Assembly (NCBI GenBank): GCA_958295925.1
Contig: OY282384.1
Coordinates: forward strand, 1,572-65,571
Reading direction: 5' to 3'
Source: an uncultured Acidimicrobiales bacterium
GTDB lineage: Bacteria > Actinomycetota > Acidimicrobiia > Acidimicrobiales > CATQHL01
Length of the DNA stretch: 64,000 bases
Part shown: positions 1 through 64,000 of the stretch, one piece after another
How positions within the stretch are numbered: position 1 is the stretch's first letter
How the letters are laid out: each line of letters starts with the position of its first letter
Program-made: the position numbers and the translations under genes
The notes under the pieces: generated by a model
What the model was told of the DNA's origin: nothing
Database searches by the model: none
What the model saw: only the letters and a program-made list of their open reading frames with translations

Positions 1-1
1 A

Positions 2-139
2 CTCCGCGGCTACGTGCCGGGATTCCTGGAAGGATTTCATATCGGCATCGCCGAGGAGCTGGCCGACCAGGCCTGGGAGAGCCGAACCATCGACTACGAC
101 GACGTCTATAAGGGCATCAGCTACCGGTACACCGCGTAG
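2..139 (+). CDS. 3-prime end of a gene truncated by the window edge, function unknown
   Basis: Frame open from position 2 (..GYVPGFLEGFHIGIAEELADQAWESRTIDYDDVYKGISYRYTA), ends TAG 137-139. Confidence 0.4.
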   Translation, partial: LRGYVPGFLEGFHIGIAEELADQAWESRTIDYDDVYKGISYRYTA

Positions 140-304
140 CCGTAGAGCTGCCCAGCCATAGACCCGCCCAGCAGGGAAACCGACCCCACCGGGCGGCCCA
201 AGGCCCCATCCCAACGCCCCATGCCGTCAAATCAGTAAAGTGAAAGAAGGAGGCAGCCCGCCACGAACTATCCCAAACTCCTGGACCTGGGCGACCCCAA
301 GGAG

Positions 305-751
305 GTGAACCGGCTCTACTCGGAGCAGGACTTCGAACAACTCAGCCCGGGCCGGCAGGAGCACCTGCTCAAGCGGCTGATCACCGACCTGGCCGAGTTC
401 AAGAGCCTGAAAGCCTCCACCCTGTGGCTCAGCGACCCGGCCCAGAGCGGCGACACCGGACAATACGGGAACTTCCCCGAACCCCTGGTCCAGGCCGGAG
501 TGGGAGCCAGCTTCCACGTCCGCAACCTGACCGGAATCTTCAACCAGAAGGGCAAATACTGGAGCATCGGCATGGCGCTGCACGGCAGCTACGTCGCCGA
601 CCACGTCGCCGCCGACAAGCTGGCCAACCTGCACCAGCACCTGCCAAGGATGCTGGAACTCTTCCGGACCCGCGCCGACCGGGCCGGGACCTTCGAGTAC
701 GCCGGACCGACCCAGCAACTGGCAGCAGGAGGCGCCCCGCCATGGAGCTGA
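305..751 (+). CDS. hypothetical protein, family A copy 1
   Basis: Track ORF; aligns with next gene (KEVNRLYSEQDF/KEVHRLYPEQEF, STLWLSDP/STLWLTDP, PEPLVQAG in both). Conserved LDLGDPKEV lies upstream of GTG 305, and AGGAGG 248-253 is followed only by in-frame ACG 263, so the real start is probably 5-prime of 305. Confidence 0.6.
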   Translation: MNRLYSEQDFEQLSPGRQEHLLKRLITDLAEFKSLKASTLWLSDPAQSGDTGQYGNFPEPLVQAGVGASFHVRNLTGIFNQKGKYWSIGMALHGSYVADHVAADKLANLHQHLPRMLELFRTRADRAGTFEYAGPTQQLAAGGAPPWS

Positions 752-1227
752 CCAGCCCGACCCGGATAGACCTGGACAACCCCAAGGAAGTCCACCGACT
801 CTACCCGGAACAGGAGTTCAACCGACTGACCCCAGACCAGCAGGCCCAGCTGCTCCAACAGCTGCTCGACGACCTGACGAAAGAAGACAAGCTGGACCAG
901 TCCACCCTCTGGCTCACCGACCCCGGGCGAGTGGGCTACGCCGGCCCCCGCGGCACCTACCCGGAACCGCTGGTCCAAGCCGGAGCAGGCACCAGCTTCA
1001 GCGTCCGCAAGCTCTCCCCAATACTCTACGGCGGAGGCCACGACTCTCACAGCATCGGATATGCGCTGCCGAACAGCTGGGTCGACGACCGCTGGAGAGC
1101 CGTCAGCCCGCTGAACGACCTGCACCGGCACATCCCGGAGCTGCTGGAAGAACGTCGACCGCGCAGGGTGGAACTAGGCGTAGACCACCGCCCACCGAAG
1201 GAAGGAACCCCCACCCCAGGCAGGTAA
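742..1227 (+). CDS. hypothetical protein, family A copy 2
   Basis: ATG 742 inside track ORF 424..1227 (upstream part is Arg/Pro-rich off-frame junk); paralog of 305..751; overlaps previous stop by 10 nt. Confidence 0.65.
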   Translation: MELTSPTRIDLDNPKEVHRLYPEQEFNRLTPDQQAQLLQQLLDDLTKEDKLDQSTLWLTDPGRVGYAGPRGTYPEPLVQAGAGTSFSVRKLSPILYGGGHDSHSIGYALPNSWVDDRWRAVSPLNDLHRHIPELLEERRPRRVELGVDHRPPKEGTPTPGR

Positions 1228-1269
1228 AACCGTATCCTAAACGCTATATAAAGAAGGAGGAACTAAACG

Positions 1270-1434
1270 ATGCTACATCAACTTTCCGAAGGCCGCATCC
1301 CCGGACGGCCGAACACCCAAGGGACCAGCCCCCAGGAAGAACTGATCCGGCTCCGGCTGGAAGAGATTAAGCGCGAACGCCGGGAGCACGTCCGCCATCA
1401 GCGGCAACTCGGCCAAGCCCAGGAGTCCGCCTAA
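1270..1434 (+). CDS. small hypothetical protein (54 aa)
   Basis: AAGGAGG at about 1253-1259, ATG 1270, MLHQLSEGRIPGRPNTQGTSPQEELIRLRLEEIKRERREHVRHQRQLGQAQESA, TAA 1432-1434; below the track length cutoff. Confidence 0.45.
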   Translation: MLHQLSEGRIPGRPNTQGTSPQEELIRLRLEEIKRERREHVRHQRQLGQAQESA

Positions 1435-1458
1435 GGGCAGAGTCCCTCAGGGACGACA

Positions 1459-1480
1459 CAGGGGGCCATACCGCCCCCTG
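1459..1480. terminator. GC hairpin between convergent genes
   Basis: CAGGGGG-N8-CCCCCTG perfect 7-bp stem between + stop 1434 and - stop 1488; no clear U-tract. Confidence 0.35.
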
Positions 1481-1487
1481 ACGCCCC

Positions 1488-2597
1488 CTAGGCCACCACT
1501 ACGCCGCCCAGGAGTAGGCCCACGCCCCAGCCACCCACAGAGCCAGGGCCAAGCCCCAACCAGGCCGCCAGCCGCCCCGAAACCAGGTTGACCATGAGAT
1601 TGGCCGCCACAATGGCCGCCGTCCCCACGATGAGAAAGTCCACCCGGGCCACCCCGATGCCCAGGAAAAAGGCCAGCCAGACCAGACTGGCCGCCGGCGT
1701 CACATACCCCAGGGCATTCACTCCCAGATTGTCAGTCAACGTATTGGCGATGCGGAACAGGACGCCCCCGGCGGCAATCAACAGCCCGCCCCCGCCGGCA
1801 ACGACCACCAGGTCCAGGGACATGGCTTCACCCCAGGCCACGCCCAGACCCAGCGTGACCACCCCGCTGGCCAAGCTGCTCAGCATATAGCCCACGATAA
1901 CGCCGAAAATCGCCAGCGAACCCGGAGTGTAACCGGCCACCGGGGCACCCCCAAGGCCAGCGACTGGAACAGCCCGCAACCGGTCAACCAAGTCCCGCGC
2001 CCAGCGGAAGGTGAACGCGGAAAAAGAAGAAGCCAACGCCGCGGCTACCGCCAGGCCCAAGCCGACCGCCAGCGTAGAGAAACCAGCATCTCCCAGCGCC
2101 AGCCCGCCGGTCTGACTGGCCACCACGAACCCCACCCCGGCGAAGACTACGACCAGAGAAGGCGCCATCGCCCGAAAGTTCCGCCGGTACTGGCCCAGCC
2201 GAAAGAGCCGAGCCATGAGTATTATCATCAAGATCGGCCAGAGCTCATACAAGACCGCCGATACTGATATATCAACGAACTGCGCCGACGCGGCCAGAAA
2301 AGCCAGGTCGAAGTAGCTCAGCAGCGAGAAGAACATGGTCCAGCGGACCGCGCTGCGGGCTATTATTGAACATACCCCCGCATTAACCAGCAAAGACCGA
2401 TACCCGGCCGCCAGCGCCACCAAACAGCCCAGGACTATGCCCATCCGCATCGTCGCATTGAACAAGAGCGGGCTATCCACACCGCCGCTGCGGGCCACCG
2501 CCAACGGCAGAAAGGGCAATAACAGAACGGCGACGAACATCAAAGCCGTCGCCTTCAGATTGGCCCCGCCCTGTATTGGTTGCTGCGCTGCTACCAC
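1488..2597 (-). CDS. polytopic membrane protein, DMT/EamA-like transporter (copy 1 of 3)
   Basis: 369 aa, about 10 hydrophobic helices in two halves; protein-level conservation with 23700..24848 and 36379..37495 (TDNLGVNALGYVTPAASLVWL / TDNLGINGLAYLVPVLSLAWL / TDNVGVLSLAYLAPLFTLAWL). Family assignment by resemblance only. Confidence 0.65.
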   Translation of the reverse strand: MVAAQQPIQGGANLKATALMFVAVLLLPFLPLAVARSGGVDSPLLFNATMRMGIVLGCLVALAAGYRSLLVNAGVCSIIARSAVRWTMFFSLLSYFDLAFLAASAQFVDISVSAVLYELWPILMIILMARLFRLGQYRRNFRAMAPSLVVVFAGVGFVVASQTGGLALGDAGFSTLAVGLGLAVAAALASSFSAFTFRWARDLVDRLRAVPVAGLGGAPVAGYTPGSLAIFGVIVGYMLSSLASGVVTLGLGVAWGEAMSLDLVVVAGGGGLLIAAGGVLFRIANTLTDNLGVNALGYVTPAASLVWLAFFLGIGVARVDFLIVGTAAIVAANLMVNLVSGRLAAWLGLGPGSVGGWGVGLLLGGVVVA

Positions 2598-2715
2598 AAT
2601 GGCAAGTATAATTGCACCGACCGGCCTGGATTACTAAACCCCAGCTAAACGGCCGGCAAGCTACCCAGCAGAACCCCACGGCCAACGGGGCTCCACCGCG
2701 ATACGAAGGATGTAA

Positions 2716-3231
2716 ATGGACATGACCACCCTGGAAACCCCGACTCTGGGGCCCGAGAGGAAAGAGGAGATAGCCCTCCTGGACAACGAGCTCTTCCACC
2801 AGCACCCCCGCAGCCAGCAGCTGGCCATACTGGCCACGCTAGGCACACCCTTCCCGGAGCAGCCCGACCTGGAACGCGCCACCCTGCTGCTGACCGACCC
2901 GGAGCTGACCGAGAAGCTGACCAGGAAACGGGAAGCCGGCGAACCAATCCAGGACCAGGACAAGAGCTACGGCGGCGTGATAGTTGAATTCTTCGTCGAA
3001 AGATTGATGGACGACGAGGAAGGCGCCGGCGACCCCCATCCCGCCAAAGCCGAAGGCTACTACTACACCGTCGGCTGGTCGGAGGACTCCAGCATCAGCT
3101 GGGATTATTTGCACAACCTGGACGAACTCCAAGGCCCCATCCTGGCGAAGCTCCTGGAAGACTACCTGACCCAGAAGGAAATCGGCTGGGAGGCCTATTG
3201 GTCCCAGCGACCCGCCGACAAGGAGGAATAA
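2716..3231 (+). CDS. hypothetical acidic protein, family B copy 1
   Basis: Track ORF; tandem paralog of 3234..3698 (METPTxG, LFHQ, ATLG, VGW, LDxL, ILxxLLEDYL/LEEILDDYL). Confidence 0.65.
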   Translation: MDMTTLETPTLGPERKEEIALLDNELFHQHPRSQQLAILATLGTPFPEQPDLERATLLLTDPELTEKLTRKREAGEPIQDQDKSYGGVIVEFFVERLMDDEEGAGDPHPAKAEGYYYTVGWSEDSSISWDYLHNLDELQGPILAKLLEDYLTQKEIGWEAYWSQRPADKEE

Positions 3232-3233
3232 GC

Positions 3234-3698
3234 ATGACACCGACCATGGAAACCCCGACTTACGGGGAACAAGCCACGCCCTGCAGAGAAGAGAGAGCCT
3301 ACCTGCCAGCGAAGCTCTTCCACCAGCAGACCCGCACCAAGCAGCTGGAACTGCTAGCCACCCTGGGCAATCCCCTAGCCCGGAACCCGGAATTGAACCG
3401 CACGGTTCTCTACTTGACCAAGTCCGGGCAGTCCGAAAAACCGATCGCCGAGTTCTTCATCGAACGCAAGCGCCAACCGCCCGGCTGCCCCTGGGTCATC
3501 GTCGGCTGGGACCAGGAAGTCAGCTCCACTCTCAGTAGCGAGTGCCTGCCCAGCCTGGACGACCTGGACCGCGCCAAGCTGGAGGAGATACTGGACGACT
3601 ACCTGGACCAGCGCGCCCAGGCAAAAGCCGAACAGCGGGAACGCAAGCGGTCCAAGGCCGCGCAACTACTGCTGGCCCCGCTGTTGGGCGGCTTCTAG
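3234..3698 (+). CDS. hypothetical protein, family B copy 2
   Basis: ATG 3234 seven nt after AAGGAGG 3220-3226 (inside the end of the previous gene); MTPTMETPTYGE parallels MDMTTLETPTLGPE. Confidence 0.65.
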   Translation: MTPTMETPTYGEQATPCREERAYLPAKLFHQQTRTKQLELLATLGNPLARNPELNRTVLYLTKSGQSEKPIAEFFIERKRQPPGCPWVIVGWDQEVSSTLSSECLPSLDDLDRAKLEEILDDYLDQRAQAKAEQRERKRSKAAQLLLAPLLGGF

Positions 3699-3727
3699 CC
3701 AGAGAGAACAAGGCGCTGCCTTTTTTC

Positions 3728-3775
3728 TTTCCCGGTTTGGGGCCGTGTTGGGGTCCCGCGTTTCGGCGGGGTTCC
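3728..3775 (+). repeat. intergenic TTTCCCGGTT element, copy 1 (long form)
   Basis: tttcccggtttggggccgtgttggggtcccgcgtttcggcggggtt; about 80% identical to copies at 61766 and 62561. Confidence 0.6.
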
Positions 3776-3813
3776 CGACAGGGCAGAGAGACTTGACCAA
3801 CAGACCATCCGCC

Positions 3814-3860
3814 GCTGGGCGAAGGGAGTTAAGCCTTCCTTCGCCCAGCGGCCTTTTTTT
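3814..3860 (+). terminator. rho-independent terminator
   Basis: GCTGGGCGAAGG / CCTTCGCCCAGC perfect 12-bp stem, 12-nt loop, then 7 T (3854-3860). Confidence 0.75.
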
Positions 3861-3911
3861 ACTGCCCCGCATTGTACCGGCCTACCCACCGGCCGGAAAG
3901 GAGAACTAACT

Positions 3912-4151
3912 ATGAGAACCACCCAAGCGACCATCACCGCCACGGAGCAGGCCGACCTGGAGCGGGTCCGCCGCCTGATTACCCGGAACTCGGACGGCCT
4001 GGCCAGTTGCTACGAATGCAACCGCGACTTCCCCGCCCGGGAACTCATCATCACCCGCTACTACGACGCTCACCGCATCGAATGCGAGGAGTGCCAAGCC
4101 CGCCGGGAGATGATAGAAGAACAAACCGACGTCTTCTACGCGTCAAGATAA
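3912..4151 (+). CDS. small zinc-ribbon-like protein
   Basis: GGAAAGGAG SD; 79 aa with CYEC..(36 aa)..CEEC. Confidence 0.6.
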   Translation: MRTTQATITATEQADLERVRRLITRNSDGLASCYECNRDFPARELIITRYYDAHRIECEECQARREMIEEQTDVFYASR

Positions 4152-4363
4152 CCGCCCGGCGTAGAAAAGACCCTCCGGCCCATCCTTACGAATTCCATTC
4201 ATTGGAAACAACGAAACATCCACGTTTCGTCCCCTGACGGGAATCACGGATTTCGTAAGGATGAGACCATGAGCATACTATTGAGGACCACCAGCCCCAA
4301 CGCTAAACCGCCGGCCCACCCCCCAGGGCTAACCAGCCCGACGCCGGCCATAAGGAGGCAGAT

Positions 4364-4837
4364 ATGCCCGCACCGCGAAATACCGAAGCCCCGGCCCACT
4401 ACGAAGACATCCTGCACCAGTGGCCCGACTGCCCCGGCTGCCAGGCCGCACAGCCCATACCCTACGGCTGCTACGTATGCCGCCAGACCGACCGGCCCAG
4501 CGCGACCTGGTCCGCCTTCCATCCGGGAGCCTGGCTCTGCCGGGAATGCCGGAGCAGCGTCTACGCCGCCGACCCGGTGCGCTACCAGTTCGACTTGGAA
4601 AGCATCCTGGCGCTGCCCGACTTCGACCGCTTCCTGCAGGGCGCCGTCCCCCTGGGCCGGCAGCTCCGCGAGGAGCTGGAGAACCAGGCCCAGGGCTGCC
4701 ATACCTGCGGCAACGACAAGGTAGACAACAGCCACCGGCTGACCATCGCCGCCGGCGGCTATTGGCTCTGCCCCAATTGCGTCTATGCCATGTCGCTGGA
4801 GAACATCGCCCGCGCCGCCGGAGTGCCTACCAACTAG
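4364..4837 (+). CDS. Cys-rich (multi CxxC) protein
   Basis: TAAGGAGG SD, ATG 4364; CPGC, CYVC, CREC, CHTC, CPNC pairs. Confidence 0.6.
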   Translation: MPAPRNTEAPAHYEDILHQWPDCPGCQAAQPIPYGCYVCRQTDRPSATWSAFHPGAWLCRECRSSVYAADPVRYQFDLESILALPDFDRFLQGAVPLGRQLREELENQAQGCHTCGNDKVDNSHRLTIAAGGYWLCPNCVYAMSLENIARAAGVPTN

Positions 4838-4889
4838 GCCCCGGCCGGCCCCGGCAGGACCCAAACTAGATTCTCAGGAGGTGAACCCT

Positions 4890-5042
4890 ATGCCTACCCT
4901 AGCGCAACGGGAAGCTGCCGCCGCCCGCGTCCGGCAGTCGCAAGCCCAAGAGGAAAACGCCCGCCAGGGGCTTCTTCCCGGTTTGCCGCCGAGTTACACC
5001 AGACTTGGTGGGAACCAGTATTTTGGGAACCCAGTATTATAG
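4890..5042 (+). CDS. small hypothetical protein (50 aa)
   Basis: AGGAGG 4876-4881 + 8 nt + ATG 4890 (the optimal pattern in this window); its 3-prime half overlaps element copy at 4984 so the product is uncertain. Confidence 0.4.
   Translation: MPTLAQREAAAARVRQSQAQEENARQGLLPGLPPSYTRLGGNQYFGNPVL
4984..5003 (+). repeat. intergenic TTTCCCGGTT element, short copy
   Basis: gcccgccaggggc hairpin then cttcttcccggtttgccgccg. Confidence 0.45.
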
Positions 5043-5065
5043 AATTTCAGGAGGTGAGAACCATC

Positions 5066-5656
5066 ATGACTCAAGCAACTCTCAGCGGCGGGACCATCAC
5101 CGCGCCCGCCGGAACCAACGTCGTCGTCAATGGCCTCAACATCACCGTGCCCGAAGGCGGGACCGTCAGCTGGGGCGACCAAGCCGCCCAGGCCCCGGCG
5201 GCCTACCCGGGGGCGCAGCACGGCAGCTACCCGTGCCAGACCTTGCCCCGCGTCCAGCGGAACGGCGAAGTGAACCATCCCGGAGTCCACTGGTGCATCT
5301 ACGCCGAGGGCGAGGAGGACCGCATGGACGCCGGCAAGCCCTTCGCCAACCACGACGCCTGGGTCGCGGCCTTCGACGACCTGGTCCTGGACACCAAGAC
5401 CGCCGCCCCCGACGGGATTCATAATTTCACCCTGCGGGGCGACCGCGGCAAGCAGCACCACGGCATCGTGGTCAACAAGGGCCACATCGAGGCCGCCTTC
5501 GCCTGCCAGGCGATTTATATGGCCCACTGCCGGGACAACGACGTCAAGCAGGAGGCCAGCAAAGGCGAGCACCTGCTGAAGAAGTCCGGCTTCCTGCTGG
5601 AGAGAATCGAGTGGGACAGCCTCAAGGGCATCTTCGTCATCGAACTCGGCTGCTAG
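5066..5656 (+). CDS. hypothetical protein, family C copy 1
   Basis: AGGAGGTGAGAACC then ATG 5066 (GTG 5054 is part of the SD); shares APDGxHxF..HG(I/C)VV(N/K)(K/D)G..(I/F)xxL(E/T)WD with 5765 and 6239 genes. Confidence 0.65.
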   Translation: MTQATLSGGTITAPAGTNVVVNGLNITVPEGGTVSWGDQAAQAPAAYPGAQHGSYPCQTLPRVQRNGEVNHPGVHWCIYAEGEEDRMDAGKPFANHDAWVAAFDDLVLDTKTAAPDGIHNFTLRGDRGKQHHGIVVNKGHIEAAFACQAIYMAHCRDNDVKQEASKGEHLLKKSGFLLERIEWDSLKGIFVIELGC

Positions 5657-5764
5657 CCAGCCCCAGGCACCGGCCGCCCCTGGAGAGAGATTACAGCGCA
5701 ACGCTCTATTCCCTTCCCGGGGGCGGCCGCCGGCCCCAAATCTGCACACCAGGAGGTAAGAGTG

Positions 5765-6160
5765 ATGAAGCTCAGCCAATTCAAGCATGAAGTGATGCAA
5801 TGGTCCATATATATGCCCAGCGCCATGGACAACCTACCGAAGTACGGCACGGATAAGCAGTGGCGGGAGGCCTACGACGCCATCGACCTGGATTTGTCGA
5901 CCAACGCCCCAGACGGGAACCACCCCTTCGTCTTCGACGGCGGAGTGCCCGGCCGCTGTCACGGCTGCATCGTCGTCAAGGACGGCCAATTCGACGCCAT
6001 GGCCACCGCCGAGGCCATCCACCAGGCCAGCCTGGCCGAAAAGGAATCCCCCGGCTACAATGAGATGCTCGGCCACGTGGTGCCCTACCACCACCGTTTC
6101 ATCGAGGACCTGACCTGGGACCCGGAGACGGAACTCTTCACCGTGGGACTGGGGTCCTAG
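5765..6160 (+). CDS. hypothetical protein, family C copy 2
   Basis: AGGAGG 5751-5756 + 8 nt + ATG 5765; paralog of 5066 gene; stop TAG 6158 lies in a tandem repeat. Confidence 0.65.
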   Translation: MKLSQFKHEVMQWSIYMPSAMDNLPKYGTDKQWREAYDAIDLDLSTNAPDGNHPFVFDGGVPGRCHGCIVVKDGQFDAMATAEAIHQASLAEKESPGYNEMLGHVVPYHHRFIEDLTWDPETELFTVGLGS

Positions 6161-6192
6161 AGCCCTGGGGTCCTAGAGCCCTGGGGTCCTAG
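6149..6192 (+). repeat. perfect 16-nt tandem repeat, 2.75 copies
   Basis: CTGGGGTCCTAGAGCC at 6149, 6165 and partial at 6181; each unit contains TAG. Confidence 0.9.
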
Positions 6193-6238
6193 CCCAGCCC
6201 CCACAGGGCCATTCCGACAATCAGGAGGAACTAACCTT

Positions 6239-6811
6239 ATGAACAACGCCGAACTGAACCGGCTGCTGGCCCGTCCCACCCAGCTGATCTGGCCGGCCGT
6301 AAAAGTCGCCGGCTTCAGCGAATGGAACACCAGCGCCACCGAGTACGCCGCCGCCAAGCTGCATACCCTGACCGACGCCCCGCCGGGAGTCCACGAGTAC
6401 TATCACCAGACCGGCCGGGAAGACGAAGGCGAAGTACGCCACCAAGGCATCCTGGTCCAAGACAACGGCCACATAGAGCCCTGCTTCTCCATCGGGCAGA
6501 TCTACCGGGAGACCTACCAGCACCTGGTCGAGCACGCCTGGGCCGGCGCCACCGGCGACTACCTGGTCTGGCTGGCGATATATTACATCGACTGGAACCC
6601 GGAACAGCAGGCCTTCAAGGTCATGCTGGAGGCCGCCACCGGCGCGGAGCCGTGGGAACGGAAGCACGTCCGGGAGCAGCCCAACCGCAAGCTGGACCCC
6701 CGCATCAACCACCGGCTGCTGGACTACGCGAAATGGCCCAATGAGGCGCAGCGCCGCCGGCGGGAGTTGAACCTCCCGGCAGAGCTGATGGACGTGGAAT
6801 TCGTCCACTAG
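6239..6811 (+). CDS. hypothetical protein, family C copy 3 (longer C-terminus)
   Basis: AGGAGG + 10 nt + ATG; APPGVHEYY..RHQGILVQDNGHIEP..IDWNPEQQAFKVMLEA aligns to family C. Confidence 0.6.
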   Translation: MNNAELNRLLARPTQLIWPAVKVAGFSEWNTSATEYAAAKLHTLTDAPPGVHEYYHQTGREDEGEVRHQGILVQDNGHIEPCFSIGQIYRETYQHLVEHAWAGATGDYLVWLAIYYIDWNPEQQAFKVMLEAATGAEPWERKHVREQPNRKLDPRINHRLLDYAKWPNEAQRRRRELNLPAELMDVEFVH

Positions 6812-6922
6812 GGAAAGCCTTGATCCCGGCCCCCACGGGCGGTAGAATAGCAGCAGAAAGCCATAGAAGGACACCCAGGCCATTCCACCGCCCCCACCGG
6901 GCCCGAGGAGCCGCCCTGCGCC

Positions 6923-7714
6923 ATGCCGGAAGTGATAAACGACCTGCCTGCGAAGTTTCACCAGCGACTGTTCCAGGAAGACGTGACAGCAGTCCTGAAA
7001 CGCCTGCCCGACGCCTGCCTGGACGTAGTCTACGGCGACCCCGACTACAACGTCGGGATCAAGTATTCAGGCCATTCCTATACCACCGAGTGGCAGGAAT
7101 ACGTGGACTGGTACGTGGAACTGGCTACCCAGTGCCTGCGGGTATTGAAGCCTACGGGTAATTTATTCCTCATCAACTACCCGAAGCAGAACGCCTACCT
7201 CCGAGTCCTGGCCTTGGATAGATTGGCCCACGCGGTCCACGACTACGTCTGGGTCTTCAATACCAACGTGGGGCACTCGCCCCAGCGATTCACGACTGCG
7301 CACCGGTCAATCCTTCACGCGGTGAAGTCGCCGGACAACAACTGGCACAAGGACGCCGTGGCCCAGCCCTACCTGAACCCCCGGGACAAGCGCATCCAGA
7401 CGCGCATCGCCCAAGGCGAAACGGGCCGGATGCCCTACTCCTGGCTGAACTTCGAACTGGTCAAGAACGTCGCCAAGGACAAGACCGAGCATCCCTGCCA
7501 GATTCCGGAAGGCCTTTCGGAGTTATTGCTGAAGGCCGCCGCCCGGCCCGGCGACTCCGCTTTCATCCTATTCGGCGGCTCCGGCTCGGAGGTGCTGCAG
7601 GCAGAGCGACTAGGACTCACCTGGCTGAGCTGCGAACTCTCCACCGAGTTCTGTGAATTGATCGAAAACCGGCTGGCCAAGCAGCGTCAGCTGGAACGCA
7701 GCCGGCTGCTTTAG
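6923..7714 (+). CDS. DNA methyltransferase, beta-class N6-adenine/N4-cytosine type
   Basis: VVYGDPDYNV (DPPY-type motif IV) early, then HPCQIPEGL and FGGSGSE (SAM motif I region) near the C-terminus. Confidence 0.8.
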   Translation: MPEVINDLPAKFHQRLFQEDVTAVLKRLPDACLDVVYGDPDYNVGIKYSGHSYTTEWQEYVDWYVELATQCLRVLKPTGNLFLINYPKQNAYLRVLALDRLAHAVHDYVWVFNTNVGHSPQRFTTAHRSILHAVKSPDNNWHKDAVAQPYLNPRDKRIQTRIAQGETGRMPYSWLNFELVKNVAKDKTEHPCQIPEGLSELLLKAAARPGDSAFILFGGSGSEVLQAERLGLTWLSCELSTEFCELIENRLAKQRQLERSRLL

Positions 7715-7761
7715 GGCGGACACCCCCGCCGCCTTATTAGACTACTTCCCCGAACTCCGCG

Positions 7762-7790
7762 TTTCCCGGTTTCCCAGGCTGTGGCTGAAA
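7762..7790 (+). repeat. intergenic TTTCCCGGTT element, copy
   Basis: ccgcgtttcccggtttcccaggctgtggc in the 200-nt gap after the methylase gene. Confidence 0.5.
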
Positions 7791-7914
7791 GGGAAAACCA
7801 CCCCCCTTACCCCTCCGCTACCGGACACTTCCCCAACTTTATTCATTCCTACCGCCCAAGCCTACTTTCAACACGCCCCTGCTTTAGAAGCCTTCACCGA
7901 AGGAGGAATCACTC

Positions 7915-9504
7915 ATGTTCGTAGAACAGCCACCCCAAGACAGCCGAAGCGCCCCGCGGACCGAAACCCGGCCCCCGAGGCAGAAGAACCCCCAGAAGGG
8001 CCAGCAACCCGACATCAAGCGCGGCCAGCAGATGCCCTTCCCCAAGAAGTTCCCCCGCACCATCGAGCTGACCGGAGATCTGACCACCAGACTGACCCTC
8101 AGCCTGGCCCTCACGGTCCGCCTGTACCGCAGCGTCAATCCCAACGGCATCGACCTGGTCATCGCCGAGGTTGAATCCATCCAAGAATCGGTCCACGGCG
8201 ACAGCGAGGAGCAGGCCATCGACCGGCTGCGCCTGCATCTGGCCGAGCTGTACCACACGCTGAACGACAGCCAGCACCTGCTGGGCGCCGCCCAGGAGCG
8301 CACCCGACTGACGTTGAACGGCTACATCGCAGTCAAGCAAAGGACCGCGCCACCGGCGCCACCGGCCCCCGAAGCAGCGCAAACCGCAGCACCAGCTGGA
8401 GAGAGCGAGAAGAAGAAGAGTAGCGCCGGAGCCCTATGGATAATCGCCCTCCTGCTCATTGCAGGCGGCGGCGGCGGATACTGGGGCTTCCTCGAATACA
8501 TGATCGTGATCGAAGCCAACCGGGCGTACGCGGCTAACTACGTTGCCGTCCAGCGGCACGTCAAGAACATGGAAGCAACCCAGGCCGCGTACCATTCAGA
8601 AATAGCGGCAAGCCACGCCGCATACGAGAACCTGCGAGGCAAGCACAACTCACTCGTCGGCGAATTCAACGTCCTCGCTGGAGACTACAACCAGCTGCAC
8701 GAAGAGTACAACACGCTGACCAACAGCTTCAACAGCATGGTCGGATACCGTAGCGGCACCAGCAGCCAAGGCCGCCACACCACCAGAGTGACCACCTATA
8801 AAGGAGCCGAAGTAGACATAACCGTCGAAGGGTTCAACAACAACCAGAAGCGGTTCTGGGAACTCCGGGACGCCATCAACGGCCTGGAAGGCTTGCTCAA
8901 CAAGCCTTATCCTACCCCGGCAGTAACGATGTCAGCCGTCCACGCATTCCAAGAGGACAACAGCATTTGCGGAGTGCATTCCAGGCAGTGGCAAACGACC
9001 TACTCGGGCCACTACCACATTATGCCTTCCCACATCCAGGTCGCCACCAACCAGGACTGCAGCGATACCATCTCCGGGACCATCATCCACGAAGCAGCCC
9101 ACGGCTTCTTCACGAATAAAGGCAGCGACTTCAACCATCCCGACTGGACCGAGGAGGGACTAGTGGAAGACCTCGTCTTCCAGCTACTGCCGTCAGACCG
9201 GCAGAGCACACGCTGCCCTTACCATCGGAACCTCCACGAGCTGGAGCAAGCAATGCTGGGCACCAACTTCGCGGGGGAATGCGCCTACAACCTGGGCACC
9301 GGGCTCTACCGAGAACTACGCCACCATTACGGCGACACCGCCTTCAACCGAATGGCCGCCAGCTTGGCCATAAGGCGAAGCGGATGGGAGAGCGCACTCG
9401 AAGCGCGAGACGTCCACGACATCGCCAACATCTTCGCCCGCAACGACCAGGCAGCCGCCGAGATCATCGGCAAATGGTACTACGGCAACCCCAACCGCCA
9501 TTAA
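7915..9504 (+). CDS. membrane-anchored coiled-coil protein with C-terminal HExxH (Peptidase_MA-like) domain, copy 1
   Basis: GAAGGAGG SD; TM ALWIIALLLIAGGGGGYWGF; heptad-like N/Y-rich repeats; TIIHEAAHGFF..DWTEEGLVE; C-terminal domain paralogous to 13055..14764. Confidence 0.7.
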   Translation: MFVEQPPQDSRSAPRTETRPPRQKNPQKGQQPDIKRGQQMPFPKKFPRTIELTGDLTTRLTLSLALTVRLYRSVNPNGIDLVIAEVESIQESVHGDSEEQAIDRLRLHLAELYHTLNDSQHLLGAAQERTRLTLNGYIAVKQRTAPPAPPAPEAAQTAAPAGESEKKKSSAGALWIIALLLIAGGGGGYWGFLEYMIVIEANRAYAANYVAVQRHVKNMEATQAAYHSEIAASHAAYENLRGKHNSLVGEFNVLAGDYNQLHEEYNTLTNSFNSMVGYRSGTSSQGRHTTRVTTYKGAEVDITVEGFNNNQKRFWELRDAINGLEGLLNKPYPTPAVTMSAVHAFQEDNSICGVHSRQWQTTYSGHYHIMPSHIQVATNQDCSDTISGTIIHEAAHGFFTNKGSDFNHPDWTEEGLVEDLVFQLLPSDRQSTRCPYHRNLHELEQAMLGTNFAGECAYNLGTGLYRELRHHYGDTAFNRMAASLAIRRSGWESALEARDVHDIANIFARNDQAAAEIIGKWYYGNPNRH

Positions 9505-9516
9505 CCTGCCCGCAGA

Positions 9517-9584
9517 GGGCAAAGAAGAAAAGGAGGTAATTACCGTGGGAAGAACCCTCAGATTCTAGCTGATATTCTTTGCCC
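9517..9584 (+). promoter_or_regulatory. hairpin enclosing an SD and a 7-codon mini-ORF
   Basis: GGGCAAAGAA 9517-9526 / TTCTTTGCCC 9575-9584; inside it AGGAGG 9531-9536 + 8 nt + GTG 9545 (MGRTLRF, TAG 9566-9568). Confidence 0.4.
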
Positions 9585-9749
9585 TCACCCTAGCAACAGT
9601 GAACATCACGAGTTGAATATCACGAGGCGAAGCCAGCACGGAGCTGCTGGAAGAGCAGGGAGTAGCCCCCACCACACAAGCCATCCCAAGCCACTAGGCA
9701 CCCGGAGACCCATTGACCCCAATCCCAACAATCGAAGGAGGTAGAAAAG

Positions 9750-10058
9750 ATGAAGAGACTTGCCATAGGCATAGCAATGCTGGTCATCAGCACGAGCCTA
9801 GCCTGCGGGACCATAACCGGCCCTTGGCTATCCAGCTACGACTGCCACGAATTAGCCGAAATGGCGGTGGAGCTGTCGGCTGAGAAGAACACAAACCCCA
9901 GGGTCAGGAGTATCAGCAGAGTCAGCGAGACCTACCGGAGCAGCCACCAAGTGGAATGCGCCGGGGAGGCGCACCTTTCCTCGGGATATACCAGAGACAT
10001 CATCGTCCACGCAGAAAAGAAGGGAGACAGCCTACAGTACGGCTACCGCAGTAAGTAG
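9750..10058 (+). CDS. small lipoprotein
   Basis: GAAGGAGG SD; MKRLAIGIAMLVISTSLAC = signal peptide with lipobox (SLAC). Confidence 0.65.
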   Translation: MKRLAIGIAMLVISTSLACGTITGPWLSSYDCHELAEMAVELSAEKNTNPRVRSISRVSETYRSSHQVECAGEAHLSSGYTRDIIVHAEKKGDSLQYGYRSK

Positions 10059-10095
10059 TTAACCCCATGACCTAAAATCGAAGGAGGTGAGAACA

Positions 10096-10962
10096 ATGTG
10101 GAGGTTAAAAACCATCCTACCCTGGTCGCTGGCCGCAGCAGCCATAATGGTGGCCGCCTACACGACCCACCAATACACCCAGGCAGTGGAAGCCCGCACG
10201 GACTACCACCAGGCCAACCTGAAGTGGAAGCAAGCCTATAACGAACTGCTGGGCGACTACAACGGCATCGTCCGCCAGTTCAACCGGCAGCACGCCAACA
10301 AAGGCGTCCTCGAAGATGGCTACCAGAGCCAACTGACCCGGAAGGAAGCCCTGGAAAAGGAATTGGAAACTCTGACCACCCAGAACGTCAAGCTAACCAG
10401 CGAGGTCGAAAGCATCCAGCAGAGGAACCGAAACCTGACGCAGCGGCTACAGGGCGCAGAATCCGACCTGAGCAGCCTCCGGCAGGTAATAGACCGCCTG
10501 CAGAAGACAAAGGCGCCGGCCAGGGAGAGCACAGTGAGCCTAGCCCAGTACGAACGCCTCCAAAAGCGTTACGACACCAAGTCGCGAGAGCTCACAGCCC
10601 TGGAGAAGAAATACAACCAGGTCCGCTGGCAAAGGACGAGCACTCCCACGCAGGGAGTCGCTACTGCCACGCACAACACGCTGGTACGGGAACACGAGGA
10701 GCTAAAGCGGTCCTACAACGGGCTATTAAGCCAATTCAAAGGACTCAAGAGCTACGCCATACTCCTGCAAGCGGACAACCGAGAGCTGCAGGCCAACGGA
10801 AACCGGCGAAGAGCAGCAACGGCCCTTTGGGACATAGCCTTCCAAGCCGTTGGCCCCGCCCTAGCGGACATCGCTTGCGCCCACTTCGGTGCATCTCCGG
10901 GAATATGCAGCAGCATAGTCCACAAAATAGGAGAGAAGCTCATCGACGCGTGGAGCAACTGA
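10096..10962 (+). CDS. N-terminally anchored coiled-coil protein
   Basis: AAGGAGGTGAGAACA then ATG 10096; TM LPWSLAAAAIMVAAY, then long heptad-like region (LEKELETLTTQNVKLTSEVESIQQRNRNL). Confidence 0.65.
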   Translation: MWRLKTILPWSLAAAAIMVAAYTTHQYTQAVEARTDYHQANLKWKQAYNELLGDYNGIVRQFNRQHANKGVLEDGYQSQLTRKEALEKELETLTTQNVKLTSEVESIQQRNRNLTQRLQGAESDLSSLRQVIDRLQKTKAPARESTVSLAQYERLQKRYDTKSRELTALEKKYNQVRWQRTSTPTQGVATATHNTLVREHEELKRSYNGLLSQFKGLKSYAILLQADNRELQANGNRRRAATALWDIAFQAVGPALADIACAHFGASPGICSSIVHKIGEKLIDAWSN

Positions 10963-11084
10963 ACTAAAGAAGGTGAGCCACCCGCCTACGGGACACCCCA
11001 AGGCGGGCGTAAACCGCAAGTCTGGTGGCAAGCCCAGACTGAAGAACCAACCCCTACCAGGGCAGAACGAGGAGAATAACCACA

Positions 11085-11249
11085 ATGAAGCAAGTAAAGC
11101 AAAACCTGCTGAACACCGCCATCGGCGCCGTCTTCGGAGTATTCCTGGGAATCGCAGTCATCGGGCTGACATACGACGACCAGGCGCCGACCAAGGCAGA
11201 CTACGAAAAGCTGGAGTCCAGAATAACCACCCTGGAACAGCAGAACTAG
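11085..11249 (+). CDS. small single-pass membrane protein (54 aa)
   Basis: GAGGAG SD, ATG 11085; MKQVKQNLLNTAIGAVFGVFLGIAVIGLTYDD..; TAG 11247-11249; below track cutoff. Confidence 0.5.
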   Translation: MKQVKQNLLNTAIGAVFGVFLGIAVIGLTYDDQAPTKADYEKLESRITTLEQQN

Positions 11250-11285
11250 CCGGCAGCCGATCAGAGGAGAAAAGAGAGGCCGACC

Positions 11286-12365
11286 ATGCCATTGACCACC
11301 CCAGGAGCCGACCCCAAGGCCGTAGAGCTAAACCAGTACCTGCAAGCCCTGCACCCATCCCCAGCCATGATATTATTCGGCGCCCACGCCCGAGGCGACC
11401 ACCGCCCCGGCCAGACCTGGATCCACGTCGTCATCTACGACGGCCTGCGCCGGCCGCAGGACCGCTGGGCCCTGGACGAGCAGAGTGAGGCCAAAGCCGA
11501 AGAACTATACGGCCACACCCAGCGCGTCTGGCTGCACGACTACCAACCCGAACGCTGGGCGGAGGAACGCCGCTTCTGGAACTCCACCGCCAGCAACGCC
11601 TACCACGAAGGCATCTTCGTTCCGCCACCGACCGAACCGACCGCCGGCCAGGACCTCCTGACCCCCGACCTACAGGAACGACTGCGACAGACGGTCGCCA
11701 TCGCCGGCCCGGTGGAACAACTCTACGACTGGACCAGGTTCGACGACCACCTGAGACACGCCGAAAAATTAGGCCGCTGGCTACGGAAGAAGCCCCGCGA
11801 GGCCCGCCTCCCGTTGAACAATTCCACGGAAGACCAGGAAGCGCGAGCCGGAGACGCCCAGCTCTACCCCGAAGCCCACGCGATAATCAAGAACATGATG
11901 CGGGGCCACGCCGTGCGCGCCGACGCCGCCCTGGGCCACTGGGCCGCCGAAATGGTCAGCCAAGCCCTCAGAGCCCGCGCCCTGGCCGCCGGCTACCACT
12001 ACGACGCCCACCCCATGAGCAACCGCGGGCACAGCTTGCCTATACTCACCACCGCCTGGGAGGTGGACTGGGACTTCCCAGGAATTACATGGCCCATCCC
12101 GGCCCGGATCTACGACCAGTACGTGGAACACGAAGGCGGCGACCTGGCGGAAAGGCTGACCGACCAGCCGTATTGGGAACGCGCCACCATGCAGCTGGTC
12201 AAAGAACTACTCCAAGCCGCGAAACAAGACCGCGCCTACCACGAACCCCGCGGCGGCCCGCCCAAGGCGAACTATCTTTATCGAACACCCCAGGCCCTGG
12301 CGGAGCGAAGTCGCTACGGCGAGATTCCAGCGTTCCCCGCTGCTTTTCCCGGTTCGCGGCGGTAA
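11286..12365 (+). CDS. nucleotidyltransferase-like + HEPN-like fusion protein
   Basis: MILFGAHARGDHRPGQTWIHVVIY resembles the MNT motif LFGSxARGD..DxD (DxD not conserved); C-terminal half has AAGYHYDAHPMSNRGHSLPIL resembling the HEPN (PF05168-type) helix. Confidence 0.5.
   Translation: MPLTTPGADPKAVELNQYLQALHPSPAMILFGAHARGDHRPGQTWIHVVIYDGLRRPQDRWALDEQSEAKAEELYGHTQRVWLHDYQPERWAEERRFWNSTASNAYHEGIFVPPPTEPTAGQDLLTPDLQERLRQTVAIAGPVEQLYDWTRFDDHLRHAEKLGRWLRKKPREARLPLNNSTEDQEARAGDAQLYPEAHAIIKNMMRGHAVRADAALGHWAAEMVSQALRARALAAGYHYDAHPMSNRGHSLPILTTAWEVDWDFPGITWPIPARIYDQYVEHEGGDLAERLTDQPYWERATMQLVKELLQAAKQDRAYHEPRGGPPKANYLYRTPQALAERSRYGEIPAFPAAFPGSRR
12344..12362 (+). repeat. intergenic TTTCCCGGTT element, copy overlapping a gene end
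   Basis: cagcgttccccgctg hairpin then cttttcccggttcgcggcgg; overlaps the last codons of 11286..12365. Confidence 0.5.
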
Positions 12366-12471
12366 GTCTTCCGTGGCTTCCCTTCATTGCCGGCGTGATT
12401 GCCGTTATGATTGCGTCAACTGGAAAACGCGGAGAACTACCGACATTCTTCATAGAAAGGAGCAATGCATC

Positions 12472-12876
12472 ATGAGCGACGACACCAATACCAGCAACGG
12501 CAACAGCAGCCGCACGGCCGTCCTGGCCCAGCCCAGCGCCCCGCTGGACGACCGCCTGGCCGACCAGCCCCGCCCCGACGCCATCGTCAACCTGGACTTC
12601 ACCGCAGTGAAGGAGAACCGAGGCGACCACTGGGCCGCCTATATCGACCCCACCGGGACCACCGTCTACGCCGACGACGAGGCCGCCCTGGACGCCCGCG
12701 TGGAGCAATTCATCAGCCTCTTCCTGAGCGTCGCCCCCGACGTCATGGGCTATCTGCACGCCCACCACGTGCCCCATACGGTGGAGTACGACGGCCATCA
12801 AGTAAACCCGCTGGCCCAGCGGTACCCGACGACGGTTATCATACCCGGCGCCCCGCCAGTGACTGACGCCGCCTAG
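12472..12876 (+). CDS. hypothetical protein, possibly HicB/UPF0150-like fold
   Basis: AAAGGAG SD, ATG 12472; DHWAAYIDPTGTTVYADDEAALDARVEQFISLFL resembles the HicB N-terminal pattern (weak). Confidence 0.5.
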   Translation: MSDDTNTSNGNSSRTAVLAQPSAPLDDRLADQPRPDAIVNLDFTAVKENRGDHWAAYIDPTGTTVYADDEAALDARVEQFISLFLSVAPDVMGYLHAHHVPHTVEYDGHQVNPLAQRYPTTVIIPGAPPVTDAA

Positions 12877-12906
12877 CGGTTAAACACTGCAACCACGGAA
12901 CCCCAC

Positions 12907-12958
12907 AGCCCACCGGGCTTGGCCTTCATTGGCCGAACCCGGTGGGCTTAAATTTTTA
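12907..12958 (+). terminator. rho-independent terminator
   Basis: AGCCCACCGGG / CCCGGTGGGCT 11-bp stem, then TAAATTTTT. Confidence 0.75.
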
Positions 12959-13054
12959 CGCTGCCCCGCAGCCGGTTCCCATCCGAAACCCCGTGGAAGG
13001 AGAAGCGAACCCGGGAGCATAAAGGCAGCTACGCCTATTTAGGAGGTGAGAACC

Positions 13055-14764
13055 ATGACCGCCGCACGCCCGCGCCGCCGGCTCACGCCGGAACGCAGCC
13101 AACAGATACTCCAAGCTATGCAGGATAGCAAGAACCAAGCCAGCTACCAGCAGGAGCAGGAAGCCACCGAGGCCAGGAGCAGAGCCCAAGCATCGGCTCA
13201 GGCCGCCGCCCCGCCGGCGAAGCCCCGCACCCCGGGGCGAGGCGGCAAGTTCCTGCTTACCTCCGGCGTCGCCGCCGGCACCTGCGCCATAGTACTGGCC
13301 GGGTGGCTGACGCTGGCCAGCACCTTCGGTGGGAATGAACCGGAAAACTACGCGGCTATCGCCGACAACCCGTACTATGCCGCCGCAACGGCACCGCCCC
13401 AGGCCCCGGCCGCTGAGCTATGCCGCTACGGCGAGGAATGGGCTGCTTGCGCCGCGCCCACGCCGGAGACCACAGCACCCAGATACAGCGAACCGGAAAT
13501 GGGAAATCTGACCATCCACCCCGAGGTATGGAACGAAGGCATCATCACCGGTGAGTACCAGGCCGAGAGCCGTGCCCACAGCCCAGCACCGGACAACGAA
13601 CCTAAGCCGACCCAGGCAGAACCGGAAACGCCGGCAGAGGCAGCCCAGGCCCTTACATCCCTGGCCCAGGCTGAAACCGAAGACCCAGCCGCGCTGGAAA
13701 CGGCCGCAGAAGCCGCCCCAGAAGCCGCAGCGGAGACCACCCCGGTGGAGCTTCCCAGCAATGAGGGAACTACTCCAGAGACGACCCCGGAGTGGAACCC
13801 AGAGACCGATGCCAGCATCGACGTGACCCTGGTCACGGAAGTACCCGCCGAATGGCAAGAGCCTTTCACCGTCGCAGGCACGGCCGAAGAAACAGACAGC
13901 TATGCGCCGACCAGCGCCGTCAGCCAACCGGCCTACCTGGCCTACCTGGACCCCACAATGATAGAGGAGATCTTCGGCAACCCGGAGAAGAGGGACGGAG
14001 GAGAGGAGCCCCTATGCACCAAGGCCCAACCCGAGCACGTGGAAACACTGGTCACCAGCAAATCGGAAGTGGAGACCATCGTCACTGGGTTCCACTGCAA
14101 CCACAGCAGATACCTACAGCTAGGTAACGCCATTGCGCAGCTGGAAAGCATGCTCGGTAGAGCCTACCCTCTGAGCAAGACCGTTCTACTGAACACCCCC
14201 GCAGAGGGGCACGACACTTGCGGGTTCCTACCCCACCCAGACTACAATGTATATTCAGGCAACGTGGTTTGGGACAAGAGCACCATCGTGGTCCACACAA
14301 CCCGGCATGGAGCAGACACCAGCTGCGGAAGAATGGAAGCAACCATCATCCATGAGGTAGCGCACGCTTGGTTCCACGGAAACGAGCTCTGGTTCGATGA
14401 GGGAATGGCCGACCACTTGGAGCGCAAGCTCACCGAGACACGAGCCAGGCCGGTCTGCACCCAGTTCAAGAACCTAAAGGAGTTAGAACGAGCCCTCGAC
14501 GACGGAGAGGAAACCAGCAACTGCGAGTACTCCATGGGCGGCGCGCTCTTCGACGAGCTAGAAATGCACTTCCGGTCAAAGCGAGGAGCGAACTTCTACA
14601 CTCTGATGGGAGAACTAGCCCGCCAGACGGTCGAGAGCAGCAATCATGGCTGGCTGGACTACCGTAAAGGCAAAGCCAACCTCTGGATGGCAGATGGGAT
14701 GGATTCCAAGGCCCGCGAGATCATCGACAGATGGTGGGACGGAGACCCATACAAGCCCAGATAG
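13055..14764 (+). CDS. membrane-anchored protein with C-terminal HExxH (Peptidase_MA-like) domain, copy 2
   Basis: AGGAGGTGAGAACC then ATG 13055; TM FLLTSGVAAGTCAIVLAGWLTLA; acidic A/E/T/P linker; TIIHEVAHAWFHGNELWFDEGMADHLE. Confidence 0.7.
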   Translation: MTAARPRRRLTPERSQQILQAMQDSKNQASYQQEQEATEARSRAQASAQAAAPPAKPRTPGRGGKFLLTSGVAAGTCAIVLAGWLTLASTFGGNEPENYAAIADNPYYAAATAPPQAPAAELCRYGEEWAACAAPTPETTAPRYSEPEMGNLTIHPEVWNEGIITGEYQAESRAHSPAPDNEPKPTQAEPETPAEAAQALTSLAQAETEDPAALETAAEAAPEAAAETTPVELPSNEGTTPETTPEWNPETDASIDVTLVTEVPAEWQEPFTVAGTAEETDSYAPTSAVSQPAYLAYLDPTMIEEIFGNPEKRDGGEEPLCTKAQPEHVETLVTSKSEVETIVTGFHCNHSRYLQLGNAIAQLESMLGRAYPLSKTVLLNTPAEGHDTCGFLPHPDYNVYSGNVVWDKSTIVVHTTRHGADTSCGRMEATIIHEVAHAWFHGNELWFDEGMADHLERKLTETRARPVCTQFKNLKELERALDDGEETSNCEYSMGGALFDELEMHFRSKRGANFYTLMGELARQTVESSNHGWLDYRKGKANLWMADGMDSKAREIIDRWWDGDPYKPR

Positions 14765-14795
14765 GAAACTACACCCCGAAGACGGGGAGGAGAAT

Positions 14796-15488
14796 ATGCA
14801 TGAATTCATCGGCACGATAGGAACAGTTGCCGGCGCCGCACTGAGCGGCGCCGGCATCGTATATCTCCACAGGATCACCAGAGCCCTCCGCCCCGAGACC
14901 AACGAGTACTCGCTGACGCTAAGCGACGGAGAGGGAGAGTTCAAGGACCCCGCGAAGGTATTAGACTTGATCAACGGGATCAAGCCGGATACCGGATACC
15001 ATCCCATATGGAAGGGCAAGCTGCCCAGGCACGACGACACCTGGCTGGGGACGAGGACGGCCAACCAGCCGTTCCATTTCACCCTGAAAGCCGATGGGAG
15101 GGAAGTACAAGGGAGGCTCCGCCTGGAGGTAAGTGAGCACATTCGGCAAGAAGAGGCTCACCACCGGACCATGCCTGCCAACCTTCGAACGAACCTTCCG
15201 TTATCCGAAAGGACAGATTGGGATTACGTCCAACTATCCTTCAAGCCCGAACCAACGGGAAAGAATACTCCACCCAGCGCGGACGAAGTCCACTTCGCCA
15301 TCCCCATCACCTACAAGTTTCGCAGGAAGCATTACGCCCGACAGTGGAAGAAGGCGGAACGGAACACCAAGCGGCGGAATCTATTAGCAAGATTATGCCC
15401 CCGCTGCATACACACGCGGGAGTCGGAGATCACCAGGGAGCTCCGGGCCGCGGAACTGGAAGCCGAAAAGGAGGAGTTCCAGAACTGA
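14796..15488 (+). CDS. N-terminally anchored hypothetical protein
   Basis: GGGGAGGAG SD, ATG 14796; MHEFIGTIGTVAGAALSGAGIVYL TM; C-terminal CPRC. Confidence 0.55.
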   Translation: MHEFIGTIGTVAGAALSGAGIVYLHRITRALRPETNEYSLTLSDGEGEFKDPAKVLDLINGIKPDTGYHPIWKGKLPRHDDTWLGTRTANQPFHFTLKADGREVQGRLRLEVSEHIRQEEAHHRTMPANLRTNLPLSERTDWDYVQLSFKPEPTGKNTPPSADEVHFAIPITYKFRRKHYARQWKKAERNTKRRNLLARLCPRCIHTRESEITRELRAAELEAEKEEFQN

Positions 15489-15575
15489 ACGGAACCAGTA
15501 TGGCCGGAGCAACAGGACACACGCCCCGCCGGACGGAAGAGCCGGGAGACTACCAAAAACGAACCCACCCAATGG

Positions 15576-15581
15576 TAGAAT
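15576..15581 (+). promoter_or_regulatory. candidate extended -10 (TGGTAGAAT) giving a leaderless dcm mRNA
   Basis: TAGAAT 15576-15581 preceded by TGG; ATG 15589 is 7 nt downstream and has no SD, unlike nearly all other genes here. Confidence 0.35.
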
Positions 15582-15588
15582 AGAGAAG

Positions 15589-16842
15589 ATGAAGAAAGAA
15601 AATGAACCGAAATTCCTTGCCGTGGACTTTTACTGCGGCGCCGGCGGAACCACCCGCGGGCTGAGCGACGCCGGTGGATACGTGATCGCCGGCGTAGACA
15701 AGGACCCGGCCTGCCGCCGCACCTACCAGGAGAACAACCCCAACTGGACACTCGACCGGGGAACCCCCGAATACCTAGAGATGGACATGTTCCCAGCAGC
15801 CCCAGACCATCCCGAGGGCCAGCAGGACGAAATCATGTCCGAACTCAACCGGCTACTCGGCCCAGCCAAAGAGAATCATCCGCAGCTCCCCCTGCTTTTC
15901 GCCATCTGCGCCCCGTGCCAATCCTTCACAAAGTATCCGCAGCCGCACATGTCGGAAGGGAGAACGCGGGCCCGGGCGACAGACAGCAGCCTGATCGCCC
16001 AGTCCCTGCCCTTCATCGAACGGTTCAAGCCCGAGATGATACTCTGCGAGAACGTAGCCGGCATCGAAAAGAGCAGGTACGCCGCAGTCTGGACCGACTT
16101 CATCGAGCAGCTAAAAGAGAAAGGGTACCGAGTGGGAACCAGCACCGTGTGCGCCGCCGACCACGGCGTCCCGCAGAACCGCAAGCGCTCCATCATAATG
16201 GCCGTCAAACGCAAAGACGGCGACGAGGCGAAGAACGAACCCATCGCAATGCCGCAGCCAACCGGAGAAGGCCGAAAGCCGACGGTGGCTGACGCCATAT
16301 CACACCTGCCGGCACTGCAAGCCGGGGAGAAAGACGAGAAACTAAGCAACCATGCGTGCCTGAACCTCTCGGAGACGAACAAGAGCCGACTACGCGCCCT
16401 CGCGCCCGGACAGCCGAACCACCTGCTCCCCGACGAACTGGCGCTCCCCTGCCACCGCCGGCTAGAGAAGAAAGGGAGAAAAGGATTCGAGGATCCCTAC
16501 ACCCGCCTGCGGCCGGACCGCCCGGCCCCGACGATAACGACGCGGTTCAACAGCGTGTCCAACGGGAGATTCGGACATTACGACCCGGAGCAGACGAGGG
16601 GACTATCCCTGCTGGAAGGAGCGCTGCTCCAATCCTTCCCAGAAGGATACCGGTTCCGCGGAGGAAGTGCGGAGACCGTCGCCCGGATGATCGGAAACTC
16701 AGTCCCGCCGAAGCTGGCAGCCAGCATGGCGGAGCACCTATGCGCCGCGTACGGCAAGAACCCGTCCCAGGAGAACCCATACGACGCCTGCGAGGCGGAA
16801 CCAAGGAGGACGCAATGCCTGAAGAGGGAAAAGAGACCATAG
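15589..16842 (+). CDS. dcm: DNA (cytosine-5)-methyltransferase
   Basis: Motifs I FYCGAGG, IV CAPCQSFT, VI LCENVAGI, VIII QNRKR, X GNSVPP. Confidence 0.95.
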   Translation: MKKENEPKFLAVDFYCGAGGTTRGLSDAGGYVIAGVDKDPACRRTYQENNPNWTLDRGTPEYLEMDMFPAAPDHPEGQQDEIMSELNRLLGPAKENHPQLPLLFAICAPCQSFTKYPQPHMSEGRTRARATDSSLIAQSLPFIERFKPEMILCENVAGIEKSRYAAVWTDFIEQLKEKGYRVGTSTVCAADHGVPQNRKRSIIMAVKRKDGDEAKNEPIAMPQPTGEGRKPTVADAISHLPALQAGEKDEKLSNHACLNLSETNKSRLRALAPGQPNHLLPDELALPCHRRLEKKGRKGFEDPYTRLRPDRPAPTITTRFNSVSNGRFGHYDPEQTRGLSLLEGALLQSFPEGYRFRGGSAETVARMIGNSVPPKLAASMAEHLCAAYGKNPSQENPYDACEAEPRRTQCLKREKRP

Positions 16843-17210
16843 AAGAAGCCGCAGACAGAGCGGCGAAGCGGATCGAGGAGCCCCCTGGAGACGACGGCAT
16901 GGACGCCGTGCTGCTCCGCGCGTTGGACGGAGGCGCGCTGGTAGGAGCACTGTGGCGAAACGCCGCGGACCAGGAAGCCGGGGCCGAGCCCGGGAAAACC
17001 AAGGACGCGAAAGGGAAGGAGCAAGGAGTGACAGGGAACGAGAACGACAACGGGAAGAAGGCGTCGCTGCCCGCGAAGGGGCTGCAGGCCCTGCTGGACT
17101 TGGCGGAAGGGTACGTCAGCGAGAACGGAGCCGAAGCTGGACGAAGATACGCCGACCCGGCCGAGCTAGAGAAGGCGATGAGGAACGCCGCCACGGCCTT
17201 GAAACGATAA
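16815..17210 (+). CDS. acidic hypothetical protein in the dcm-vsr operon
   Basis: AAGGAGG 16803-16809, ATG 16815 overlapping the dcm 3-prime end by 28 nt; 131 aa. Confidence 0.5.
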   Translation: MPEEGKETIEEAADRAAKRIEEPPGDDGMDAVLLRALDGGALVGALWRNAADQEAGAEPGKTKDAKGKEQGVTGNENDNGKKASLPAKGLQALLDLAEGYVSENGAEAGRRYADPAELEKAMRNAATALKR

Positions 17211-17223
17211 CTGCGAGGACGGA

Positions 17224-17652
17224 ATGACGGACTTCCTCACCCCGGAAGACCGCTCCCGGCTGATGTCCAAGATCAGAGGAAAGGACACCCGGCCAGAGAA
17301 AACCGTGCGCCAGCTCCTCTGGCACGCCGGATTCCGCTACCGGCTGAACGACAGGAAGCTGCCGGGAACCCCAGACCTGGCGCTAGCCCGATACCGCACC
17401 GCCGTCTTCGTCAACGGATGCTTCTGGCACCGCCACGACTGCCGGAAAGGCACGAAGCTCCCCAAGACAAACCGGCAGTACTGGCTGAAGAAATTCGCCG
17501 ACAACGCCGCGCGAGACGCCGCCAATCTCCGGATACTATCCCAGTACGGATGGACGACCACGGTGATCTGGGAATGCAGAATGGAAGAGGGGACGCAGCA
17601 CCTGCTGTTGGAGCTGTCCGAAAAGAGACGAAGGGAGAAGGACCGAACATGA
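17224..17652 (+). CDS. vsr: very short patch repair endonuclease
   Basis: RSRLMSKIRGKDTRPE..LPGTPDLALARYRTAVFVNGCFWHRHDC..TNRQYWLKKF..GWTTTVIWEC matches E. coli Vsr along its length. Confidence 0.93.
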   Translation: MTDFLTPEDRSRLMSKIRGKDTRPEKTVRQLLWHAGFRYRLNDRKLPGTPDLALARYRTAVFVNGCFWHRHDCRKGTKLPKTNRQYWLKKFADNAARDAANLRILSQYGWTTTVIWECRMEEGTQHLLLELSEKRRREKDRT

Positions 17653-19844
17653 CCACTGCGACACAACCAGAAATGCATGCTGCAGAGAGAAAGGACGTCG
17701 AGCTGCAGCTGCAGATACTGCCCAGAGCACTCACCGCCCTCGGGAAGGACTTGGTCACCGACGACATAGTCGCCATCACGGAACTGGTGAAGAACTCCTA
17801 CGACGCATTCGCTCAGGAAGTTCTCGTGAAGCTGCATATGGACGAGAACGGGGAACAAAGCCTGGAAATACGCGATGACGGTCTCGGGATGAACAGAAGG
17901 ACAATAGAAGACCAGTGGTGCAAGATCGGCACAGCCTACAAGAGAGAAAACCCCTGGGCAAGAAGGGCGGGAAAGACCCGCAGAGTATCAGGGAACAAAG
18001 GACTCGGCAGGCTTTCCATGGCCAGACTGGGCAACAGGATGACGATGGTGACCCAAGCTCTCGGAGAGAAATGCTGGGAGGTGGAAGCAAACTGGGCGAC
18101 GATCGCCGGGTCGGCAGACATGCCGACGAACGGAATCACTCTGCGAGAGGCGCGGGGTGGAAGCCCATTCGACACATCCGGCACCCGGATAACAATACAA
18201 GAACTGAGCAGCGAATGGAGCGAAGGGAAGCGGCAGGAACTGCGCGAGAACCTACGCCGGCTAATATCCCCCTTCGCAGAGGCGTCCGACTTCGGAATCA
18301 CGCTGGACCTCGCAGGAGAACAAGAAGAAGGAAAGCTGGAGGCCCAGACGTTCCTCCAAACACCCAAATACGCAATCCGCGGCGAGGCGGACAGCCAGGG
18401 AAACATAAGAGCGGAATATCGACGCCAACCGGAGGGATCAAGCGGAATCACAGCAGCGGCGAAGGTAACACTCTCCTGGAGCCAGGTATGGGAGGAGGAG
18501 ACCAAGAGGGAGCGCTGGCAGTTCGAACACGACAGGGAGACCGCAAAATGCGGAGGGTTCTCCTTCGAAATCCGCGCATGGGACATAGACACCGAGGGAA
18601 CGAAGGAGATAGCGGAGGAATACGGGCTGGCGCGAAGGGACATCCGAGAGGCCATAAGAGCCCACAAGGGCATATCCATATACAGAGACGGAGTGCTGGT
18701 ACTCCCGAAATCGGACAGAAACGCCGACTGGCTAGGCATGAACCTACGCCGGGTGAGCAATATCGGGAGAAGGCTGAGCACCAGCCAGATCGTAGGATGC
18801 ATCTCCATAACCGAAGACGGCAACCCAAGGATCCAGGACACGACGGACAGAGAACGCCTCTCCGCCAACAGGGAAACGGAAGAGTTCGAATCACTCGTGA
18901 AATACGTTCTTTACGAGGTTGAGAAGCGTCGGAACGAACAACGGGCGGAGAGAAGAGCGGCGGCGCCAGAGAGGACGATGACCCACCTCTTGGAGAACGT
19001 ATCCGCAAGCCGTCTGATCGAGGAGACGGAGGCGCTAGCGAGAGATGGAGAGAAAGCCGAAGCAGTAGTGCCCCTAGTCAGAGAGCTGGAGACAGCGCTA
19101 GCAGACAGCCGGGAGGAGATCGAAAGGAGATTGTCATACTACAGCCGGTTAGCAGCCATAGGCACGATAGCGGAAACGTTAGTCCACGAAATCAGGAACA
19201 GGACGACCGCCGTCGGACGATTCCTCAAAACCGCGGAGAAGCTACTCCAAGCACATCCCGACGACCGGGCGGAGCAGGAAAGAAAGCGGGCAGAGAAGTC
19301 GGTCCGGATCCTCGAGGACATGGCGGACCGGTTCGCACCGATGGCGAATCGGAAGTTCAAGCGCGGGACGAGACGCTCGATCCTGGAGGAGAGAATGGAG
19401 ACATGCCTAGACATGAGACAGGGAGAGTTGAAGGCCCACGGCATCACATGGTCCCGACCAGAAGGAAGGACGGAAGCGCGAGTAGACCCCGGTGAGTTGG
19501 ACATCATCTTGGACAACATGATCGCCAACGCAACGTACTGGCTACGGCACTGCGAAAATCCAACCCCACGAATGGAATTCTCCATCCAGGAGTGCGAAGA
19601 CCCAGAGAGAGCCGAATTATGGCTGCATGACAACGGCCCAGGCGTAGCGGAAGAAGACAAGAGGAGAATATTCCTAGCCGGGGTCTCCGGCAAGCCGGAC
19701 GGAATCGGCATGGGACTGACGACAGCCGCCGAGATAGTCGCCGCCTACGGCGGGAGCATGAGAGCTGAGTGCCCAGGCAAATTAGGCGGGGCATCCTTCA
19801 GATTAGACCTGCCACTAGGCAGGGAAGGAACAAAGAAAGAATGA
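17649..19844 (+). CDS. dual-GHKL protein: N-terminal MORC/HATPase_c_3-like ATPase fused to C-terminal histidine kinase
   Basis: ATGA overlap with vsr. N-terminal: ELVKNSYDA, RDDGLGM, GNKGLGRLS. C-terminal: H-box ETLVHEIRNRTTAV, N-box LDNMIANATYW, G1 DNGPGV, G2 GIGMGL. Confidence 0.85.
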   Translation: MTTATQPEMHAAERKDVELQLQILPRALTALGKDLVTDDIVAITELVKNSYDAFAQEVLVKLHMDENGEQSLEIRDDGLGMNRRTIEDQWCKIGTAYKRENPWARRAGKTRRVSGNKGLGRLSMARLGNRMTMVTQALGEKCWEVEANWATIAGSADMPTNGITLREARGGSPFDTSGTRITIQELSSEWSEGKRQELRENLRRLISPFAEASDFGITLDLAGEQEEGKLEAQTFLQTPKYAIRGEADSQGNIRAEYRRQPEGSSGITAAAKVTLSWSQVWEEETKRERWQFEHDRETAKCGGFSFEIRAWDIDTEGTKEIAEEYGLARRDIREAIRAHKGISIYRDGVLVLPKSDRNADWLGMNLRRVSNIGRRLSTSQIVGCISITEDGNPRIQDTTDRERLSANRETEEFESLVKYVLYEVEKRRNEQRAERRAAAPERTMTHLLENVSASRLIEETEALARDGEKAEAVVPLVRELETALADSREEIERRLSYYSRLAAIGTIAETLVHEIRNRTTAVGRFLKTAEKLLQAHPDDRAEQERKRAEKSVRILEDMADRFAPMANRKFKRGTRRSILEERMETCLDMRQGELKAHGITWSRPEGRTEARVDPGELDIILDNMIANATYWLRHCENPTPRMEFSIQECEDPERAELWLHDNGPGVAEEDKRRIFLAGVSGKPDGIGMGLTTAAEIVAAYGGSMRAECPGKLGGASFRLDLPLGREGTKKE

Positions 19845-20893
19845 GGATACTCTTCGTCGAGGACGAGCCGGAGAATATCGAGACGGTGCAAGAGCGCCTA
19901 CGCGAGGAAATGAGGGGAATTCAGATGAGGACCTGCGGGTTCAAAGAAGCGCAGGCGGAAATCAAGACCTTCGCTCCAAGCCTGGTAGTCCTCGACCTGA
20001 TCGGAGAGGAGGAAGAGCCAGAGGGCTTGGGAACACAGGAATACATCTGGGCATACCATTTCTGCCCGATCGTCATATACTCGGCCAAAGCCGAGATGGC
20101 ACGAAAGGAGCACCCCTTCATAAGGGAAGTCAAGAAGGGAACCGGGAGCGAAGAAAAGGTGCTGGCAGCAGTCAAAGGATTCAAGCCGCACATCGACGCG
20201 CTCGAGGAAACGAGACGACGCGTAAACAGAGAACTGACGGAATCCATGAAGGCGACAGCCCCATGGGCCTTCCAGAACCTCGAGGATGAAGAGGAGAAAA
20301 AGGACTACATAGCCAGAGCAGGAAGAAGGCGGCTGCCTGAGATGGCTGCCGAGGAAGAGGACGACAAACCCCAACCAGGATGGGAGCAATACATACACCC
20401 ACCGCGCCCGGGGGAACTGCTGACCGGAGACATAATACGCGAGACCGGCAGCGACGAGAATGCGGCAACCAGCTACCGAGTAATCTTGACGCCGTCATGC
20501 GACCTCAGCAAGCACGGAGGCGCCAAAGCAAAAACGGACAGGGTGCTGACAGCACGCTGCGTACCAACGAAACAAGCACTAAAGCGAGAAGGAACGAAAT
20601 TCAACGCAGGGGAGATCCGATCCCGCCTGAACCAAGGCTACTGGAGAACGACGCTCCCGCTCCCAAGCATGAAAGGGGCATTCCCGCCGATGGCAGTCGA
20701 CTTCCGGCAGATGGAAACGCTCCCCATAGAGGACCTAGAGGACGGGAAAGCTTTCGAAAGAATAGCCAGCCAATACAGCCCCTTCAGAGAGCTGGTATCA
20801 GAGGCGGCAGCCGCCTACGTCGGCAGAGCGGGACTGCCCGACAGGGATACGGGAGCATGGGCAAAGGAGATACTAGATGAACCAACCAAATAA
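19841..20893 (+). CDS. response-regulator receiver domain fused to an uncharacterised C-terminal domain
   Basis: ATGA overlap with the kinase gene; MRILFVEDEPEN..SLVVLDLIG..PIVIYSAK = CheY-like REC; about 220-aa C-terminus (VILTPSCDL..) with no motif I recognise. Confidence 0.8.
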   Translation: MRILFVEDEPENIETVQERLREEMRGIQMRTCGFKEAQAEIKTFAPSLVVLDLIGEEEEPEGLGTQEYIWAYHFCPIVIYSAKAEMARKEHPFIREVKKGTGSEEKVLAAVKGFKPHIDALEETRRRVNRELTESMKATAPWAFQNLEDEEEKKDYIARAGRRRLPEMAAEEEDDKPQPGWEQYIHPPRPGELLTGDIIRETGSDENAATSYRVILTPSCDLSKHGGAKAKTDRVLTARCVPTKQALKREGTKFNAGEIRSRLNQGYWRTTLPLPSMKGAFPPMAVDFRQMETLPIEDLEDGKAFERIASQYSPFRELVSEAAAAYVGRAGLPDRDTGAWAKEILDEPTK

Positions 20894-20924
20894 GAGCAAC
20901 TTCCCGCGTGAAGAAGGAGAAGAG

Positions 20925-22238
20925 ATGATCAGAGGCAGAGAGAGAGCAGAAATGCCCCAACCCCCCACCCAAGACCAAATCCAATTCCTCTGGGAGTACC
21001 TGAAGCACATCGAAGCCAAAGGCTGGTCCTACCGGGACCTGGACAGCTGGGAAGTCGACGATGACCCAGAGGTCCTCCTGGGCCAATACCTGGCCTACCG
21101 CCAGAGCGAAGCCCGCAACGCCGACCCGGCCCAGATACCCCAAGCCCCCGGCCTGCGGGTCCAGGACACCCATCTCATCCTGGACTTCCCCGACGGCTCC
21201 GTCTGCATCGAAAGGAAGGAAGGAACCGGCCCGCCCACCAACCCGGCAGTACCCAAGCCGCCGAGGACCGCGCCGGCGCCCCTAACCCAATGGTCCCAGC
21301 CCCGGCCCAATCCAATCAGCGGCATCGAAAAGGCCAAGCAAGTCTTCCACCAAACTCTCGACCGAATGCAGGACCTGCAGATCCTGGCCGGCCGCCCCGA
21401 CCCCCACGACCCCCTGGCCGAAAAGATGACGGTTGAGAGGGACAAGGCCAAACAGCAAGCGGCCGAACTCATCGCCAGCTGGGCCACCCACCACTGGGAG
21501 GAGACCGAACTGTCGGAAGAACAGCAGAAGGAATTCGTCCGCATCGACCTCTGCCGGGACTGCGGCCAGAAACGCAAGATAGTCCGCATGAGCATGCGGG
21601 AGAACCTGAAGCCTGACCAACGCCACGGGCTCATCAATACGAAGGGCGCCACGAAGAGCGCCACGAAGAACGCCGTAACCGACCCGGGGAGCGCCGACCA
21701 AGGCTGGCGGGAGTTTCACTGTCCCGGGCCCACCCCGGTGGAAGAGCGGAAAGAAGTGGAAACCGAAATCGTATTCGACGACCGGGAGCCGGCCGCCCGG
21801 GCCAACCTGGATGCGATGACCCGCAACCTCCTGCGCGGCACCCGGCAACTCCGAGAAGACCTGGACATAGACCTGGACCTAGACGCCGAGGCCGGCAGAC
21901 AGCACGAGCTGATGAGCAGACGCCACTGGAGCGTGCCGGAGCCTGAGAACACGCCGTCCAGCCAGGAACCCCGGCGACAACCGGTCCGAGTGGCCGTAAC
22001 CACCGGCGACGCCGCCGCGGACCAAGGGCCGAACCCGGAGACCAGCCAAGCGCTCCAAGCCCTGGCCGGAGTGCCCGGAGTGGAAGTGGTCACCGACCTC
22101 AGCAAGCTGGTGGAGCGGTTCAACGCCGACCGGAAGGCCCAAGGCCTGGAGCCAATAGAACCAGTGCGGCCCCTGCCCCGGAAGGACGACCAGGACAGCG
22201 ACACCACCGCGGAACCCAACGAACAGAACGGGAAATAA
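20925..22238 (+). CDS. hypothetical protein
   Basis: GAAGGAG 20913-20919, ATG 20925 (track start 20877 overlaps the previous gene); contains CRDCGQK..HCPGP. Confidence 0.55.
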   Translation: MIRGRERAEMPQPPTQDQIQFLWEYLKHIEAKGWSYRDLDSWEVDDDPEVLLGQYLAYRQSEARNADPAQIPQAPGLRVQDTHLILDFPDGSVCIERKEGTGPPTNPAVPKPPRTAPAPLTQWSQPRPNPISGIEKAKQVFHQTLDRMQDLQILAGRPDPHDPLAEKMTVERDKAKQQAAELIASWATHHWEETELSEEQQKEFVRIDLCRDCGQKRKIVRMSMRENLKPDQRHGLINTKGATKSATKNAVTDPGSADQGWREFHCPGPTPVEERKEVETEIVFDDREPAARANLDAMTRNLLRGTRQLREDLDIDLDLDAEAGRQHELMSRRHWSVPEPENTPSSQEPRRQPVRVAVTTGDAAADQGPNPETSQALQALAGVPGVEVVTDLSKLVERFNADRKAQGLEPIEPVRPLPRKDDQDSDTTAEPNEQNGK

Positions 22239-22241
22239 CCA

Positions 22242-22974
22242 ATGGACGCCTACCCGGCAACACCGCCCGCCCTGGAAACCTGGCTGCAGACCGAAGACAA
22301 CCCCGCCAACCAAGAAAAGACGCCGCCCCCGCCGCCAGCCGTCCGCCCCGGCGACCAACTCATGGCGGTCACCCTGACCATCCGCGGCCTGCAACCAGGA
22401 ATCAGCATCCCCCACTGGGCCGCCCAGCACCAGCCCCTGACCAGACAAATAACCTACCTGAACATGACCAACGCCGGCCGGCTGGCCCAGAACCACGTCA
22501 ACCTGACCCAGCCGATACGACCCGCAGCCCCACGAATACACCGCCCCCGGCGCAGCAGCCGGAGACCCCTGGCTGGAACGGCTGCACGCCAAAAGGCGCC
22601 CGCCGCCCCGGATCCTGGCGGTAACCCAGTACCAGCGCTACCGCCGGACCATGGACCACTTCATCGAACAACGCAGCAACCTCCGGCGGGAATTGATCAA
22701 GCGGATTGCCATAGATTACCAGACCACCGGCGTAGTCGGCGCCCTCACCCCGGAGCGCTGCCAGGGAATCCATGCCGAATACATCATCCAGCCAATACCG
22801 GAAGAACTCTACGAAGCCTGCATCAGGAAAGTACGCCGCCTGCCCCCGCCGGAAGAGCGACGGGAGAGGCAACTGACCGACCAGGCTCTGGAGGAGCACC
22901 CCCTCTCACGCAAGCTGGCAGAGATAACAGCGGAGACGCAGGAACATACCCAGGGCTTTTGGAAACCCGGCTGA
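22242..22974 (+). pseudogene. hypothetical gene with a frame discontinuity (frame of 22242 to frame of 22651)
   Basis: Frame of ATG 22242 looks coding to about 22505 then becomes Arg/Pro junk up to 23012. The +1 frame opens at 22507 with no canonical (ATG/GTG/TTG) start before ATG 22651 and reads YDPQPHEYTAPGAAAGDPWLERLHAKRR..MDHFIEQRSNL.. to TGA 22972-22974. Confidence 0.4.
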
Positions 22975-23032
22975 ACGGACCAGGACGACACGCACTCCTG
23001 CCAGACTCCTGAAGCGAAAGGAGAGAACCGAC

Positions 23033-23659
23033 ATGCCCACCCAGCCGACCGCCGCCTCCCGGCGCGGGACGCGGCAGCCCGACAAAACCGACCCCTTCGC
23101 CCTGAAGGCCAATCAGCAGCCCCTGCTGCCCATCCCCACCAACTCATATATGTCGGTCCAACTCTATCTCCAATCCCCCACCGTACCCCCCGACATCCAA
23201 GCCAAACTGTACCAGCCCCCCAAGCAGGCCGGCGACCTGATCGAAGAAACGCTGCGGCTGATCTACATGAACGCGCGAAGGCTGCTATCAGTGCACCTAA
23301 GGCTCACCGCCTTCTGGCTGCCCAGCGCCATCGAAGGCAGCCGCCAACCAGGACAGGAAGAATACCTGAACCAGGACTTCTACCGAGTGGAAAGCGGAGG
23401 CCAAGAACCGGCCGCCCCACCCCGGGTGTTGGCGGTGCGCACCCACGAGCACTACACTGAAAGACTACGAGAAGTAATCGAAGAACGCATCCTGATCCGC
23501 CAGGAACTATTGAAACTCTACGACCAGACCCCGGCGGAAAGACGCTGGCCCCACGCCGACCGCGCCGCGCTGGAGAGCATCGCCGCCTGGTTCCGGTTCG
23601 CGGCCATCGACGCGGAAGCCGAGGAGGCCCGGGCCAAGAAATTACAATGGATACACTAG
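23033..23659 (+). CDS. hypothetical protein
   Basis: GAAAGGAGAG SD; track ORF 208 aa. Confidence 0.6.
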   Translation: MPTQPTAASRRGTRQPDKTDPFALKANQQPLLPIPTNSYMSVQLYLQSPTVPPDIQAKLYQPPKQAGDLIEETLRLIYMNARRLLSVHLRLTAFWLPSAIEGSRQPGQEEYLNQDFYRVESGGQEPAAPPRVLAVRTHEHYTERLREVIEERILIRQELLKLYDQTPAERRWPHADRAALESIAAWFRFAAIDAEAEEARAKKLQWIH

Positions 23660-23699
23660 GAAGAAATGAGAGTGCCCCTGGCAGGATAAAAGCAGCAGG

Positions 23700-24848
23700 C
23701 TAGCCCCAGCCAAGCGTATCCCGCAGCCACCCGGCAGCCTCCCGGAGATAAGCCAACACGCCCCCGGCCCAGACCGACACCAGCACCAGCTGATAACCGG
23801 CCAGCTGCCGAGCCTGGAAGTTAATGAGTAAGTTGGAGGCCACGATAGCCGCGGCCCCGATGATCAGGTAATCCACCAATTCCACACCCACCCGGGACAG
23901 CAGGAAGAGCCAAGCCAAGCTGAGAACCGGAACCAAGTAAGCCAAGCCATTGATACCGAGATTGTCCGTGTCCAGATTGGCCTTCCGCCAAGTAATACCG
24001 GCCATCGCATAGGCCAACGCCCCGCCGAGGATAGTAATACCGAAGAGGTCGAAATCAGCCCTTTCCCCCTGGGTCAGACCAACAGCCAAGTTCAGCGGCA
24101 CCGCCACACAATTGGCCAGCAAAGTAGCGAAAATAACGCAGAACAAGTCGACCGAAGCCGGAGACCTACCGGCGACCAACCCGGCCGGCAGCGCCACCTT
24201 CAAGTCCAAGCCCCACCGGTACCCGAAGGCCGCCAGCGACCCCAGGACCACCGCCGCCAGCGCCAACGCCACGCCGAGGAGCGTCGCCCCAAGCGAAGCA
24301 GTGAAAGAAAGCAACTCACCAAACCCGCCGGACTGGCCCGCCACCACGAAGCCGAACCCGGCAAAGCCGAAGCCGAGCAACAGCAGGTCCCCCAGCGTGA
24401 AACGCCGGTAACGGCCACTGCCAATCAGCCGATGGAGGAAAAGAATCATCACCAGCGGCCACAGCTCCCAGAGCACCGCGGCTACTGACACGTCGATATA
24501 CCTGGTCGACCAGGAGAACACCGCCAGGTCCAAATAGCCCAGCAGCGCGAGGAACATGGTCCAACTACAAAGCCGCCCTAGCGCCAGCTTCCACAGGTCA
24601 ACCCGTTTCAGCAGCGACGAATAGCCCACGGCCAAGAAAGCGAAGTAGCCCACCGCCAAACCAAAACGCAGACCAGCCCCGGTAAGGAAAGGACGGTCCT
24701 GCCCACCAGCCAGCGACACCAGCAGCGGCAAGAGGGACATGCCCAAGACAGCCGCCAACATATAGCCGACCGCTGGGAGATTCCCAAAGGCACGAAGAGA
24801 AACGCCGGAAGCCGACAGCGAAGAAAGAGCACCCACGCAAGGTATCAT
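23700..24848 (-). CDS. DMT/EamA-like transporter (copy 2 of 3)
   Basis: Track ORF 23700..25253 trimmed to Met 136 (MIPCVGALSS..), because upstream codons overlap the divergent + gene and are not conserved in copy 1. Confidence 0.65.
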   Translation of the reverse strand: MIPCVGALSSLSASGVSLRAFGNLPAVGYMLAAVLGMSLLPLLVSLAGGQDRPFLTGAGLRFGLAVGYFAFLAVGYSSLLKRVDLWKLALGRLCSWTMFLALLGYLDLAVFSWSTRYIDVSVAAVLWELWPLVMILFLHRLIGSGRYRRFTLGDLLLLGFGFAGFGFVVAGQSGGFGELLSFTASLGATLLGVALALAAVVLGSLAAFGYRWGLDLKVALPAGLVAGRSPASVDLFCVIFATLLANCVAVPLNLAVGLTQGERADFDLFGITILGGALAYAMAGITWRKANLDTDNLGINGLAYLVPVLSLAWLFLLSRVGVELVDYLIIGAAAIVASNLLINFQARQLAGYQLVLVSVWAGGVLAYLREAAGWLRDTLGWG

Positions 24849-24927
24849 AACAGCAGGCCAATCCCTAACCCCGCCAGCGGCGCTACGACAAGACAACCAC
24901 CAGACCGACAAAGGAGAACCAAACAAC

Positions 24928-25455
24928 ATGCGCGACCCCAAGCCCAAGATGGCCCAGCCCCTGCCCCACACCGGCCCCCACCCCGGGGCGGACGGCAGAG
25001 TAAGAATGTTTAGACCGGAGCCCACACCACCGCCTAGCCAATTAAATACTAAACCCATCCAGCACCTGCCCAACGACTTTCGCAAGCCCCAGGCCGCAGT
25101 GGCCGACCAGGCCCAGGCCGTACTGGCCAAGCTGCCCGGCCCCAACCTGGCCCGGGAATACGACTTCAACTGGTTCTTAACCCAGTACTTCAATAATTGG
25201 TCCCCGGAGCTCCCCCAGCCCCGCCTGGGTTGCACCCCGAGCGACGAAATCATCGCGGAATGGCAGACCCAGGATTATATTTGGGAACTGATCGTCCAAC
25301 CCGGCGACCACAGCACGGAAATGTACCGGCTGGAGGACGCCGACACCCCGGAGCAACGCAGCCGTCCCCACCGGATCGAACCCGACCTGGAAACCGCCCA
25401 GGGTTGGCGGGAAGTGCTAGACTTTCTGGGACTGAGCGACACCAGAGACGAATGA
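24928..25455 (+). CDS. hypothetical protein, family D
   Basis: AAAGGAG SD; C-terminal module NWSPELPQPRL..EIIAEWQT..WELIV..GWREVLDFLGL shared with 25961, 32102 and 35450 genes. Confidence 0.65.
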   Translation: MRDPKPKMAQPLPHTGPHPGADGRVRMFRPEPTPPPSQLNTKPIQHLPNDFRKPQAAVADQAQAVLAKLPGPNLAREYDFNWFLTQYFNNWSPELPQPRLGCTPSDEIIAEWQTQDYIWELIVQPGDHSTEMYRLEDADTPEQRSRPHRIEPDLETAQGWREVLDFLGLSDTRDE

Positions 25456-25519
25456 CACAGCGCCCCCAGGCAAGTTAAAGCACGCTACTCCTACGAGAGC
25501 GAGAAGGAGCTTCACCCCC

Positions 25520-25918
25520 ATGAACCAGAACACAATTTTCTTCAGGCCCCTGAACCAGAAAGCCTTCCAGGACGGCAAAATCAAGCCGGAATTGGTGACC
25601 GCCCAGGCCTTCCTGCCCCGGCAGCAGGACCACCCCTGGCATACGCCGGTCTACGACGGCGACCGCATCACCCCCGGCGACCTGGTGGAACTGTTCCGCA
25701 GCTTCAGCCCCGGCAAGACCCAGGGCGTGGCCTGGCTGAGCCTGGCCCAATGCCGGGAGCTGGGCTGCAAAGTCGAAACTTCTCCCTATTCCGAAACACG
25801 CCAGCGCTGTGACCTGTATTTCCCTTCGCCAGCCACCTGGGAGAGAATAGAAGAGTTGGCCCAGCGGCTCACCGACCAAGCCGTAGAGAACGGAGTAATC
25901 ATCTACCCGCTGCCCTAA
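25520..25918 (+). CDS. hypothetical protein
   Basis: GAGAAGGAG SD; track ORF 132 aa. Confidence 0.6.
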   Translation: MNQNTIFFRPLNQKAFQDGKIKPELVTAQAFLPRQQDHPWHTPVYDGDRITPGDLVELFRSFSPGKTQGVAWLSLAQCRELGCKVETSPYSETRQRCDLYFPSPATWERIEELAQRLTDQAVENGVIIYPLP

Positions 25919-25960
25919 CGCCATACTGCGCCGCAGGGAAAGGAGAAGGCGCCGCCTGAC

Positions 25961-26467
25961 ATGACGCCATCGACTGCACCAGCCGAGACCCCGGCCGAGA
26001 CCCCGGCCATGACCCCCGACAACAAGGCCCACCCCCAGCACCGGAACACCCCGGCCTGCCTGCTCTTCGATGAGAACAAGTTCACCCTGGAAGAGGAAGT
26101 AGAGTTCCTCAAGGACACCAGCGTCGTCGACCTCCGCCAGGCCACCACATCCGAGCACCTGGACTGGCTGCTGGCCCAGTCCAAGAAGTACTGGCCGGAC
26201 GACCACCCCCGGCCCAACGTCGACTGCCTGACCACCGGCGACATCCGCCTCACCTGGTGCAGCCATCACGGCTGCGATTACTACCTCATCGTCTGCCCCC
26301 ACCGAGGCGACGGGACAGTCTATCGTTTCCACCAGGACGCGAACGTCGCCGGAATGGAACTGTCCCAGCCGCGGCAGAGGCTGCCGGACTTAAATCAGCG
26401 CAGCAGCTGGGCCGCCCTGGCCAAGTATATGAGGGCGCCGCTACCGCCTGAGGAACAGCGCGATTAA
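25961..26467 (+). CDS. hypothetical protein, family D
   Basis: YWPDDHPRPNV..DIRLTW..YYLIV..SWAALAKYMRA; N-terminus carries the AETP/AETP/AMTP tandem repeat (25982-26017). Confidence 0.6.
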   Translation: MTPSTAPAETPAETPAMTPDNKAHPQHRNTPACLLFDENKFTLEEEVEFLKDTSVVDLRQATTSEHLDWLLAQSKKYWPDDHPRPNVDCLTTGDIRLTWCSHHGCDYYLIVCPHRGDGTVYRFHQDANVAGMELSQPRQRLPDLNQRSSWAALAKYMRAPLPPEEQRD

Positions 26468-26489
26468 AACCGTCACCCACAGAGGGAAG

Positions 26490-26921
26490 ATGTTTATTAC
26501 ATACACAGTCGATACCGACTACACGAAACCATTCCAAACAACGGTATGGTGCCACCCAGGGAACAAGAAACCCGAGGGCGGACACACCATCATTTACTGC
26601 GCGCACCACCCAGGCGGACCACCCTCAATGCTATATGATGTAGCCGGCATCACAGGAACCAACCCAAGAGTAACTAAGGGTGAGGAAACAGAGCTACGCG
26701 CCCACGGGATAGGAACAATAAGGATAAATTACAAGCGAAGCGAGACTGCTCTACGGTCACCCATCACCTCAATGCACGTATTCAGACAGTTCTCGAGAAC
26801 CAAGAGATGGTGGATAAAACCTTGCAAACAAACACCGCCATGCGGCCTGCAAGAAATAGTCACCCAAATAATCGACTACCAACACAGGGAGCCGGAAAGA
26901 CGCGGCCAGCGACCACAATGA
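26490..26921 (+). CDS. hypothetical protein (lower-GC gene)
   Basis: Track ORF 143 aa; visibly more AT-rich than its neighbours. Confidence 0.5.
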   Translation: MFITYTVDTDYTKPFQTTVWCHPGNKKPEGGHTIIYCAHHPGGPPSMLYDVAGITGTNPRVTKGEETELRAHGIGTIRINYKRSETALRSPITSMHVFRQFSRTKRWWIKPCKQTPPCGLQEIVTQIIDYQHREPERRGQRPQ

Positions 26922-27163
26922 AAGAAACCATCCTGCACAAGCCCAGGCCACCACTGCGGTGGCCCCTGACCGCCCATTGCGGCTACAACCGAGAACGCTG
27001 GCATACACCTCCAGAACAGCGACATCGCTTTTGGCGGACGGCGCCCACCGGAGAGCCGCCCCACGGCCGGGAGCTGACCTGTCCCGACTGCTACGCGCCG
27101 GCTGGGCCACCGGCCAGGCTTAACCAGACAAGCGGAGCCAGGGAACATGAAGCTATTGCTTAA
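26918..27163 (+). CDS. small hypothetical protein (81 aa)
   Basis: ATGA overlap with the previous gene; MKETILHKPRPPLRWPL..CGYN..CPDC. Confidence 0.45.
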   Translation: MKETILHKPRPPLRWPLTAHCGYNRERWHTPPEQRHRFWRTAPTGEPPHGRELTCPDCYAPAGPPARLNQTSGAREHEAIA

Positions 27164-27234
27164 CCGGACACAGCCGGGACCACAGACGAGACCATAGACC
27201 GACACAGACCGGCCTGGAACTCACCCAGGCCAAA

Positions 27235-27264
27235 TTGACAGCCACCGCCAAAATCTGCTAGACT
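27235..27264 (+). promoter_or_regulatory. sigma70-like promoter P1
   Basis: TTGACA 27235-27240, 18-nt spacer, TAGACT 27259-27264. Confidence 0.5.
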
Positions 27265-27343
27265 GAAAGGGCAAGACTGGACGATGAAGCCGCTCAAGCT
27301 TCGAGTCCAGCGATGCATGCACAGACCGAGGCTGCGTTTTGAG

Positions 27344-27362
27344 GGTCTTACCTCTACGTTTC
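27344..27362 (+). repeat. left arm of a 19-nt perfect inverted repeat
   Basis: GGTCTTACCTCTACGTTTC, reverse complement of 27580-27598; sits in the 27-nt loop of the GCTGCG/CGCAGC hairpin. Confidence 0.9.
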
Positions 27363-27418
27363 GCGCAGCAGCGGTTGCCAAGTAAGGAGTGCGAAACCGA
27401 ACTTGGCGGGGCGGTAGG

Positions 27419-27458
27419 AACCCCGAAGGGCGAAAATAAACCCTTCGGGGTTTTTCTT
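27419..27458 (+). terminator. rho-independent terminator
   Basis: AACCCCGAAGGG / CCCTTCGGGGTT 12-bp stem, 10-nt loop, TTTTT. Confidence 0.8.
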
Positions 27459-27493
27459 ATACCAACCCACACAGATTTGCACCCCGCCAGGGA

Positions 27494-27521
27494 TTGACAT
27501 TCCACGGCATACGGCTAAAAT
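27494..27521 (+). promoter_or_regulatory. sigma70-like promoter P2
   Basis: TTGACA 27494-27499, 16-nt spacer, TAAAAT 27516-27521. Confidence 0.55.
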
Positions 27522-27579
27522 AGAAAGTGCCAGCCGAGGAAACCCTCTTCGCACGAGGGAAACCGCCACAGACGGCTGA

Positions 27580-27598
27580 GAAACGTAGAGGTAAGACC
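27580..27598 (+). repeat. right arm of the 19-nt inverted repeat, covering an SD and abutting ATG 27599
   Basis: GAAACGTAGAGGTAAGACC followed directly by ATG 27599-27601. Confidence 0.9.
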
Positions 27599-27639
27599 AT
27601 GCGACTACGCTGCAAAGCGTCAAACTTAACAATCCCCCA

Positions 27640-28190
27640 CAACCTCCCCGGTGAATCGAGCGCCGCCTCAGGCAGGGCTTCCGACCTTCAAAGGAACACG
27701 CCCAGCGAAAAGGCGGAGGAGTTCCAACTCAACCCAGCAACTGGAGCAGCAACTGGACCAGCGACTGGAGCAGCAACTGGAGCAGCAACTGGAGCAGGGC
27801 GAGCCGAATTGGCGATAATCCGCTCCAGTCGCGCAACTCACCGGGCAAATAGCACACCGCCAGGGAATTCAGCTACGAAAGTCGGCCGCGACGAAGAGCG
27901 GCTGGAGCACTGGAGCGATGGAGCAGCAATTACGAGTCGAATCTTCCCGGGAGTGGAAGAAGAGGAGGAAGAAGAGAATCTCTTCTCTCTATTCACATTA
28001 GCACCTGATCAGATCAGGATCGACCCCGAAACTCCCGCTCCAGTGCTCCAGCGCTCCAGAGACCCTCCGCTCCGCTCCAGGAAACCAGGGAACGTACCGC
28101 CCCGCACCTACCCCCGCAGCAACAACAGAATAGAAAAGCCCCAGCGACCAGGCACGGTCACCGGGGCGAAACCAAGAATAAAGGTGGCAA
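27640..28190. other. origin-of-replication-like iteron region
   Basis: Direct CTGGAGC: 5 x 12-nt units at 27735-27794, then 27902, 27910, 27919. Inverted GCTCCAG at 27822, 28037, 28045, 28053, 28074. Purine tract with hairpin 27970-27986 and palindrome CCTGATCAGATCAGG 28004-28018 lie between them. Immediately upstream of the primase-helicase gene. Confidence 0.55.
27735..27794 (+). repeat. 12-nt tandem repeat x5
   Basis: CAGCAACTGGAG x5 with variants CAGCAACTGGAC and CAGCGACTGGAG. Confidence 0.9.
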
Positions 28191-28191
28191 A

Positions 28192-28470
28192 ATGGTACAG
28201 CATCAGAACTCCCTTGACAACCCCCTGGCCGAGACGCCAGCAGGACAACCAGAGGAAAACCCGACGACCGGGGCGGGAGGCAGGCCCGCCCGCCCGACAG
28301 CCCGCACGGTAGCCGAGGCCCACAGCCGCGCCCGCTGGCTGATCACCGAGAACAAGACACCGGCCTTCGGCTGGATCCACCCCAGAGCGGCCGCGGTCCG
28401 TCCCCCGTCCTGCGAACACGTAACGGTCAGCGCGCAATTCAAGGTCACCGCCAACACCCCGCGCGCGTAG
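28192..28470 (+). CDS. small hypothetical protein upstream of, and in frame with, the primase gene
   Basis: AAGGTGG SD, ATG 28192; 92 aa; ends TAG 28468-28470 in the same frame as the downstream gene. Confidence 0.45.
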   Translation: MVQHQNSLDNPLAETPAGQPEENPTTGAGGRPARPTARTVAEAHSRARWLITENKTPAFGWIHPRAAAVRPPSCEHVTVSAQFKVTANTPRA

Positions 28471-28494
28471 CTCACCCACCAGGAGGCAATCGAC

Positions 28495-30456
28495 CTGGTC
28501 AGAGAGCTGAAGGCCAGAGGCCGTCCGGCAGCCCCCGCCTACTGCCACTCCAGCGTGAACCACACCATCGACCAGGACAATCTGGGCTTCAATTTTTTGG
28601 ACCTGGACAACGGGAGCCGGGACGACCCCGACGGCCTGGGCGCGGAATGCTTCCGCCAGGTCATCAATACCTTCCTGGAACGGTGGCCCGACGCCCCCAT
28701 AGCAGAAAGCCTCTCCGGCAACGGACGCTGCCACATCCTCCACAATGCCGACCCGAAGGACCGAGCCGCCTGGAGCAACGACAAGAAGCAAACCTACATC
28801 GCCCACGGCGCGCCGGAGTGGAAGGTGGAATTCTGGGACCCCTACGGGCAGGGACGATACCGAATCTTCACCGACCGCTGGCTGAACGGCGACGCCGACC
28901 AGGCGCCCCTGCCTACGATCACGCACACCGAATTGAGAGAGTTCTTCCAGACCATCCTCGCCCAGCTCTGGCGCCCCGAGCCGCCAAAGCGGCCGGTAGG
29001 AAGGCCGCCGGCGGCCGACCCCGACATCCCCTACCCCGATGGAACCCACCTGGCTCAGACCGAGCAGGGTGCAGCGCTGCGGGTGGCCCAGCGCCAGCTG
29101 GAACAGGAACGACCCATGGTCATGCTGGACGACGGAACCTGCTACATCGCCCGAGACAGCGGACTGCTGGTCCAAATCCGAACCGACCAGCCCCTGGGCG
29201 CCGGCTCCCGGCTCTTCGCCAGCGAAATCAGGAAAGCCAATCACGCGGCAACTCAGGAATTCACCGAAGACCGCAGCGAAGCCGAACTCCCGACCTATCG
29301 GCATTACCAGGACCAATTCATCACCTGGGCCGACTCCCGCCCAGCCAACTTTCCGGATAAAGTGCTGCGCCACCTCACGATACTAGCCGAGGACGAAGCG
29401 GAGCACCCTCAGCTGATCTGGCACCAACAGAACAGAGCCCCGCTCACTCAAGCCAACCTGAACCCGCAGCCGCCGAAGGATTCACTGTACCCGCTGGCCG
29501 ACGGCCGGATCTACTCCACCGCCCGCAGCGACGTACTCAGCCCGGAGGAGGTCTACCACGACCTCCACACCGACGACGTGGCGCGGCTCACCCGTACCTG
29601 GGTGCCCGGCGCCTTCCAGCCGGACGCGGGCAAGTGCCAGCCCCAGGGGCAAACCTACGCCGCTTGGCTGCTCCAAGCATGGGCCGACAGCTTCAAGCTC
29701 CTGGTCTTCGCCTCCACCCGCCCCCGCAAGGAATGCGGCTTCAGCATCATGATCGGACACCCCGACCGCGGAAAAACCACGATGCTGGACATCTGGCAGA
29801 CGCTGGGGCTCTGCAACAAAACCAACCAACCGCTCCGGGACCAGAGCCGCAGCGGCATCCGACCCTTCGACTACCTGGCCGCCGCCCTCTGCAAGGAGCG
29901 ACTGGTGTTTCTGGACGAACTGGCCACTCCCCTGGAGGAGAATCCCAAGCCGATCCCCAGCGGGCCGCTGAAGGCCCTCACCGGACAGACCACGCTGACG
30001 TACGAGACCAAGTTCAAAGACGAAGTAACCCGCACCCGGCGGGGCAACCTGCTGGGCGTGGGAAACCACCCGCTGCTTTTAGACGCCGCGAACCCGGCCA
30101 TCCGTGAGAGGCTGCTCTTCATCCCGGAACCGAAGGAAGTGGAAGCCCTGAAGCCCCACCACGGCCTGCCGCCGGGACTCCGCAACACCGCCGAGTGCCT
30201 GGACGCGATACTGGACGCCTACCTCCAAGAAGCCAGCCGGCAGAGCAAGAGCAAGAACGACAGCCCGCCCTTCACCGCAGCCAGCTCACGAGAGTCCCGT
30301 AAAATCCGCGCCCAGCACGAAGCCCACTACGCCGCCTGGCAGGAGCAACAGCGCAGGAAACAGGGCCGCAACGGAAAGGCGCCCACCCCAGAGAAAGCAC
30401 CCGGAAAAGAGACCAGAACCAAAACAACCGGTACCAGGAAGCAGGCCAGCCGGTAA
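28495..30456 (+). CDS. replicative primase-helicase (AEP prim-pol N-terminus + SF3/P4-D5-type helicase)
   Basis: FNFLDLDNG (DxD) and SLSGNGRCHILH (SxH); Walker A GHPDRGKTT, Walker B LVFLDE. Start uncertain: AGGAGG 28481-28486 + 8 nt + CTG 28495; track start GTG 28555 has no SD. Confidence 0.8.
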   Translation: MVRELKARGRPAAPAYCHSSVNHTIDQDNLGFNFLDLDNGSRDDPDGLGAECFRQVINTFLERWPDAPIAESLSGNGRCHILHNADPKDRAAWSNDKKQTYIAHGAPEWKVEFWDPYGQGRYRIFTDRWLNGDADQAPLPTITHTELREFFQTILAQLWRPEPPKRPVGRPPAADPDIPYPDGTHLAQTEQGAALRVAQRQLEQERPMVMLDDGTCYIARDSGLLVQIRTDQPLGAGSRLFASEIRKANHAATQEFTEDRSEAELPTYRHYQDQFITWADSRPANFPDKVLRHLTILAEDEAEHPQLIWHQQNRAPLTQANLNPQPPKDSLYPLADGRIYSTARSDVLSPEEVYHDLHTDDVARLTRTWVPGAFQPDAGKCQPQGQTYAAWLLQAWADSFKLLVFASTRPRKECGFSIMIGHPDRGKTTMLDIWQTLGLCNKTNQPLRDQSRSGIRPFDYLAAALCKERLVFLDELATPLEENPKPIPSGPLKALTGQTTLTYETKFKDEVTRTRRGNLLGVGNHPLLLDAANPAIRERLLFIPEPKEVEALKPHHGLPPGLRNTAECLDAILDAYLQEASRQSKSKNDSPPFTAASSRESRKIRAQHEAHYAAWQEQQRRKQGRNGKAPTPEKAPGKETRTKTTGTRKQASR

Positions 30457-30482
30457 CTCCGCCGATAACGGAGCAAGCAGGG

Positions 30483-31005
30483 ATGAGCAACGATCTCAGA
30501 ACCTACCAGGACACGCCCCTGGAAGAGTTGAGCATAGCGATGCAAGGCGCCGGCGCCAGGGGCAGAATGGTGAGCAACGAAGCCCGCTTCTACATCGACT
30601 GGGCCGGCGGCTGCCACGTCACCAGCCCGAGCACCGGCAACGACCCGCCGCTGGCAGTGCGAACCAACTCCGTCTCCGGCAAGACCGGCGCCTACTACTA
30701 CGCCTGCGAAAGGGAAGCACTGGACACGGTCGACGCCCTGCTCAACTGGACGCCAGCCAGAAACTCGGCCAGAACGCCAGCCAGGAACGGCGAACCCAAG
30801 GAGAAGACAAGACAGACCACCCCGAGGCACACCCCGGCCCGCCGGCGGCGGAGTAACCCACGCCGGCATCTGCCCCCAGTGCCAGGGGCCTTCCTACGCC
30901 AGGAACAAGCTCTGCGCGCCTTGCCTGAACCGGAACCGACTGGCCAAGTACACCCAACTGCTAAAAGACCTGGAACAAGAAAGAAGCCGGCCAACCGGCA
31001 GCTAA
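30483..31005 (+). pseudogene. hypothetical gene with a frame discontinuity and a zinc-ribbon C-terminus
   Basis: Frame of ATG 30483 looks coding to about 30840 then becomes RRRRSNPRRH junk. The +1 frame has no canonical (ATG/GTG/TTG) start and reads GGGVTHAGICPQCQGPSYARNKLCAPCLNRNRLAKYTQLLKDLEQERS to TAA 31003-31005. Confidence 0.4.
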
Positions 31006-31057
31006 GCACCATAAGTAAAGAAAAGCCATAAGCGGCACCCACCCGTAAAATAGCCGC

Positions 31058-31930
31058 ATGGCTGGAGCAACAACAAAACAGCGCGCCAAGCGCCTGAACG
31101 ACCTCTCCGGGAAAGAGTGGATGAAATTCAGCAAGTCCTGGTTCACCCTGCCCCCAGGCAAGCCCGACAAGGCCAAGCAGGCCCTCCACCCCGCCACGTT
31201 CCCGGACACCCTGGCCGAACAATATATTACCTTCTTCACCCAGCCCAGCCAGGCCGTCCTGGACCCCTTCCTGGGCAGCGGGACGACAATAGAAGCCGCC
31301 GAGCGCTTGGACAGAAAAGCCGTCGGCATCGAACTAGAACCCAGCTTCGCCGACTTCGCCCGCACCCGAACCGGCAGCCCTATCCTGGTCGGCGACGCCC
31401 TGACGGTACTACAGGACCACGACCGGCTCCCCAACCACTCAATAGACTACATCCTGACCTCGCCGCCTTATTGGAACACCCTGGCCCAGAGCCGCGGCGG
31501 CAACAAGGACACCCGCCACAAGAAAAGAAAAGAACGCGGCGACGCTTTAACCTACGGCGACCACCCCGCCGACCTGGGCAACCTGGATGACGCCGAGGAG
31601 TACATCGCCAAGCTGGTCGACATCCTCGCCCACGCCCACCGCGTGCTAAGACCCAAGGGCTACCTGACCGTGATCATCCAGAACCTGAACTACCAGGGCT
31701 CCTTAGTACCAATCGCCTGGCAGCTGGGGATGGCCCTGGCCAACACCGGCCTCTACGACCTGAAAGGCGAACGCATCTGGTGCAAAGAACAAGGCCGGCT
31801 GGGCATCTACGGCTACCCCACCGCGTATCAGACCAATAATTTCCATCACTACTGCCTGACCTTCCGCCGGAAAGGAGACCAAGACCAGCAACAGCGCCGG
31901 ACAGAAGTCGCGCCCAGCCCCCAAGGCTGA
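31058..31930 (+). CDS. DNA methyltransferase (SPPY type; N4-cytosine or N6-adenine)
   Basis: HPATFPDTL..VLDPFLGSGTT (motif I) precedes ILTSPPYWN (motif IV). Confidence 0.85.
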   Translation: MAGATTKQRAKRLNDLSGKEWMKFSKSWFTLPPGKPDKAKQALHPATFPDTLAEQYITFFTQPSQAVLDPFLGSGTTIEAAERLDRKAVGIELEPSFADFARTRTGSPILVGDALTVLQDHDRLPNHSIDYILTSPPYWNTLAQSRGGNKDTRHKKRKERGDALTYGDHPADLGNLDDAEEYIAKLVDILAHAHRVLRPKGYLTVIIQNLNYQGSLVPIAWQLGMALANTGLYDLKGERIWCKEQGRLGIYGYPTAYQTNNFHHYCLTFRRKGDQDQQQRRTEVAPSPQG

Positions 31931-32101
31931 GCCCCATAAAGCCAACCCCGCACTCCCTCTTTCCAGGTTGCTAAGCCCCCACTACACCACAACCAGAGCC
32001 GGAAAAGACACCGGCCAAAGCAGCCCAAATCAGCGTTCAGCGTATAGAATGGAAAGTGAAGAGCATACAGAACGCCAGCCGCCCTGAAGGAGCACACCGG
32101 A

Positions 32102-32527
32102 ATGGCCACCCAGACCAGAAGGAATCCTCCCTTCTACCACCGGGCCGCACCCCCAGGATTCGAACAGCCGGAGGACAGCATCCAGGAACAAATCGACTGG
32201 ATTATGGAAGTCAAGGACGCCGAAGCCAAGCCGTCCCTGGCGGACCTGCACTGGTTCCGCGGCCAATACGAAGCCCATTGGCCCAGCCACGCCCCCAGGC
32301 CCTACCTGAACTACACCCCCGCCGGTGAGATCCACACCGAATGGGCAACCCCGGATACCTGCTACGTCCTGGAGCTGGACCCCGAAACCCGCCTCGCCAG
32401 CGTGGTCCGCTTGGACCGAAACGAAGACCCGGACAACCGGTCGGAGCCGCCGGCAATCACTCCGGACCTGACCCGCAGCAGCGGCTGGCAGGAACTAGCC
32501 CGCTTCCTGGGAGTCCCCACCAAATGA
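32102..32527 (+). CDS. hypothetical protein, family D
   Basis: YEAHWPSHAPRPYL..EIHTEWAT..YVLEL..GWQELARFLGV. Confidence 0.65.
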   Translation: MATQTRRNPPFYHRAAPPGFEQPEDSIQEQIDWIMEVKDAEAKPSLADLHWFRGQYEAHWPSHAPRPYLNYTPAGEIHTEWATPDTCYVLELDPETRLASVVRLDRNEDPDNRSEPPAITPDLTRSSGWQELARFLGVPTK

Positions 32528-32633
32528 ACCGGACGACGCCGCTATTGCGTCAAATTGAAAGGAACGGCATACCGAAAGGCCGACTGAGCTCCCTGGTCTT
32601 CCTGCCCAAGCCAGTAAGTGAGAGAGAACAACC

Positions 32634-33089
32634 ATGACCAAAGCCCTGGACCGACACCGCCGCCGCGCCAAGCTCTATTGCTGCGACGGCGCAAACGACC
32701 GCGGCGAACTGCCCGCCGCCCTGCAAGCCCTCTGGCAAGCAGACCACGACCCCCACGGCAAACGCCGCCACGATTACATGAAGGACGAGCACTGGCGCCA
32801 TCCCTGCGACCTCTACTGGTATACCGACAATACGCTGCAGGACGAAGAGGGCTACTTTCTCTGCGAGAATTGCATGAAGGCCGCCCACCCCGGCATCGAC
32901 CTGGATTATGAGATTCGGATGGAACAGGTACTGGAAATTCTCCGCATCTTCGGCGGCAAGGCAGTCGACGACCCCCAGTACGGCCCCAGCCGAAGCGAAA
33001 TAGAAGCCTGGGAAGAATGCAAGGCGGAACGCCAAGCACAAGCGGAGAACGCGCCCACCACAACGAACCCACCGGTAACCGACGCCTAG
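32634..33089 (+). CDS. hypothetical Cys/His-containing protein
   Basis: Track ORF 151 aa; YCCDG..HPCD..FLCENC. Confidence 0.55.
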   Translation: MTKALDRHRRRAKLYCCDGANDRGELPAALQALWQADHDPHGKRRHDYMKDEHWRHPCDLYWYTDNTLQDEEGYFLCENCMKAAHPGIDLDYEIRMEQVLEILRIFGGKAVDDPQYGPSRSEIEAWEECKAERQAQAENAPTTTNPPVTDA

Positions 33090-33146
33090 CCGCCGAATAA
33101 CCGAAGCGCGCTACGGGAGGAATCCTTCCCCCAGGAGAGGCAAAGC

Positions 33147-33536
33147 ATGACCGCGCTGCCAACCGCTACTACCAACGAGGATTACCCCGACCTGATCCGC
33201 CGCTGGACCGAAGGCGGCGGCAAAGAAGAACAAGAAAGGCTGAAAGCCTGGGCCCACGACGCCAGCGAATACCTGAAAGCAGAAGCCGAAAAGAACCGGC
33301 AAGAACCGGACCAGCCGGCCCTGGCCATACTCCTCTGTTTCATGGACCAAGAGAACTACCAGGCATCCCGAGCCCTGGCCCTGCCCATCAGCGACCAAAC
33401 CAGCGCCCCGCTGAACTACCCGTCCCGGCCCCGGATTACGAAGAACGCCGTCACAATCTACTACGGCGTGCCACTAGATGCCTACTGCCTACTCCTGGGC
33501 ATCGCCATCGGCGACATCATCGACGACAACGGCTAG
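33147..33536 (+). CDS. hypothetical protein
   Basis: Track ORF 129 aa; ends TAG 33534-33536 with the same frame staying open for 68 more codons. Confidence 0.55.
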   Translation: MTALPTATTNEDYPDLIRRWTEGGGKEEQERLKAWAHDASEYLKAEAEKNRQEPDQPALAILLCFMDQENYQASRALALPISDQTSAPLNYPSRPRITKNAVTIYYGVPLDAYCLLLGIAIGDIIDDNG

Positions 33537-33892
33537 GAGCAGGAAGCAGCCAGCTATCACGCAGTCTGTCCCGCAGAACGACAGGAAGCCGCCCTGCAGG
33601 CGTTCATGAAGCTAACCCGGGATGAACAGGAAGCAGTCCTGGGCACCTTTACCACCACCCTGGACCATCAGCTCCACCGGAAGAACGTCGTCGAATTAAG
33701 ACAGCGCGAAGACGACATCATCACCTACCTCCGGCCCGCGTAGGGGGCACCAGAGCAACCCACCCCACGACCAAAGCCAGCACCCTAGCCGAAACCCGAC
33801 CCCTGGGGTGCCGAACGGCAGCAGAGAATAGCGCACACATCTCTGCAGGGCGTACTCACGCCCAGACTTCACCAGAAGAAGGAGAATCAGCC

Positions 33893-34069
33893 ATGCCGAA
33901 AGAGGAAGAAGAAAGCCGAGCCAGCGAAGAATACTGGAAATGGAAAATGGAACAGGAGAAGACAAAGAAAGCGAACACCGCCACCTGCCAGAAGGGCTGC
34001 CTCATCATCTTCGCAGCAGGCGCAGCACTATTCGTCTTGATATTCCTCATCAGCACTTTCGCCAGCTAA
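33893..34069 (+). CDS. small tail-anchored membrane protein (58 aa)
   Basis: GAAGGAG + 8 nt + ATG; MPKEEEESRASEEYWKWKMEQEKTKKANTATCQKGCLIIFAAGAALFVLIFLISTFAS; coordinates +/-1. Confidence 0.5.
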   Translation: MPKEEEESRASEEYWKWKMEQEKTKKANTATCQKGCLIIFAAGAALFVLIFLISTFAS

Positions 34070-34160
34070 AACGCGCCACCAGCCGAGACGAAGGAGAGAA
34101 GCACAGCCTAACACAGGTACAACCCCCGCGACGACAAGAGACTCCACTCACCGAGCAAAC

Positions 34161-34190
34161 CCCTGCCCAGGCAGGGGTATTTTCATTCAA
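34161..34190 (+). terminator. rho-independent terminator
   Basis: CCCCTGC / GCAGGGG stem then TATTTT. Confidence 0.55.
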
Positions 34191-34206
34191 GGAAGGAAGA
34201 TCACAA

Positions 34207-35283
34207 ATGAGAAAGACCATCGCAACCCTATTCCTGGCAGCATTGACCGCCACCGCCATGTTAGCCTGCAACATGGGAGAAACCCCGGAACCCACCGTCG
34301 ACCCTGCCATCGCTGAGATCAAGTTGGAACGTGACATCGAGGTCGCCAAAGCCAACGCCAACCAGGACGTCGCCTCCGCCCAGAACCGCGCCTTCGTCGC
34401 CGAGGCCGACCTCACAGTCGACCAAGCCGCCATCGAGACCAACCGGGCAGCAGCTGAGCTTAACGCGCAGCAATTGAGCTTAACACGCAGCCAACTGGAC
34501 GACGTACGCAAGGAGATGGCCCGGGTAGAGGCCAGCCGCGCCGACGCGGAGGCGAAAAGAGAGAAGGCCGACGCCGCCCTGAAAGCCGCCCAGGACGAAC
34601 TCAAGGAGTACCGCGCCAACGAAGTCGCAAGGGAAGCAGAACTCAAGACCAACCTCACCGCAGACATCCGAGCCGAACTGGAAGTAGGCATCAATGCCCG
34701 AGAAGAAGCAGCGCAGGACCTGGAAAACACCTTAGCCTTACAGAACGCCGAACTCACGCGGAAGGAAATCAGTTTCTCAGAGCAACTCGAAACCCTCCAG
34801 AAGGAGAAGACAGAGCTCCAGAACGAGTACAACCAGCTGTTGAAGGACCAAGAAGCACTGACTCGCGAGAGAGCCGAGCTCACCACAGAGGTAGAGAGAT
34901 TAGTAGCAGCACAAGTAACGGAAGCCACTGCCGCGGAAAGAGAAAGGCTCCGACTAGCAGAGCAGAGTGCCATCGCCAGAGAAAGCGAAGCGTCAAGAAT
35001 CATCGGAACCAGAGCAGAGCTAAACGAGGCCATCGGCCGGTACAACCTGCACCACGCAGGAGTGCTCGAACAGTGCGGAGCAACCAGAGAAGCCATCATG
35101 AGTCTCTTCAATGAGGCCAACGACGGCCTAGAAGGAGCATTGAACGACCCCGACGACAAGAGCGAAGGCCTGAACGCCATCAAGGGCACCATCAGCAAGA
35201 TGAGACAGCTGACAAGGAACCTCGAGGACCACTGCCTATCAGCATTGCAGCGGGCAGGCACGGAACAACCCTACAGCCCCTAG
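34207..35283 (+). CDS. coiled-coil lipoprotein
   Basis: ATG 34207 inside track ORF 33940..35283; MRKTIATLFLAALTATAMLAC (lipobox MLAC); about 330 aa of A/E/L/Q-rich heptad-like sequence. Confidence 0.7.
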   Translation: MRKTIATLFLAALTATAMLACNMGETPEPTVDPAIAEIKLERDIEVAKANANQDVASAQNRAFVAEADLTVDQAAIETNRAAAELNAQQLSLTRSQLDDVRKEMARVEASRADAEAKREKADAALKAAQDELKEYRANEVAREAELKTNLTADIRAELEVGINAREEAAQDLENTLALQNAELTRKEISFSEQLETLQKEKTELQNEYNQLLKDQEALTRERAELTTEVERLVAAQVTEATAAERERLRLAEQSAIARESEASRIIGTRAELNEAIGRYNLHHAGVLEQCGATREAIMSLFNEANDGLEGALNDPDDKSEGLNAIKGTISKMRQLTRNLEDHCLSALQRAGTEQPYSP

Positions 35284-35412
35284 GCAGCAATCGACCAAGG
35301 AAGAGAATCAACAGATCCGGGACAGCAGAGCCAACAGCCGTCCCGGCCAACTTCCCACCAGGTCGAGGCACGACAGAAACAACCACTCCCTGCTTCGAGA
35401 AGCATTACATTA

Positions 35413-35438
35413 TGACCACGTCACTGGTCACCTGACCA
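35413..35438 (+). promoter_or_regulatory. operator-like TGACCA/TGGTCA repeats
   Basis: TGACCA-N6-TGGTCA-N2-TGACCA just upstream of SD GAGGGAGAG and ATG 35450. Confidence 0.3.
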
Positions 35439-35449
35439 AGAGGGAGAGA

Positions 35450-36445
35450 ATGAGCATGCAAAAGCTAGAACACGAAGCCCCCGACAACATCTCCATCACC
35501 GAACAGCTAACCTGGCTGCAGGAACTGGCCCGCCGCGCCGGCAAGCCCGGCGTCGGCCGGAACTTCATTGAACGCTTCCAAGAGCTTTACAACCAGCACT
35601 GGGCGAGCAGCTGGGAGGTCGACAGCCCCCACGCCCAACTAGCCAACGGCGGCCTCTGCGTCAACGCCGATGCGGACATCACGATAGAGTGGCACACGCC
35701 CCAAGGAACCTGGCGCATGCTGGTCCAAGACCAGGGCCCCGACCACACCAGAGGCAAGGTATTTCTATTTCCCACTGCCTTCCCGGAGCATCCCAACCAT
35801 GAGGACAACAGCACCCCCGTCGACCAGACCCCGGTGCACCTGGGCAGCATGAAACTGCAGTACTTCCATTCCTGGCGGCAGCTGGCCTTCTGGATGGGCC
35901 TGCCCCAGCAGAACCTCTGGGAGGAAGCCAGCGCACCGCTGCAAGAGAAACCGCGGATCGCTGACGAAGTAGCGAAGGAATACGGCTACGCCCGGCCCAC
36001 CGACCAAGAGATAAACGACCTGCTGAAGCTGTACCGCACCCACTGGGCCCGAGGCTGGCCCCAGGGGCATAAGAACCACAGCAACGAACAAGTGAACGCC
36101 GCCGTGCCGCCTTTCGCAGCCCGCTGGCTGGAAGACACGACCTTCCACTTGGAATGGATGGGATTGCCCTTCACTTACACCCTGCGGGTCAATCCGGCCA
36201 CCAAACAAGCCAGCGTGATACGGGCGAGCGACGGTGACTGGAGTTTGACCTGGAAGTTCGAACCGGACCGGGACGAAATAGTAGACCTGGACCTGAACCA
36301 GCCAGCCGACTGGCAGAGACTGGCCAGGTTCATGCAGGAAATGCCCAACGGCATCGACGTGGACTTCGTCCGTAAGCCTTATGCATATAGATATAGCCAT
36401 GCCGAGACCGCCCAAAGCAGGACAACAGTGCCAGGCACCCCGTAG
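35450..36445 (+). CDS. hypothetical protein with two family D modules
   Basis: YNQHWASSW..ITIEWHT..SWRQLAFWMGL then YRTHWARGWP..FHLEWMG..DWQRLARFMQE. Confidence 0.65.
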   Translation: MSMQKLEHEAPDNISITEQLTWLQELARRAGKPGVGRNFIERFQELYNQHWASSWEVDSPHAQLANGGLCVNADADITIEWHTPQGTWRMLVQDQGPDHTRGKVFLFPTAFPEHPNHEDNSTPVDQTPVHLGSMKLQYFHSWRQLAFWMGLPQQNLWEEASAPLQEKPRIADEVAKEYGYARPTDQEINDLLKLYRTHWARGWPQGHKNHSNEQVNAAVPPFAARWLEDTTFHLEWMGLPFTYTLRVNPATKQASVIRASDGDWSLTWKFEPDRDEIVDLDLNQPADWQRLARFMQEMPNGIDVDFVRKPYAYRYSHAETAQSRTTVPGTP

Positions 36446-37495
36446 AGCCGCAAGGTCTCAAAGTTACTAAGCAAATTAGCTGCCACGATGCCCACTGCCC
36501 CGATGAGCAGCAGGTCAGGCCGCACGACCTGCAAGGCACCCTGCAAGACACCCAGCCAGGCCGGAGCGTGGAACAGTCCCACCAGCGCAAAGCTCCAAGC
36601 TACCGCGCCGCCAGCGGCCAATCCCAGCCAAGCCAGGGTGAACAGCGGCGCCAGGTAAGCTAAGGAAAGCACACCCACGTTATCAGTCAAGAGCAGAGCC
36701 TTCCGCATCAAAAAGGACGACGCAGGGAGCAGGACAAAGCCGCCCAGCACGCCGGACCAGGCCAGCCCGGGAGTGAGATTCTCCCCAAGGAACCAGCCTA
36801 CTATCAGGTTGGCCGGCACCGACCCGACACTGCCCAGCAGAAAGGCCGTCAACGCGCAGAACAACTCCGCCGGCCCGGGTTCCCTGACGCCCAGAGCATC
36901 CACCAGCCCCCGAGCCCAGACCAGGCTGAAGGCGGCGCAGGAACCGGCGAAGGCCGCCAGCAGGACTAGGAAGACGCCCCACAGGGTCGACCACCCGACC
37001 AACCCCGCCAGCACCAGGCTGCCGGTCTGCCCCGCGACCACGAAAGCGACGCCGGCCAGGGCGAAGAGGAGCAGCACGACCACAGAGAAGTAATTACGGC
37101 CGTAACGCCGGTGGGGAACGCCGCTACCCCTGCCGCCCTTCCGATCCCACCGGAGCCGAAAACAGGCCGTACTCTACGCCGTTGAAGACCAGCAGCAACA
37201 CCATCCAGTGGCCGGCCCGCCCCCGGACCAGCCGCCAGAACAGCTTATTGAACATCAGCCCCGGCTGGTGGATGCTGAGCAGCAGGAAGCAGCCCAACGC
37301 CGTACCCAGCCGCCACATGGCGTTGAACAGGAAGGGAGAACCCGCGCCGCCGCTGGCCACCAGCACCGGCGGCACCAGAGAGATGAGAACTACCGCTACC
37401 AGGAGCAGCGCCACAGCTTGCAGGTTGCCGCTGCGCTGCGCCATTGACCTGGAACCCAGCAAACCGGTCTTTATTACATCTGCCATCACTGGCAA
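36379..37495 (-). pseudogene. DMT/EamA-like transporter copy 3, interrupted
   Basis: Two ORFs (37124..37495 and 36379..37083) in different frames. Relative to copies 1-2, the segment equivalent to FVDISVSAVLYELWPILMIILMARL is missing and a stop follows ..GLFSAPVGSEGRQG. Confidence 0.55.
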
Positions 37496-37705
37496 TTATA
37501 GGCGGCTACTGGCTAATAGACTGAAACCACCCCACCACTCCCTTTATTTCATCGCTGCCACTGCCTTCCCTCCCCCAGCTCTGGAAACCCGGTCAGCCAC
37601 AGTCTCCCACTGGCAAACAACCCCGATTACAATGAGAATAGAAGACCGACCGACGATAACCCCACCGCCAAGCCAGACCGACGCCAAGAAGGAGAGAACC
37701 CCAGC

Positions 37706-38110
37706 ATGACACCCGCCATGGTTCAATACGGCCACATCTACGTGGCCAAACCCGACACCCCGGCCCTCAAGCCGGAAGAAGACTACCTGGACAACCAGAA
37801 CTGGTGCGCCACCAGCGGGAACGACGACATCGTCGAGTATCACATCGACAACGGGGGAATCCACGTCCGACTCCGGGCCAACTACCGCATGACGACCCAC
37901 GAAATCCTGACCGACCAGCTGACCAGCCCGGACAGCGTCTTCGCCGTAACCCTGAAAGAAGCCGACAACGTGGTCACCTACCATCCCCGGATGCGCCGCA
38001 CCACCAGCAATCGGAAGACCAATACCCCAGCGCAGCAGGAAGGCTGGGCCACCTTCGAGCCAGTCCCGCCAGTCCCACCGGCGCCAACAGAAGCGGAAAG
38101 GACAAACTAA
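37706..38110 (+). CDS. hypothetical protein, family E copy 1
   Basis: GAAGGAGAG SD; YGHIYVAKPDTP../..TYHPRM parallels the next gene. Confidence 0.6.
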   Translation: MTPAMVQYGHIYVAKPDTPALKPEEDYLDNQNWCATSGNDDIVEYHIDNGGIHVRLRANYRMTTHEILTDQLTSPDSVFAVTLKEADNVVTYHPRMRRTTSNRKTNTPAQQEGWATFEPVPPVPPAPTEAERTN

Positions 38111-38114
38111 GGCC

Positions 38115-38510
38115 ATGCCGTTGCCCGAAGTCCGACAAGGACACTTCTACGTCGCCAAGCCCGGCTACCCGCCCTTTCCCCCAGGGATGAGTTACAAAGA
38201 GACCCAGTCCACCAAGGACGGAAAAGCCGAAGGCTGGTTCGCCCTGAACCTCAAGAACGAAGCGGTCTACTACCGAGACCACGGCGACCGCCTGGAAACC
38301 CGCCTCCAACCAGTCAAAGAAGTGGAAATCAACGACCTGGACCAGGTCATGGCCTACCAGCTCACCAAACCAAATTATGCCTTCGCCCTGCTGGTGCGCA
38401 GCACCCACGGCGCCGGGACCATCTATCATCCGATGGCGCAACGCGACCCTACCACCCCACCACACACCCCCGGCCAGCAAGGCGGCGGAACCATCTTTCA
38501 CATACTATGA
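38115..38510 (+). CDS. hypothetical protein, family E copy 2
   Basis: QGHFYVAKPGYP..TIYHPMAQR; tandem paralog. Confidence 0.6.
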   Translation: MPLPEVRQGHFYVAKPGYPPFPPGMSYKETQSTKDGKAEGWFALNLKNEAVYYRDHGDRLETRLQPVKEVEINDLDQVMAYQLTKPNYAFALLVRSTHGAGTIYHPMAQRDPTTPPHTPGQQGGGTIFHIL

Positions 38511-39094
38511 GACCAATTCCCAGCACTGGGCAGAAGAGAAGCAAGTCAATGCAACTAGACACCATCAAACGGAAAGTATTCCGCACCAAGCGACCCTTCC
38601 TGAGCGTCACGCTGCAGGCAACCAGCCAAGACTACGGCGACGAACAGACCCAGGTCACCGCGACCGCAGAGATGCACAACCCCTCCAAAGCGGTAGCCCA
38701 CGTAGAAAACATCGAGTGGACCTGCCACGGGGTAGCACCCTACGCCACGGATATAATCGAAAAGAAGGTCAAGGAATACTTCAACCAACCGGACGGCCGG
38801 TCGAGAATAGAAACGGAACCGGGAGAGTTCCCCTGGGACCTGTTGGAGCGGATAACGCACTCCGATTCCCAGCGGGCACTCAACCCAGGAGAGACCCAAA
38901 CCGACACCGCTGCCTTCATCATCCCCCGATTCTGGAACACGGTACAGATAAGAATAGCCATTCCCAAAGCCCAAGACAGGAAGCAAAGGTGGGCCGCAGT
39001 AGTCACCCACGACATCCGCATCACCGGACAGAACGACCGAGCAGCCCATCGACCAGTCAATAGAGAACCCAGCCGCCTCCCGGCGCAGCAGTAG
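38507..39094 (+). CDS. hypothetical protein
   Basis: ATGA overlap with the previous gene; track ORF 195 aa. Confidence 0.55.
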   Translation: MRPIPSTGQKRSKSMQLDTIKRKVFRTKRPFLSVTLQATSQDYGDEQTQVTATAEMHNPSKAVAHVENIEWTCHGVAPYATDIIEKKVKEYFNQPDGRSRIETEPGEFPWDLLERITHSDSQRALNPGETQTDTAAFIIPRFWNTVQIRIAIPKAQDRKQRWAAVVTHDIRITGQNDRAAHRPVNREPSRLPAQQ

Positions 39095-39133
39095 CCGCCC
39101 ACTCCTACCATTACGAAGGAAAGAGAACACCGC

Positions 39134-42100
39134 ATGCAGAACGACCCCGCCCAGACCACCGACGCCACTCAAGACGCCATCCAGCAAGCCCTCCAGTCCC
39201 TGGAAGAAAACAACCCCAACCCAACCCAAGGCCGCTGGCTGGAAGCCATAACCATCAGCGCCGCGCCCCTGATTAAAGAATACGACCTAGCCGCCTGCCA
39301 TTCCTGGGCCGACTGGCCCGAGCGGGAAGACCACTTCCCGGAGACTTCCCAGCAGGACATCGGCATCGACGCCGTAGCCCAACGCCGGTCCGATGGCGCC
39401 TACGTCGCCATCCAGTGCAAAGCCCGGCAACTCAACGAAGCCGGCCAGGGCCAGGACATCCAGAAAGGCGAATTGGACAAGTTCGTCGCCGCCTCCAGCA
39501 ACCCCCTCTGGGCCGAACGCTGGCTGGTCACCAACGGCGACAACCAGATCAGCGGCAACGCCGGGCAAGTGGCAACCATGTCCGACCCCGGCCGCCCGGT
39601 CAAGCTGGTCAACCTCCACGCCGACCTGGTGGCTCAGGCCCAGAGCCAAAGCTACCAGGAAGAACCCTGCCCCCACTGCCGGGCCCAGGAGGACGCCTTC
39701 CTGCCGGATAACTACATTGACAGTAACGACGGCGCGAGCCGGCCCATCCAGACCAAGTCCTGCATGCAGCACGAGGCCGTCGCCGCCAGCGTCCGAATAC
39801 TCAAAGAGCACGAACAATCCGATACCGGCGGCCTCCCCGTCGGCCAGGCCCGCGGCCGACTGATATTACCCTGCGGCACCGGGAAGACCCGCATATCACT
39901 GCGAATAGTGGAAGAACTGACCGACCCCGGGCAGCTTTCGATAGTACTCTGTCCTTCAATCGCATTGGTCGCCCAGCTGCGGCAGGAATACCTCAACCAG
40001 GCCCACCGGCCCCTCCGCGCCCTGGCCGTCTGCTCCGACCAGACCGCCGGCTACGACCCCCGGGGCGAGGATAAGCGCAACACCGCCGAAGACCCCACCC
40101 TGGACAACAGCAACGTCAGCGCCAAGGAACTCAAAGGCAAAGTAACCACCGACTCCCAGGAGATCGCCGACTGGATACGGCAAGGACAAGCAGAGAACCA
40201 GGAAAGCGACGACAAAGCCATCAGCGTCATCTTCGGCACCTACCAATCCGGCGCCGCCGTCGCCGAAGCCCTGAAGCTGGCCGAAGCCGAGGTCCAGGTC
40301 CTCATCGCCGACGAGGCCCACCGCACCGCCGGGCTGAAAAAGAAGCAGGGCGCCTCCGCCAAGGCCTACGAGGCCGAGCAGCGCATCCGCGACTTCACCC
40401 TGTGCCACGACCAACAGGCCTTCCCGGCAAAATATCGCATCTACCAGACCGCCACCCCGCGGATCTACACGCAGCAAGCCCGCCGGGCCGTCCCCGACAG
40501 CGACTGGGTGGTCCGCTCGATGAACGACGAATCCATCTTCGGCGTGGTCCTCTACGAAAAACAGTACGTCGAAGCCGTCAGGAACGAATGGCTCAGCGAC
40601 TACAAGATAATCGCCCTGGGAGTGAACGACCACCAGGCCCTGGAACAAGCCAATCTGATGGCCCTCCAGGACACCGGAAAAGGGACCAACCAGCTGACCG
40701 TCACCAAGTACCTGAAGGGGCTGGCCTTCGCCCTGGCCATGGCCGGCGCCACTCAGTGGCCGCCCAACCCGGAAGACAAGCAGGACGACCAAGACGGCCA
40801 GAACAACCAACAGACCCAACAACAGCGCAACCAAACTGAAAAGCTCCACCTGCCGATCCAATCCTGCATCGCCTTCATGAACACGGTGGAGAAGTCCAAG
40901 AAGATGCAGCGAGAGCTGAGCACGGACACCATCCGCAGCTGGCTCCGCATCTGGATGGCAGAGAACAAGATGCCGGAAGGGCCGGCGCACTATCAACTGG
41001 AGCACCTGGACGCGAGCAGCAACATCGTCAAACGCGACAACGCCAAACGCAAACTGGCCCAAGCCACCAAAGAAGCACCCCACGCCATCATCAACGTCGG
41101 CATCTTCGGCGAAGGGACCGACTCACCCTCCCTGAACGCCATCGCCTTCCTGGAACCCCGGCGCAGCCCCATCGACGTGATTCAAGCCGTGGGAAGAGCC
41201 ATGCGGACTTCTCCAGGAAAGGAAACCGGCTACATCATCTGCCCCATCGTGATTCCGCCCAACGCCGACCCCGAACAATGGCTGAAGCACAGCGGACCCG
41301 ACGACGGCTGGAAGGAGCTGGGCGATATTCTCCTAGCGCTCAGGGCTCATGACTCCAGGATCGAAGACAACCTGGCCGACCTGCTGACCCTCTACGTCCC
41401 CAAGCCGCCGCCGGTAGTGACTAATCTAGTAGCCATCGCGATCGGAGAGGACAAGCGTTTCAGCTACCGGGAGCATACCGGAGAACCCGGCCAAGCCGTG
41501 GAAGACCTGGAACTCGTGCTGACCGACCAGATGCCGATCAATAGAAAGTTCCGGCCGGTAACCGAAAGGACCGGGAACGAAGCCGCCCGGCTCAGCGTCA
41601 CCGCCGCCAGGACCGGCCCGCTTTCCGAGGAAGACGGCCCCATGTTCCAAGGGCTGAACGGCAGCCCCGAAGGCGCCGGCCAGCCCGGCACGGCCCCCGC
41701 CGCCGAAGCAGCGGCAACGATTGAAACAACCCAAGCTATTACAGCCCATCTCCCGGAACCCACCGAGATCCTAGCCGGTAAGAAGCACAGCGACGGCTCC
41801 CTGGAAATCCGCCAGGATTGCGTGGTACGGCAGAAGCCCCAGAACGACGGCACTCCAGGGCCAATCGACCTGGACAAGTCCAAGAAGCGCGCCCAGGACA
41901 TGCTCAACAAAGGCGAAGGCCTCCGCCTGGCCACCGGCGAGAACCGGCCGCCCCGCCGCCAGCGCCGCAGCATCCACGAGGAATCAGCCTACCAGCTATT
42001 GATGCGGACCAACCTGGACGAACACGGCCAGGCCATCCAGATGAACCTCCTGGCCAAGTCGGGACTGGTCCAGAACCGGCCCCAGCGGGACGCCAACCTG

Positions 42101-44467
42101 ATCGAAGCCTCCATCAAGGAGGCCGCCCACCAACTCACCCAGGACGGACTCAAGGCGGAATTGGAACGACACCTAGGCCTGGACCTACTCAAGCCCGACG
42201 ACAAGAAGCAGCAGGCCGACGGCTGCACCATCGCCGCCCTATTACTGATGAACGCCGCCATGCTGCACCAGCGCATCGCCCAAGGGCAGTGGCTGCCCAA
42301 CGTCAGCGACCTGAAGGAAATCAAACAGGACGTCCACGTAATTAGAAGAATCAAAAGGGAATGGGACCGCATCGGCCGCGTCGACTTCCTGCCTATAATA
42401 GAACCGGCCCTCAGCGTCATCGAAACCATCGAGGACACGGAACGGGTCGCCGGCCTGGAACGGGCCCTGCGGCACCTGGCAGCCGAGGCCGAACGCCTGG
42501 CCGCCACCTACGCCGACCTGGGCGCCGACCACGCCGGAGCGCTATTCAACAAGGTACGCGGCCACCAGGCCTCCGACGGCGCCTACTTCACCCGGCCCAC
42601 GGCAGCGTCGCTATTGGCCCGACTGACCCTGGACTGCCACGAACCCCAGGACTGGACCAGCGAAGAGACCTGGCGGGAAATGAAGACGATTGATTTAGCC
42701 TGCGGCAGCGGGACGATCCTGGCCGCCGTCCTGGCCGACCTGAAACGCCGGGCTCGGCTGCAGGGAGCTAGCGAAGAGCACCTCGCCCAGCTGCAGAAAA
42801 TAGCCGTCGAAGACGTCCTCAAGGGCCTGGACATTGACCCCATCTCCCTGCAGCTGGCCGCCGCCCAGCTCACCGGCGGAACCCAGGACATCCGCTATAG
42901 AAGAATGGGCCTGTTCCAGATGCCCTACGGCCCCAACCCCGAATACCCGGACCGCGTCTCCGCCGGAACCCTGGAACTGATCAGCCAGCAGTCCCTGGTC
43001 CCCCAGCCCGGGCAGCTTGGATTCCAAGACGAAGCGATCCAGACCCGGAACGCCTGGGAGAAGCAGCAGGAGACCGCGCTGGAAGGCGCGGTGGAAGCCG
43101 CACGAAGTCCCCGGAACATCGTAATGAACCCACCCTTCAGCAACCGCACCAAGGTCGGAGAGAAATTTCCCAAGGAGATTCAGAACAAGCTGCGGCAACG
43201 GATCGACCAGATGGAGAACCTGCTGGTGAAAAGCGACCCGGGCCTGACGGAGTTCGTCGACAAGAACTCCGTCATGCCCTTGTTTGCGGCCCTAGCGGGC
43301 CAACTGCAACAAGGGCATGAGAACAACGTCCTGAGTATGATCTGCCCAACTATCTCGCTCTCCAACACATCAGGATTAAACGAGCGAAAACTACTCGCCC
43401 AGCGATACCACATCCGCACGATCCTGACTTCCCACCAACCACGCAACGTCAATATGAGCCAAGGCACGGGCATCCACGAAAGTATTGTCATCATGGACAA
43501 TCAAGCCCCAGGCTCCAGGGTGCCAACCCGTTTCGTCCACCTAGACCGGATGCCAGTGGCTGAAACCGAGGTTGCGGACTTACACCAAAATCTGCAGGAT
43601 TGCCAACAAGGCCAAATTCCAAACGGATGGGGAGAGATCTCCCAGTGGCCCGCCAATCAAATGGAACAAGGCGACTGGACGCCAGCCGTCTGGCGGTCGC
43701 CCGAATTGGCGGAAGCGGCCCGGCAATTCGCCGCCCACCCGGAAATGCGAACCATTCAGGAACACGGATATTCTTGTGAAGCCACCCGCGATATGATGAG
43801 GAAGTCCAACTTTATCCCGGCCACTCCCGGAAATAAAAGTAGCTTTCCCATCATCGACTCAAAAGGCGCCGACGGACAGAGAACCATCCGAAGCACGCCG
43901 GACGCGCAATGGCAGCCGACGAACCCGGACGAAGAGCAACGCATGCGCAAACGACTACTATCAAAAGCCGGTTTCCTGATGATAACATCAGGACAGAATA
44001 CGTCCACCGCCCGGCTGACCACCATTGCCAGTGACGAAGCCTACGTCGGACGTGGGTGGCTGCCCATCACCGGGCCTAACGCCGAGGAAGCTAAAGCCGT
44101 AGCAGTATTCCTCAACTCTACCCCAGGCCGTCTCCAAATACTGAGCAGCGCCGGTCGCACAATAGCCTTCCCCCAATACAATCCAGAGCCCCTGGAGAGC
44201 ATCCAAATCCCCAATATCAAAGAAAAAGCAACCCTGAAGACCCTAACCGACTGCTGGGAGGCAACGAAAAACATGGTAGTCCCCCAGTTCCGCGACGGAG
44301 AATGCAGAGTGCGACAACTCTGGGACGAAGCAGTCGCCGAAGCTCTAGGCTGGGACCCTGAAGAATTAACCCGGCTCCGCCTACTCTTGCACCAAGAGCC
44401 CCACGTGCGAGGACTAGGCTACAACCAGTACCAAGAAGCAGAAACGATTCACGAGGAAGGAAATTAG
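39134..44467 (+). CDS. Type ISP-like single-polypeptide restriction-modification enzyme (nuclease + SF2 helicase + N6-adenine methyltransferase + C-terminal specificity region)
   Basis: 1777 aa. N-terminal PD-(D/E)xK-like DIGIDAV..YVAIQCK; helicase motifs I PCGTGKT, II IADEAHR, III QTATP, VI QAVGRAMR; methylase motifs I DLACGSGTIL and IV NIVMNPPFS. Confidence 0.85.
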   Translation: MQNDPAQTTDATQDAIQQALQSLEENNPNPTQGRWLEAITISAAPLIKEYDLAACHSWADWPEREDHFPETSQQDIGIDAVAQRRSDGAYVAIQCKARQLNEAGQGQDIQKGELDKFVAASSNPLWAERWLVTNGDNQISGNAGQVATMSDPGRPVKLVNLHADLVAQAQSQSYQEEPCPHCRAQEDAFLPDNYIDSNDGASRPIQTKSCMQHEAVAASVRILKEHEQSDTGGLPVGQARGRLILPCGTGKTRISLRIVEELTDPGQLSIVLCPSIALVAQLRQEYLNQAHRPLRALAVCSDQTAGYDPRGEDKRNTAEDPTLDNSNVSAKELKGKVTTDSQEIADWIRQGQAENQESDDKAISVIFGTYQSGAAVAEALKLAEAEVQVLIADEAHRTAGLKKKQGASAKAYEAEQRIRDFTLCHDQQAFPAKYRIYQTATPRIYTQQARRAVPDSDWVVRSMNDESIFGVVLYEKQYVEAVRNEWLSDYKIIALGVNDHQALEQANLMALQDTGKGTNQLTVTKYLKGLAFALAMAGATQWPPNPEDKQDDQDGQNNQQTQQQRNQTEKLHLPIQSCIAFMNTVEKSKKMQRELSTDTIRSWLRIWMAENKMPEGPAHYQLEHLDASSNIVKRDNAKRKLAQATKEAPHAIINVGIFGEGTDSPSLNAIAFLEPRRSPIDVIQAVGRAMRTSPGKETGYIICPIVIPPNADPEQWLKHSGPDDGWKELGDILLALRAHDSRIEDNLADLLTLYVPKPPPVVTNLVAIAIGEDKRFSYREHTGEPGQAVEDLELVLTDQMPINRKFRPVTERTGNEAARLSVTAARTGPLSEEDGPMFQGLNGSPEGAGQPGTAPAAEAAATIETTQAITAHLPEPTEILAGKKHSDGSLEIRQDCVVRQKPQNDGTPGPIDLDKSKKRAQDMLNKGEGLRLATGENRPPRRQRRSIHEESAYQLLMRTNLDEHGQAIQMNLLAKSGLVQNRPQRDANLIEASIKEAAHQLTQDGLKAELERHLGLDLLKPDDKKQQADGCTIAALLLMNAAMLHQRIAQGQWLPNVSDLKEIKQDVHVIRRIKREWDRIGRVDFLPIIEPALSVIETIEDTERVAGLERALRHLAAEAERLAATYADLGADHAGALFNKVRGHQASDGAYFTRPTAASLLARLTLDCHEPQDWTSEETWREMKTIDLACGSGTILAAVLADLKRRARLQGASEEHLAQLQKIAVEDVLKGLDIDPISLQLAAAQLTGGTQDIRYRRMGLFQMPYGPNPEYPDRVSAGTLELISQQSLVPQPGQLGFQDEAIQTRNAWEKQQETALEGAVEAARSPRNIVMNPPFSNRTKVGEKFPKEIQNKLRQRIDQMENLLVKSDPGLTEFVDKNSVMPLFAALAGQLQQGHENNVLSMICPTISLSNTSGLNERKLLAQRYHIRTILTSHQPRNVNMSQGTGIHESIVIMDNQAPGSRVPTRFVHLDRMPVAETEVADLHQNLQDCQQGQIPNGWGEISQWPANQMEQGDWTPAVWRSPELAEAARQFAAHPEMRTIQEHGYSCEATRDMMRKSNFIPATPGNKSSFPIIDSKGADGQRTIRSTPDAQWQPTNPDEEQRMRKRLLSKAGFLMITSGQNTSTARLTTIASDEAYVGRGWLPITGPNAEEAKAVAVFLNSTPGRLQILSSAGRTIAFPQYNPEPLESIQIPNIKEKATLKTLTDCWEATKNMVVPQFRDGECRVRQLWDEAVAEALGWDPEELTRLRLLLHQEPHVRGLGYNQYQEAETIHEEGN

Positions 44468-44475
44468 ACCAAAAC

Positions 44476-45462
44476 ATGAAGGTATGGGAGCCGAACCCAA
44501 ACGCCACCCGGGAGCAGAGCAAGGCCTTCGGAAACGCAATAGGCACAATTGACCTCACTCTCAAGAGCATGCTCAAATCTCTAGAACCCCAAGACGAATA
44601 CCTAGAGCTAAGGGCCCACGTCCAGCAACCAGCTGTAGAGCTTGGGAAACTACTGCCCATCGGAAGACACGGAGGGAACCTATTAGCAGAGGTAATCCAA
44701 GACCTCTTGTTGCACCCACTGCAAGCACCCACAGAAGCTAAACCATTCATCAAGCAATTCGAGTTCGAGATGCTTTACTGCAAATGGATCACCGAGCCAA
44801 AAGCAATGCAGACTCTGAGAAGCATGGCCAGAGGCAGCCAACGCGGGATATTCCATCCACGACCGGCAGAAGTAGTACACACTACTAAGTGGCAGCTCCG
44901 CAAAGAGATCCACCCGATGCACGGGATAAAGCACACCGGCGAGGGCTTCTTCCAAACCGAGGAACGCCTCTTCCAAGATTACAAGGAACCGACAATCGAC
45001 ATCGGTGCTTGGGGAAGCCAGCCACTATACGAGACAATCACGGAGGCCGGAGAAACCAAACAATTCACCCTCCTAGAGACAATCCGTTACATTCGGAACA
45101 CAGAAGGAGCCCACAGCGACACCAGTAAGCGGAAGGAGAGGGAAATCGCCCTCATGGACGTATTTGGCGACGCCGACAGCTTCAGCTACCCTCACTGGGT
45201 AATCATCCTGACCGCAGTCTACTTACGGAACGAATACGTCCTAGCACTGGAAAGAGCACCAGAGCATTGGAAACCGTACGTAGACCAGAAGCTAGTCCTT
45301 CACCTGACCGGAAAGTTACCCGAACCAAAGAGGATGCGCGGCGTCCAAGTACTAGAACCCAAGTCAGCAATGACCATTTACCTCCCAGACAACGTCAGCT
45401 CCCTGCCGACAGAAGGACAACGCCACTGGCTACATCGCACCATCACGAACCGCCACAAGTAA
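44476..45462 (+). CDS. hypothetical protein with a HEPN-like Rx4-6H motif (lower GC)
   Basis: 328 aa; IRYIRNTEGAHSD fits RNxxxxH; gene is visibly AT-richer than its surroundings. Confidence 0.5.
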   Translation: MKVWEPNPNATREQSKAFGNAIGTIDLTLKSMLKSLEPQDEYLELRAHVQQPAVELGKLLPIGRHGGNLLAEVIQDLLLHPLQAPTEAKPFIKQFEFEMLYCKWITEPKAMQTLRSMARGSQRGIFHPRPAEVVHTTKWQLRKEIHPMHGIKHTGEGFFQTEERLFQDYKEPTIDIGAWGSQPLYETITEAGETKQFTLLETIRYIRNTEGAHSDTSKRKEREIALMDVFGDADSFSYPHWVIILTAVYLRNEYVLALERAPEHWKPYVDQKLVLHLTGKLPEPKRMRGVQVLEPKSAMTIYLPDNVSSLPTEGQRHWLHRTITNRHK

Positions 45463-45529
45463 ACCTACCCCAGAGAAACACCAACCGACATAAAATAACA
45501 CTCAAGAGCCGAGAAGGAGAACGAAAGCG

Positions 45530-46135
45530 ATGAGTAAGAAAGACACCCTTAGAAACCACGTGGACACTGAGCTCAGAGCAATCCTAAACTTGACCATAGA
45601 AGAGAATGGAATACTACATTCCATCCCAGGAGAGGAAGAAGTAATCCAGGAAGGAACCATCTCTGTATCAGAACTACTACAGATGCGTTACCCACTCAGA
45701 GGAGAGATTACGAATGCCAGAGGAGGATATACACTCTTCAATTTCAGCTTGCCCAGCAGGAAAGAAGTAAGGAGACTAAAAGACCAGTACTTCCTTGAGC
45801 ACGAAAATATGAGATACGTACGCGTCTCAGAGCTCGAAGCAGCAGATTTTCCACAATTAGAATCTGCACAGTGGAGCAACAAATACACCCTAGTAGAGGC
45901 TACAAGGTACCCACCGGAATTCCGCAACGCGATCAAATTCTCGAACGCACGAGCAACTCTGTACAAAGCCTTGATCCAAGGCTTAGACGACACCGAGGAG
46001 AAACTGGAACTAAAAGGGAATTTCGAGAATGCGTTTACCGCATTCAAGGACCAGATAAAGATCACCATAGACGGAGCGAGCCTCAAGGTAGAATGCTACT
46101 TCAAGGTCGCAAGTAAAAACAAGGAACTAACATAG
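45530..46135 (+). CDS. hypothetical protein (lowest-GC gene in the window)
   Basis: GAAGGAG SD; track ORF 201 aa; no motif recognised. Confidence 0.55.
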   Translation: MSKKDTLRNHVDTELRAILNLTIEENGILHSIPGEEEVIQEGTISVSELLQMRYPLRGEITNARGGYTLFNFSLPSRKEVRRLKDQYFLEHENMRYVRVSELEAADFPQLESAQWSNKYTLVEATRYPPEFRNAIKFSNARATLYKALIQGLDDTEEKLELKGNFENAFTAFKDQIKITIDGASLKVECYFKVASKNKELT

Positions 46136-46225
46136 AAGCGAAAACTCCCTTAACATAACCCCTACAATGAAGACTTGCCGCCTGCCTGCATCCATCCTCA
46201 CATCCACCCCCACAGGAGGCAAGTC

Positions 46226-46591
46226 ATGTCTGACCCAGACTCCAGTACCCCACTGTCCTTGCCAGCCGACGACAAGACCAACAGCCCTACCAGTGCCCCC
46301 ACCGACCTCCCCGTCCTGAAGACCGCCCACGCCGAACGAAGACTCCAGCAACGCGGCATCAACCCCGGCATCATCCAGGTCCTCCTGGACTACGGCGTCT
46401 GCCGCCGGATCCGCAACCGCGATTCGATCTCCTACTCCATGAACCGGGACGCGAGGAAGAAAGCCCGCCGCGGCCTGGGCGACGCCCAGTACAAAGTAAT
46501 CGAGAAATGGTTCCACTGCTACCTGGTGGTCTGCCCCAAGAAGGACGTAACCATCACCGTCGGACACCGGAAGCGACGCCTGCGCCGCTAG
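46226..46591 (+). CDS. DUF4258-like putative toxin
   Basis: AGGAGG 46214-46219, ATG 46226; TAHAERRLQQRGINPGIIQVLLDYG resembles the H-x-x-x-R-x-x-x-RGI signature of DUF4258. Confidence 0.5.
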   Translation: MSDPDSSTPLSLPADDKTNSPTSAPTDLPVLKTAHAERRLQQRGINPGIIQVLLDYGVCRRIRNRDSISYSMNRDARKKARRGLGDAQYKVIEKWFHCYLVVCPKKDVTITVGHRKRRLRR

Positions 46592-46689
46592 AAGAAACAA
46601 CCCAGTTTTGGGCTAAACCCAAGGATTAAACGCTATCTAAAGGAACGGATCCAGGTACTCTAAGAACCAAGCCGCTACCAACCAGAACT

Positions 46690-47271
46690 ATGAACGAAAA
46701 CAGACCTTCCCACCACCCCACTTTCGTCCACTGCCGCTACGCCGGGATGAGCCAAGCTCTCGACCGCGACACCTACCACCGCCTCACCCCGCGCCACGGG
46801 GAGCCGCCCAGCGGAGAGCTGGACCGCCATCAACTAATCATCCAGGACTATGCGTTCCTACTGACCAACCTGACCCAAGCCCTGCTGACCGCGAAGGTCC
46901 AACTACGCACCCTGCCCGGCCACCACCGGAGAAACGGCGCCAGCCCCAACGGCCAGCACCCGGAGCAAAATAACGGAGCCCAGCCTTCCACCAACGGCGC
47001 CACCCCCCAGCCCCACGGCCGGACAGTACTCAACATCATCCTGACCCTGGACTACACACAGTTACCACCGACAGGAGAAATGCTGCACCAGGACGCCTGG
47101 CACCAGCCCCGGCTGCTATACCTGGTCGACCAGGAAGACCGCAGCCTCACCGCCATCGTCCACCTGCTCTACGTCATCCAAGGCGACCGGCAGCTCTGCC
47201 TGGGCATGAGCAACCCCGCAAGAGCCAAAGCCCCGCACTGGCAGAAAGTCTCAGTAGCAACGCCAGCGTAG
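46690..47271 (+). CDS. hypothetical protein
   Basis: Track ORF 193 aa, no SD; IIQDYAFLLTNLTQALLTA resembles VIENWTYALTDATAAVLEA of the next gene. Confidence 0.45.
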   Translation: MNENRPSHHPTFVHCRYAGMSQALDRDTYHRLTPRHGEPPSGELDRHQLIIQDYAFLLTNLTQALLTAKVQLRTLPGHHRRNGASPNGQHPEQNNGAQPSTNGATPQPHGRTVLNIILTLDYTQLPPTGEMLHQDAWHQPRLLYLVDQEDRSLTAIVHLLYVIQGDRQLCLGMSNPARAKAPHWQKVSVATPA

Positions 47272-47359
47272 GAAAAGCCCGGCAAGGCAAGAGCTTTACA
47301 ATAACCAGGTTGCCCCAAACCCCCAGAACAGCCAGCAACCGCGAAGGAAACACCCCCAC

Positions 47360-47563
47360 ATGCCGGACTACACCGAATACCCGCACCAGTACGTAGGCAT
47401 CAGCCAGCCCATCGACCAAGCCGAAGCCAAGCTCATGGACAACTACGACCTGTCGGAGTGCATAAGAACCGACAACGGAATCGTCATCGAGAACTGGACC
47501 TACGCCCTGACCGACGCAACCGCAGCAGTGCTGGAAGCAACCCTGACCAAAGAGCAGGAATAG
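47360..47563 (+). CDS. small hypothetical protein
   Basis: Track ORF 67 aa; ends TAG 47561-47563 with the frame continuing open. Confidence 0.5.
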   Translation: MPDYTEYPHQYVGISQPIDQAEAKLMDNYDLSECIRTDNGIVIENWTYALTDATAAVLEATLTKEQE

Positions 47564-47617
47564 ACCAGAACGCGAAAACGCCTGCAGCTATCCCTGCAGC
47601 AGACCGGCGACGCCGCA

Positions 47618-47833
47618 GTGGACGACCTGTTTCCGACCGCGGTTCAAGGCCCCGAACTCCCGAGAATCATCCACGTGGAGCAGCAGAACGGACAGAAGCT
47701 CACCACATTGATGCGACCCAGCTCCTTCACCGGCTGGCTGGAGTCGACCAACCCCAAAGCGACCAGCACCCGAACAGTCGAGCTGGTACAACCCCCGGAA
47801 CGCAGACTGCCCCGGTGGACCGAGCGAACTTAA
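47618..47833 (+). CDS. possible small protein, start undefined
   Basis: Coding-looking frame (..IIHVEQQNGQKLTTLMRPSSFTGWLEST..), in phase with the previous gene across its TAG; no SD before GTG 47618. Confidence 0.3.
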   Translation: MDDLFPTAVQGPELPRIIHVEQQNGQKLTTLMRPSSFTGWLESTNPKATSTRTVELVQPPERRLPRWTERT

Positions 47834-47859
47834 CCCCAACTAACAAGGAGGATTGCCTC

Positions 47860-48120
47860 ATGGCAGACTTCGGCACCGCCATCAGCGACCTGAAAGCAGG
47901 ACACCGGGTCACGCGCCCCGGCTGGAACGGCCAGGGCATGTACCTGGAACTGCACAAAGCGGGCCCCGACTGCCCCATGACCAACGACTACATCTTCATG
48001 AAGACCAGCGACGACAACTTAGTACCCTGGCTAGCCAGCCAGACCGACATGCTGGCCGAAGACTGGACCCGAACCCTCAACCCGGAAACCCCGGCCGTAG
48101 CCGAACCGCAGACCAGCTAA
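47860..48120 (+). CDS. DUF2829 / Tad2-like protein (anti-Thoeris family)
   Basis: AAGGAGG 47845-47851, ATG 47860; FGTAISDLKAGHRVTRPGWNGQGMYL..IFMKTSDDNLVPWLASQTDMLAEDW matches the DUF2829 signature. Confidence 0.8.
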   Translation: MADFGTAISDLKAGHRVTRPGWNGQGMYLELHKAGPDCPMTNDYIFMKTSDDNLVPWLASQTDMLAEDWTRTLNPETPAVAEPQTS

Positions 48121-48135
48121 GGGCAAGGACGGAAG

Positions 48136-48420
48136 ATGTTCATCAAAGTGCCGGTCTACGACGACCATTCCCAGCACGACCAATGGCTGAACGCCAGGCT
48201 AATCGCCAGGATGCGCGAAGGCACCACCACGCGGGAAGGCGGCATCGGCACAATAAACTCCAGCTTCCGGGAACGGACCGAAGGCGCAGACCGCTTACCC
48301 GCAACCAGGATCGAAATGCGCCACACCAGCGAAGTGATACTGACCCCGATGCCGATGAGCGAGCTGAGCAGAGAGCTGACCAAAGCACTAAACCTGCCCC
48401 ACCCGGGCGTACCAGGGTAG
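48136..48420 (+). CDS. hypothetical protein
   Basis: Track ORF 94 aa. Confidence 0.5.
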   Translation: MFIKVPVYDDHSQHDQWLNARLIARMREGTTTREGGIGTINSSFRERTEGADRLPATRIEMRHTSEVILTPMPMSELSRELTKALNLPHPGVPG

Positions 48421-48458
48421 GCCCCAGCTACCCCAACTCCAATAGGAGCATTCCCACC

Positions 48459-49430
48459 ATGCCCATTCACCTAATCGCAATAGGCGGAGCCGTCGGAGTA
48501 GTCACCCTCGGTATCACCGCCCATGCCGCCCTGAAGAAAAGAAACGCCAAGAAACGATTCGAAGCGAAGAAGGAAGGGACCCAGCGCATCGAAGAGGAAA
48601 CGAAGAACGTCCACCGGGACTTCACCACCGCCAGCGAGACCCTGGGCCGAACCCGGGTCAAAGCCACCGAAACCCTGCAGCAAGCCGCCGATTATCTACG
48701 CGGCATAGCCAAGCAGTACGACCTGGAAGCCATCCCCGAAATACCCGACGAAGTCCTAGCGGAATGGACAGAGCTAGAACAGGACATCAAGGTCAGCCTA
48801 GGAGTCAGCACCGCCGCCGGCGCGACCAGCGGAGTAGCCGCCGCCACCCCCAGCGCCTTATATACCGCGGCCGGACTCTTCGGAGTAGCCTCCACCGGCA
48901 CCAGAATCAGCACCCTATCCGGAGCAGCGAACGAAGCTGCACGATTAGCCTGGCTGGGCGGAGGAGCCCTAACCTCCGGCGGCGGAGGAATCGCCGCCGG
49001 AGCCACCATACTGAACGTGGCCTCCCGGGCCAACATAGTACTGGCCCCCATCGCCCTGGCCACCGCCCTCTGGAGCGAGAAGAAAGCCCACGAGGCCGAA
49101 CAGGAAGTCAACGAGAAAATCGGCCAGCTCAATCAGACCGAAGCCAAACTCGGGCTGAAGGCCAGCACCATGCGCACCGCCATGCTGCGCATCAAGGAAC
49201 TCAAGACCGGAATCGAAAACGGCGACAAGGCAGTCCAGGACCTGCTGGCCAAGGCCCGCGCCCTGCCCCTGCCGGCGCTGAACGCCCCCGAGGGCAGCGT
49301 CAACGTCCCAGTGGAACCAGACCTGCACCTGCCCCACCAGGTCTACCTGGGCGCCAAGACGCTACGCAGCCTGATCGAAGAACCGGCCCTGAACAGCGCC
49401 CAACGCGCCATCCTGGAGCAGGAAATATGA
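48459..49430 (+). CDS. TM + coiled-coil + AWLGGG glycine-rich core protein (G family, member 1)
   Basis: ATG 48459 inside track ORF 47853..49430; MPIHLIAIGGAVGVVTLGITAHAALKKR; core STGTRISTLSGAANEAARLAWLGGGALTSGGGGIAAGATIL. Confidence 0.7.
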   Translation: MPIHLIAIGGAVGVVTLGITAHAALKKRNAKKRFEAKKEGTQRIEEETKNVHRDFTTASETLGRTRVKATETLQQAADYLRGIAKQYDLEAIPEIPDEVLAEWTELEQDIKVSLGVSTAAGATSGVAAATPSALYTAAGLFGVASTGTRISTLSGAANEAARLAWLGGGALTSGGGGIAAGATILNVASRANIVLAPIALATALWSEKKAHEAEQEVNEKIGQLNQTEAKLGLKASTMRTAMLRIKELKTGIENGDKAVQDLLAKARALPLPALNAPEGSVNVPVEPDLHLPHQVYLGAKTLRSLIEEPALNSAQRAILEQEI

Positions 49431-49807
49431 CCAGCCACCTGGGAAAGATAATAGGCCTCACGCCGTTAGTCGAAAGCACCCTGCAGTCCATCAGCGAGAT
49501 GTACCAAGCCCATGAGGCTGCCGCCACTCAGCAGGCCTGGATCCAGGAGTATTCCGCGGTCCTGACCCGGAAACTAGAACTGGAACAGGAGCAGATACTC
49601 CGCTACTACGAACTGAGATTCGCCGAGCGGCACGAAGCGCTGCAGGAGTTCTACGACCTGCTGCACCAAGCCGTCGCCAGCGGCAACAACCAGCATCTGC
49701 TGTTCGCCCTGCAGAGCATCCTGGGCATCATCAAGCTGGACCCCCTGGCCGACTACGACCAATTCGTTGTAGCCTACCGAGACACCAACCACGTGCTGGA
49801 GATTTAG
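49427..49807 (+). CDS. small partner protein (S family, member 1)
   Basis: ATGA overlap with 48459 gene; RFAERHEALQEFYDLLHQAV..HVLEI parallels 51026..51403. Confidence 0.65.
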   Translation: MTSHLGKIIGLTPLVESTLQSISEMYQAHEAAATQQAWIQEYSAVLTRKLELEQEQILRYYELRFAERHEALQEFYDLLHQAVASGNNQHLLFALQSILGIIKLDPLADYDQFVVAYRDTNHVLEI

Positions 49808-49808
49808 C

Positions 49809-50249
49809 TTGGAGAAGCTCAAAAGAAGATTACCCCAGGTATTAGTGACTACAGCCGCCACAGCCTTAGTAGCTATGAGCATAAACACGACACTGGAACA
49901 AGGAGACAGTCGACTGCAGCAAGCTTGGCAGGAAGCCATAGACTACGACCGAAGCCGGGAAGGGAGCGAGTACACGAAGACGCAGAACGAGGCCTGGAAG
50001 GAGTTCCTCACGAACAAGAGATACGAACTAGACGAGGAACTAAGAGAAGTAAGACAAGACATAATATCCTTTCAGAGCCGGTACCTCACCTGCTCGAGAA
50101 ACGCAATGGCTGCTGCCAACACAGAAGCCATGCAACAATGCGAGACAATGTGGGGGCCATTCCGAGACAATCAAGACCGCCAGCACCAGCTGCTCGGCGA
50201 GATAGGAATCACCAGACAACTCTACGAAACCGCCACCAAGCGACCGTAA
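49809..50249 (+). CDS. hypothetical secreted/anchored protein
   Basis: GGAG + 8 nt + TTG 49809; hydrophobic N-terminus LPQVLVTTAATALVAMSI. Confidence 0.45.
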   Translation: MEKLKRRLPQVLVTTAATALVAMSINTTLEQGDSRLQQAWQEAIDYDRSREGSEYTKTQNEAWKEFLTNKRYELDEELREVRQDIISFQSRYLTCSRNAMAAANTEAMQQCETMWGPFRDNQDRQHQLLGEIGITRQLYETATKRP

Positions 50250-50286
50250 GAGAAGAACCTGCATTGCAAGAATCAGGAAGACGAAA

Positions 50287-50997
50287 ATGGGATTCGGACG
50301 AGACCTAAGGGCCGCAGCCACCTTCGGAACAGTTCACACCAGGAAGCATAAGAACGCCGAAGACGCGCTAGAAAGGCGGACAGTCATCCACGAAGAAAGA
50401 GTAAGGCAGTTCTACGAAAGCAGAGAACGCCTCCAGACCCACGTCAAAGAAATGAACCAAGCATTCAACCAAGCCCAAGAAGTCCTCCGCACCAAAAAGC
50501 CAATAGGCCAGCCCAATGATTCCAACTCGAACCGAAGAGTAGAAGACCCAGGAATAAACTTCGACGAATTATTCGACATACACATGCTATTCCCCTGGCC
50601 ACCCTTCCTGGGCTTAGGCATAATCACACTGCCGCTCGGAGCAGCCATCGCTGGGAAACAAGAAAGAGAGTTCCTAGAAATGAGCAGGCAATCCGCGGAA
50701 CGGATGACCGCAATAGAAAGCGACTTCAACTCAATCACAGAGAAACTGCCGCCATACCAGGACCTGCAAAGGACAACGGAAGAGCTACAGACACATACGA
50801 GGGAACTAGCAGAAAGCACACCCGAGGCACCGGCAGAGGAAGAGCATGCCTACCAATTAGAACAAGCGATGCTCCAGGCATTACACCTGATACGAGCAAT
50901 CAACGAAGCGACTGGAGAACCAGACACCAGCCAGTTCTACCGCCAGCATAGGCAACAAGAAGGACCCGAGCGAGTAAACGGAGCCATACCACTCTAG
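50287..50997 (+). CDS. divergent G-family member (reduced hydrophobic core, no N-terminal TM)
   Basis: TFGTVHTRKHKNAEDALER aligns with GGLTATKHGSDRIKRAQ; core reduced to PPFLGLGIITLPLGAAIAG. Confidence 0.55.
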   Translation: MGFGRDLRAAATFGTVHTRKHKNAEDALERRTVIHEERVRQFYESRERLQTHVKEMNQAFNQAQEVLRTKKPIGQPNDSNSNRRVEDPGINFDELFDIHMLFPWPPFLGLGIITLPLGAAIAGKQEREFLEMSRQSAERMTAIESDFNSITEKLPPYQDLQRTTEELQTHTRELAESTPEAPAEEEHAYQLEQAMLQALHLIRAINEATGEPDTSQFYRQHRQQEGPERVNGAIPL

Positions 50998-51025
50998 TAA
51001 GAACCACCACGTCAAGAGGAAGCCC

Positions 51026-51403
51026 ATGGTAGCATCAGCAGCGTTCACCGGGGCCAGAATAGCCGGCCCCGCCATAGCCAGCCTACTGTTCAAGTACCTC
51101 ACCCAGGACACCGAGAAGACCGACCTGGAAGTAGCGAAACTACACGCCCAACGCGACGTCCTCATCGCCCAGATCAACGCCGAGCAGCAAGTCCTCCAGT
51201 CCTACATCGACCAACGATTCGCCGAACGCCGCGGCTCCCTGGACGACCTCTTCGGCCTCCTACACCAGGCAGTCGATAATAATAACAACGACCAGATACA
51301 CGTCATGCTAGCCGGGATCCTGAACATCATGCAGCAGAACCCCCTGGAAGAACTCAACGTCTTCATCGAACGCTGGGAGCAAGGGCACATCATAGAGATC
51401 TAA
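51026..51403 (+). CDS. small partner protein (S family, member 2)
   Basis: RFAERRGSLDDLFGLLHQAV..HIIEI. Confidence 0.65.
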   Translation: MVASAAFTGARIAGPAIASLLFKYLTQDTEKTDLEVAKLHAQRDVLIAQINAEQQVLQSYIDQRFAERRGSLDDLFGLLHQAVDNNNNDQIHVMLAGILNIMQQNPLEELNVFIERWEQGHIIEI

Positions 51404-51438
51404 ACAGAGCACAAAGTCTCAAGGAGTCGAATACGACC

Positions 51439-53829
51439 ATGCCATTCTTCATCCCCATCCTCGTTGGTATCGGAATAGCCGCCGCGTTAAGCGGCTCAGG
51501 CGCCGCAACTATCCACGCCAACGATCGTAAGAAGAAAGCCAGGAAACGCCTGAAGCGGAGCGAAACGGAATACACCAACCAAGGCCAGAAGACCCAAGAC
51601 TTCCAAGAACAAGTAAACAAAGCGATCGAGAGCTTGGGCCAAGACCGCATCGACGCCATGCGGACGATCAAGGAGGCAATCACTTTCCTGCAACAGGCCA
51701 GACTGAAGAATCCCAACCTGATCGTTGACGACCTGCTCAAAGACCTCCAGGAGCTGGAGAAGCTAGGCCAGATCTACGACCCCATACTAAGCAAGATAAC
51801 AACCAACGCCGCCGGGACCGCCGGCGGCCTGGCCGTGGGCGCCTTAGCTTCACTAGGAGCCTACGGCCTAGCCAGCACCATCGGCATCGCCTCTACCGGC
51901 GCAGCCATCTCCGGACTCAGTGGAGCCGCCGCCAGCTCAGCAGCCCTAGCCTGGCTAGGCGGAGGGGCACTAGCCGCCGGTGGCGGAGGCGCAGCCCTAG
52001 GCGCCAACCTGATACTGCCAGGAATCGCGATCATCCCCACCATTGCCGCGTGGGGCATACTGGCGGAGTTCCAGGCCGGGAACTTCGAGAAGAAAGTGGA
52101 CGACGAAGTCTCCCGCATCAGAAAGGAAATCAGCGAGCTCAAACTGCTCCATACCAAGTTCGACGGCATCCACCAACGCACCCAGGAAATCAGCCGAGCC
52201 GTAAGAGAACTGAACCAGCTACTCCAGGAACAGCTGAAGACCGAACGGCAGAAAGAAGCCGCCGGCCAGGCGACCAAAGAAGAAAAGTACGCCGGACTAC
52301 AGCGGATCGCCCTGCTGGCCAAAGCACTGCGCGACACCCTGGACATCCCGGTAATCAACAAGAACGGCGAGGCCGCCACCGGACCAGTCCGTTCCCCACA
52401 CCATCCCAACGGCTCACAGGCATCGCTACCCAGCGCCCACCCAACAAGAGTGGAGAGCTATCAAACCACCAAGACCATCACCCGCTCCGGCACCGGCGCC
52501 GCCGTCCCCCAGGTCTTCACCCTGAACAGCGGACTAGCCATCATCGAGTGCGAGCACCGCGGCGAGGGAACCTTCCAGGCCACCCTCGAACCAGCCAACA
52601 AAGAAGCCGGAGACCCGGCCGTAACATTGGCCGACACGGAAGGAAGCATCAAACGACAGCAACTCGTCATGATCCAACCCCACCCGGCCGAAACCGCCGG
52701 AAAGCCATTTCCCAAGACCTACTACCTGAGAGTCAAAGCCAGCGGCAAATGGACCGTAACCATCACCCAGCCCAGGGCCGGAGGCAGCAAAGCCCCCACC
52801 GACTGGAACGGAACAACCACCCCACCCCACCAGCCCTATTTCTCAGCGCCCTTCACCATCGGCTCCCAGCCAATCGCGCTGCATCACGAACAGAAGAACC
52901 CCTCACCATTGAGCGTCACCGCCTACCCCGTGGACGGCAGAGGCGAACCGATCGACATCATCCGCTCGGTGAATCAGAACGGCCCCGCCAGCAACCTGCT
53001 CCTCCAGCCCAACACCGAATACATGCTGGAAGTGGAAGCCGCCAGCGATTGGTCCCTCACCGTCGTCCCGCCGCCACAATCAAAAACGCTTCAGGCCCCC
53101 GACCAAAAAGCCCTGCGCAAGGCCCTGAACGCCGGCCGAAGCGTCGAACGCCGCGGCACCGACAGCCGGAAAACGACCACCACCTTCCACCTGATCCCCG
53201 GCCTAGCCCTGGTCACCACCAAGCACGAAGGCGCCGGACAATTCAAGGTAGTGCTACGCCCCAACACCGCCCCCAACGGCCATTCAACAGGCGCCACCCC
53301 GCAACCAACCCCGGTACCCCACATCGTCCTGATCGACAAGGTAGGCGCAGCCGACACCAACGACCTTTACGTCATCATGAACGAAGCGCCACCGGCACCG
53401 CCAAGCAAGGATACAACTGAAGAGACCAGCCCCACCGTGAGAACCCAGTCCATCCAGACCGGCCCCTGGCCCTGGAAGGACTACACCCTGGAAGTAACCG
53501 CCGACGGCCCCTGGAAAATCAAACTCAGCCAACCCGCCGCCGGCCTGGCCAAGCCCTGCCCCGGCTGGCAAGGCGAAGGCATGCTGCCCGGACGCAGCGT
53601 CATCACCGAGCCGGTCACCTTCCCCAGCGCCAGCCGCCAACTCTTCCTAGAGCACTCCGGCCCCGGAGCTTTCATCGTCGACGCCTACCCGGTGGACGGC
53701 AGCAGCCCGCCGGTCAACCTGGTCCGAACCAAAGGAAAATACGCCAAACGCCCCGAGACCGAACTGAAAGAGAACTTAGAATACCTACTGGAAATCCAAG
53801 CCGAAAGCGACTGGAAACTCAAAGCCTAA
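51439..53829 (+). CDS. G-family N-terminal module fused to a duplicated beta-rich C-terminal region
   Basis: MPFFIPILVGIGIAAAL; STGAAISGLSGAAASSAALAWLGGGALAAGGGGAALG; two C-terminal repeats of about 224 aa (VFTLNSGLAIIECEHRGEGTFQATL / TFHLIPGLALVTTKHEGAGQFKVVL). Confidence 0.7.
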   Translation: MPFFIPILVGIGIAAALSGSGAATIHANDRKKKARKRLKRSETEYTNQGQKTQDFQEQVNKAIESLGQDRIDAMRTIKEAITFLQQARLKNPNLIVDDLLKDLQELEKLGQIYDPILSKITTNAAGTAGGLAVGALASLGAYGLASTIGIASTGAAISGLSGAAASSAALAWLGGGALAAGGGGAALGANLILPGIAIIPTIAAWGILAEFQAGNFEKKVDDEVSRIRKEISELKLLHTKFDGIHQRTQEISRAVRELNQLLQEQLKTERQKEAAGQATKEEKYAGLQRIALLAKALRDTLDIPVINKNGEAATGPVRSPHHPNGSQASLPSAHPTRVESYQTTKTITRSGTGAAVPQVFTLNSGLAIIECEHRGEGTFQATLEPANKEAGDPAVTLADTEGSIKRQQLVMIQPHPAETAGKPFPKTYYLRVKASGKWTVTITQPRAGGSKAPTDWNGTTTPPHQPYFSAPFTIGSQPIALHHEQKNPSPLSVTAYPVDGRGEPIDIIRSVNQNGPASNLLLQPNTEYMLEVEAASDWSLTVVPPPQSKTLQAPDQKALRKALNAGRSVERRGTDSRKTTTTFHLIPGLALVTTKHEGAGQFKVVLRPNTAPNGHSTGATPQPTPVPHIVLIDKVGAADTNDLYVIMNEAPPAPPSKDTTEETSPTVRTQSIQTGPWPWKDYTLEVTADGPWKIKLSQPAAGLAKPCPGWQGEGMLPGRSVITEPVTFPSASRQLFLEHSGPGAFIVDAYPVDGSSPPVNLVRTKGKYAKRPETELKENLEYLLEIQAESDWKLKA

Positions 53830-53864
53830 AGCCAACAGCCCCACGCACTAGAAGGAAGCATCAC

Positions 53865-54257
53865 ATGCCTTTTCACACATTTACCGAGGGCCACGTAGGA
53901 CACCCCACCAGCGAATACAAAGAAGCCCACTGGGTCAAAGCAAAGAACATCCGCATCAACCTGGACCACGTCACCCACGTCTACGAAGCCGACTACGGCA
54001 GCATCGCCACCCACCAACAGAGAACCGAACACTACTTCCACCTGGTAACCGGAGAGACCATCAGAATAGACGAAGAGTACCTGCCGCCCTGCGACAATTG
54101 CCTGGAACCAATCCTACCCCAGGGCATCCAGAACGACCACGGCCTGCGCAAGTGCATCCCCGCCCCCAGCGTCATCGCCCTGCGGGAACGCGCCAAAGCC
54201 GAACACGAACAGCAGATGCAGGAAATCAGCCAAGCCAACTATCCTCAGGCCATCTGA
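53865..54257 (+). CDS. hypothetical protein
   Basis: GAAGGAAG SD; track ORF 130 aa. Confidence 0.55.
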   Translation: MPFHTFTEGHVGHPTSEYKEAHWVKAKNIRINLDHVTHVYEADYGSIATHQQRTEHYFHLVTGETIRIDEEYLPPCDNCLEPILPQGIQNDHGLRKCIPAPSVIALRERAKAEHEQQMQEISQANYPQAI

Positions 54258-54305
54258 ACCCGGTTAGACTGAAAGCACCCCCACCAGCATAAGGAGCCGC
54301 CCGCA

Positions 54306-55196
54306 ATGCCCCTACCCATAATCATCCCAATCGCCATCGGCGCCGTCACCCTGGTCGGCGGCCTCACCGCCACCAAGCACGGCTCTGACCGAATCAAACG
54401 CGCCCAAGCCCATCATCAACAGGAATACGACGCCTACGCCAACCAGCACCAGCACACCGTCGCCGCCCAGCAGGAAATCGACGAGCATTACCTGCCACTA
54501 TTGGGACAGATGCGACTGGACGCGATGGCCGCCGTCCGCGAAGCCATCAAGCTGGCCAACCAAGCCGTTCAACACCACGCCCACGCCCTGCCCGACTCGC
54601 TCCACGACGAATTAGTGGAACTCAAGAACAGCCACGGAGTCTACGACTCACTACTGGACCAGACCACCCTCCCGGGCAGCACCCTGGCTACCCAGGACAT
54701 GGCCCAACTAGGCGCCTCAGGGCCGTCTTCCGCCATCAACGCCATCAGCGCCGCCGGCACCGGAGCCGCCATCTCGGGCTTGGGCAGCCTCTACGCCGCC
54801 AAGGCCGGAATAGCCTGGCTGGGCGGCGGTACTTTAGTCGCCAGCGGAGCCGGCATCGCCGGGGGCGCAGTGCTGCTGGGCGGGTTGGCCGCCGGGCCAC
54901 TCCTGGCCATGGGAGTGCTCAAAGAGATAAAGGCCGGCCGCGTCGAAAAAGAAGTGGAAATCGAAGTGGACCAGCTGCACCGGCAGATGAACCGGCTGAC
55001 CGCGCAGCGGGAACGCATGGACAAGAGACTATTCCGCATCGGCGAACTCCAGGGCACTCTGGACCGGAAGAGCCGGGCCCTGGCCCGCTACACCCAGAAG
55101 CTAGACCTCACCCAAGCGGAGGCGCCCGAGGCGCTACACCAACTAGCTATCGGCATCCGAGAGCTGCAGCAGCTGATCAATGAACCAGTGCACTAA
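54306..55196 (+). CDS. G-family member 4
   Basis: MPLPIIIPIAIGAVTLVGGLTATKHG; GTGAAISGLGSLYAAKAGIAWLGGGTLVASGAGIAGG. Confidence 0.7.
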   Translation: MPLPIIIPIAIGAVTLVGGLTATKHGSDRIKRAQAHHQQEYDAYANQHQHTVAAQQEIDEHYLPLLGQMRLDAMAAVREAIKLANQAVQHHAHALPDSLHDELVELKNSHGVYDSLLDQTTLPGSTLATQDMAQLGASGPSSAINAISAAGTGAAISGLGSLYAAKAGIAWLGGGTLVASGAGIAGGAVLLGGLAAGPLLAMGVLKEIKAGRVEKEVEIEVDQLHRQMNRLTAQRERMDKRLFRIGELQGTLDRKSRALARYTQKLDLTQAEAPEALHQLAIGIRELQQLINEPVH

Positions 55197-55229
55197 GACA
55201 GGACAATACCCAAAGATTGGAGGGCAAAT

Positions 55230-56165
55230 ATGCCGCTACCGCTACTGATACCCATAGCCCTGGGGGCCGCCAGCATCATCACCGGCCTCACAGCCACAAA
55301 ACACGGTGAACATCGCATCAAGAAAGCGCAAGAGCACCTCCAAGCTGAGTATGACCTCTACAAAGCCCAGCACGAAGAGACAGCAGTATCAGTCAACCGA
55401 TTCAACGACGAAGCACTTCCACTCTTTGGACAATCAAGGCTCCATGCCATTGAGAACCTAAGGATGGCCTTCGAGTACACCAACCAACAGTGGGAGGAGA
55501 ACCCAGAGCTCCTCGGCGAGGAAGGGAGAGCCAAACTGGAAGACCTAGCCGCAAAGCAGGAAGCATACAACACTATCGTCGATGAGTATGCCAACGCGAA
55601 GACCGGACTAGGCACCGGGGCACTCGCGACCCTAGGCGCAGCAGGGATCGCCGGCGCGTTTGGCACTGCCGGGACCGGCGCGGCCATCAGCAGCCTAAGT
55701 GGCATCTACGCCGTAAAAGCAGGACTAGCCTGGCTAGGGGGCGGCACCCTAGCCGCCGGAGGGGCCGGAATGGCCGGCGGAGCCAGCCTACTCGGTGGAC
55801 TAGGCGGCATCCCGATACTCGCCATCGGCATCCTCAAGGAGGGAAAAGCCGACAAAGTTGAGAAAGAGGTCGAAAAAGAGGTAGCCAAGCTACAAGAGAA
55901 GAAGCACAAACTTCTGCAGGAAAAGAACAGAATAGACCAACTCAGCCTCGACTCCGCTGAACTCCATTACCGCATGAACCTAGAAGGCAAAGCAGTACTA
56001 AAGGCAATAATGCGCACAGAACGTAGCGAGAAGTGGTTAGCTTGGCTCTACCAAATCTACCAGCTCATCTGGAGACGACCATTCCCAGGGAAAGTGAAGA
56101 ACATCAATCGCATCATCACCCGCGCAGCAACACTACAAGCAACCCTGCAGCAGAAGCTGATCTAG
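55230..56165 (+). CDS. G-family member 5
   Basis: MPLPLLIPIALGAASIITGLTATKHG; GTGAAISSLSGIYAVKAGLAWLGGGTLAAGGAGMAGG. Confidence 0.7.
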   Translation: MPLPLLIPIALGAASIITGLTATKHGEHRIKKAQEHLQAEYDLYKAQHEETAVSVNRFNDEALPLFGQSRLHAIENLRMAFEYTNQQWEENPELLGEEGRAKLEDLAAKQEAYNTIVDEYANAKTGLGTGALATLGAAGIAGAFGTAGTGAAISSLSGIYAVKAGLAWLGGGTLAAGGAGMAGGASLLGGLGGIPILAIGILKEGKADKVEKEVEKEVAKLQEKKHKLLQEKNRIDQLSLDSAELHYRMNLEGKAVLKAIMRTERSEKWLAWLYQIYQLIWRRPFPGKVKNINRIITRAATLQATLQQKLI

Positions 56166-56247
56166 ACAGCTCGCCATGCCCCTTCCCAGCCTGTTGCAAA
56201 CTACAGCAGAACACAAGGACTAACACCTACCAGGAGCCGCCTACATC

Positions 56248-58131
56248 ATGACTAACGCCGCCAACAGCCAGGCAGTCCAACAGCCAGGGCATAAATCGCC
56301 TCTTACAGAGCCGATTTATGCCCAAGGTCCCCTCAATCGCGGTGTCTATATCGCCGACAACTACCATTTCCTCCAGTCCTTAAACTCAGAAAGCATCGAC
56401 CTCTGCGTCATCGACCCGCCCTTCGCCAAAAACGAAACCTTCGGCCGCCGCAATCCCAAGAACCCGGACCCGCTGAAACCGCCCCTCTCCGCCCTGGAAC
56501 AGCAGACCGAGCTGGAACTCCTGGCCCGCTGGGGCATCCACAACCAGGAACAAGCCGACCAAGCCGGCATCAACTGGCCCGAAACCCGGTACCACGACAT
56601 CTGGTCCTGGGAGAAGGACATCCATGAGAACTGGCTGACCGACTTGAAGGCCGACCACCCGGCCATCGCCGAGCTGATCGAAGCGGCCGCCCTGACCCAC
56701 AGCGACTCCACCGCCGCCTACCTCTGCTACATGGCAGTCCGCCTGCTGGAGATTCACCGCGTGCTGAAAGCCACCGGGAGCCTGTACCTCCACTGCGACC
56801 ACACCGCCAACGGGTATTTAAGAATGCTGCTGGACGCAGTATTCGGACACCAGAACTTCAGGAATGAGATCACATGGAGAAGAACCTACGCCCACAACGA
56901 ACAGAAACAATATGGCCGCACCAGCGACACCATACTGTTCTACAGCAAGTCAACAGAACATAAATGGAACAGGGTACTAACCCCCTACACAGAGGAGTAC
57001 AAAGGAAAGTATTTCAATTACTCGGACGAGAGGGGAATATTCCAGCCAATCACATTGACCGGAGCAGGAACTACCCGCGCCGAGTCCGGCAGCACCTGGA
57101 AAGGATACAACCCAACAGATTCAGGGAGACACTGGAGCATCCCTAGACGAATCATCCAACAATTAGTTGGAGAAAAAGCAAACCAACTTTCCCTGGAAGA
57201 GAAGATGAACCTACTAGAGCGGGAAGGATACATCTATTGGCCCAAGGAAGGGAACACACCCAGAGTTAAACAATATCTCCACGAGATGAAAGGGACACCA
57301 GTCCAAGACATCTGGACTGACATCGGACCACTCTCTGCACACGCAGCCGAACGCACCGGCTACCCCACCCAGAAACCAGTCGCCCTGTCCGAAAGAATAA
57401 TCAAAGCCTCCACCAACGAAGGCGACGTCGTCCTGGACTGCTTCGCCGGCTGCGCCTACGTCCCCGTCGCCGCCGAAAGATTGAATCGACGCTGGCTGGC
57501 CTGCGACCTCAACCCCCGCGCCTGGACCGTCTTCAAACGCCAATTTTCCAAGCCCTCCCTGGCTCTGCTGGACTGCCAGGAGGAGACCCACGACCAATAC
57601 ACTCTGGGCGAAGGCTTCAACGGCCTGGCCACCGTCCACGGGCCCAACGAACTGCCGGTCCGCACCGACCCGGAGCACAACGGCCACGCCAAGACCAGGA
57701 ACCTGCCCACCCCGGAACGCAAGTTCAAAGTCCCCGCCGCCAACATGCCGAACCAGCTAATGCTGCAGAAATTACTGGAACTCTCCGGCTACCAGGCCTG
57801 GTGCTGCGGCTTCGCCAATCGCAAGGCGGACGGTACAGTAGTCCAGACCACCAACAACTTTCACCTGGACCACATCAACCCTAAAAGCGTCAGCGGCTCC
57901 GGCTGGTCCAACGACATCACCAACCGCGCCCCGCTCTGCCCGCATCACAATATTCAGAAATCCAACCGCAGAGTCGGATTATACGAACTCCGCCAGGAGA
58001 TAGAAAAGGCCGGCGAGCTGCTAGTCGACTCCGTCAGGGAACTGAAAGACCTGGACCAAGCCCACCACCAGGCCCTGCAGCTGCACCTAAAAGCAGAGCT
58101 GGATAAGCAGCAGCCATTCGTACAGCTGTAG
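56248..58131 (+). CDS. beta-class DNA methyltransferase fused to a C-terminal HNH nuclease domain
   Basis: LCVIDPPFAKNE (motif IV); GYPTQKPVAL..VVLDCFAGCAY (motif I region); C-terminal FHLDHINPKS..NRAPLCPHHNIQKSN (HNH). Confidence 0.85.
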   Translation: MTNAANSQAVQQPGHKSPLTEPIYAQGPLNRGVYIADNYHFLQSLNSESIDLCVIDPPFAKNETFGRRNPKNPDPLKPPLSALEQQTELELLARWGIHNQEQADQAGINWPETRYHDIWSWEKDIHENWLTDLKADHPAIAELIEAAALTHSDSTAAYLCYMAVRLLEIHRVLKATGSLYLHCDHTANGYLRMLLDAVFGHQNFRNEITWRRTYAHNEQKQYGRTSDTILFYSKSTEHKWNRVLTPYTEEYKGKYFNYSDERGIFQPITLTGAGTTRAESGSTWKGYNPTDSGRHWSIPRRIIQQLVGEKANQLSLEEKMNLLEREGYIYWPKEGNTPRVKQYLHEMKGTPVQDIWTDIGPLSAHAAERTGYPTQKPVALSERIIKASTNEGDVVLDCFAGCAYVPVAAERLNRRWLACDLNPRAWTVFKRQFSKPSLALLDCQEETHDQYTLGEGFNGLATVHGPNELPVRTDPEHNGHAKTRNLPTPERKFKVPAANMPNQLMLQKLLELSGYQAWCCGFANRKADGTVVQTTNNFHLDHINPKSVSGSGWSNDITNRAPLCPHHNIQKSNRRVGLYELRQEIEKAGELLVDSVRELKDLDQAHHQALQLHLKAELDKQQPFVQL

Positions 58132-58255
58132 CCTACAGAGACCGGAATAGGAAACCCAACAGAGGGTGATCCAAGCCCATTTTGTCAACAGCGAGGATTT
58201 TGAGTGAGTGCAACAAAAACAGCCGATTCCCGGCCGTTTGTCAACAGCCGCCCAG

Positions 58256-60496
58256 CTACAGACCAAGCAAGGAAAGCCCGAGACGCTGCCGCGCAACATC
58301 AATCGAACAAATCCTCACCTTCATAACCTGCCCAGCAGCAAAAGCATCTGCCGCCCGCCAATCCTCCCCCGGTGGGATCTCGGTCTTATGCACCAAGCCT
58401 TTCAAACCCAGCTCAAAGCGGACGAAGATACCAAAATCAGCCAGGCCGTCATAAACCCCTACTATCACGTCCCCCACGGAATGACGCTCAGCCAGGAAGT
58501 CCCAAGGGTCCCGGAGACACGGAAGAGTCAACCGCACGTTCCCCTTCTCCGGGTCCCTACCATCCACGGAAGTCACCCGAACAACGACAGGATCGCCCAC
58601 TGAAAGCTCACCCAATTCCTGGGCAGCGAGCATAGAGAGACACTCCGAAGGAACAAGACCATCCACAACCCCCAACGAGACAAAAGCCCCATGCTCAGTA
58701 ATCGAAGACACTCTACTGCTGAACTCCTGGCCCACCTGGAAAGACTGCCGCCGCCCCCGCCGTACAGCCTCAACCCCACCGGCAGTGTCCAACTCCACCC
58801 ACGGACCCCACCCATGCCCGTTCACCGCCCGGACGCGGTAACGAGCACCAGCAACAAGGCTCCGCCCCACCATCGTAGAGAAGGCGCCAGAGCGACCACC
58901 CACTGAAACATCCCGATCCGACTGCCATTCCCCAGCATGATGCTGTACCTCAAAATGCGTCACGGGAGAATAACCGGACCACACCGGCATCTCCCAGGAG
59001 AAGCCATAAGCGTCTCCCCGCTGATAAACCAAGGACAAAGAGCGCACCGCGCCAGGAAAAGCACCTTTCACCTGCACCGACGAACCGTGCCAAGGCGTGG
59101 AATAACCCCGCCACCTTGCCCGAACACGATATTCGTAAAGAAACGTCTCCAGAGGAGGCACCAGCGGTTGATCCACAAAATCGACACCCTCGGTCTCAGG
59201 GAAGACCTCGTCCTCGCTGAACCCAGAAAGAGAAGAGACATACCGGACAACTTCAAAAACGACGCCGTCAGGACGGCAGGACAAGCTCCAAGAAAGGTCG
59301 ACCATCCCACTCCCCGGGCGGACCGCAGCCCGCAGCGGAGACAAACCCAGAACAGAAGAAACCGCCTGCACCAACTCCTCCTCAGTGAGAGAAATCAGGG
59401 CCCAAGGCCCAGGGATACCAACATCGCTAATACCCCGCACCCGAACCGAAAGACCCGACAAGTCGGTTACCTCGTAAGAATAAGGAACATCCGAACAGAC
59501 ACACTCGAACCGGACCGACCCATCGGAGAATTTTTCCACCGGACAAGAACAGGGAACCCCCGGAACGGTTTCGACGGCAGCCCAGGAACCAGAGAAAGAA
59601 TCCCAAGACTCCAACTCATACGCGCGAGTAGGAAGGATCTGCCGCGGCCCCAAGTCGCCAGAGAGTCCCCACTTCAAACCGAAAAGGAAATTTTGATTCT
59701 CCGGATCAAAGGACAGCCCAGCCGACTTCAACGCCAGCAGCGGAACCGCAGAGACACTGGTCACCTCAGCAAAGCGCGCAGCGCCAAAAACCGCCCGCTC
59801 CTGCTTATAAGCCTTCAAAGCCCATTCACACCGCCACGCCGTCTGACGACTATCTAAAGGCGGCGAAAGCCAACGAATCCGATGCTCACCCCGATTGCGA
59901 GTATCAGAATTACGAACCTTCTTCCAATGTTCGTCATAAATGAGAACAAACTCAGAGGAACGATACTCAACGACCCTAGAGCTATAGGCCCCTGGATTCC
60001 GAATATCATTACGCCCCGCCATATACAAGGCATTCTTAGCAACAACCTCATGTTGAAACTGACGAAGCGAGGGATTGTAAGTCATACCAACGTAACCAGT
60101 CTCCAGCTGGTAGACAAAGAATCCTTCACGAAGCAATGGCTTACCCTTGCACCCAGGGACAATCCCATCAACCGGCTCAACAGAACAAACATTGCTAGTG
60201 CAACTGGACGGCTTGCCCCCACAGGAGAGATCAAGCGTCACCAACCACCCAGCACAGAACGGACACATTGGAGAATCAACTTCCAGATAATGCTTTTCCT
60301 TGTGATCGGGATCGACACAAGCACGAGCGCAAGCGCCACAGACAAACTCGGACTGCGACTTAGCAGAACCGCACATGGCACAATCCAGGAGCAACAAAGG
60401 GTCCAGCAACCCCAAAACACGGTTCATCTCAGGAAGATGAGAACTCTCCCCAGCCAGGAACCGCCGCGACCAGACGTCACGATACTCAGTAGTCAT
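58256..60496 (-). CDS. multidomain protein: zinc ribbon + GIY-YIG nuclease + FN3-like repeats + two S1 RNA-binding domains
   Basis: 746 aa. CAMCGS..CGACARAC; FFVYQLETGYVGMTYNPSLRQFQHE (GIY-YIG); YEYRVRARW and ARYRVRAVNGHGWGPW (FN3-like); GQEFSSRVSSITEHGAFVSL and VGDVIVGVYDGLADFGIFVRF..GLVHKTEI..GQVMKVRICSIDVARQRLGLSL (S1). Overlapping + ORFs are Arg-rich junk. Confidence 0.75.
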   Translation of the reverse strand: MTTEYRDVWSRRFLAGESSHLPEMNRVLGLLDPLLLLDCAMCGSAKSQSEFVCGACARACVDPDHKEKHYLEVDSPMCPFCAGWLVTLDLSCGGKPSSCTSNVCSVEPVDGIVPGCKGKPLLREGFFVYQLETGYVGMTYNPSLRQFQHEVVAKNALYMAGRNDIRNPGAYSSRVVEYRSSEFVLIYDEHWKKVRNSDTRNRGEHRIRWLSPPLDSRQTAWRCEWALKAYKQERAVFGAARFAEVTSVSAVPLLALKSAGLSFDPENQNFLFGLKWGLSGDLGPRQILPTRAYELESWDSFSGSWAAVETVPGVPCSCPVEKFSDGSVRFECVCSDVPYSYEVTDLSGLSVRVRGISDVGIPGPWALISLTEEELVQAVSSVLGLSPLRAAVRPGSGMVDLSWSLSCRPDGVVFEVVRYVSSLSGFSEDEVFPETEGVDFVDQPLVPPLETFLYEYRVRARWRGYSTPWHGSSVQVKGAFPGAVRSLSLVYQRGDAYGFSWEMPVWSGYSPVTHFEVQHHAGEWQSDRDVSVGGRSGAFSTMVGRSLVAGARYRVRAVNGHGWGPWVELDTAGGVEAVRRGRRQSFQVGQEFSSRVSSITEHGAFVSLGVVDGLVPSECLSMLAAQELGELSVGDPVVVRVTSVDGRDPEKGNVRLTLPCLRDPWDFLAERHSVGDVIVGVYDGLADFGIFVRFELGLKGLVHKTEIPPGEDWRAADAFAAGQVMKVRICSIDVARQRLGLSLLGL

Positions 60497-60637
60497 AAAA
60501 CAACACCACCCCCGCCAAGAGATTACTTTCCCGATTATAGAAAAGAGAGAAAGCCTACTCTCTAAACGAAAACGCCCCCAGTCCTAAACCACTGCCCCGC
60601 AGCTGCAATCCGGCTTCCGCCGTCTGGTTTGGTTCCT

Positions 60638-60659
60638 CTTCCCCGGTTGCGGGCGGTGG
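60638..60659 (+). repeat. intergenic TTTCCCGGTT element, variant copy
   Basis: cttccccggttgcgggcggtgg upstream of 60752 gene. Confidence 0.45.
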
Positions 60660-60751
60660 CCTTGCGCCTCGTGCTTCCCTTTTCCGTTCCTGGGGAAAAG
60701 ACAGCGCCCAGCGCAAAAGCCGCCAGCTTCAACACACCCGAGGTGAGAACT

Positions 60752-61165
60752 ATGATCAAGTCAAGCAAGCCCTTCAACCCCCAGTCCCACCGGGCCGAAA
60801 AGGCCCTCGCCGAACACAGCCCGGCCGACCAACAAGCCCTGGCCAACGGCTTCCGCTCCAGCGAAGAGCAAGGCGCCTACCTGGACGCGCGCCTCAGCGG
60901 CCTGACCCACGACCAAGCCGAAGACCGCCTGACGGACCTCCGGATGTCCAGCCGCTTCCCCGTCGGCGAGTATTTCGAAGACCTGGCCACCGGCAAGGCC
61001 GCCGCCCGCGCCGGAGTAGCCCAGGCCAGAGCCGCCGCCCGGCAGAACCCCGACGTCGCCGACGCCTATAACGACATCGCCCAGGCCCGGGCCACCCTGG
61101 CCAATAGCCAGTCGCTGGACGACACCGAGGCCGCCCTGGAAAACCTGCGCCGCACGGCTTTCTAA
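60752..61165 (+). CDS. hypothetical protein
   Basis: GAGGTGAGAACT then ATG 60752 inside track ORF 60629..61165. Confidence 0.6.
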   Translation: MIKSSKPFNPQSHRAEKALAEHSPADQQALANGFRSSEEQGAYLDARLSGLTHDQAEDRLTDLRMSSRFPVGEYFEDLATGKAAARAGVAQARAAARQNPDVADAYNDIAQARATLANSQSLDDTEAALENLRRTAF

Positions 61166-61269
61166 ACGATAGGCCGCCAGGCCACAGAGAACCCCTTCCC
61201 GGGGCCAAGACGCCGCCCCAGCGACCAAAGAGCCGCCAGCCGGGAGCCAAACCAGCCCCCGGCTGCTTC

Positions 61270-61289
61270 TTTCCCGGTTCGCGGCGTGG
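61270..61289 (+). repeat. intergenic TTTCCCGGTT element, copy
   Basis: CAGCC-ccc-GGCTG hairpin then cttctttcccggttcgcggcgtgg. Confidence 0.55.
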
Positions 61290-61348
61290 GGCGTCGCCAG
61301 CCCCACGATCGACTTTCCCAACTCTTATTCATAAAGGAGGACATATTC

Positions 61349-61663
61349 ATGTCTAACAACGCCACCCCCAGCGCCACCGCAGTCGCCGACTGCACTCTGG
61401 AGAACCACTGCGCCCTCTGCGCCCGCCTCATGGCTCATCCCAAGAACACCGCCGCCGGCGTCCTGGAAATGTGCGCCGACAGCCGGCGCGACGGCCAGGC
61501 CGGCCCGGAACGCGAACACGCCGCCAACGTCAAGATGGGCCTCTGCCGCCCCGACTCCCCGCCGCATCAGCGGGCCTGCCCGGAAAAGTATTGCGTATCC
61601 TTCTCCGCCGGTGAAATATGCAGACATCAGTGCAGCGGCTGCGGCGCGCCCCTCGGCGCGTAG
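61349..61663 (+). CDS. small Cys-rich protein
   Basis: AAAGGAGG 61333-61340, ATG 61349; 104 aa with 8 Cys (CALCARL, CSGCG). Confidence 0.6.
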   Translation: MSNNATPSATAVADCTLENHCALCARLMAHPKNTAAGVLEMCADSRRDGQAGPEREHAANVKMGLCRPDSPPHQRACPEKYCVSFSAGEICRHQCSGCGAPLGA

Positions 61664-61745
61664 ACCGCCCTCCCGGCCCGACACAAGCCCCCCAGGGCCT
61701 CTCAGCAGCTACCCCGCTGCCCGGGAGCCCCCCAGGGGGCCAATC

Positions 61746-61808
61746 AACGCCTACCCCGGCGTTTCTTTCCCGGTTTCAGGCCGTTTGGTTCCGCGGTTCG
61801 GGCGGAGT
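61746..61808 (+). repeat. terminator hairpin + TTTCCCGGTT element (long form)
   Basis: AACGCC-N6-GGCGTT then tctttcccggtttcaggccgtttGGTTCCGCGGTTCGGGCGGAGT; last 22 nt identical to 62584-62605. Confidence 0.7.
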
Positions 61809-61891
61809 CGTCGTGTCTTGGAGTTTTATAGACGTGAGACCGCCCGCGCCGCAGAGAATCAGGCAAATCTTAAAGAAAGCAGGTGAAAATT

Positions 61892-62470
61892 ATGTCCTTC
61901 AAACCCTTCCACGGCATGATCATCGTCCCCCGGGAAAAGCAACCCGTCGTCTTCCAGCCGACCCAGCCGCTGGACACCCTGCCGCGCATGGTCTTCCAAA
62001 ACGACCCCGTGGCCCAGGTCATCAACTACATCAAGGCGACCCCGCCCCGGATCGCAGGCTGCCTCTATCGCGACGGCCAGGTCATCCAGGGCCTGATCGA
62101 AGAGAGCACTCGCGACCGCAACTGGAACTTCGTCATCAATCGGCCCTACGCCTTCCCGCTGCTGCACGGCGACTTGGAAAAGTGGTACGGCCCCCACATC
62201 TATGGGCTGCACGCGCCGGACCGCACCTGGCTGCTCTATATCGACCACGAATACCGCCCCCACGGGAATTCGGGCAACGTCATTCTGCATGAGAATACGC
62301 CCGGCGCCATCGACCGGCTGCTCAGCGGCGACTTCAGCCAAGGCTGGCGGATGGACAAGTCCGCCCACACAGTCGGCGGCGCCATGCGCGACGCGGCCAA
62401 GACCCACCAGTGGGTGCTGGAGAACCACCTCCGCGCGGCGGAGCAGGCTGCTGCAGCAGCATCAGCATAG
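61892..62470 (+). CDS. hypothetical protein, family F copy 1
   Basis: AGGTGA SD, ATG 61892; TWLLYIDHEY..SQGWRMDKSAHTVGGAMRDAA parallels DWLLWVNPSL..PKGWRFDAAMGWKLAGLA in the next gene. Confidence 0.6.
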   Translation: MSFKPFHGMIIVPREKQPVVFQPTQPLDTLPRMVFQNDPVAQVINYIKATPPRIAGCLYRDGQVIQGLIEESTRDRNWNFVINRPYAFPLLHGDLEKWYGPHIYGLHAPDRTWLLYIDHEYRPHGNSGNVILHENTPGAIDRLLSGDFSQGWRMDKSAHTVGGAMRDAAKTHQWVLENHLRAAEQAAAAASA

Positions 62471-62506
62471 CCGGCCAGCGGCAGCTACCGCACTGTAGTA
62501 AAGCCC

Positions 62507-62563
62507 AGTCCCCTGGGGAGCAGCACCCCCCAGGGGACTGGCAGCCCCTCCCAGGGGCTTTTT
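62507..62563 (+). terminator. double-hairpin rho-independent terminator
   Basis: AGTCCCCTGGGG / CCCCAGGGGACT (12 bp), then AGCCCCT-ccc-AGGGGCT followed by TTTTT. Confidence 0.8.
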
Positions 62564-62605
62564 CCCGGTTTTCGGCCCGGGGGGTTCCGCGGTTCGGGCG
62601 GAGTG
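62561..62605 (+). repeat. intergenic TTTCCCGGTT element (long form)
   Basis: tttcccggttttcggcccgggGGTTCCGCGGTTCGGGCGGAGT. Confidence 0.7.
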
Positions 62606-62685
62606 GCTTCGCTTTTCGGAGTCATTCGACGGCCCAGCGCCGCCGGACCCAGACCGGCAAACTTAAAGAAAGGAAGTGAAAGAAA

Positions 62686-64000
62686 ATGAGTAACGGCAAC
62701 AACACGGGCAACCTCAACGGCAGGCCCACCCAGGTTATCGACCACGGCATCCGCGGCAAGACCGGCCAAAAGCCCGGCGAATGGACCGAAGTCCAACCCA
62801 TCCTCCAGGTCCACGAACCCATGACCACCTTCCCGGACATCTTCTACCATCCCACGCCGGTCCAGAACTTCATCGACCAGGTCGCCAACGGCCTCTACAA
62901 GCTGATGGACGACAACATGGCCCGCCTGCGGGGCGAAAGGAATCCCCGGGCCGTCTTCGACCAGGAATGGCTCAGCCAGGTGGTGGAAAGGAGCAACCAG
63001 CAGCAGCCCGGCATCTTCGCCCACGAACTCTATTTGCCGGACGCCGGCGACGTCTTCGTCATGAACGGCGACTGGCTGCTCTGGGTCAACCCGAGCCTGA
63101 ACCTCATCGCGGTGTTTCCCAACACCCAGGACTCCCTGGACTATATCCAATCCAACCAGGACGCCCCCAAAGGTTGGCGCTTCGACGCCGCCATGGGCTG
63201 GAAACTGGCCGGCCTGGCCAACGAAGTCCATTACGCCCTGATGACCGGCATCCATGCCGGTCTGCCCAGCAGCCTCAAGCGGAACGACCGGGACCGCTAT
63301 TACCACAAGCTACTGGACGCCTACGCCCAGGTCCGATACCAGAGCCTCTTCGCCGTCAATCCGACGCCGCCCTTCAACGGCGGCGGAGAATGGGACGGCT
63401 TCACGCCCAGCCAGGAAGACCTGCCCGGCGCCCAGGCCGTCCAGGAGCTTCATGACCTCCAGGCCCGCTACCAAGTCCCGCGCGGGCACCAGAAAAGCTA
63501 CAACTTCGACTACGGCGACGTAATCGAACGATGGCTGCTGGCCGACCCCCAGGCCATCACGGAACTCCCCAGGCCCCAGCGCCGCCCGCGCTACGACCTG
63601 GACCGGGCCGCCGCCCGGGCCCAGAGCCGATTCCAGGGCCAGAAATACGGCGGCCAAATGAAAGACGCCGCCGCCTTCCGCCTTAACCTGGGCGCCGCCG
63701 GCCAGTTCATCCTGTTGACTGAGCACCAGTCCTGGTACGAATGGGTCGACGGCCATGGCGAACAGCAGTTCAGCGACGACGCCTGGCTGATCATGGACCG
63801 TCCCGGCTTGGAATCGGAATTGGACGACCTACAGGTAGACCGCCCCGGCCCGAACGTCTTCCGGCATCGGCTGACCAAGCAGGGCGAAAAGCTCGCCAAC
63901 TGCATCCGCGCGGCCTTGGGAAACATCCCAAGCGCCGCCGCCACTGACGTCCCGCCCACGCCGGTAGAGCACGCGGTAGAGCACGCGGTAGAGCACGCGG
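62686..64000 (+). CDS. hypothetical protein, family F copy 2 (runs off the window; not in the ORF track)
   Basis: GGAAGTGAAAGAAA then ATG 62686; I translated 438 codons by hand with no stop (MSNGNNTGNLNGRPTQVIDHG..VEHAVEHAVEHA). Confidence 0.65.
   Translation, partial: MSNGNNTGNLNGRPTQVIDHGIRGKTGQKPGEWTEVQPILQVHEPMTTFPDIFYHPTPVQNFIDQVANGLYKLMDDNMARLRGERNPRAVFDQEWLSQVVERSNQQQPGIFAHELYLPDAGDVFVMNGDWLLWVNPSLNLIAVFPNTQDSLDYIQSNQDAPKGWRFDAAMGWKLAGLANEVHYALMTGIHAGLPSSLKRNDRDRYYHKLLDAYAQVRYQSLFAVNPTPPFNGGGEWDGFTPSQEDLPGAQAVQELHDLQARYQVPRGHQKSYNFDYGDVIERWLLADPQAITELPRPQRRPRYDLDRAAARAQSRFQGQKYGGQMKDAAAFRLNLGAAGQFILLTEHQSWYEWVDGHGEQQFSDDAWLIMDRPGLESELDDLQVDRPGPNVFRHRLTKQGEKLANCIRAALGNIPSAAATDVPPTPVEHAVEHAVEHA
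63964..64000 (+). repeat. perfect 12-nt tandem repeat, at least 3 copies, truncated by the window end
   Basis: GTAGAGCACGCG x3 in frame (VEHA repeats). Confidence 0.9.

Follow-up and report, generated by a model that had tools for sequence, protein, structure and literature searches.

What do several diverged copies of one glycine-rich helical protein do side by side, and do they act for or against the cell that carries them? The question is raised by a 7.7-kb array at 48459-56165 of the window, which is the whole stretch of DNA analysed (64,000 nucleotides from an uncultured Acidimicrobiales bacterium). The array is co-oriented and tightly packed, with gaps of 1-48 bp between genes and an AGGAG-like site upstream of nearly every gene. 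It holds four diverged copies of a gene here called G, one putative relic of it, and two genes for a small partner, S. All features described below are on the forward strand.

Layout of the array

G1 (48459-49430; 323 aa) has an N-terminal anchor, a helical stalk and a Gly/Ala core (about residues 112-205, nt 48792-49073). It matches the family HMM with E 2.7e-67 and the PADLOC model PDC-M09A with E 1.7e-25; its nearest relatives beyond the window, P0113 and P0117, are 41% identical. The ATGA overlap reported in the preliminary description of this locus joins G1 to S1 (49427-49807; 126 aa), its small helical partner (S-family HMM E 3.5e-36), which is 42% identical to a protein encoded downstream of a G1-like gene in locus L094. 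One bp past S1 lies X (49809-50249), an ORF of 146 aa that begins with a hydrophobic helix. X has no match in Pfam, PHROGs, PADLOC or NCBIfam, and its kinship to S or G is no better than chance; its score is attained by 58 and 29 of 500 shuffles, respectively.

G3 (51439-53829; 796 aa) is preceded by S2 (51026-51403; 125 aa), its small helical partner (S-family HMM E 2.1e-37; 44% identity to an S gene product encoded upstream of a G3-like gene in L081). The family domain of G3 covers residues 1-334 (51439-52440; PDC-M09A E 4e-31; family HMM E 2e-80) and includes the core at residues 120-214 (nt 51796-52080); the nearest relatives, P0002, P0004 and P0008, are 39% identical. The remainder is a C-terminal extension (52450-53829) of two tandem repeats of about 230 aa (52450-53130 and 53131-53826). 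This extension had been described as duplicated and beta-rich. The duplication is genuine (30% identity between repeats, E 4e-27); for the beta-rich part there are weak fold hints (Big_6 E 0.0013; Fn3 chain 1wj3 E 0.043), according to which the repeats are probably Ig/Fn3-like beta-sandwiches.

Between G3 and G4 lies Y (53865-54257), a 130-aa ORF with a CxxC...C pattern. It has no match in Pfam, NCBIfam, PADLOC, PHROGs or PDB, and shows no kinship to S. G4 (54306-55196; 296 aa; PDC-M09A E 5.6e-14; family HMM E 2.8e-65) has its core at residues 132-208 (nt 54699-54929), and G5 (P0001; 55230-56165; 311 aa; PDC-M09A E 1.6e-25) at residues 125-205 (nt 55602-55844). Both lack an adjacent S.

Five related genes had been proposed in the array. 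Four of them are significant paralogs, with BLASTP E values between 2e-5 and 9e-42: G4 and G5 are closest (44% identity, E 9e-42), followed by G3-G4 (E 1e-29), G3-G5 (E 3e-16), G1-G4 (E 2e-11), G1-G3 (E 2e-6) and G1-G5 (E 2e-5). The family HMM recovers all four with E 1e-65 to 2e-80. The fifth, Gdeg (50287-50997; 236 aa), is at most weakly supported as a member: it is a coiled-coil protein whose only hydrophobic segment is short (residues 95-125), has neither the N-terminal anchor nor the Gly core, and gives no significant BLAST similarity and an hhalign probability of 5%. Its score against the family HMM is 11.4 bits, which is attained by none of 500 local shuffles; the two stretches that match, helix 1 and helix 3, lie in collinear order, and PDC-M09A gives E 0.017. 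Gdeg is possibly, at best, a decayed relic of the G family.

Protein architecture

Each of the four G proteins has an anchor at the N-terminus, a long stalk of helices and a Gly/Ala core of about 77 aa that is devoid of charge and bears the motif STGxAIS.LSG...LAWLGGG. The motifs first read from the sequence (MPLPxxIPIAxGA, the basic patch and GTGAAIS.LSG...AWLGGG(A/T)L..GG.G.A.G) are all present. On average, the 77 core residues include 0.3 K/R and 0.03 D/E. Sequences are 73% identical at the centre of the core and 19% identical in the stalks, and the invariant residues are nearly all Gly, Ala, Trp or Leu inside the core. At the N-terminus, a hydrophobic helix without charges precedes the basic patch; there is no Sec signal.

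The AF2 model has an antiparallel stalk with pLDDT above 90 over residues 30-120 and 210-300 (pTM 0.70). In G5, helices 24-126 and 203-306 are confident, and residues 1-21 and 127-202 have low confidence. The hydrophobic core has pLDDT below 50; membrane topology and any pore are therefore conjecture. S is a 125-aa four-helix protein without a hydrophobic head, and the S2 model has four helices at pLDDT 75.7.

The core motif is conserved far beyond this element and is near-invariant among homologs from genomes of 28-67% GC. Since these homologs also come from many phyla, T-poor composition does not account for the core, whose pattern is neither chance nor a composition artefact.

Family identity and distribution

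The G family has no model in Pfam, NCBIfam or PHROG, in agreement with the preliminary description, which could name no domain. PADLOC-DB is the exception: all four G proteins match PDC-M09A (E 1e-14 to 4e-31). The family is thus already listed there, as gene A of the phage-defence candidate PDC-M09. This candidate is one of 145 chosen for their position inside BREX, DISARM or type I RM loci, and has 380 instances in RefSeq.

At 50% identity, 6,678 representatives match with E<=1e-3 and 2,406 with E<=1e-30. Matches are spread over Campylobacterota, Cyanobacteria, Pseudomonadota, Bacillota, Chloroflexota, Bacteroidota and others; G is thus a large, widespread bacterial family with a predicted inner-membrane location. 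Homologs bear variable C-terminal domains (PLD nuclease, SWIB, Sel1, EF-Tu-D2). The fusions to PLD nuclease, SWIB and EF-Tu domain 2 argue that G remains in its producer, on the cytoplasmic face of the membrane.

The partner protein

S1 and S2 are paralogs, as had been supposed (35% identity, BLASTP E 4e-14). Partner linkage was scored in 80 species-representative loci. An S homolog of about 135 aa adjoins G in 30 of these (HMM E 6e-27 to S1 and 8.5e-30 to S2). In 29 loci, G is adjoined by a protein of about 500 aa that matches PDC-M09B or PDC-M40B; the C-terminal 90 or so profile positions of this protein align to S1 (E 3e-9) and S2 (E 9e-11). S is a stand-alone version of the PDC-M09B C-terminal domain; the PDC-M09B HMMs give no match to S1 or S2 themselves. 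The N-termini of PDC-M09B are variable, with LRAT/NlpC in 3 of 26.

G and S co-evolve: G-G and S-S distances correlate with r = 0.88 over 32 pairs, and the permutation maximum is 0.32. Each of S1 and S2 clusters with the partner that accompanies the closest relative of its own G, and the closest G3 relatives have an S gene immediately upstream of G. The conserved pairs, as read from these relatives, are G1-S1 and S2-G3. The order of member followed by partner, which had been assumed for both, therefore holds for G1 and S1; S2 pairs with the downstream G3 and not with Gdeg.

Genomic context

A type IIG restriction-methylase enzyme is encoded on one side of the array and a methylase-HNH protein on the other. 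The upstream type IIG/ISP-like enzyme (39134-44467) is a 1,777-aa fusion of Mrr nuclease, SF2 helicase and methylase (PADLOC REase_MTase_IIG E 1.1e-90; Pfam Mrr_cat_2, ResIII and Helicase_C). The downstream gene (56248-58131) encodes a fusion of N6/N4 DNA methylase and HNH nuclease (PF01555 E 1.3e-36; HNH E 0.0016; PHROG HNH E 3e-6; PADLOC MTase_II E 1.1e-56). The array begins 339 bp past a gene for a Tad2-like (anti-Thoeris) domain protein (47860-48120; PF11195 E 1.5e-23). The Tad2-like and methylase-HNH flanks had been identified correctly from the outset. The region is rich in methylases and has few recognisable housekeeping genes.

In other genomes, recurrent neighbours of G are TerB, CxxCxxCC, WYL regulators and an RNxxxH (HEPN-like) protein; variable effector-type domains are also encoded nearby. 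Many homologs are found in housekeeping surroundings, for example with ndhF/ndhD and thioredoxin in Nostocales or, in Chloroflexota-type contigs, with ilv/leu genes and tRNA synthetases. Secretion genes do not recur near G homologs.

Possible roles

The leading explanation, to which a probability of roughly 0.45 is given, is a membrane-acting conflict module in which G would be a membrane-perturbing effector and S a cytoplasmic regulator. G would be anchored in the inner membrane of its own cell by the N-terminal helix, in keeping with the basic residues after it (positive-inside rule). The Gly/Ala/Ser/Thr 'glycine-zipper' hairpin would also lie within the membrane, while the two long, fast-evolving helical arms would form a cytoplasmic stalk. 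This stalk would be the docking site of S or, in the longer PDC-M09B with its membrane anchor, of the S domain; docking would hold G inactive or relay a signal. When triggered, for instance by infection, G proteins might pack via their invariant small-residue faces (STGTAIS.LSG / LAWLGGG.L..GG.G.AGG) and open or destabilise the membrane; the resulting loss of membrane potential would amount to abortive infection or would exclude a competing element. Several diverged G proteins with different stalks and add-on domains may widen the range of triggers.

The S linkage and co-evolution, the invariant charge-free core and the confident stalk are consistent with this explanation. The preliminary description had offered pore-forming toxins or membrane-disrupting defence effectors; the latter gain indirect support from the PDC-M09A matches, the RM and methylase flanks, and the TerB, WYL and effector-type neighbours. 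Variable C-terminal domains of G, variable PDC-M09B N-termini and the CxxCxxCC and RNxxxH neighbours agree with the conflict module. However, PDC-M09 is a candidate system by context only, association with defence genes is moderate, the core is modelled poorly, S1 and S2 escape the PDC-M09B HMM, and G4 and G5 have no S. Anti-defence genes (Tad2, several methylases) are present in the window as well, so the conflict role could run in either direction.

One such direction is a counter-defence or exclusion device serving a mobile element, in which G in the host membrane blocks competing phages or plasmids (superinfection exclusion) or disables membrane-bound immune effectors of the host. The adjacent Tad2 and methylase genes would fit, as would the four diverged copies in 7.7 kb. 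None of the 80 comparison loci has as many: there is a single copy in 71 of them, and the richest, L041, has three HMM matches (95, 312 and 117 aa). BFVD contains at least one probable phage homolog (probability 1.0, E 0.015), and relatives occur on 10 IMG/VR contigs. These 10 are drawn from 2.9 million viral contigs, however, and the family is overwhelmingly chromosomal: tblastn finds none in 50,697 GenBank phage records and, across 72,556 plasmid records, no more than two matches, both weak and partial. The mobile element in the window is itself putative, and such a device is rather improbable. A phage structural or lysis role, with tape-measure-, holin- or spanin-like Gly-rich segments between coiled coils, is largely refuted. 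PHROG matches to a tape measure (G5, E 0.0027), a minor tail protein (G3, E 5e-4) and an Rz-like spanin (G3, E 0.017), and BFVD matches to tape-measure proteins (E 0.2-1), are all non-significant, and no clear holin match appears either; G proteins are about 300 aa, and their homologs form solitary two-gene chromosomal modules with neither tail nor lysis genes around them. A secreted ClyA/Nhe/XaxAB-type alpha-pore-forming toxin, with G and S as two components opening pores in other cells, is very unlikely. G fits in general shape, as a long bundle of helices with a hydrophobic head, and NheB (E 0.0012 over G3 residues 161-256), XaxA/YaxA (E 0.23-0.34 in a PDB profile search) and SmhB and AhlB (Foldseek top 50) appear among the matches. 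None is significant: NheB scores 18 bits against a cut-off of 500, SmhB and AhlB have E 0.2-0.5 and TM-scores of at most 0.24, and a head-only profile finds no alpha-pore-forming toxin in the best 60 of 81 PDB matches (E up to 10). The N-terminus, the cytoplasm-type C-terminal domains of homologs, the lack of recurrent secretion genes and the headless S also speak against export.

Comparison with known systems

A housekeeping role in membrane stress is a serious rival to the conflict module, if an unlikely one. Here G would be a scaffold for membrane shaping or repair, S its regulator, and the array a mere expansion of paralogs on a large accessory element. The conserved synteny trx-ndhF-ndhD-G-S (L020 and L074), the other housekeeping surroundings and the recurrence of TerB, a stress-linked domain, agree with such a role. 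Against it, distribution is patchy across phyla, stalks evolve fast, and the family is found embedded in RM, BREX and DISARM loci; fused nuclease or variable domains and variable partner N-termini are typical of conflict systems rather than housekeeping.

In the maintenance role, G would work like PspA/Vipp1 or like the trunk and paddle of bacterial dynamin-like proteins. Dynamin-like helical or paddle matches recur (DLP_helical E 0.05, LeoBC 0.006, LeoA 0.058, LeoC 0.007), and genuine LeoA and LeoBC genes adjoin G in a few loci. The matches are all far below significance, and G differs from dynamin-like proteins in having no GTPase domain. The named system to which the family belongs is PDC-M09; the array is a good experimental lead, but the kind of system it represents is not new.

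Organisation of the gene cluster

Nine co-oriented, tightly packed ORFs lie on the + strand between 48.4 and 56.2 kb, with gaps of -4 to 48 bp; nearly all have an AGGAG-like site upstream of the start. Four of these are paralogs encoding glycine-zipper membrane proteins: G1 (48459-49430), G3 (51439-53829), G4 (54306-55196) and G5 (55230-56165). G4 and G5 are 44% identical (BLASTP, E 9e-42), and all other pairs are related as well (G3-G4 1e-29, G3-G5 3e-16, G1-G4 2e-11, G1-G3 2e-6 and G1-G5 2e-5). S1 (49427-49807) and S2 (51026-51403) encode small proteins that are paralogous to each other (E 4e-14); the ATGA overlap described between G1 and S1 is present in the sequence. X (49809-50249) and Y (53865-54257) have no family match, and searches of Pfam, PHROGs, PADLOC and NCBIfam return nothing for either. 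X and Y as divergent S proteins were rejected on shuffle-controlled HMM scores.

A six-frame search of the whole 64-kb window with the family HMMs recovers only G1, G3, G4 and G5 (E 1e-65 to 2e-80), both S genes and, marginally, the gene at 50287-50997. The preliminary description counted five related genes; BLASTP and the family HMM support this for G1, G3, G4 and G5, but not for the fifth, which shows no significant BLAST or profile-profile similarity to the family. This gene (Gdeg, + strand) scores 11.4 bits against the family HMM, a value reached by none of 500 local shuffles, and its two HMM-matched pieces are collinear with helices 1 and 3. Because it has neither the N-terminal anchor nor the Gly core, it is treated as a possible relic of the G family.

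G3 differs from its paralogs in a 460-aa C-terminal tail. This tail is a tandem duplication of two ~230-aa units (30% identity, E 4e-27), as had been noted; of the beta-rich fold also ascribed to it, there are weak Ig/Fn3 hints only. A promoter and terminator scan of the region was uninformative; the + strand is too T-poor for T-tract terminators to form.

Identity and distribution of the G family

The G proteins have no significant match in Pfam, NCBIfam or PHROGs, and none to the Gly-zipper families of Pfam. The statement that they correspond to no named domain thus holds for these collections, but not for PADLOC-DB: the HMMs for gene A of the phage defence candidate PDC-M09 (PDC-M09A; PDLC04406/04407) match G1 (1.7e-25), G3 (4e-31), G4 (5.6e-14) and G5 (1.6e-25). 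Gdeg reaches only E 0.017. The PDC systems are 145 phage defence candidates, listed as untested in their source paper and nominated because they are embedded in BREX, DISARM or type I restriction-modification loci; PDC-M09 is cassette CAS_00055, with 380 RefSeq instances (Payne et al., bioRxiv 10.1101/2024.01.29.577857). No functional study turned up in literature searches for PDC-M09, for the motif string or for combinations of keywords. The family is therefore already catalogued as PDC-M09A, yet unstudied.

A profile search of 1.84 billion representatives, counted as 50%-identity clusters, finds 6,678 G-family members at E<=1e-3 and 2,406 at E<=1e-30. At one genome per species, the phyla represented include Campylobacterota, Cyanobacteria, Pseudomonadota, Bacillota, Chloroflexota and Bacteroidota. 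This is a very large family, with thousands of clusters across most bacterial phyla, for which neither Pfam nor NCBIfam has a model and of which no structure has been solved. A scan of JGI metagenomes with G5 found no relative.

Architecture and conservation of the G proteins

Each G protein has the layout given in the preliminary description. An uncharged hydrophobic N-terminus (MPLP...) is directly followed by a basic patch, ~100 helical residues, a ~77-residue charge-free core of Gly, Ala, Ser and Thr, and ~100 more helical residues; the two long flanking helices are referred to as the stalk. Among 63 diverse family members, the core carries on average 0.3 K/R and 0.03 D/E, and ~3 basic residues are found both directly past the N-terminal helix and directly past the core. 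Judged from the sequence, the lack of a charged n-region and the adjoining basic patch indicate that the N-terminus is a membrane anchor, not a signal peptide.

An AlphaFold2 model of G5, built from a 63-sequence alignment, has a pTM of 0.70; helices 24-126 and 203-306 are mostly above pLDDT 90, and residues 1-21 and 127-202 are below 50. Mean identity is 73% at the core centre, 43% in the N-terminal helix and 19% in the stalks, a pattern inverted relative to most proteins. Except for Met1, all invariant columns lie inside the core. Far better conservation of a membrane-embedded core than of the soluble part is the usual mark of a direct mechanistic role in the membrane.

The + strand of the window is extremely T-poor (2-7% T at third positions), which would favour Gly and Ala codons. 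The core as a composition artefact is nevertheless rejected, since the motif STGTAIS.LSG.AATNATLAWLGGG.LA.GG.G.AGG is retained in homologs from genomes of 28% to 67% GC; the core is more than a by-product of T-poor codon usage. The closest homolog loci have no such T-poor skew.

Searches of the PDB with profiles return coiled-coil noise, designed proteins and borderline matches to paramyxovirus F. The last of these is the most consistent signal, covering the fusion peptide and heptad repeat A over ~75 residues (E 0.003-0.01, borderline), and is probably driven by composition and heptad pattern. Foldseek searches with G5 give no match at E<=0.001 in the PDB or BFVD. The helical or paddle regions of dynamin-like proteins (LeoABC/BDLP) match weakly (E 0.006-0.06); of the GTPase, trunk and paddle that define these proteins, the GTPase domain is absent from G.

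The partner protein S

Genes around 80 homolog loci were clustered. In 30 of these loci a ~135-aa protein adjoins G, usually directly downstream, and is homologous to S1 and S2 (HMM E 6e-27 and 8.5e-30). In 29 of 80, G adjoins a ~500-aa protein that matches PDC-M09B, the second gene of the PADLOC candidate, or PDC-M40B. This larger partner has one to three hydrophobic segments and a variable N-terminal part, which begins with an LRAT/NlpC domain in some proteins (3 of 26). Its C-terminal ~90 positions align to S1 and S2 (profile E 3e-9 and 9e-11); S is thus the free-standing form of the PDC-M09B C-terminal domain.

The PDC-M09B HMMs have no match at E<=1 among the window proteins, S1 and S2 included, so PADLOC would not call PDC-M09 here. 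Since S1 and S2 align to the C-terminus of PDC-M09B-type proteins and are missed by these HMMs, the window carries a truncated, short-partner variant. A single-sequence homolog search with S2 finds only S2 itself; an alignment-based search succeeded. S2 is modelled as a four-helix protein (pLDDT 75.7), for which Foldseek gives no PDB match at E<=0.001.

Pairwise identities of G and S are correlated (r = 0.88 over 32 pairs; permutation maximum 0.32). The nearest relatives of G1 (P0113 and P0117, 41%) have S downstream, and this S is closest to S1 (42%); those of G3 (P0002, P0004 and P0008, 39%) have S directly upstream, and this S is closest to S2 (44%). Gene order and S similarity in these relatives define G1->S1 and S2->G3 as the conserved modules. 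The earlier picture of two G-type genes each followed by its partner is consequently correct for G1 and S1; S2, which had been assigned to the preceding gene at 50287, belongs with G3 downstream.

G4 and G5, which lack an S partner, are most closely related to one another. G1 and G3 both have closer relatives in other genomes than among their array neighbours, so the array brings together old lineages and did not arise by a recent burst of tandem duplication. With four strong G copies in 7.7 kb, it exceeds every one of the 80 comparison loci: 71 carry one copy, four carry two, and a single locus (L041) has three HMM matches, of 95, 312 and 117 aa.

Several of these features are new. S is recognised as a domain in its own right, co-evolving with G and also present in PDC-M09B; a short G-S form escapes the PADLOC models for gene B; S2 is paired with G3; the array combines several lineages; and G3 is fused to a duplicated, probably beta-type domain.

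Genomic context

A CxxCxxCC protein also recurs near G, at 27 loci, as does a TerB-domain protein, at 14; WYL/WCX regulators and an RNxxxH (HEPN-like) protein are further recurrent neighbours. The long form is a recurrent operon of TerB-domain protein, CxxCxxCC (PF03692) protein, G and PDC-M09B, found in GTDB genomes at L004, L007, L034, L052, L053 and L061 among other loci, often with the WYL/WCX regulators and the RNxxxH protein at its side. Additional C-terminal domains occur in about one in four of the top-scoring G homologs (P0028, P0067, P0100 and others). Most of these additions are unannotated; the rest include PLD-like nuclease, SWIB, Sel1 and EF-Tu domain 2. Such variable additions argue for a cytoplasmic C-terminus and fit the pattern of conflict systems.

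Among 149 flanking proteins, PADLOC identifies PDC-S03, further PDC-M09B, Bunzi BnzB, LeoA/LeoBC, a restriction enzyme, DRT and DpdF. Across these 80 other loci, defence neighbours of G are moderate in number. Neighbours in protein cluster C11 were considered as dynamins and rejected; they are translation GTPases.

In the window, a 1,777-aa type IIG/ISP-like enzyme combining Mrr nuclease, SF2 helicase and methylase (39134-44467, + strand; PADLOC REase_MTase_IIG, E 1.1e-90) lies ~4 kb upstream of the start of the array, which is not inside a multi-gene system. Two unannotated ORFs (44476-45462 and 45530-46135) directly follow this enzyme. A Tad2-like (anti-Thoeris) gene (47860-48120, + strand; PF11195, E 1.5e-23) ends 339 bp before the array, placing an anti-defence gene next to candidate defence genes. 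The array ends 82 bp before a gene for a 627-aa N6/N4 DNA methylase with a C-terminal HNH nuclease (56248-58131, + strand), possibly a restriction-modification enzyme in a single chain or else a self-protecting nuclease.

Genes of mobile-element type are found at 15589-16842, 17418-19844, 19769-20893, 31058-31930 and 28555-30456. They include a C5 cytosine methylase, another N6/N4 methylase, a DUF5906 (primase/helicase-type) protein, for which tblastn finds no match in phages, and an 808-aa protein with two HATPase_c domains beside a weak response-regulator-like ORF. Most other long ORFs of the window have no Pfam match. One of the few minus-strand genes (58256-60496) encodes a 746-aa protein with an unusual combination of a Cys-rich N-terminus, two S1 RNA-binding domains and an Fn3 domain. 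ARAGORN calls a 95-nt tRNA-Arg(TCT) on the minus strand (13581-13675) inside a + strand ORF (13046-14764); this may be a spurious, intron-containing or atypical tRNA.

Over positions 1-64000 the + strand has an AT skew of +0.35 (A:T ~68:32) and a GC skew of -0.12. The asymmetry persists through the well-supported minus-strand gene at 58256-60496, whose protein is accordingly rich in V, F, S, G and W. The asymmetry therefore belongs to the DNA strand rather than to the direction of transcription, and the closest homolog loci lack it. The contig that contains the window measures 643,545 bp.

Proposed function and alternatives

Family identity, architecture, conservation pattern, partner linkage, co-evolution, variable add-on domains and the local restriction-modification context are shown directly by the analysis. 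From these sequence-level features, G and S are proposed to form a membrane-acting module with abortive infection or exclusion as its outcome (probability roughly 45%). The N-terminal helix and the glycine-zipper segment would hold G in the inner membrane of the producing cell, and both arms of the stalk would extend into the cytoplasm. The stalk would be the docking site for S or for the S domain of PDC-M09B. A trigger would then free or rearrange G, allowing the invariant small-residue faces to pack between molecules; the packed protein would breach or destabilise the membrane, resulting in abortive infection or exclusion.

The helical bundle and hydrophobic head of G recall alpha-pore-forming toxins, and a likeness to ClyA/YaxAB was suggested initially. 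Homology to these toxins is not supported and was rejected, with no significant sequence or fold match: NheB gives E 0.0012, scoring 18 bits where the cut-off is 500, XaxA/YaxA give E 0.23-0.34, and SmhB and AhlB give Foldseek E 0.2-0.5 with TM-scores <=0.24. A profile of the hydrophobic head and its flanks gives 81 PDB matches (E up to 10), the best 60 of which include no such toxin. G as a secreted toxin of ClyA type is very improbable; the anchor-type N-terminus and the cytoplasm-type C-terminal fusions of homologs speak against an exported soluble protein, and no recurrent secretion genes are seen near G in homolog loci. The chance that G is a phage structural or lysis protein is slighter again. 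Its matches to PHROG tape-measure, minor-tail and spanin families are weak (E 5e-4 to 0.017); they include tape-measure phrog_167 (E 0.0027, over 150 aa only) and an Rz-like spanin matched by G3 (E 0.017). BFVD tape-measure proteins have E >=0.23, holin families in Pfam, PHROGs and NCBIfam do not match G, and tail genes do not adjoin the cluster in the window or in homolog loci. G as a tape-measure, holin or spanin protein is rejected for want of a significant match.

A non-immune role for G in membrane stress is a less likely alternative that should be kept in mind. Many G loci are plainly housekeeping, with ndhF/ndhD in Nostocales and tRNA synthetases in Chloroflexota-type contigs. In two cyanobacterial genera (Nostocales loci L020 and L074) the order thioredoxin, ndhF, ndhD, G, S is conserved, which points to vertical inheritance next to housekeeping genes and is a reason to retain this alternative. 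That G serves a mobile element, in exclusion or counter-defence, is rather doubtful. Viral collections contain few members of the family, with 10 loci in 2.9 million IMG/VR contigs and one probable homolog in BFVD, and megablast of window positions 44-60 kb finds no match in GenBank phages or PLSDB plasmids. With a typical member (P0216), tblastn gives no hit in phages and two in plasmid records, both weak and partial; in this search the low-complexity filter probably masks the core.

A more far-reaching form of the abortive-infection or exclusion proposal is tentative. G-S might be a new pan-bacterial, cell-autonomous switch for membrane perforation or fusion. A membrane-anchored helical stalk would carry an extremely conserved glycine-zipper hairpin resembling a fusion peptide, and the cytoplasmic adaptor S, evolving together with G, would gate it and could also tether diverse enzymatic effectors, as in the PDC-M09B forms. 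The four-copy array on the T-poor 643-kb contig could then be a multi-specificity exclusion or abortive-infection battery.

If the proposed defence function is correct, the bacterial immune repertoire gains both a membrane effector of a new type and a novel adaptor domain, and one PADLOC candidate is validated; if the housekeeping explanation is correct, the G family is an unrecognised membrane-stress factor. The S domain recurs both free-standing and fused behind variable enzyme domains. True G-S pairs, invariant residues for mutation and an easily cloned two-gene short form provide experimental handles, and tractable homologs exist in Acinetobacter, Budvicia, Pseudomonas and Helicobacter. 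The G-S array is a moderate-to-good experimental lead.

Comparison with known systems

The nearest known system is PDC-M09, itself a catalogued candidate and not an understood one. G1, G3, G4 and G5 match its gene A, and homologs elsewhere adjoin PDC-M09B-matching proteins. In contrast to PDC-M09, the window has four to five A-type genes instead of one, a duplicated, probably beta-type tail on one of them (G3), and a free-standing S of ~125 aa in place of a full-length PDC-M09B.

Lambda RexAB and other two-part abortive-infection systems, often carried on mobile elements, combine a small cytoplasmic partner with a membrane protein whose activation collapses the membrane potential, the logic also proposed for G-S. 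RexB crosses the membrane four times and has no helical stalk, and RexAB and G-S are not known to be related in sequence or fold; the likeness would be one of functional analogy only. In glycine-zipper toxins and bacteriocins such as microcin V, CdzC/D and the T6SS effectors Tse4/Ssp6, helices pack through recurring small-xxx-small motifs within a segment free of charges, and the assemblies that form can conduct ions. Unlike G, these toxins are short secreted peptides or effectors that lack a stalk, and no homology to them was detected; microcin V matches one PDC-M09B-type neighbour weakly (E 8e-4).

G shares with the ClyA family (ClyA, Nhe/Hbl, XaxAB/YaxAB and AhlB/SmhB), some of which have two or three components, an elongated helical bundle and a hydrophobic membrane-inserting head. 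Unlike these toxins, it has an N-terminal membrane anchor and no secretion signal, and its hydrophobic segment is a ~77-aa Gly/Ala zipper rather than a beta-tongue or short helical hairpin; G probably acts on the producer's own membrane.

The paramyxovirus F alignment covers the last hydrophobic third of the core and the following helix, and the remaining architecture of G is not shared. The likeness is best read as convergent design, not homology: as in this class I viral fusion protein, a small-residue membrane-inserting peptide is joined directly to a long coiled coil.

What the first reader, a model, noticed from the sequence alone, without database searches (positions are those of the whole stretch)
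58256..60496. Minus-strand 746-aa protein combining zinc ribbon, GIY-YIG nuclease, FN3-like repeats and two S1 domains
Seen: a GIY-YIG signature (FVYQLETGYVGMTYNPSLRQFQHE), at least two FN3-like signatures (YRVRAVNGHGWGPW) and two convincing C-terminal S1 folds (GLVHKTEI..VKVRICSIDVARQRLGLSL). It is one of only four convincing minus-strand loci. Inference: pairing a DNA/RNA nuclease with S1 RNA-binding domains through FN3 spacers is an unusual architecture. It could be an RNA-guided or RNA-sensing nuclease, or an anti-phage/anti-host factor. It lies convergent to a methylase-HNH gene.
Basis: partly seen in the sequence, partly recalled or inferred. Interest (0 to 1): 0.7.

Follow-up and report, generated by a model that had tools for sequence, protein, structure and literature searches.

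The report
Rare GIY-YIG nuclease with RNA-binding tail
The minus-strand ORF is a real gene for a rare multi-domain enzyme: a zinc-binding module, a divergent DNA-cutting (GIY-YIG) domain, three fibronectin-like spacers and two RNA-binding S1 domains. It belongs to a small family seen so far only in Dehalococcoidia bacteria and probably cuts nucleic acid at sites marked by RNA or by transcription.

Summary
ORF 58256..60496(-) encodes a conserved 746-aa protein with 18 word-indexed homologs. Only 35 clusters match its nuclease domain among 1.84 billion representatives. A homolog pair gives dN/dS 0.15.

Domains:
- An 8-ligand Cys/His zinc module.
- A divergent GIY-YIG domain. The window protein itself has no Pfam hit. 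Family members reach PF01541. A family profile's top four PDB hits are UPF0213/SLX1. hhalign against YhbQ scores 29 versus 10±2 for shuffles. Invariant Tyr/Gly/Arg/His/Glu.
- Three FN3 domains (Foldseek E about 1e-12).
- Two S1 domains colinear with part of ribosomal protein S1.

- Nothing indicates RNA guidance.
- There is no PADLOC hit and no relatives in viral contigs.
- The MTase-HNH neighbour is not conserved. Homologs sit as solo genes beside housekeeping and metabolic genes on Dehalococcoidia chromosomes.

New lead: relatives lacking the terminal S1 pair end in a PcrA/UvrD-type Tudor domain, which binds RNA polymerase. The C-terminal module therefore alternates between RNA binding and RNA-polymerase binding. 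Best guess is a transcription- or nascent-RNA-targeted endonuclease; the substrate is unknown.

It is a new architectural variant of a known nuclease superfamily, of moderate interest. Separately, the window shows an extreme, orientation-independent strand bias.

The parts
58256..60496 (-). Complete CDS, 746 aa plus stop (stop codon 58256-58258; ATG at 60494-60496)
   Evidence: ORF list. Homologs support this start over the public 706-aa call. Purifying selection in the family.
60146..60391 (-). N-terminal Cys-rich zinc module (aa 36-117). It follows the conserved 'LLDP' helix. Ligands are C39-x2-C42-x10-C53-x2-C56-x3-C60-x4-H65...C78-x2-C81, plus an optional second cluster C92/C99/C104/C116.
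   Evidence: Ligands invariant or nearly invariant across 13-20 family members. Only weak DZR_2 hits in relatives and a weak PHD-finger hit (E 0.93).
59747..60136 (-). Divergent GIY-YIG nuclease domain (aa 121-250) with a roughly 45-residue helical insertion. Putative catalytic residues are Y129, Y135/G137, R145, H149 and E224.
   Evidence: (beta-beta-alpha-[alpha alpha]-beta-alpha-alpha topology).
59384..59740 (-). FN3-like domain 1 (aa 253-371). It carries the strongly conserved 'LGPSQIVPV' and 'RVRAVND.GIPGPW' motifs.
   Evidence: AF2 model; Foldseek hits to tandem FN3 arrays; invariant I361-P-G-P-W365.
59063..59344 (-). FN3-like domain 2 (aa 385-478)
58784..59053 (-). FN3 domain 3 (aa 482-571)
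   Evidence: Pfam fn3 484-566, 23.3 bits.
58526..58741 (-). S1 domain 1 (aa 586-657)
   Evidence: PF00575; rpsA models.
58259..58483 (-). S1 domain 2 (aa 672-746)
   Evidence: PF00575 and S1_RRP5; rpsA, CvfD and GSP13 models.
60497..60750 (.). Upstream intergenic region, shared with a divergently oriented + strand gene. It presumably holds the promoter. No recognisable element was found.
   Evidence: Sequence read. Promoter and terminator scan at background level. No meaningful repeats.

Best explanation
The gene encodes a cytoplasmic, zinc-containing, multi-domain endonuclease. Its catalytic centre is a divergent GIY-YIG domain, closest to the SLX1/UPF0213(YhbQ) branch, with the full Tyr/Gly/Arg/His/Glu set preserved. 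Three FN3 domains form a scaffold or spacer. The first one is as conserved as the nuclease and probably packs against it or contributes to substrate handling. Two C-terminal S1 OB-folds, colinear with two consecutive S1 repeats in the middle of ribosomal protein S1, tether the enzyme to single-stranded RNA.

In relatives the C-terminal module is instead, or additionally, a PcrA/UvrD-type Tudor domain, whose known job is to bind RNA polymerase. The most likely logic of the family is therefore recruitment of a nuclease to transcription complexes or nascent RNA, for example R-loops or stalled or conflicting transcription. There it cuts nucleic acid, with DNA favoured by GIY-YIG precedent and RNA not excluded.

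It acts alone: it is monocistronic with no conserved partner. It is not RNA-guided and is not functionally tied to the neighbouring MTase-HNH gene.

Shown: gene reality, domain identities and order, conservation of catalytic and zinc-ligand residues, restricted distribution, variable context, and the S1/Tudor alternation. Inferred: nuclease activity, RNA binding, transcription-coupled targeting, and substrate.
For: - Real, constrained gene.
- GIY-YIG. The A3 profile retrieves short minimal members. One of them, P0044, passes the Pfam GIY-YIG gathering score (26.6 bits against 22.6). Eleven of 24 core domains hit PF01541 and no other family recurs. The A4 profile's top four PDB hits are all GIY-YIG: 1ywl E 0.0024, SLX1 7wme 0.039, 1zg2 0.048, SLX1 7cq2 1, with the N- and C-terminal halves aligned in order. 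hhalign of A4 against E. coli YhbQ scores 29.1, against 10.4±2.1 and a maximum of 19 for 200 shuffles. Invariant residues are Y129, G137, R145, H149 and E224. The predicted topology fits.
- S1 pair.
- FN3 x3.
- Tudor in relatives. The A6 profile gives PcrA/UvrD C-terminal domains as 8 of its top 9 PDB hits. hhalign against the E. coli UvrD C-terminus gives probability 87% and score 30.2, against shuffles of 8.3±1.6. The RNAP-binding role of that domain comes from PMC5397179 and PMC8318588.
- S1 occurs in both close and the most divergent members, P0031 and P0032.
- Homologs are solo genes in chromosomal housekeeping contexts: folP/folK and gyrB, tsaD, peptidase M20/M28 and RNase D-like.
Against: - The window protein has no direct significant match to any GIY-YIG model or structure. 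The assignment is transitive.
- hhalign probability is only 45-54%.
- No GIY-YIG enzyme that I know of or could find cleaves RNA, while S1 domains are typical of RNA-binding proteins. The substrate is therefore ambiguous.
- The Tudor inference comes from relatives, not from this protein, and covers only about 30 aligned residues. Pfam did not report it.
- In this window the gene lies beside a defence-like gene cluster on what looks like a mobile element, unlike its relatives.
- There are no expression or biochemical data.
Confidence: 0.45

Rival explanations
1. A lineage-specific endoribonuclease for RNA processing or decay. The S1 pair captures single-stranded RNA, as in RNase E/G, PNPase or RNase II/R, and the GIY-YIG centre cleaves the RNA itself.
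For: S1 domains are the best-supported part and resemble mRNA-binding rpsA domains. Some homologs lie next to tsaD or an RNase D-like gene. Homologs occupy chromosomal, housekeeping-type contexts.
Against: I found no precedent for RNA cleavage by a GIY-YIG domain (own knowledge). The RNA-related neighbours are not consistent between loci. The Tudor alternative in relatives points to RNA polymerase or DNA repair rather than to mRNA decay.
Confidence: 0.2
2. A defence effector, or a mobile-element weapon against host or competitors. The nuclease senses foreign RNA through S1 and degrades nucleic acid (abortive-infection-like).
For: In the window it follows a cluster of defence-type genes: a 1777-aa Mrr+helicase+MTase protein, three PDC-M09A paralogs and an MTase-HNH gene. 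One homolog is near an Mrr gene and another is beside a transposase. The gene has lower GC than its flanks in four homolog loci.
Against: No PADLOC model matches. There are no relatives in IMG/VR or JGI metagenome contigs. There is no conserved partner or immunity gene. Several homologs share a syntenic position among metabolic and housekeeping genes. There are no flanking repeats.
Confidence: 0.15
3. A free-standing homing-type or otherwise selfish GIY-YIG endonuclease.
For: GIY-YIG is a classic homing-endonuclease fold. The gene is a solo gene with atypical GC and sits next to a DDE transposase in L005.
Against: There is no intron or intein context and no flanking repeats. Two homologs share the same gene neighbourhood. 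Purifying selection acts over the whole 750 aa. The closest GIY-YIG branch is SLX1/UPF0213, not the I-TevI type.
Confidence: 0.05
4. A secreted or surface 'eukaryote-like' FN3 protein, or a polymorphic toxin that delivers a nuclease.
For: FN3 arrays are typical of extracellular proteins. GIY-YIG toxin domains are mentioned in work on polymorphic toxins (PMC7073777, listed).
Against: By inspection of the sequence I see no N-terminal signal-peptide-like hydrophobic stretch. The nuclease is N-terminal rather than a C-terminal toxin tip. There is no adjacent immunity gene. The S1, Tudor and intracellular-type zinc modules argue for a cytoplasmic role.
Confidence: 0.05

Closest known systems
UPF0213 / YhbQ-type small GIY-YIG proteins (E. 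coli YhbQ, annotated in RefSeq as 'DNA damage response nuclease'; PDB 1ywl, 1zg2)
   Same: The nuclease core gives its best sequence-profile matches here. The 'YxGxTxNPxxRxxxH' motif and the later 'A.R.E..lK' helix align in order.
   Different: Those proteins are roughly 100-aa single-domain proteins. This domain has a roughly 45-residue helical insertion, a much shorter GIY-to-YIG spacing, and is embedded in a 746-aa protein with zinc, FN3 and S1 modules. It has no direct significant hit.
SLX1 structure-specific endonuclease (GIY-YIG plus RING/PHD-type zinc finger; PDB 7wme, 7cq2)
   Same: The same GIY-YIG branch by profile. The nuclease is paired with an 8-ligand Cys/His zinc module whose spacing is compatible with a cross-brace finger (weak PHD hit).
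   Different: The zinc module is N-terminal here and C-terminal in SLX1. There is no SLX4-type partner. The extra FN3 and S1 domains are absent from SLX1. The host is a bacterium.
UvrC / Cho GIY-YIG incision nucleases of nucleotide excision repair
   Same: A GIY-YIG catalytic fold in a multi-domain bacterial protein. Family relatives carry the UvrD/PcrA Tudor domain that, according to PMC8318588, binds an interaction motif on RNA polymerase.
   Different: There is no sequence-level match to UvrC in the PDB profile search. It lacks a UvrB-binding domain, an RNase H-like second nuclease and (HhH)2.
Ribosomal protein S1 (rpsA), two consecutive S1 repeats in mid-protein
   Same: Residues 583-743 align as one colinear stretch with two consecutive S1 repeats of rpsA models (positions 188-347 of 391; E 2e-26).
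   Different: Scores are far below the rpsA equivalog cut-offs (93 against 368 bits). Only two repeats are present and they are attached to a nuclease. By position in the model these are central repeats, so the N-terminal ribosome-docking repeats are probably absent (domain roles from my own knowledge).
S1-bearing ribonucleases (RNase E/G, RNase II/R, PNPase)
   Same: The same design principle: a catalytic domain joined to an S1 single-stranded-RNA-binding domain.
   Different: The catalytic fold is unrelated (GIY-YIG here), and the S1 domains are tandem, C-terminal and separated from the nuclease by three FN3 domains.

Membership tests
GIY-YIG nuclease superfamily (Pfam clan; PF01541) | Significant match of the protein itself to a GIY-YIG profile | tested here: not met
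   No PF01541 hit for the window protein, either whole or as the isolated domain, at E<=10. No NCBIfam GIY-YIG hit.
GIY-YIG nuclease superfamily (Pfam clan; PF01541) | Transitive or profile-level homology to bona fide GIY-YIG proteins | tested here: met
   Family member P0044 passes the PF01541 gathering score. Eleven of 24 members hit PF01541. The top four PDB hits of profile A4 are all GIY-YIG. hhalign against YhbQ scores 29.1, against a shuffle maximum of 19.0 in 200 trials.
GIY-YIG nuclease superfamily (Pfam clan; PF01541) | Catalytic residues: Tyr of 'GIY', Tyr/Gly of 'YIG', Arg, His/Tyr four residues later, and the metal-binding Glu | tested here: met
   Y129, G137, R145, H149 and E224 are invariant in 24 diverse members, and Y135 is nearly invariant. 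The conserved Asn of some branches was not identified.
GIY-YIG nuclease superfamily (Pfam clan; PF01541) | Three-stranded sheet with beta-beta-alpha...beta-alpha topology, confirmed by structural comparison | tested here: inconclusive
S1 RNA-binding domain (PF00575) | Profile match above the curated threshold | tested here: met
   59.6 bits against a cut-off of 22, with two stretches at 586-645 and 687-743. Supported by the rpsA, CvfD and PNPase models.
Fibronectin type III (PF00041) | Profile match or fold match | tested here: met
   Pfam is just below cut-off for repeat 3 (23.3 against 25). Relatives P0013 and P0010 score 26.3 and 22.7 bits. Foldseek of the full model against tandem FN3 structures gives E 4e-12 over 320-480 columns.
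SLX1 family | GIY-YIG followed by a C-terminal RING/PHD finger, acting with SLX4 | tested here: not met
   The zinc module precedes the nuclease. The PHD similarity is insignificant (E 0.93). A partner is not testable here.
Known anti-phage defence systems (PADLOC-DB) | Match to a defence protein model and/or a conserved defence operon | tested here: not met
   No PADLOC hit. No conserved neighbour across L001-L010.
RNA-guided nucleases | Associated guide-RNA locus, repeat array or structured ncRNA | tested here: not met
   No Rfam family in the window. No repeats around the gene. No conserved flanking non-coding region could be defined.
PcrA/UvrD C-terminal Tudor domain (in relatives only) | Profile-level homology of the C-terminal tail | tested here: met
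   This holds for relatives P0013, P0014, P0021, P0024, P0029, P0033 and P0022, not for the window protein. Pfam was silent.

The most novel reading that the evidence does not exclude
The family may be a previously unrecognised class of transcription-coupled endonuclease. A GIY-YIG cutter would be delivered to nascent RNA, R-loops or stalled RNA polymerase by interchangeable S1 (RNA-binding) or PcrA/UvrD-type Tudor (RNAP-binding) modules. In the more radical version it would be the first GIY-YIG enzyme that cleaves RNA. The window copy, carried on a giant strand-biased element, could be a captured version used to manage transcription-replication conflicts or host transcripts.
Probability: 0.25. 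Interest if true: 0.7.

Novelty: new variant of a known kind. Interest (0 to 1): 0.45.

Why it matters
GIY-YIG nucleases are known from DNA repair (UvrC, SLX1), homing and restriction. A version wired to RNA-binding or RNA-polymerase-binding modules would link this fold to transcription-associated genome maintenance, or to RNA cleavage. It would also give a testable candidate for how an uncultured, ecologically important lineage (Dehalococcoidia) handles R-loops or stalled transcription. The family is very small and unannotated, so defining it adds a new architecture to nuclease classification. The practical impact is limited until activity is shown.

Tried and rejected
1. Direct domain assignment of the N-terminal 250 aa failed. 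Pfam, NCBIfam and PHROGs were tried, then profile searches against PDB with the close-homolog alignments A2 and A3, then Foldseek against PDB. Only the broadened family profile worked.
3. A phage origin is rejected. There is no DNA match in INPHARED. Protein hits there are only rpsA-like S1 segments. IMG/VR holds no relative.
4. The JGI metagenome scan found no relative.
5. Looking up the source contig through P0001 and through the MTase-HNH protein failed.
6. A conserved operon partner or defence association is rejected.
7. A mobile cassette with terminal repeats is rejected.
8. Promoter and terminator scans were at background level.
9. A named fold for the zinc module remains unresolved.
10. 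Literature searches for this architecture and for RNA-cleaving GIY-YIG enzymes found nothing relevant.
11. The YhbQ homolog set retrieved for profile-profile comparison was too shallow (at least 75% identity) to improve on the single sequence.
Full report
**1. The gene is real**

The ORF lies exactly at 58256..60496 on the minus strand, with an ATG start and 746 codons. A word-indexed search of 5.8 billion proteins returned 18 relatives. One is an identical 706-aa public gene call, from a 643,545-bp contig. Full-length relatives share 39-45% identity.

The homologs conserve the first 40 residues ('YRDVWSRR...LLDP') and the first CxxC. The 746-aa start is therefore right and the public 706-aa call is truncated. 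Two homologs whose DNA I could fetch give dN/dS of about 0.15 over 755 codons, with every module under constraint, although dS is saturated.

The coding strand is unusually G+T-rich. At codon position 3, A is 5% and T is 38%. The protein is enriched in V, G, L, S and F and depleted in K, N and I compared with its relatives. This reflects a bias of the whole window (section 6), not a spurious ORF.

**2. Domain map**

- **S1.** Pfam gives S1 twice, at 586-645 and 687-743 (E 4e-16). NCBIfam aligns residues 583-743 as a single colinear stretch with two consecutive repeats of ribosomal protein S1 models (E 2e-26, far below the equivalog cut-offs). The tail is therefore an rpsA-like tandem S1 module, not rpsA itself.
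- **FN3.** Pfam fn3 is just under threshold for 484-566. An AlphaFold2 model built on the 13-sequence alignment has mean pLDDT 73 and shows three beta-sandwich domains at about 253-371, 385-478 and 482-571. Foldseek puts them on three- to five-domain FN3 arrays at E of about 1e-11 to 1e-12. The first FN3 carries some of the most conserved motifs of the whole protein ('LGPSQIVPV', 'RVRAVND.GIPGPW').
- **Zinc module.** The N-terminus holds eight invariant or near-invariant ligands: C39-x2-C42-x10-C53-x2-C56-x3-C60-x4-(H/C)65-x12-20-C78-x2-C81. An optional four-Cys cluster follows. Only weak double-zinc-ribbon hits and one weak PHD hit (E 0.93) were found, so the finger type is open.

**3. Is it a GIY-YIG nuclease?**

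The window protein itself gives no GIY-YIG hit in Pfam or NCBIfam. Profiles of its close homologs find nothing significant in PDB sequences. Foldseek of the N-terminal model (residues 120-250 at pLDDT 80-90) finds nothing significant, with the UPF0213 structure 1zg2 only at rank 9.

The assignment comes from the family:
- A profile of residues 119-250 was searched without a word index against 1.84 billion cluster representatives. It found only 35 proteins. These include short members of 170-206 aa that keep the Cys module but lack the helical insertion.
- One of these, P0044, passes the Pfam GIY-YIG gathering score (26.6 bits).
- Of 24 diverse core domains, 11 hit PF01541 (best E 2e-6) and no other family recurs.
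- A profile of those 24 domains searched against 177,635 PDB sequences returns as its top four hits only GIY-YIG proteins of the UPF0213/SLX1 branch: 1ywl at E 0.0024, 7wme at 0.039, 1zg2 at 0.048 and 7cq2 at 1. Both halves of the domain align in the right order.
- hhalign against E. coli YhbQ (annotated 'DNA damage response nuclease') spans the whole domain, with the insertion as one gap. Probability is 54% and the score is 29.1. Two hundred shuffles of YhbQ give 10.4±2.1 with a maximum of 19.0.
- The columns invariant across the family are exactly the GIY-YIG catalytic set: Y129, G137, R145, H149 and E224.
- The predicted secondary-structure order is beta-beta-alpha-[two inserted helices]-beta-alpha-alpha.

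I regard the fold assignment as about 85-90% secure, and the active site as intact.

**4. Distribution and context**

All four hits among 185,579 GTDB species representatives are Dehalococcoidia MAG chromosomes of 2.4-4.5 Mb. No relative was found in IMG/VR or JGI metagenome contigs. No source names any member in the look-ups made.

Homologs are solo genes with no conserved partner:
- between folP/folK and a gamma-glutamyltranspeptidase, near gyrB;
- directly upstream of tsaD;
- in a position shared by two loci between an acetyltransferase and a peptidase M20/M28 gene, with an RNase D-like gene nearby;
- beside a DDE transposase;
- about 2.6 kb from an Mrr gene.

The gene has lower GC than its flanks in four loci.

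In the window the gene follows a defence-like cluster. This comprises a 1777-aa Mrr+ResIII+MTase protein, three PDC-M09A paralogs and the convergent N6/N4-MTase+HNH gene. The protein matches no PADLOC model. There are no flanking repeats, no Rfam hits and no above-background promoter or terminator signals. The MTase-HNH adjacency is therefore incidental, and 'RNA-guided' has no support.

**5. A lead on mechanism from relatives**

S1 pairs occur in close relatives and in the most divergent full-length members, P0031 and P0032. Several members instead end in a roughly 50-residue tail with a 'vGDrVrH..fGqGtV' motif.

A profile of seven such tails finds the C-terminal Tudor domains of PcrA/UvrD helicases as 8 of its top 9 PDB hits (5dma at E 0.0023; 7egs_B at 0.0082; 6yi2 at 0.0095; and others). 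hhalign against the last 75 residues of E. coli UvrD gives probability 87% and score 30.2. Shuffles give 8.3±1.6 with a maximum of 13.

That domain is the RNA-polymerase interaction module of PcrA/UvrD, and PcrA is linked to R-loop suppression (PMC5397179, PMC8318588). Within one family the module attached to the Zn-GIY-YIG-FN3 core thus alternates between an ssRNA binder and an RNAP binder. The simplest common denominator is recruitment to transcription complexes or nascent RNA. This step is inference. It is based on relatives, on a short alignment, and on a Pfam-negative region.

**6. Comparison with known families, and verdict**

The protein works most like a structure- or context-targeted GIY-YIG endonuclease such as SLX1, UvrC or Cho. 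Its targeting principle is borrowed from S1-bearing RNases or RNAP-binding helicases. It is not a member of the SLX1, UvrC, YhbQ or rpsA families as defined (see the membership table). It is best filed as a new architectural variant within the GIY-YIG superfamily.

Rivals remain open: a true RNase, a defence or mobile-element effector, a selfish endonuclease, and a secreted FN3 protein. Interest is moderate. The architecture is rare and suggests a specific, testable biology, but nothing yet shows activity or substrate.

**7. Noted in passing: strand bias of the window**

The whole window has an extreme strand bias that does not depend on gene orientation. T is about 5% at third codon positions of + strand genes, and A is 3-6% at third positions of the three longest minus-strand ORFs examined. 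The window carries at least five DNA methyltransferases and a DUF5906 primase-like gene. None of the 26 large ORFs scanned gave a recognisable housekeeping-family hit. This may be the more unusual feature of the region.

Noticed in passing
window 1-64000: Extreme strand-specific base composition that does not depend on gene orientation. The + strand has AT skew +0.35 and GC skew -0.12. At third codon positions T is 4-7% in + strand genes, and A is 3-6% in the three longest minus-strand ORFs examined, which again means about 5% T on the + strand. The pattern resembles the mitochondrial heavy/light strand asymmetry and suggests long single-stranded exposure of one strand, meaning asymmetric replication or transfer. 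Homolog loci on Dehalococcoidia chromosomes lack it.
   Followed up: partly
window 1-64000 (source contig 643,545 bp): The gene content looks like a giant mobile or extrachromosomal element or island. Nearly all long ORFs are on one strand. There are at least five DNA methyltransferases (6923-7714, 15589-16842 C5, 31058-31930, 56248-58131, and within 39134-44467), a DUF5906 primase-like protein (28555-30456) and an 808-aa double HATPase protein (17418-19844). None of the 26 ORFs scanned gave a recognisable housekeeping-family hit. There is no DNA match in INPHARED phages.
   Followed up: partly
window 51439-56165: Three consecutive paralogs matching the candidate defence family PDC-M09A (796, 296 and 311 aa; E 4e-31, 6e-14, 2e-25). 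They lie just upstream of the MTase-HNH gene.
   Followed up: no
window 39134-44467: A 1777-aa fusion protein with Mrr-type nuclease, ResIII/helicase and methyltransferase regions. It matches a PADLOC type IIG restriction-methyltransferase model at E 1e-90.
   Followed up: no
window 60377-60496: The public gene call for this protein (P0001, 706 aa) starts at Met41. It omits 40 conserved residues, including the first zinc ligand C39. Homologs support the upstream ATG at 60496.
   Followed up: yes
relatives P0013, P0014, P0021, P0024, P0029, P0033, P0022; L002 9821-11434: Family members without the terminal S1 pair end in a domain homologous to the RNA-polymerase-binding Tudor domain of PcrA/UvrD. 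P0007, P0008, P0013, P0014 and P0016 also contain an extra 'NKGGL..WCG.RGF.P.S' segment that looks S1-like but was not tested.
   Followed up: partly
window 13581-13675 (-): ARAGORN calls a 95-nt tRNA-Arg(TCT) on the minus strand inside a long + strand ORF (13046-14764). Rfam reports no tRNA there at gathering score, so it may be a false positive or an intron-containing or degenerate tRNA.
   Followed up: no
window 59495-59560 (aa 313-334 of the protein): The first FN3 domain of the window protein has an insertion with CxC...CxC (C316, C318, C332, C334) that is absent from relatives. It could be an extra metal site, or simply a product of the G+T-rich codon bias that favours Cys, Val and Gly codons.
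   Followed up: no
L001-L004 around position 10001-12000: In all four Dehalococcoidia loci the homologous gene has a GC content 5-12 points lower than its flanks, with G>C and T>A on its coding strand. This hints at a foreign origin or an unusual compositional constraint for the family.
   Followed up: no
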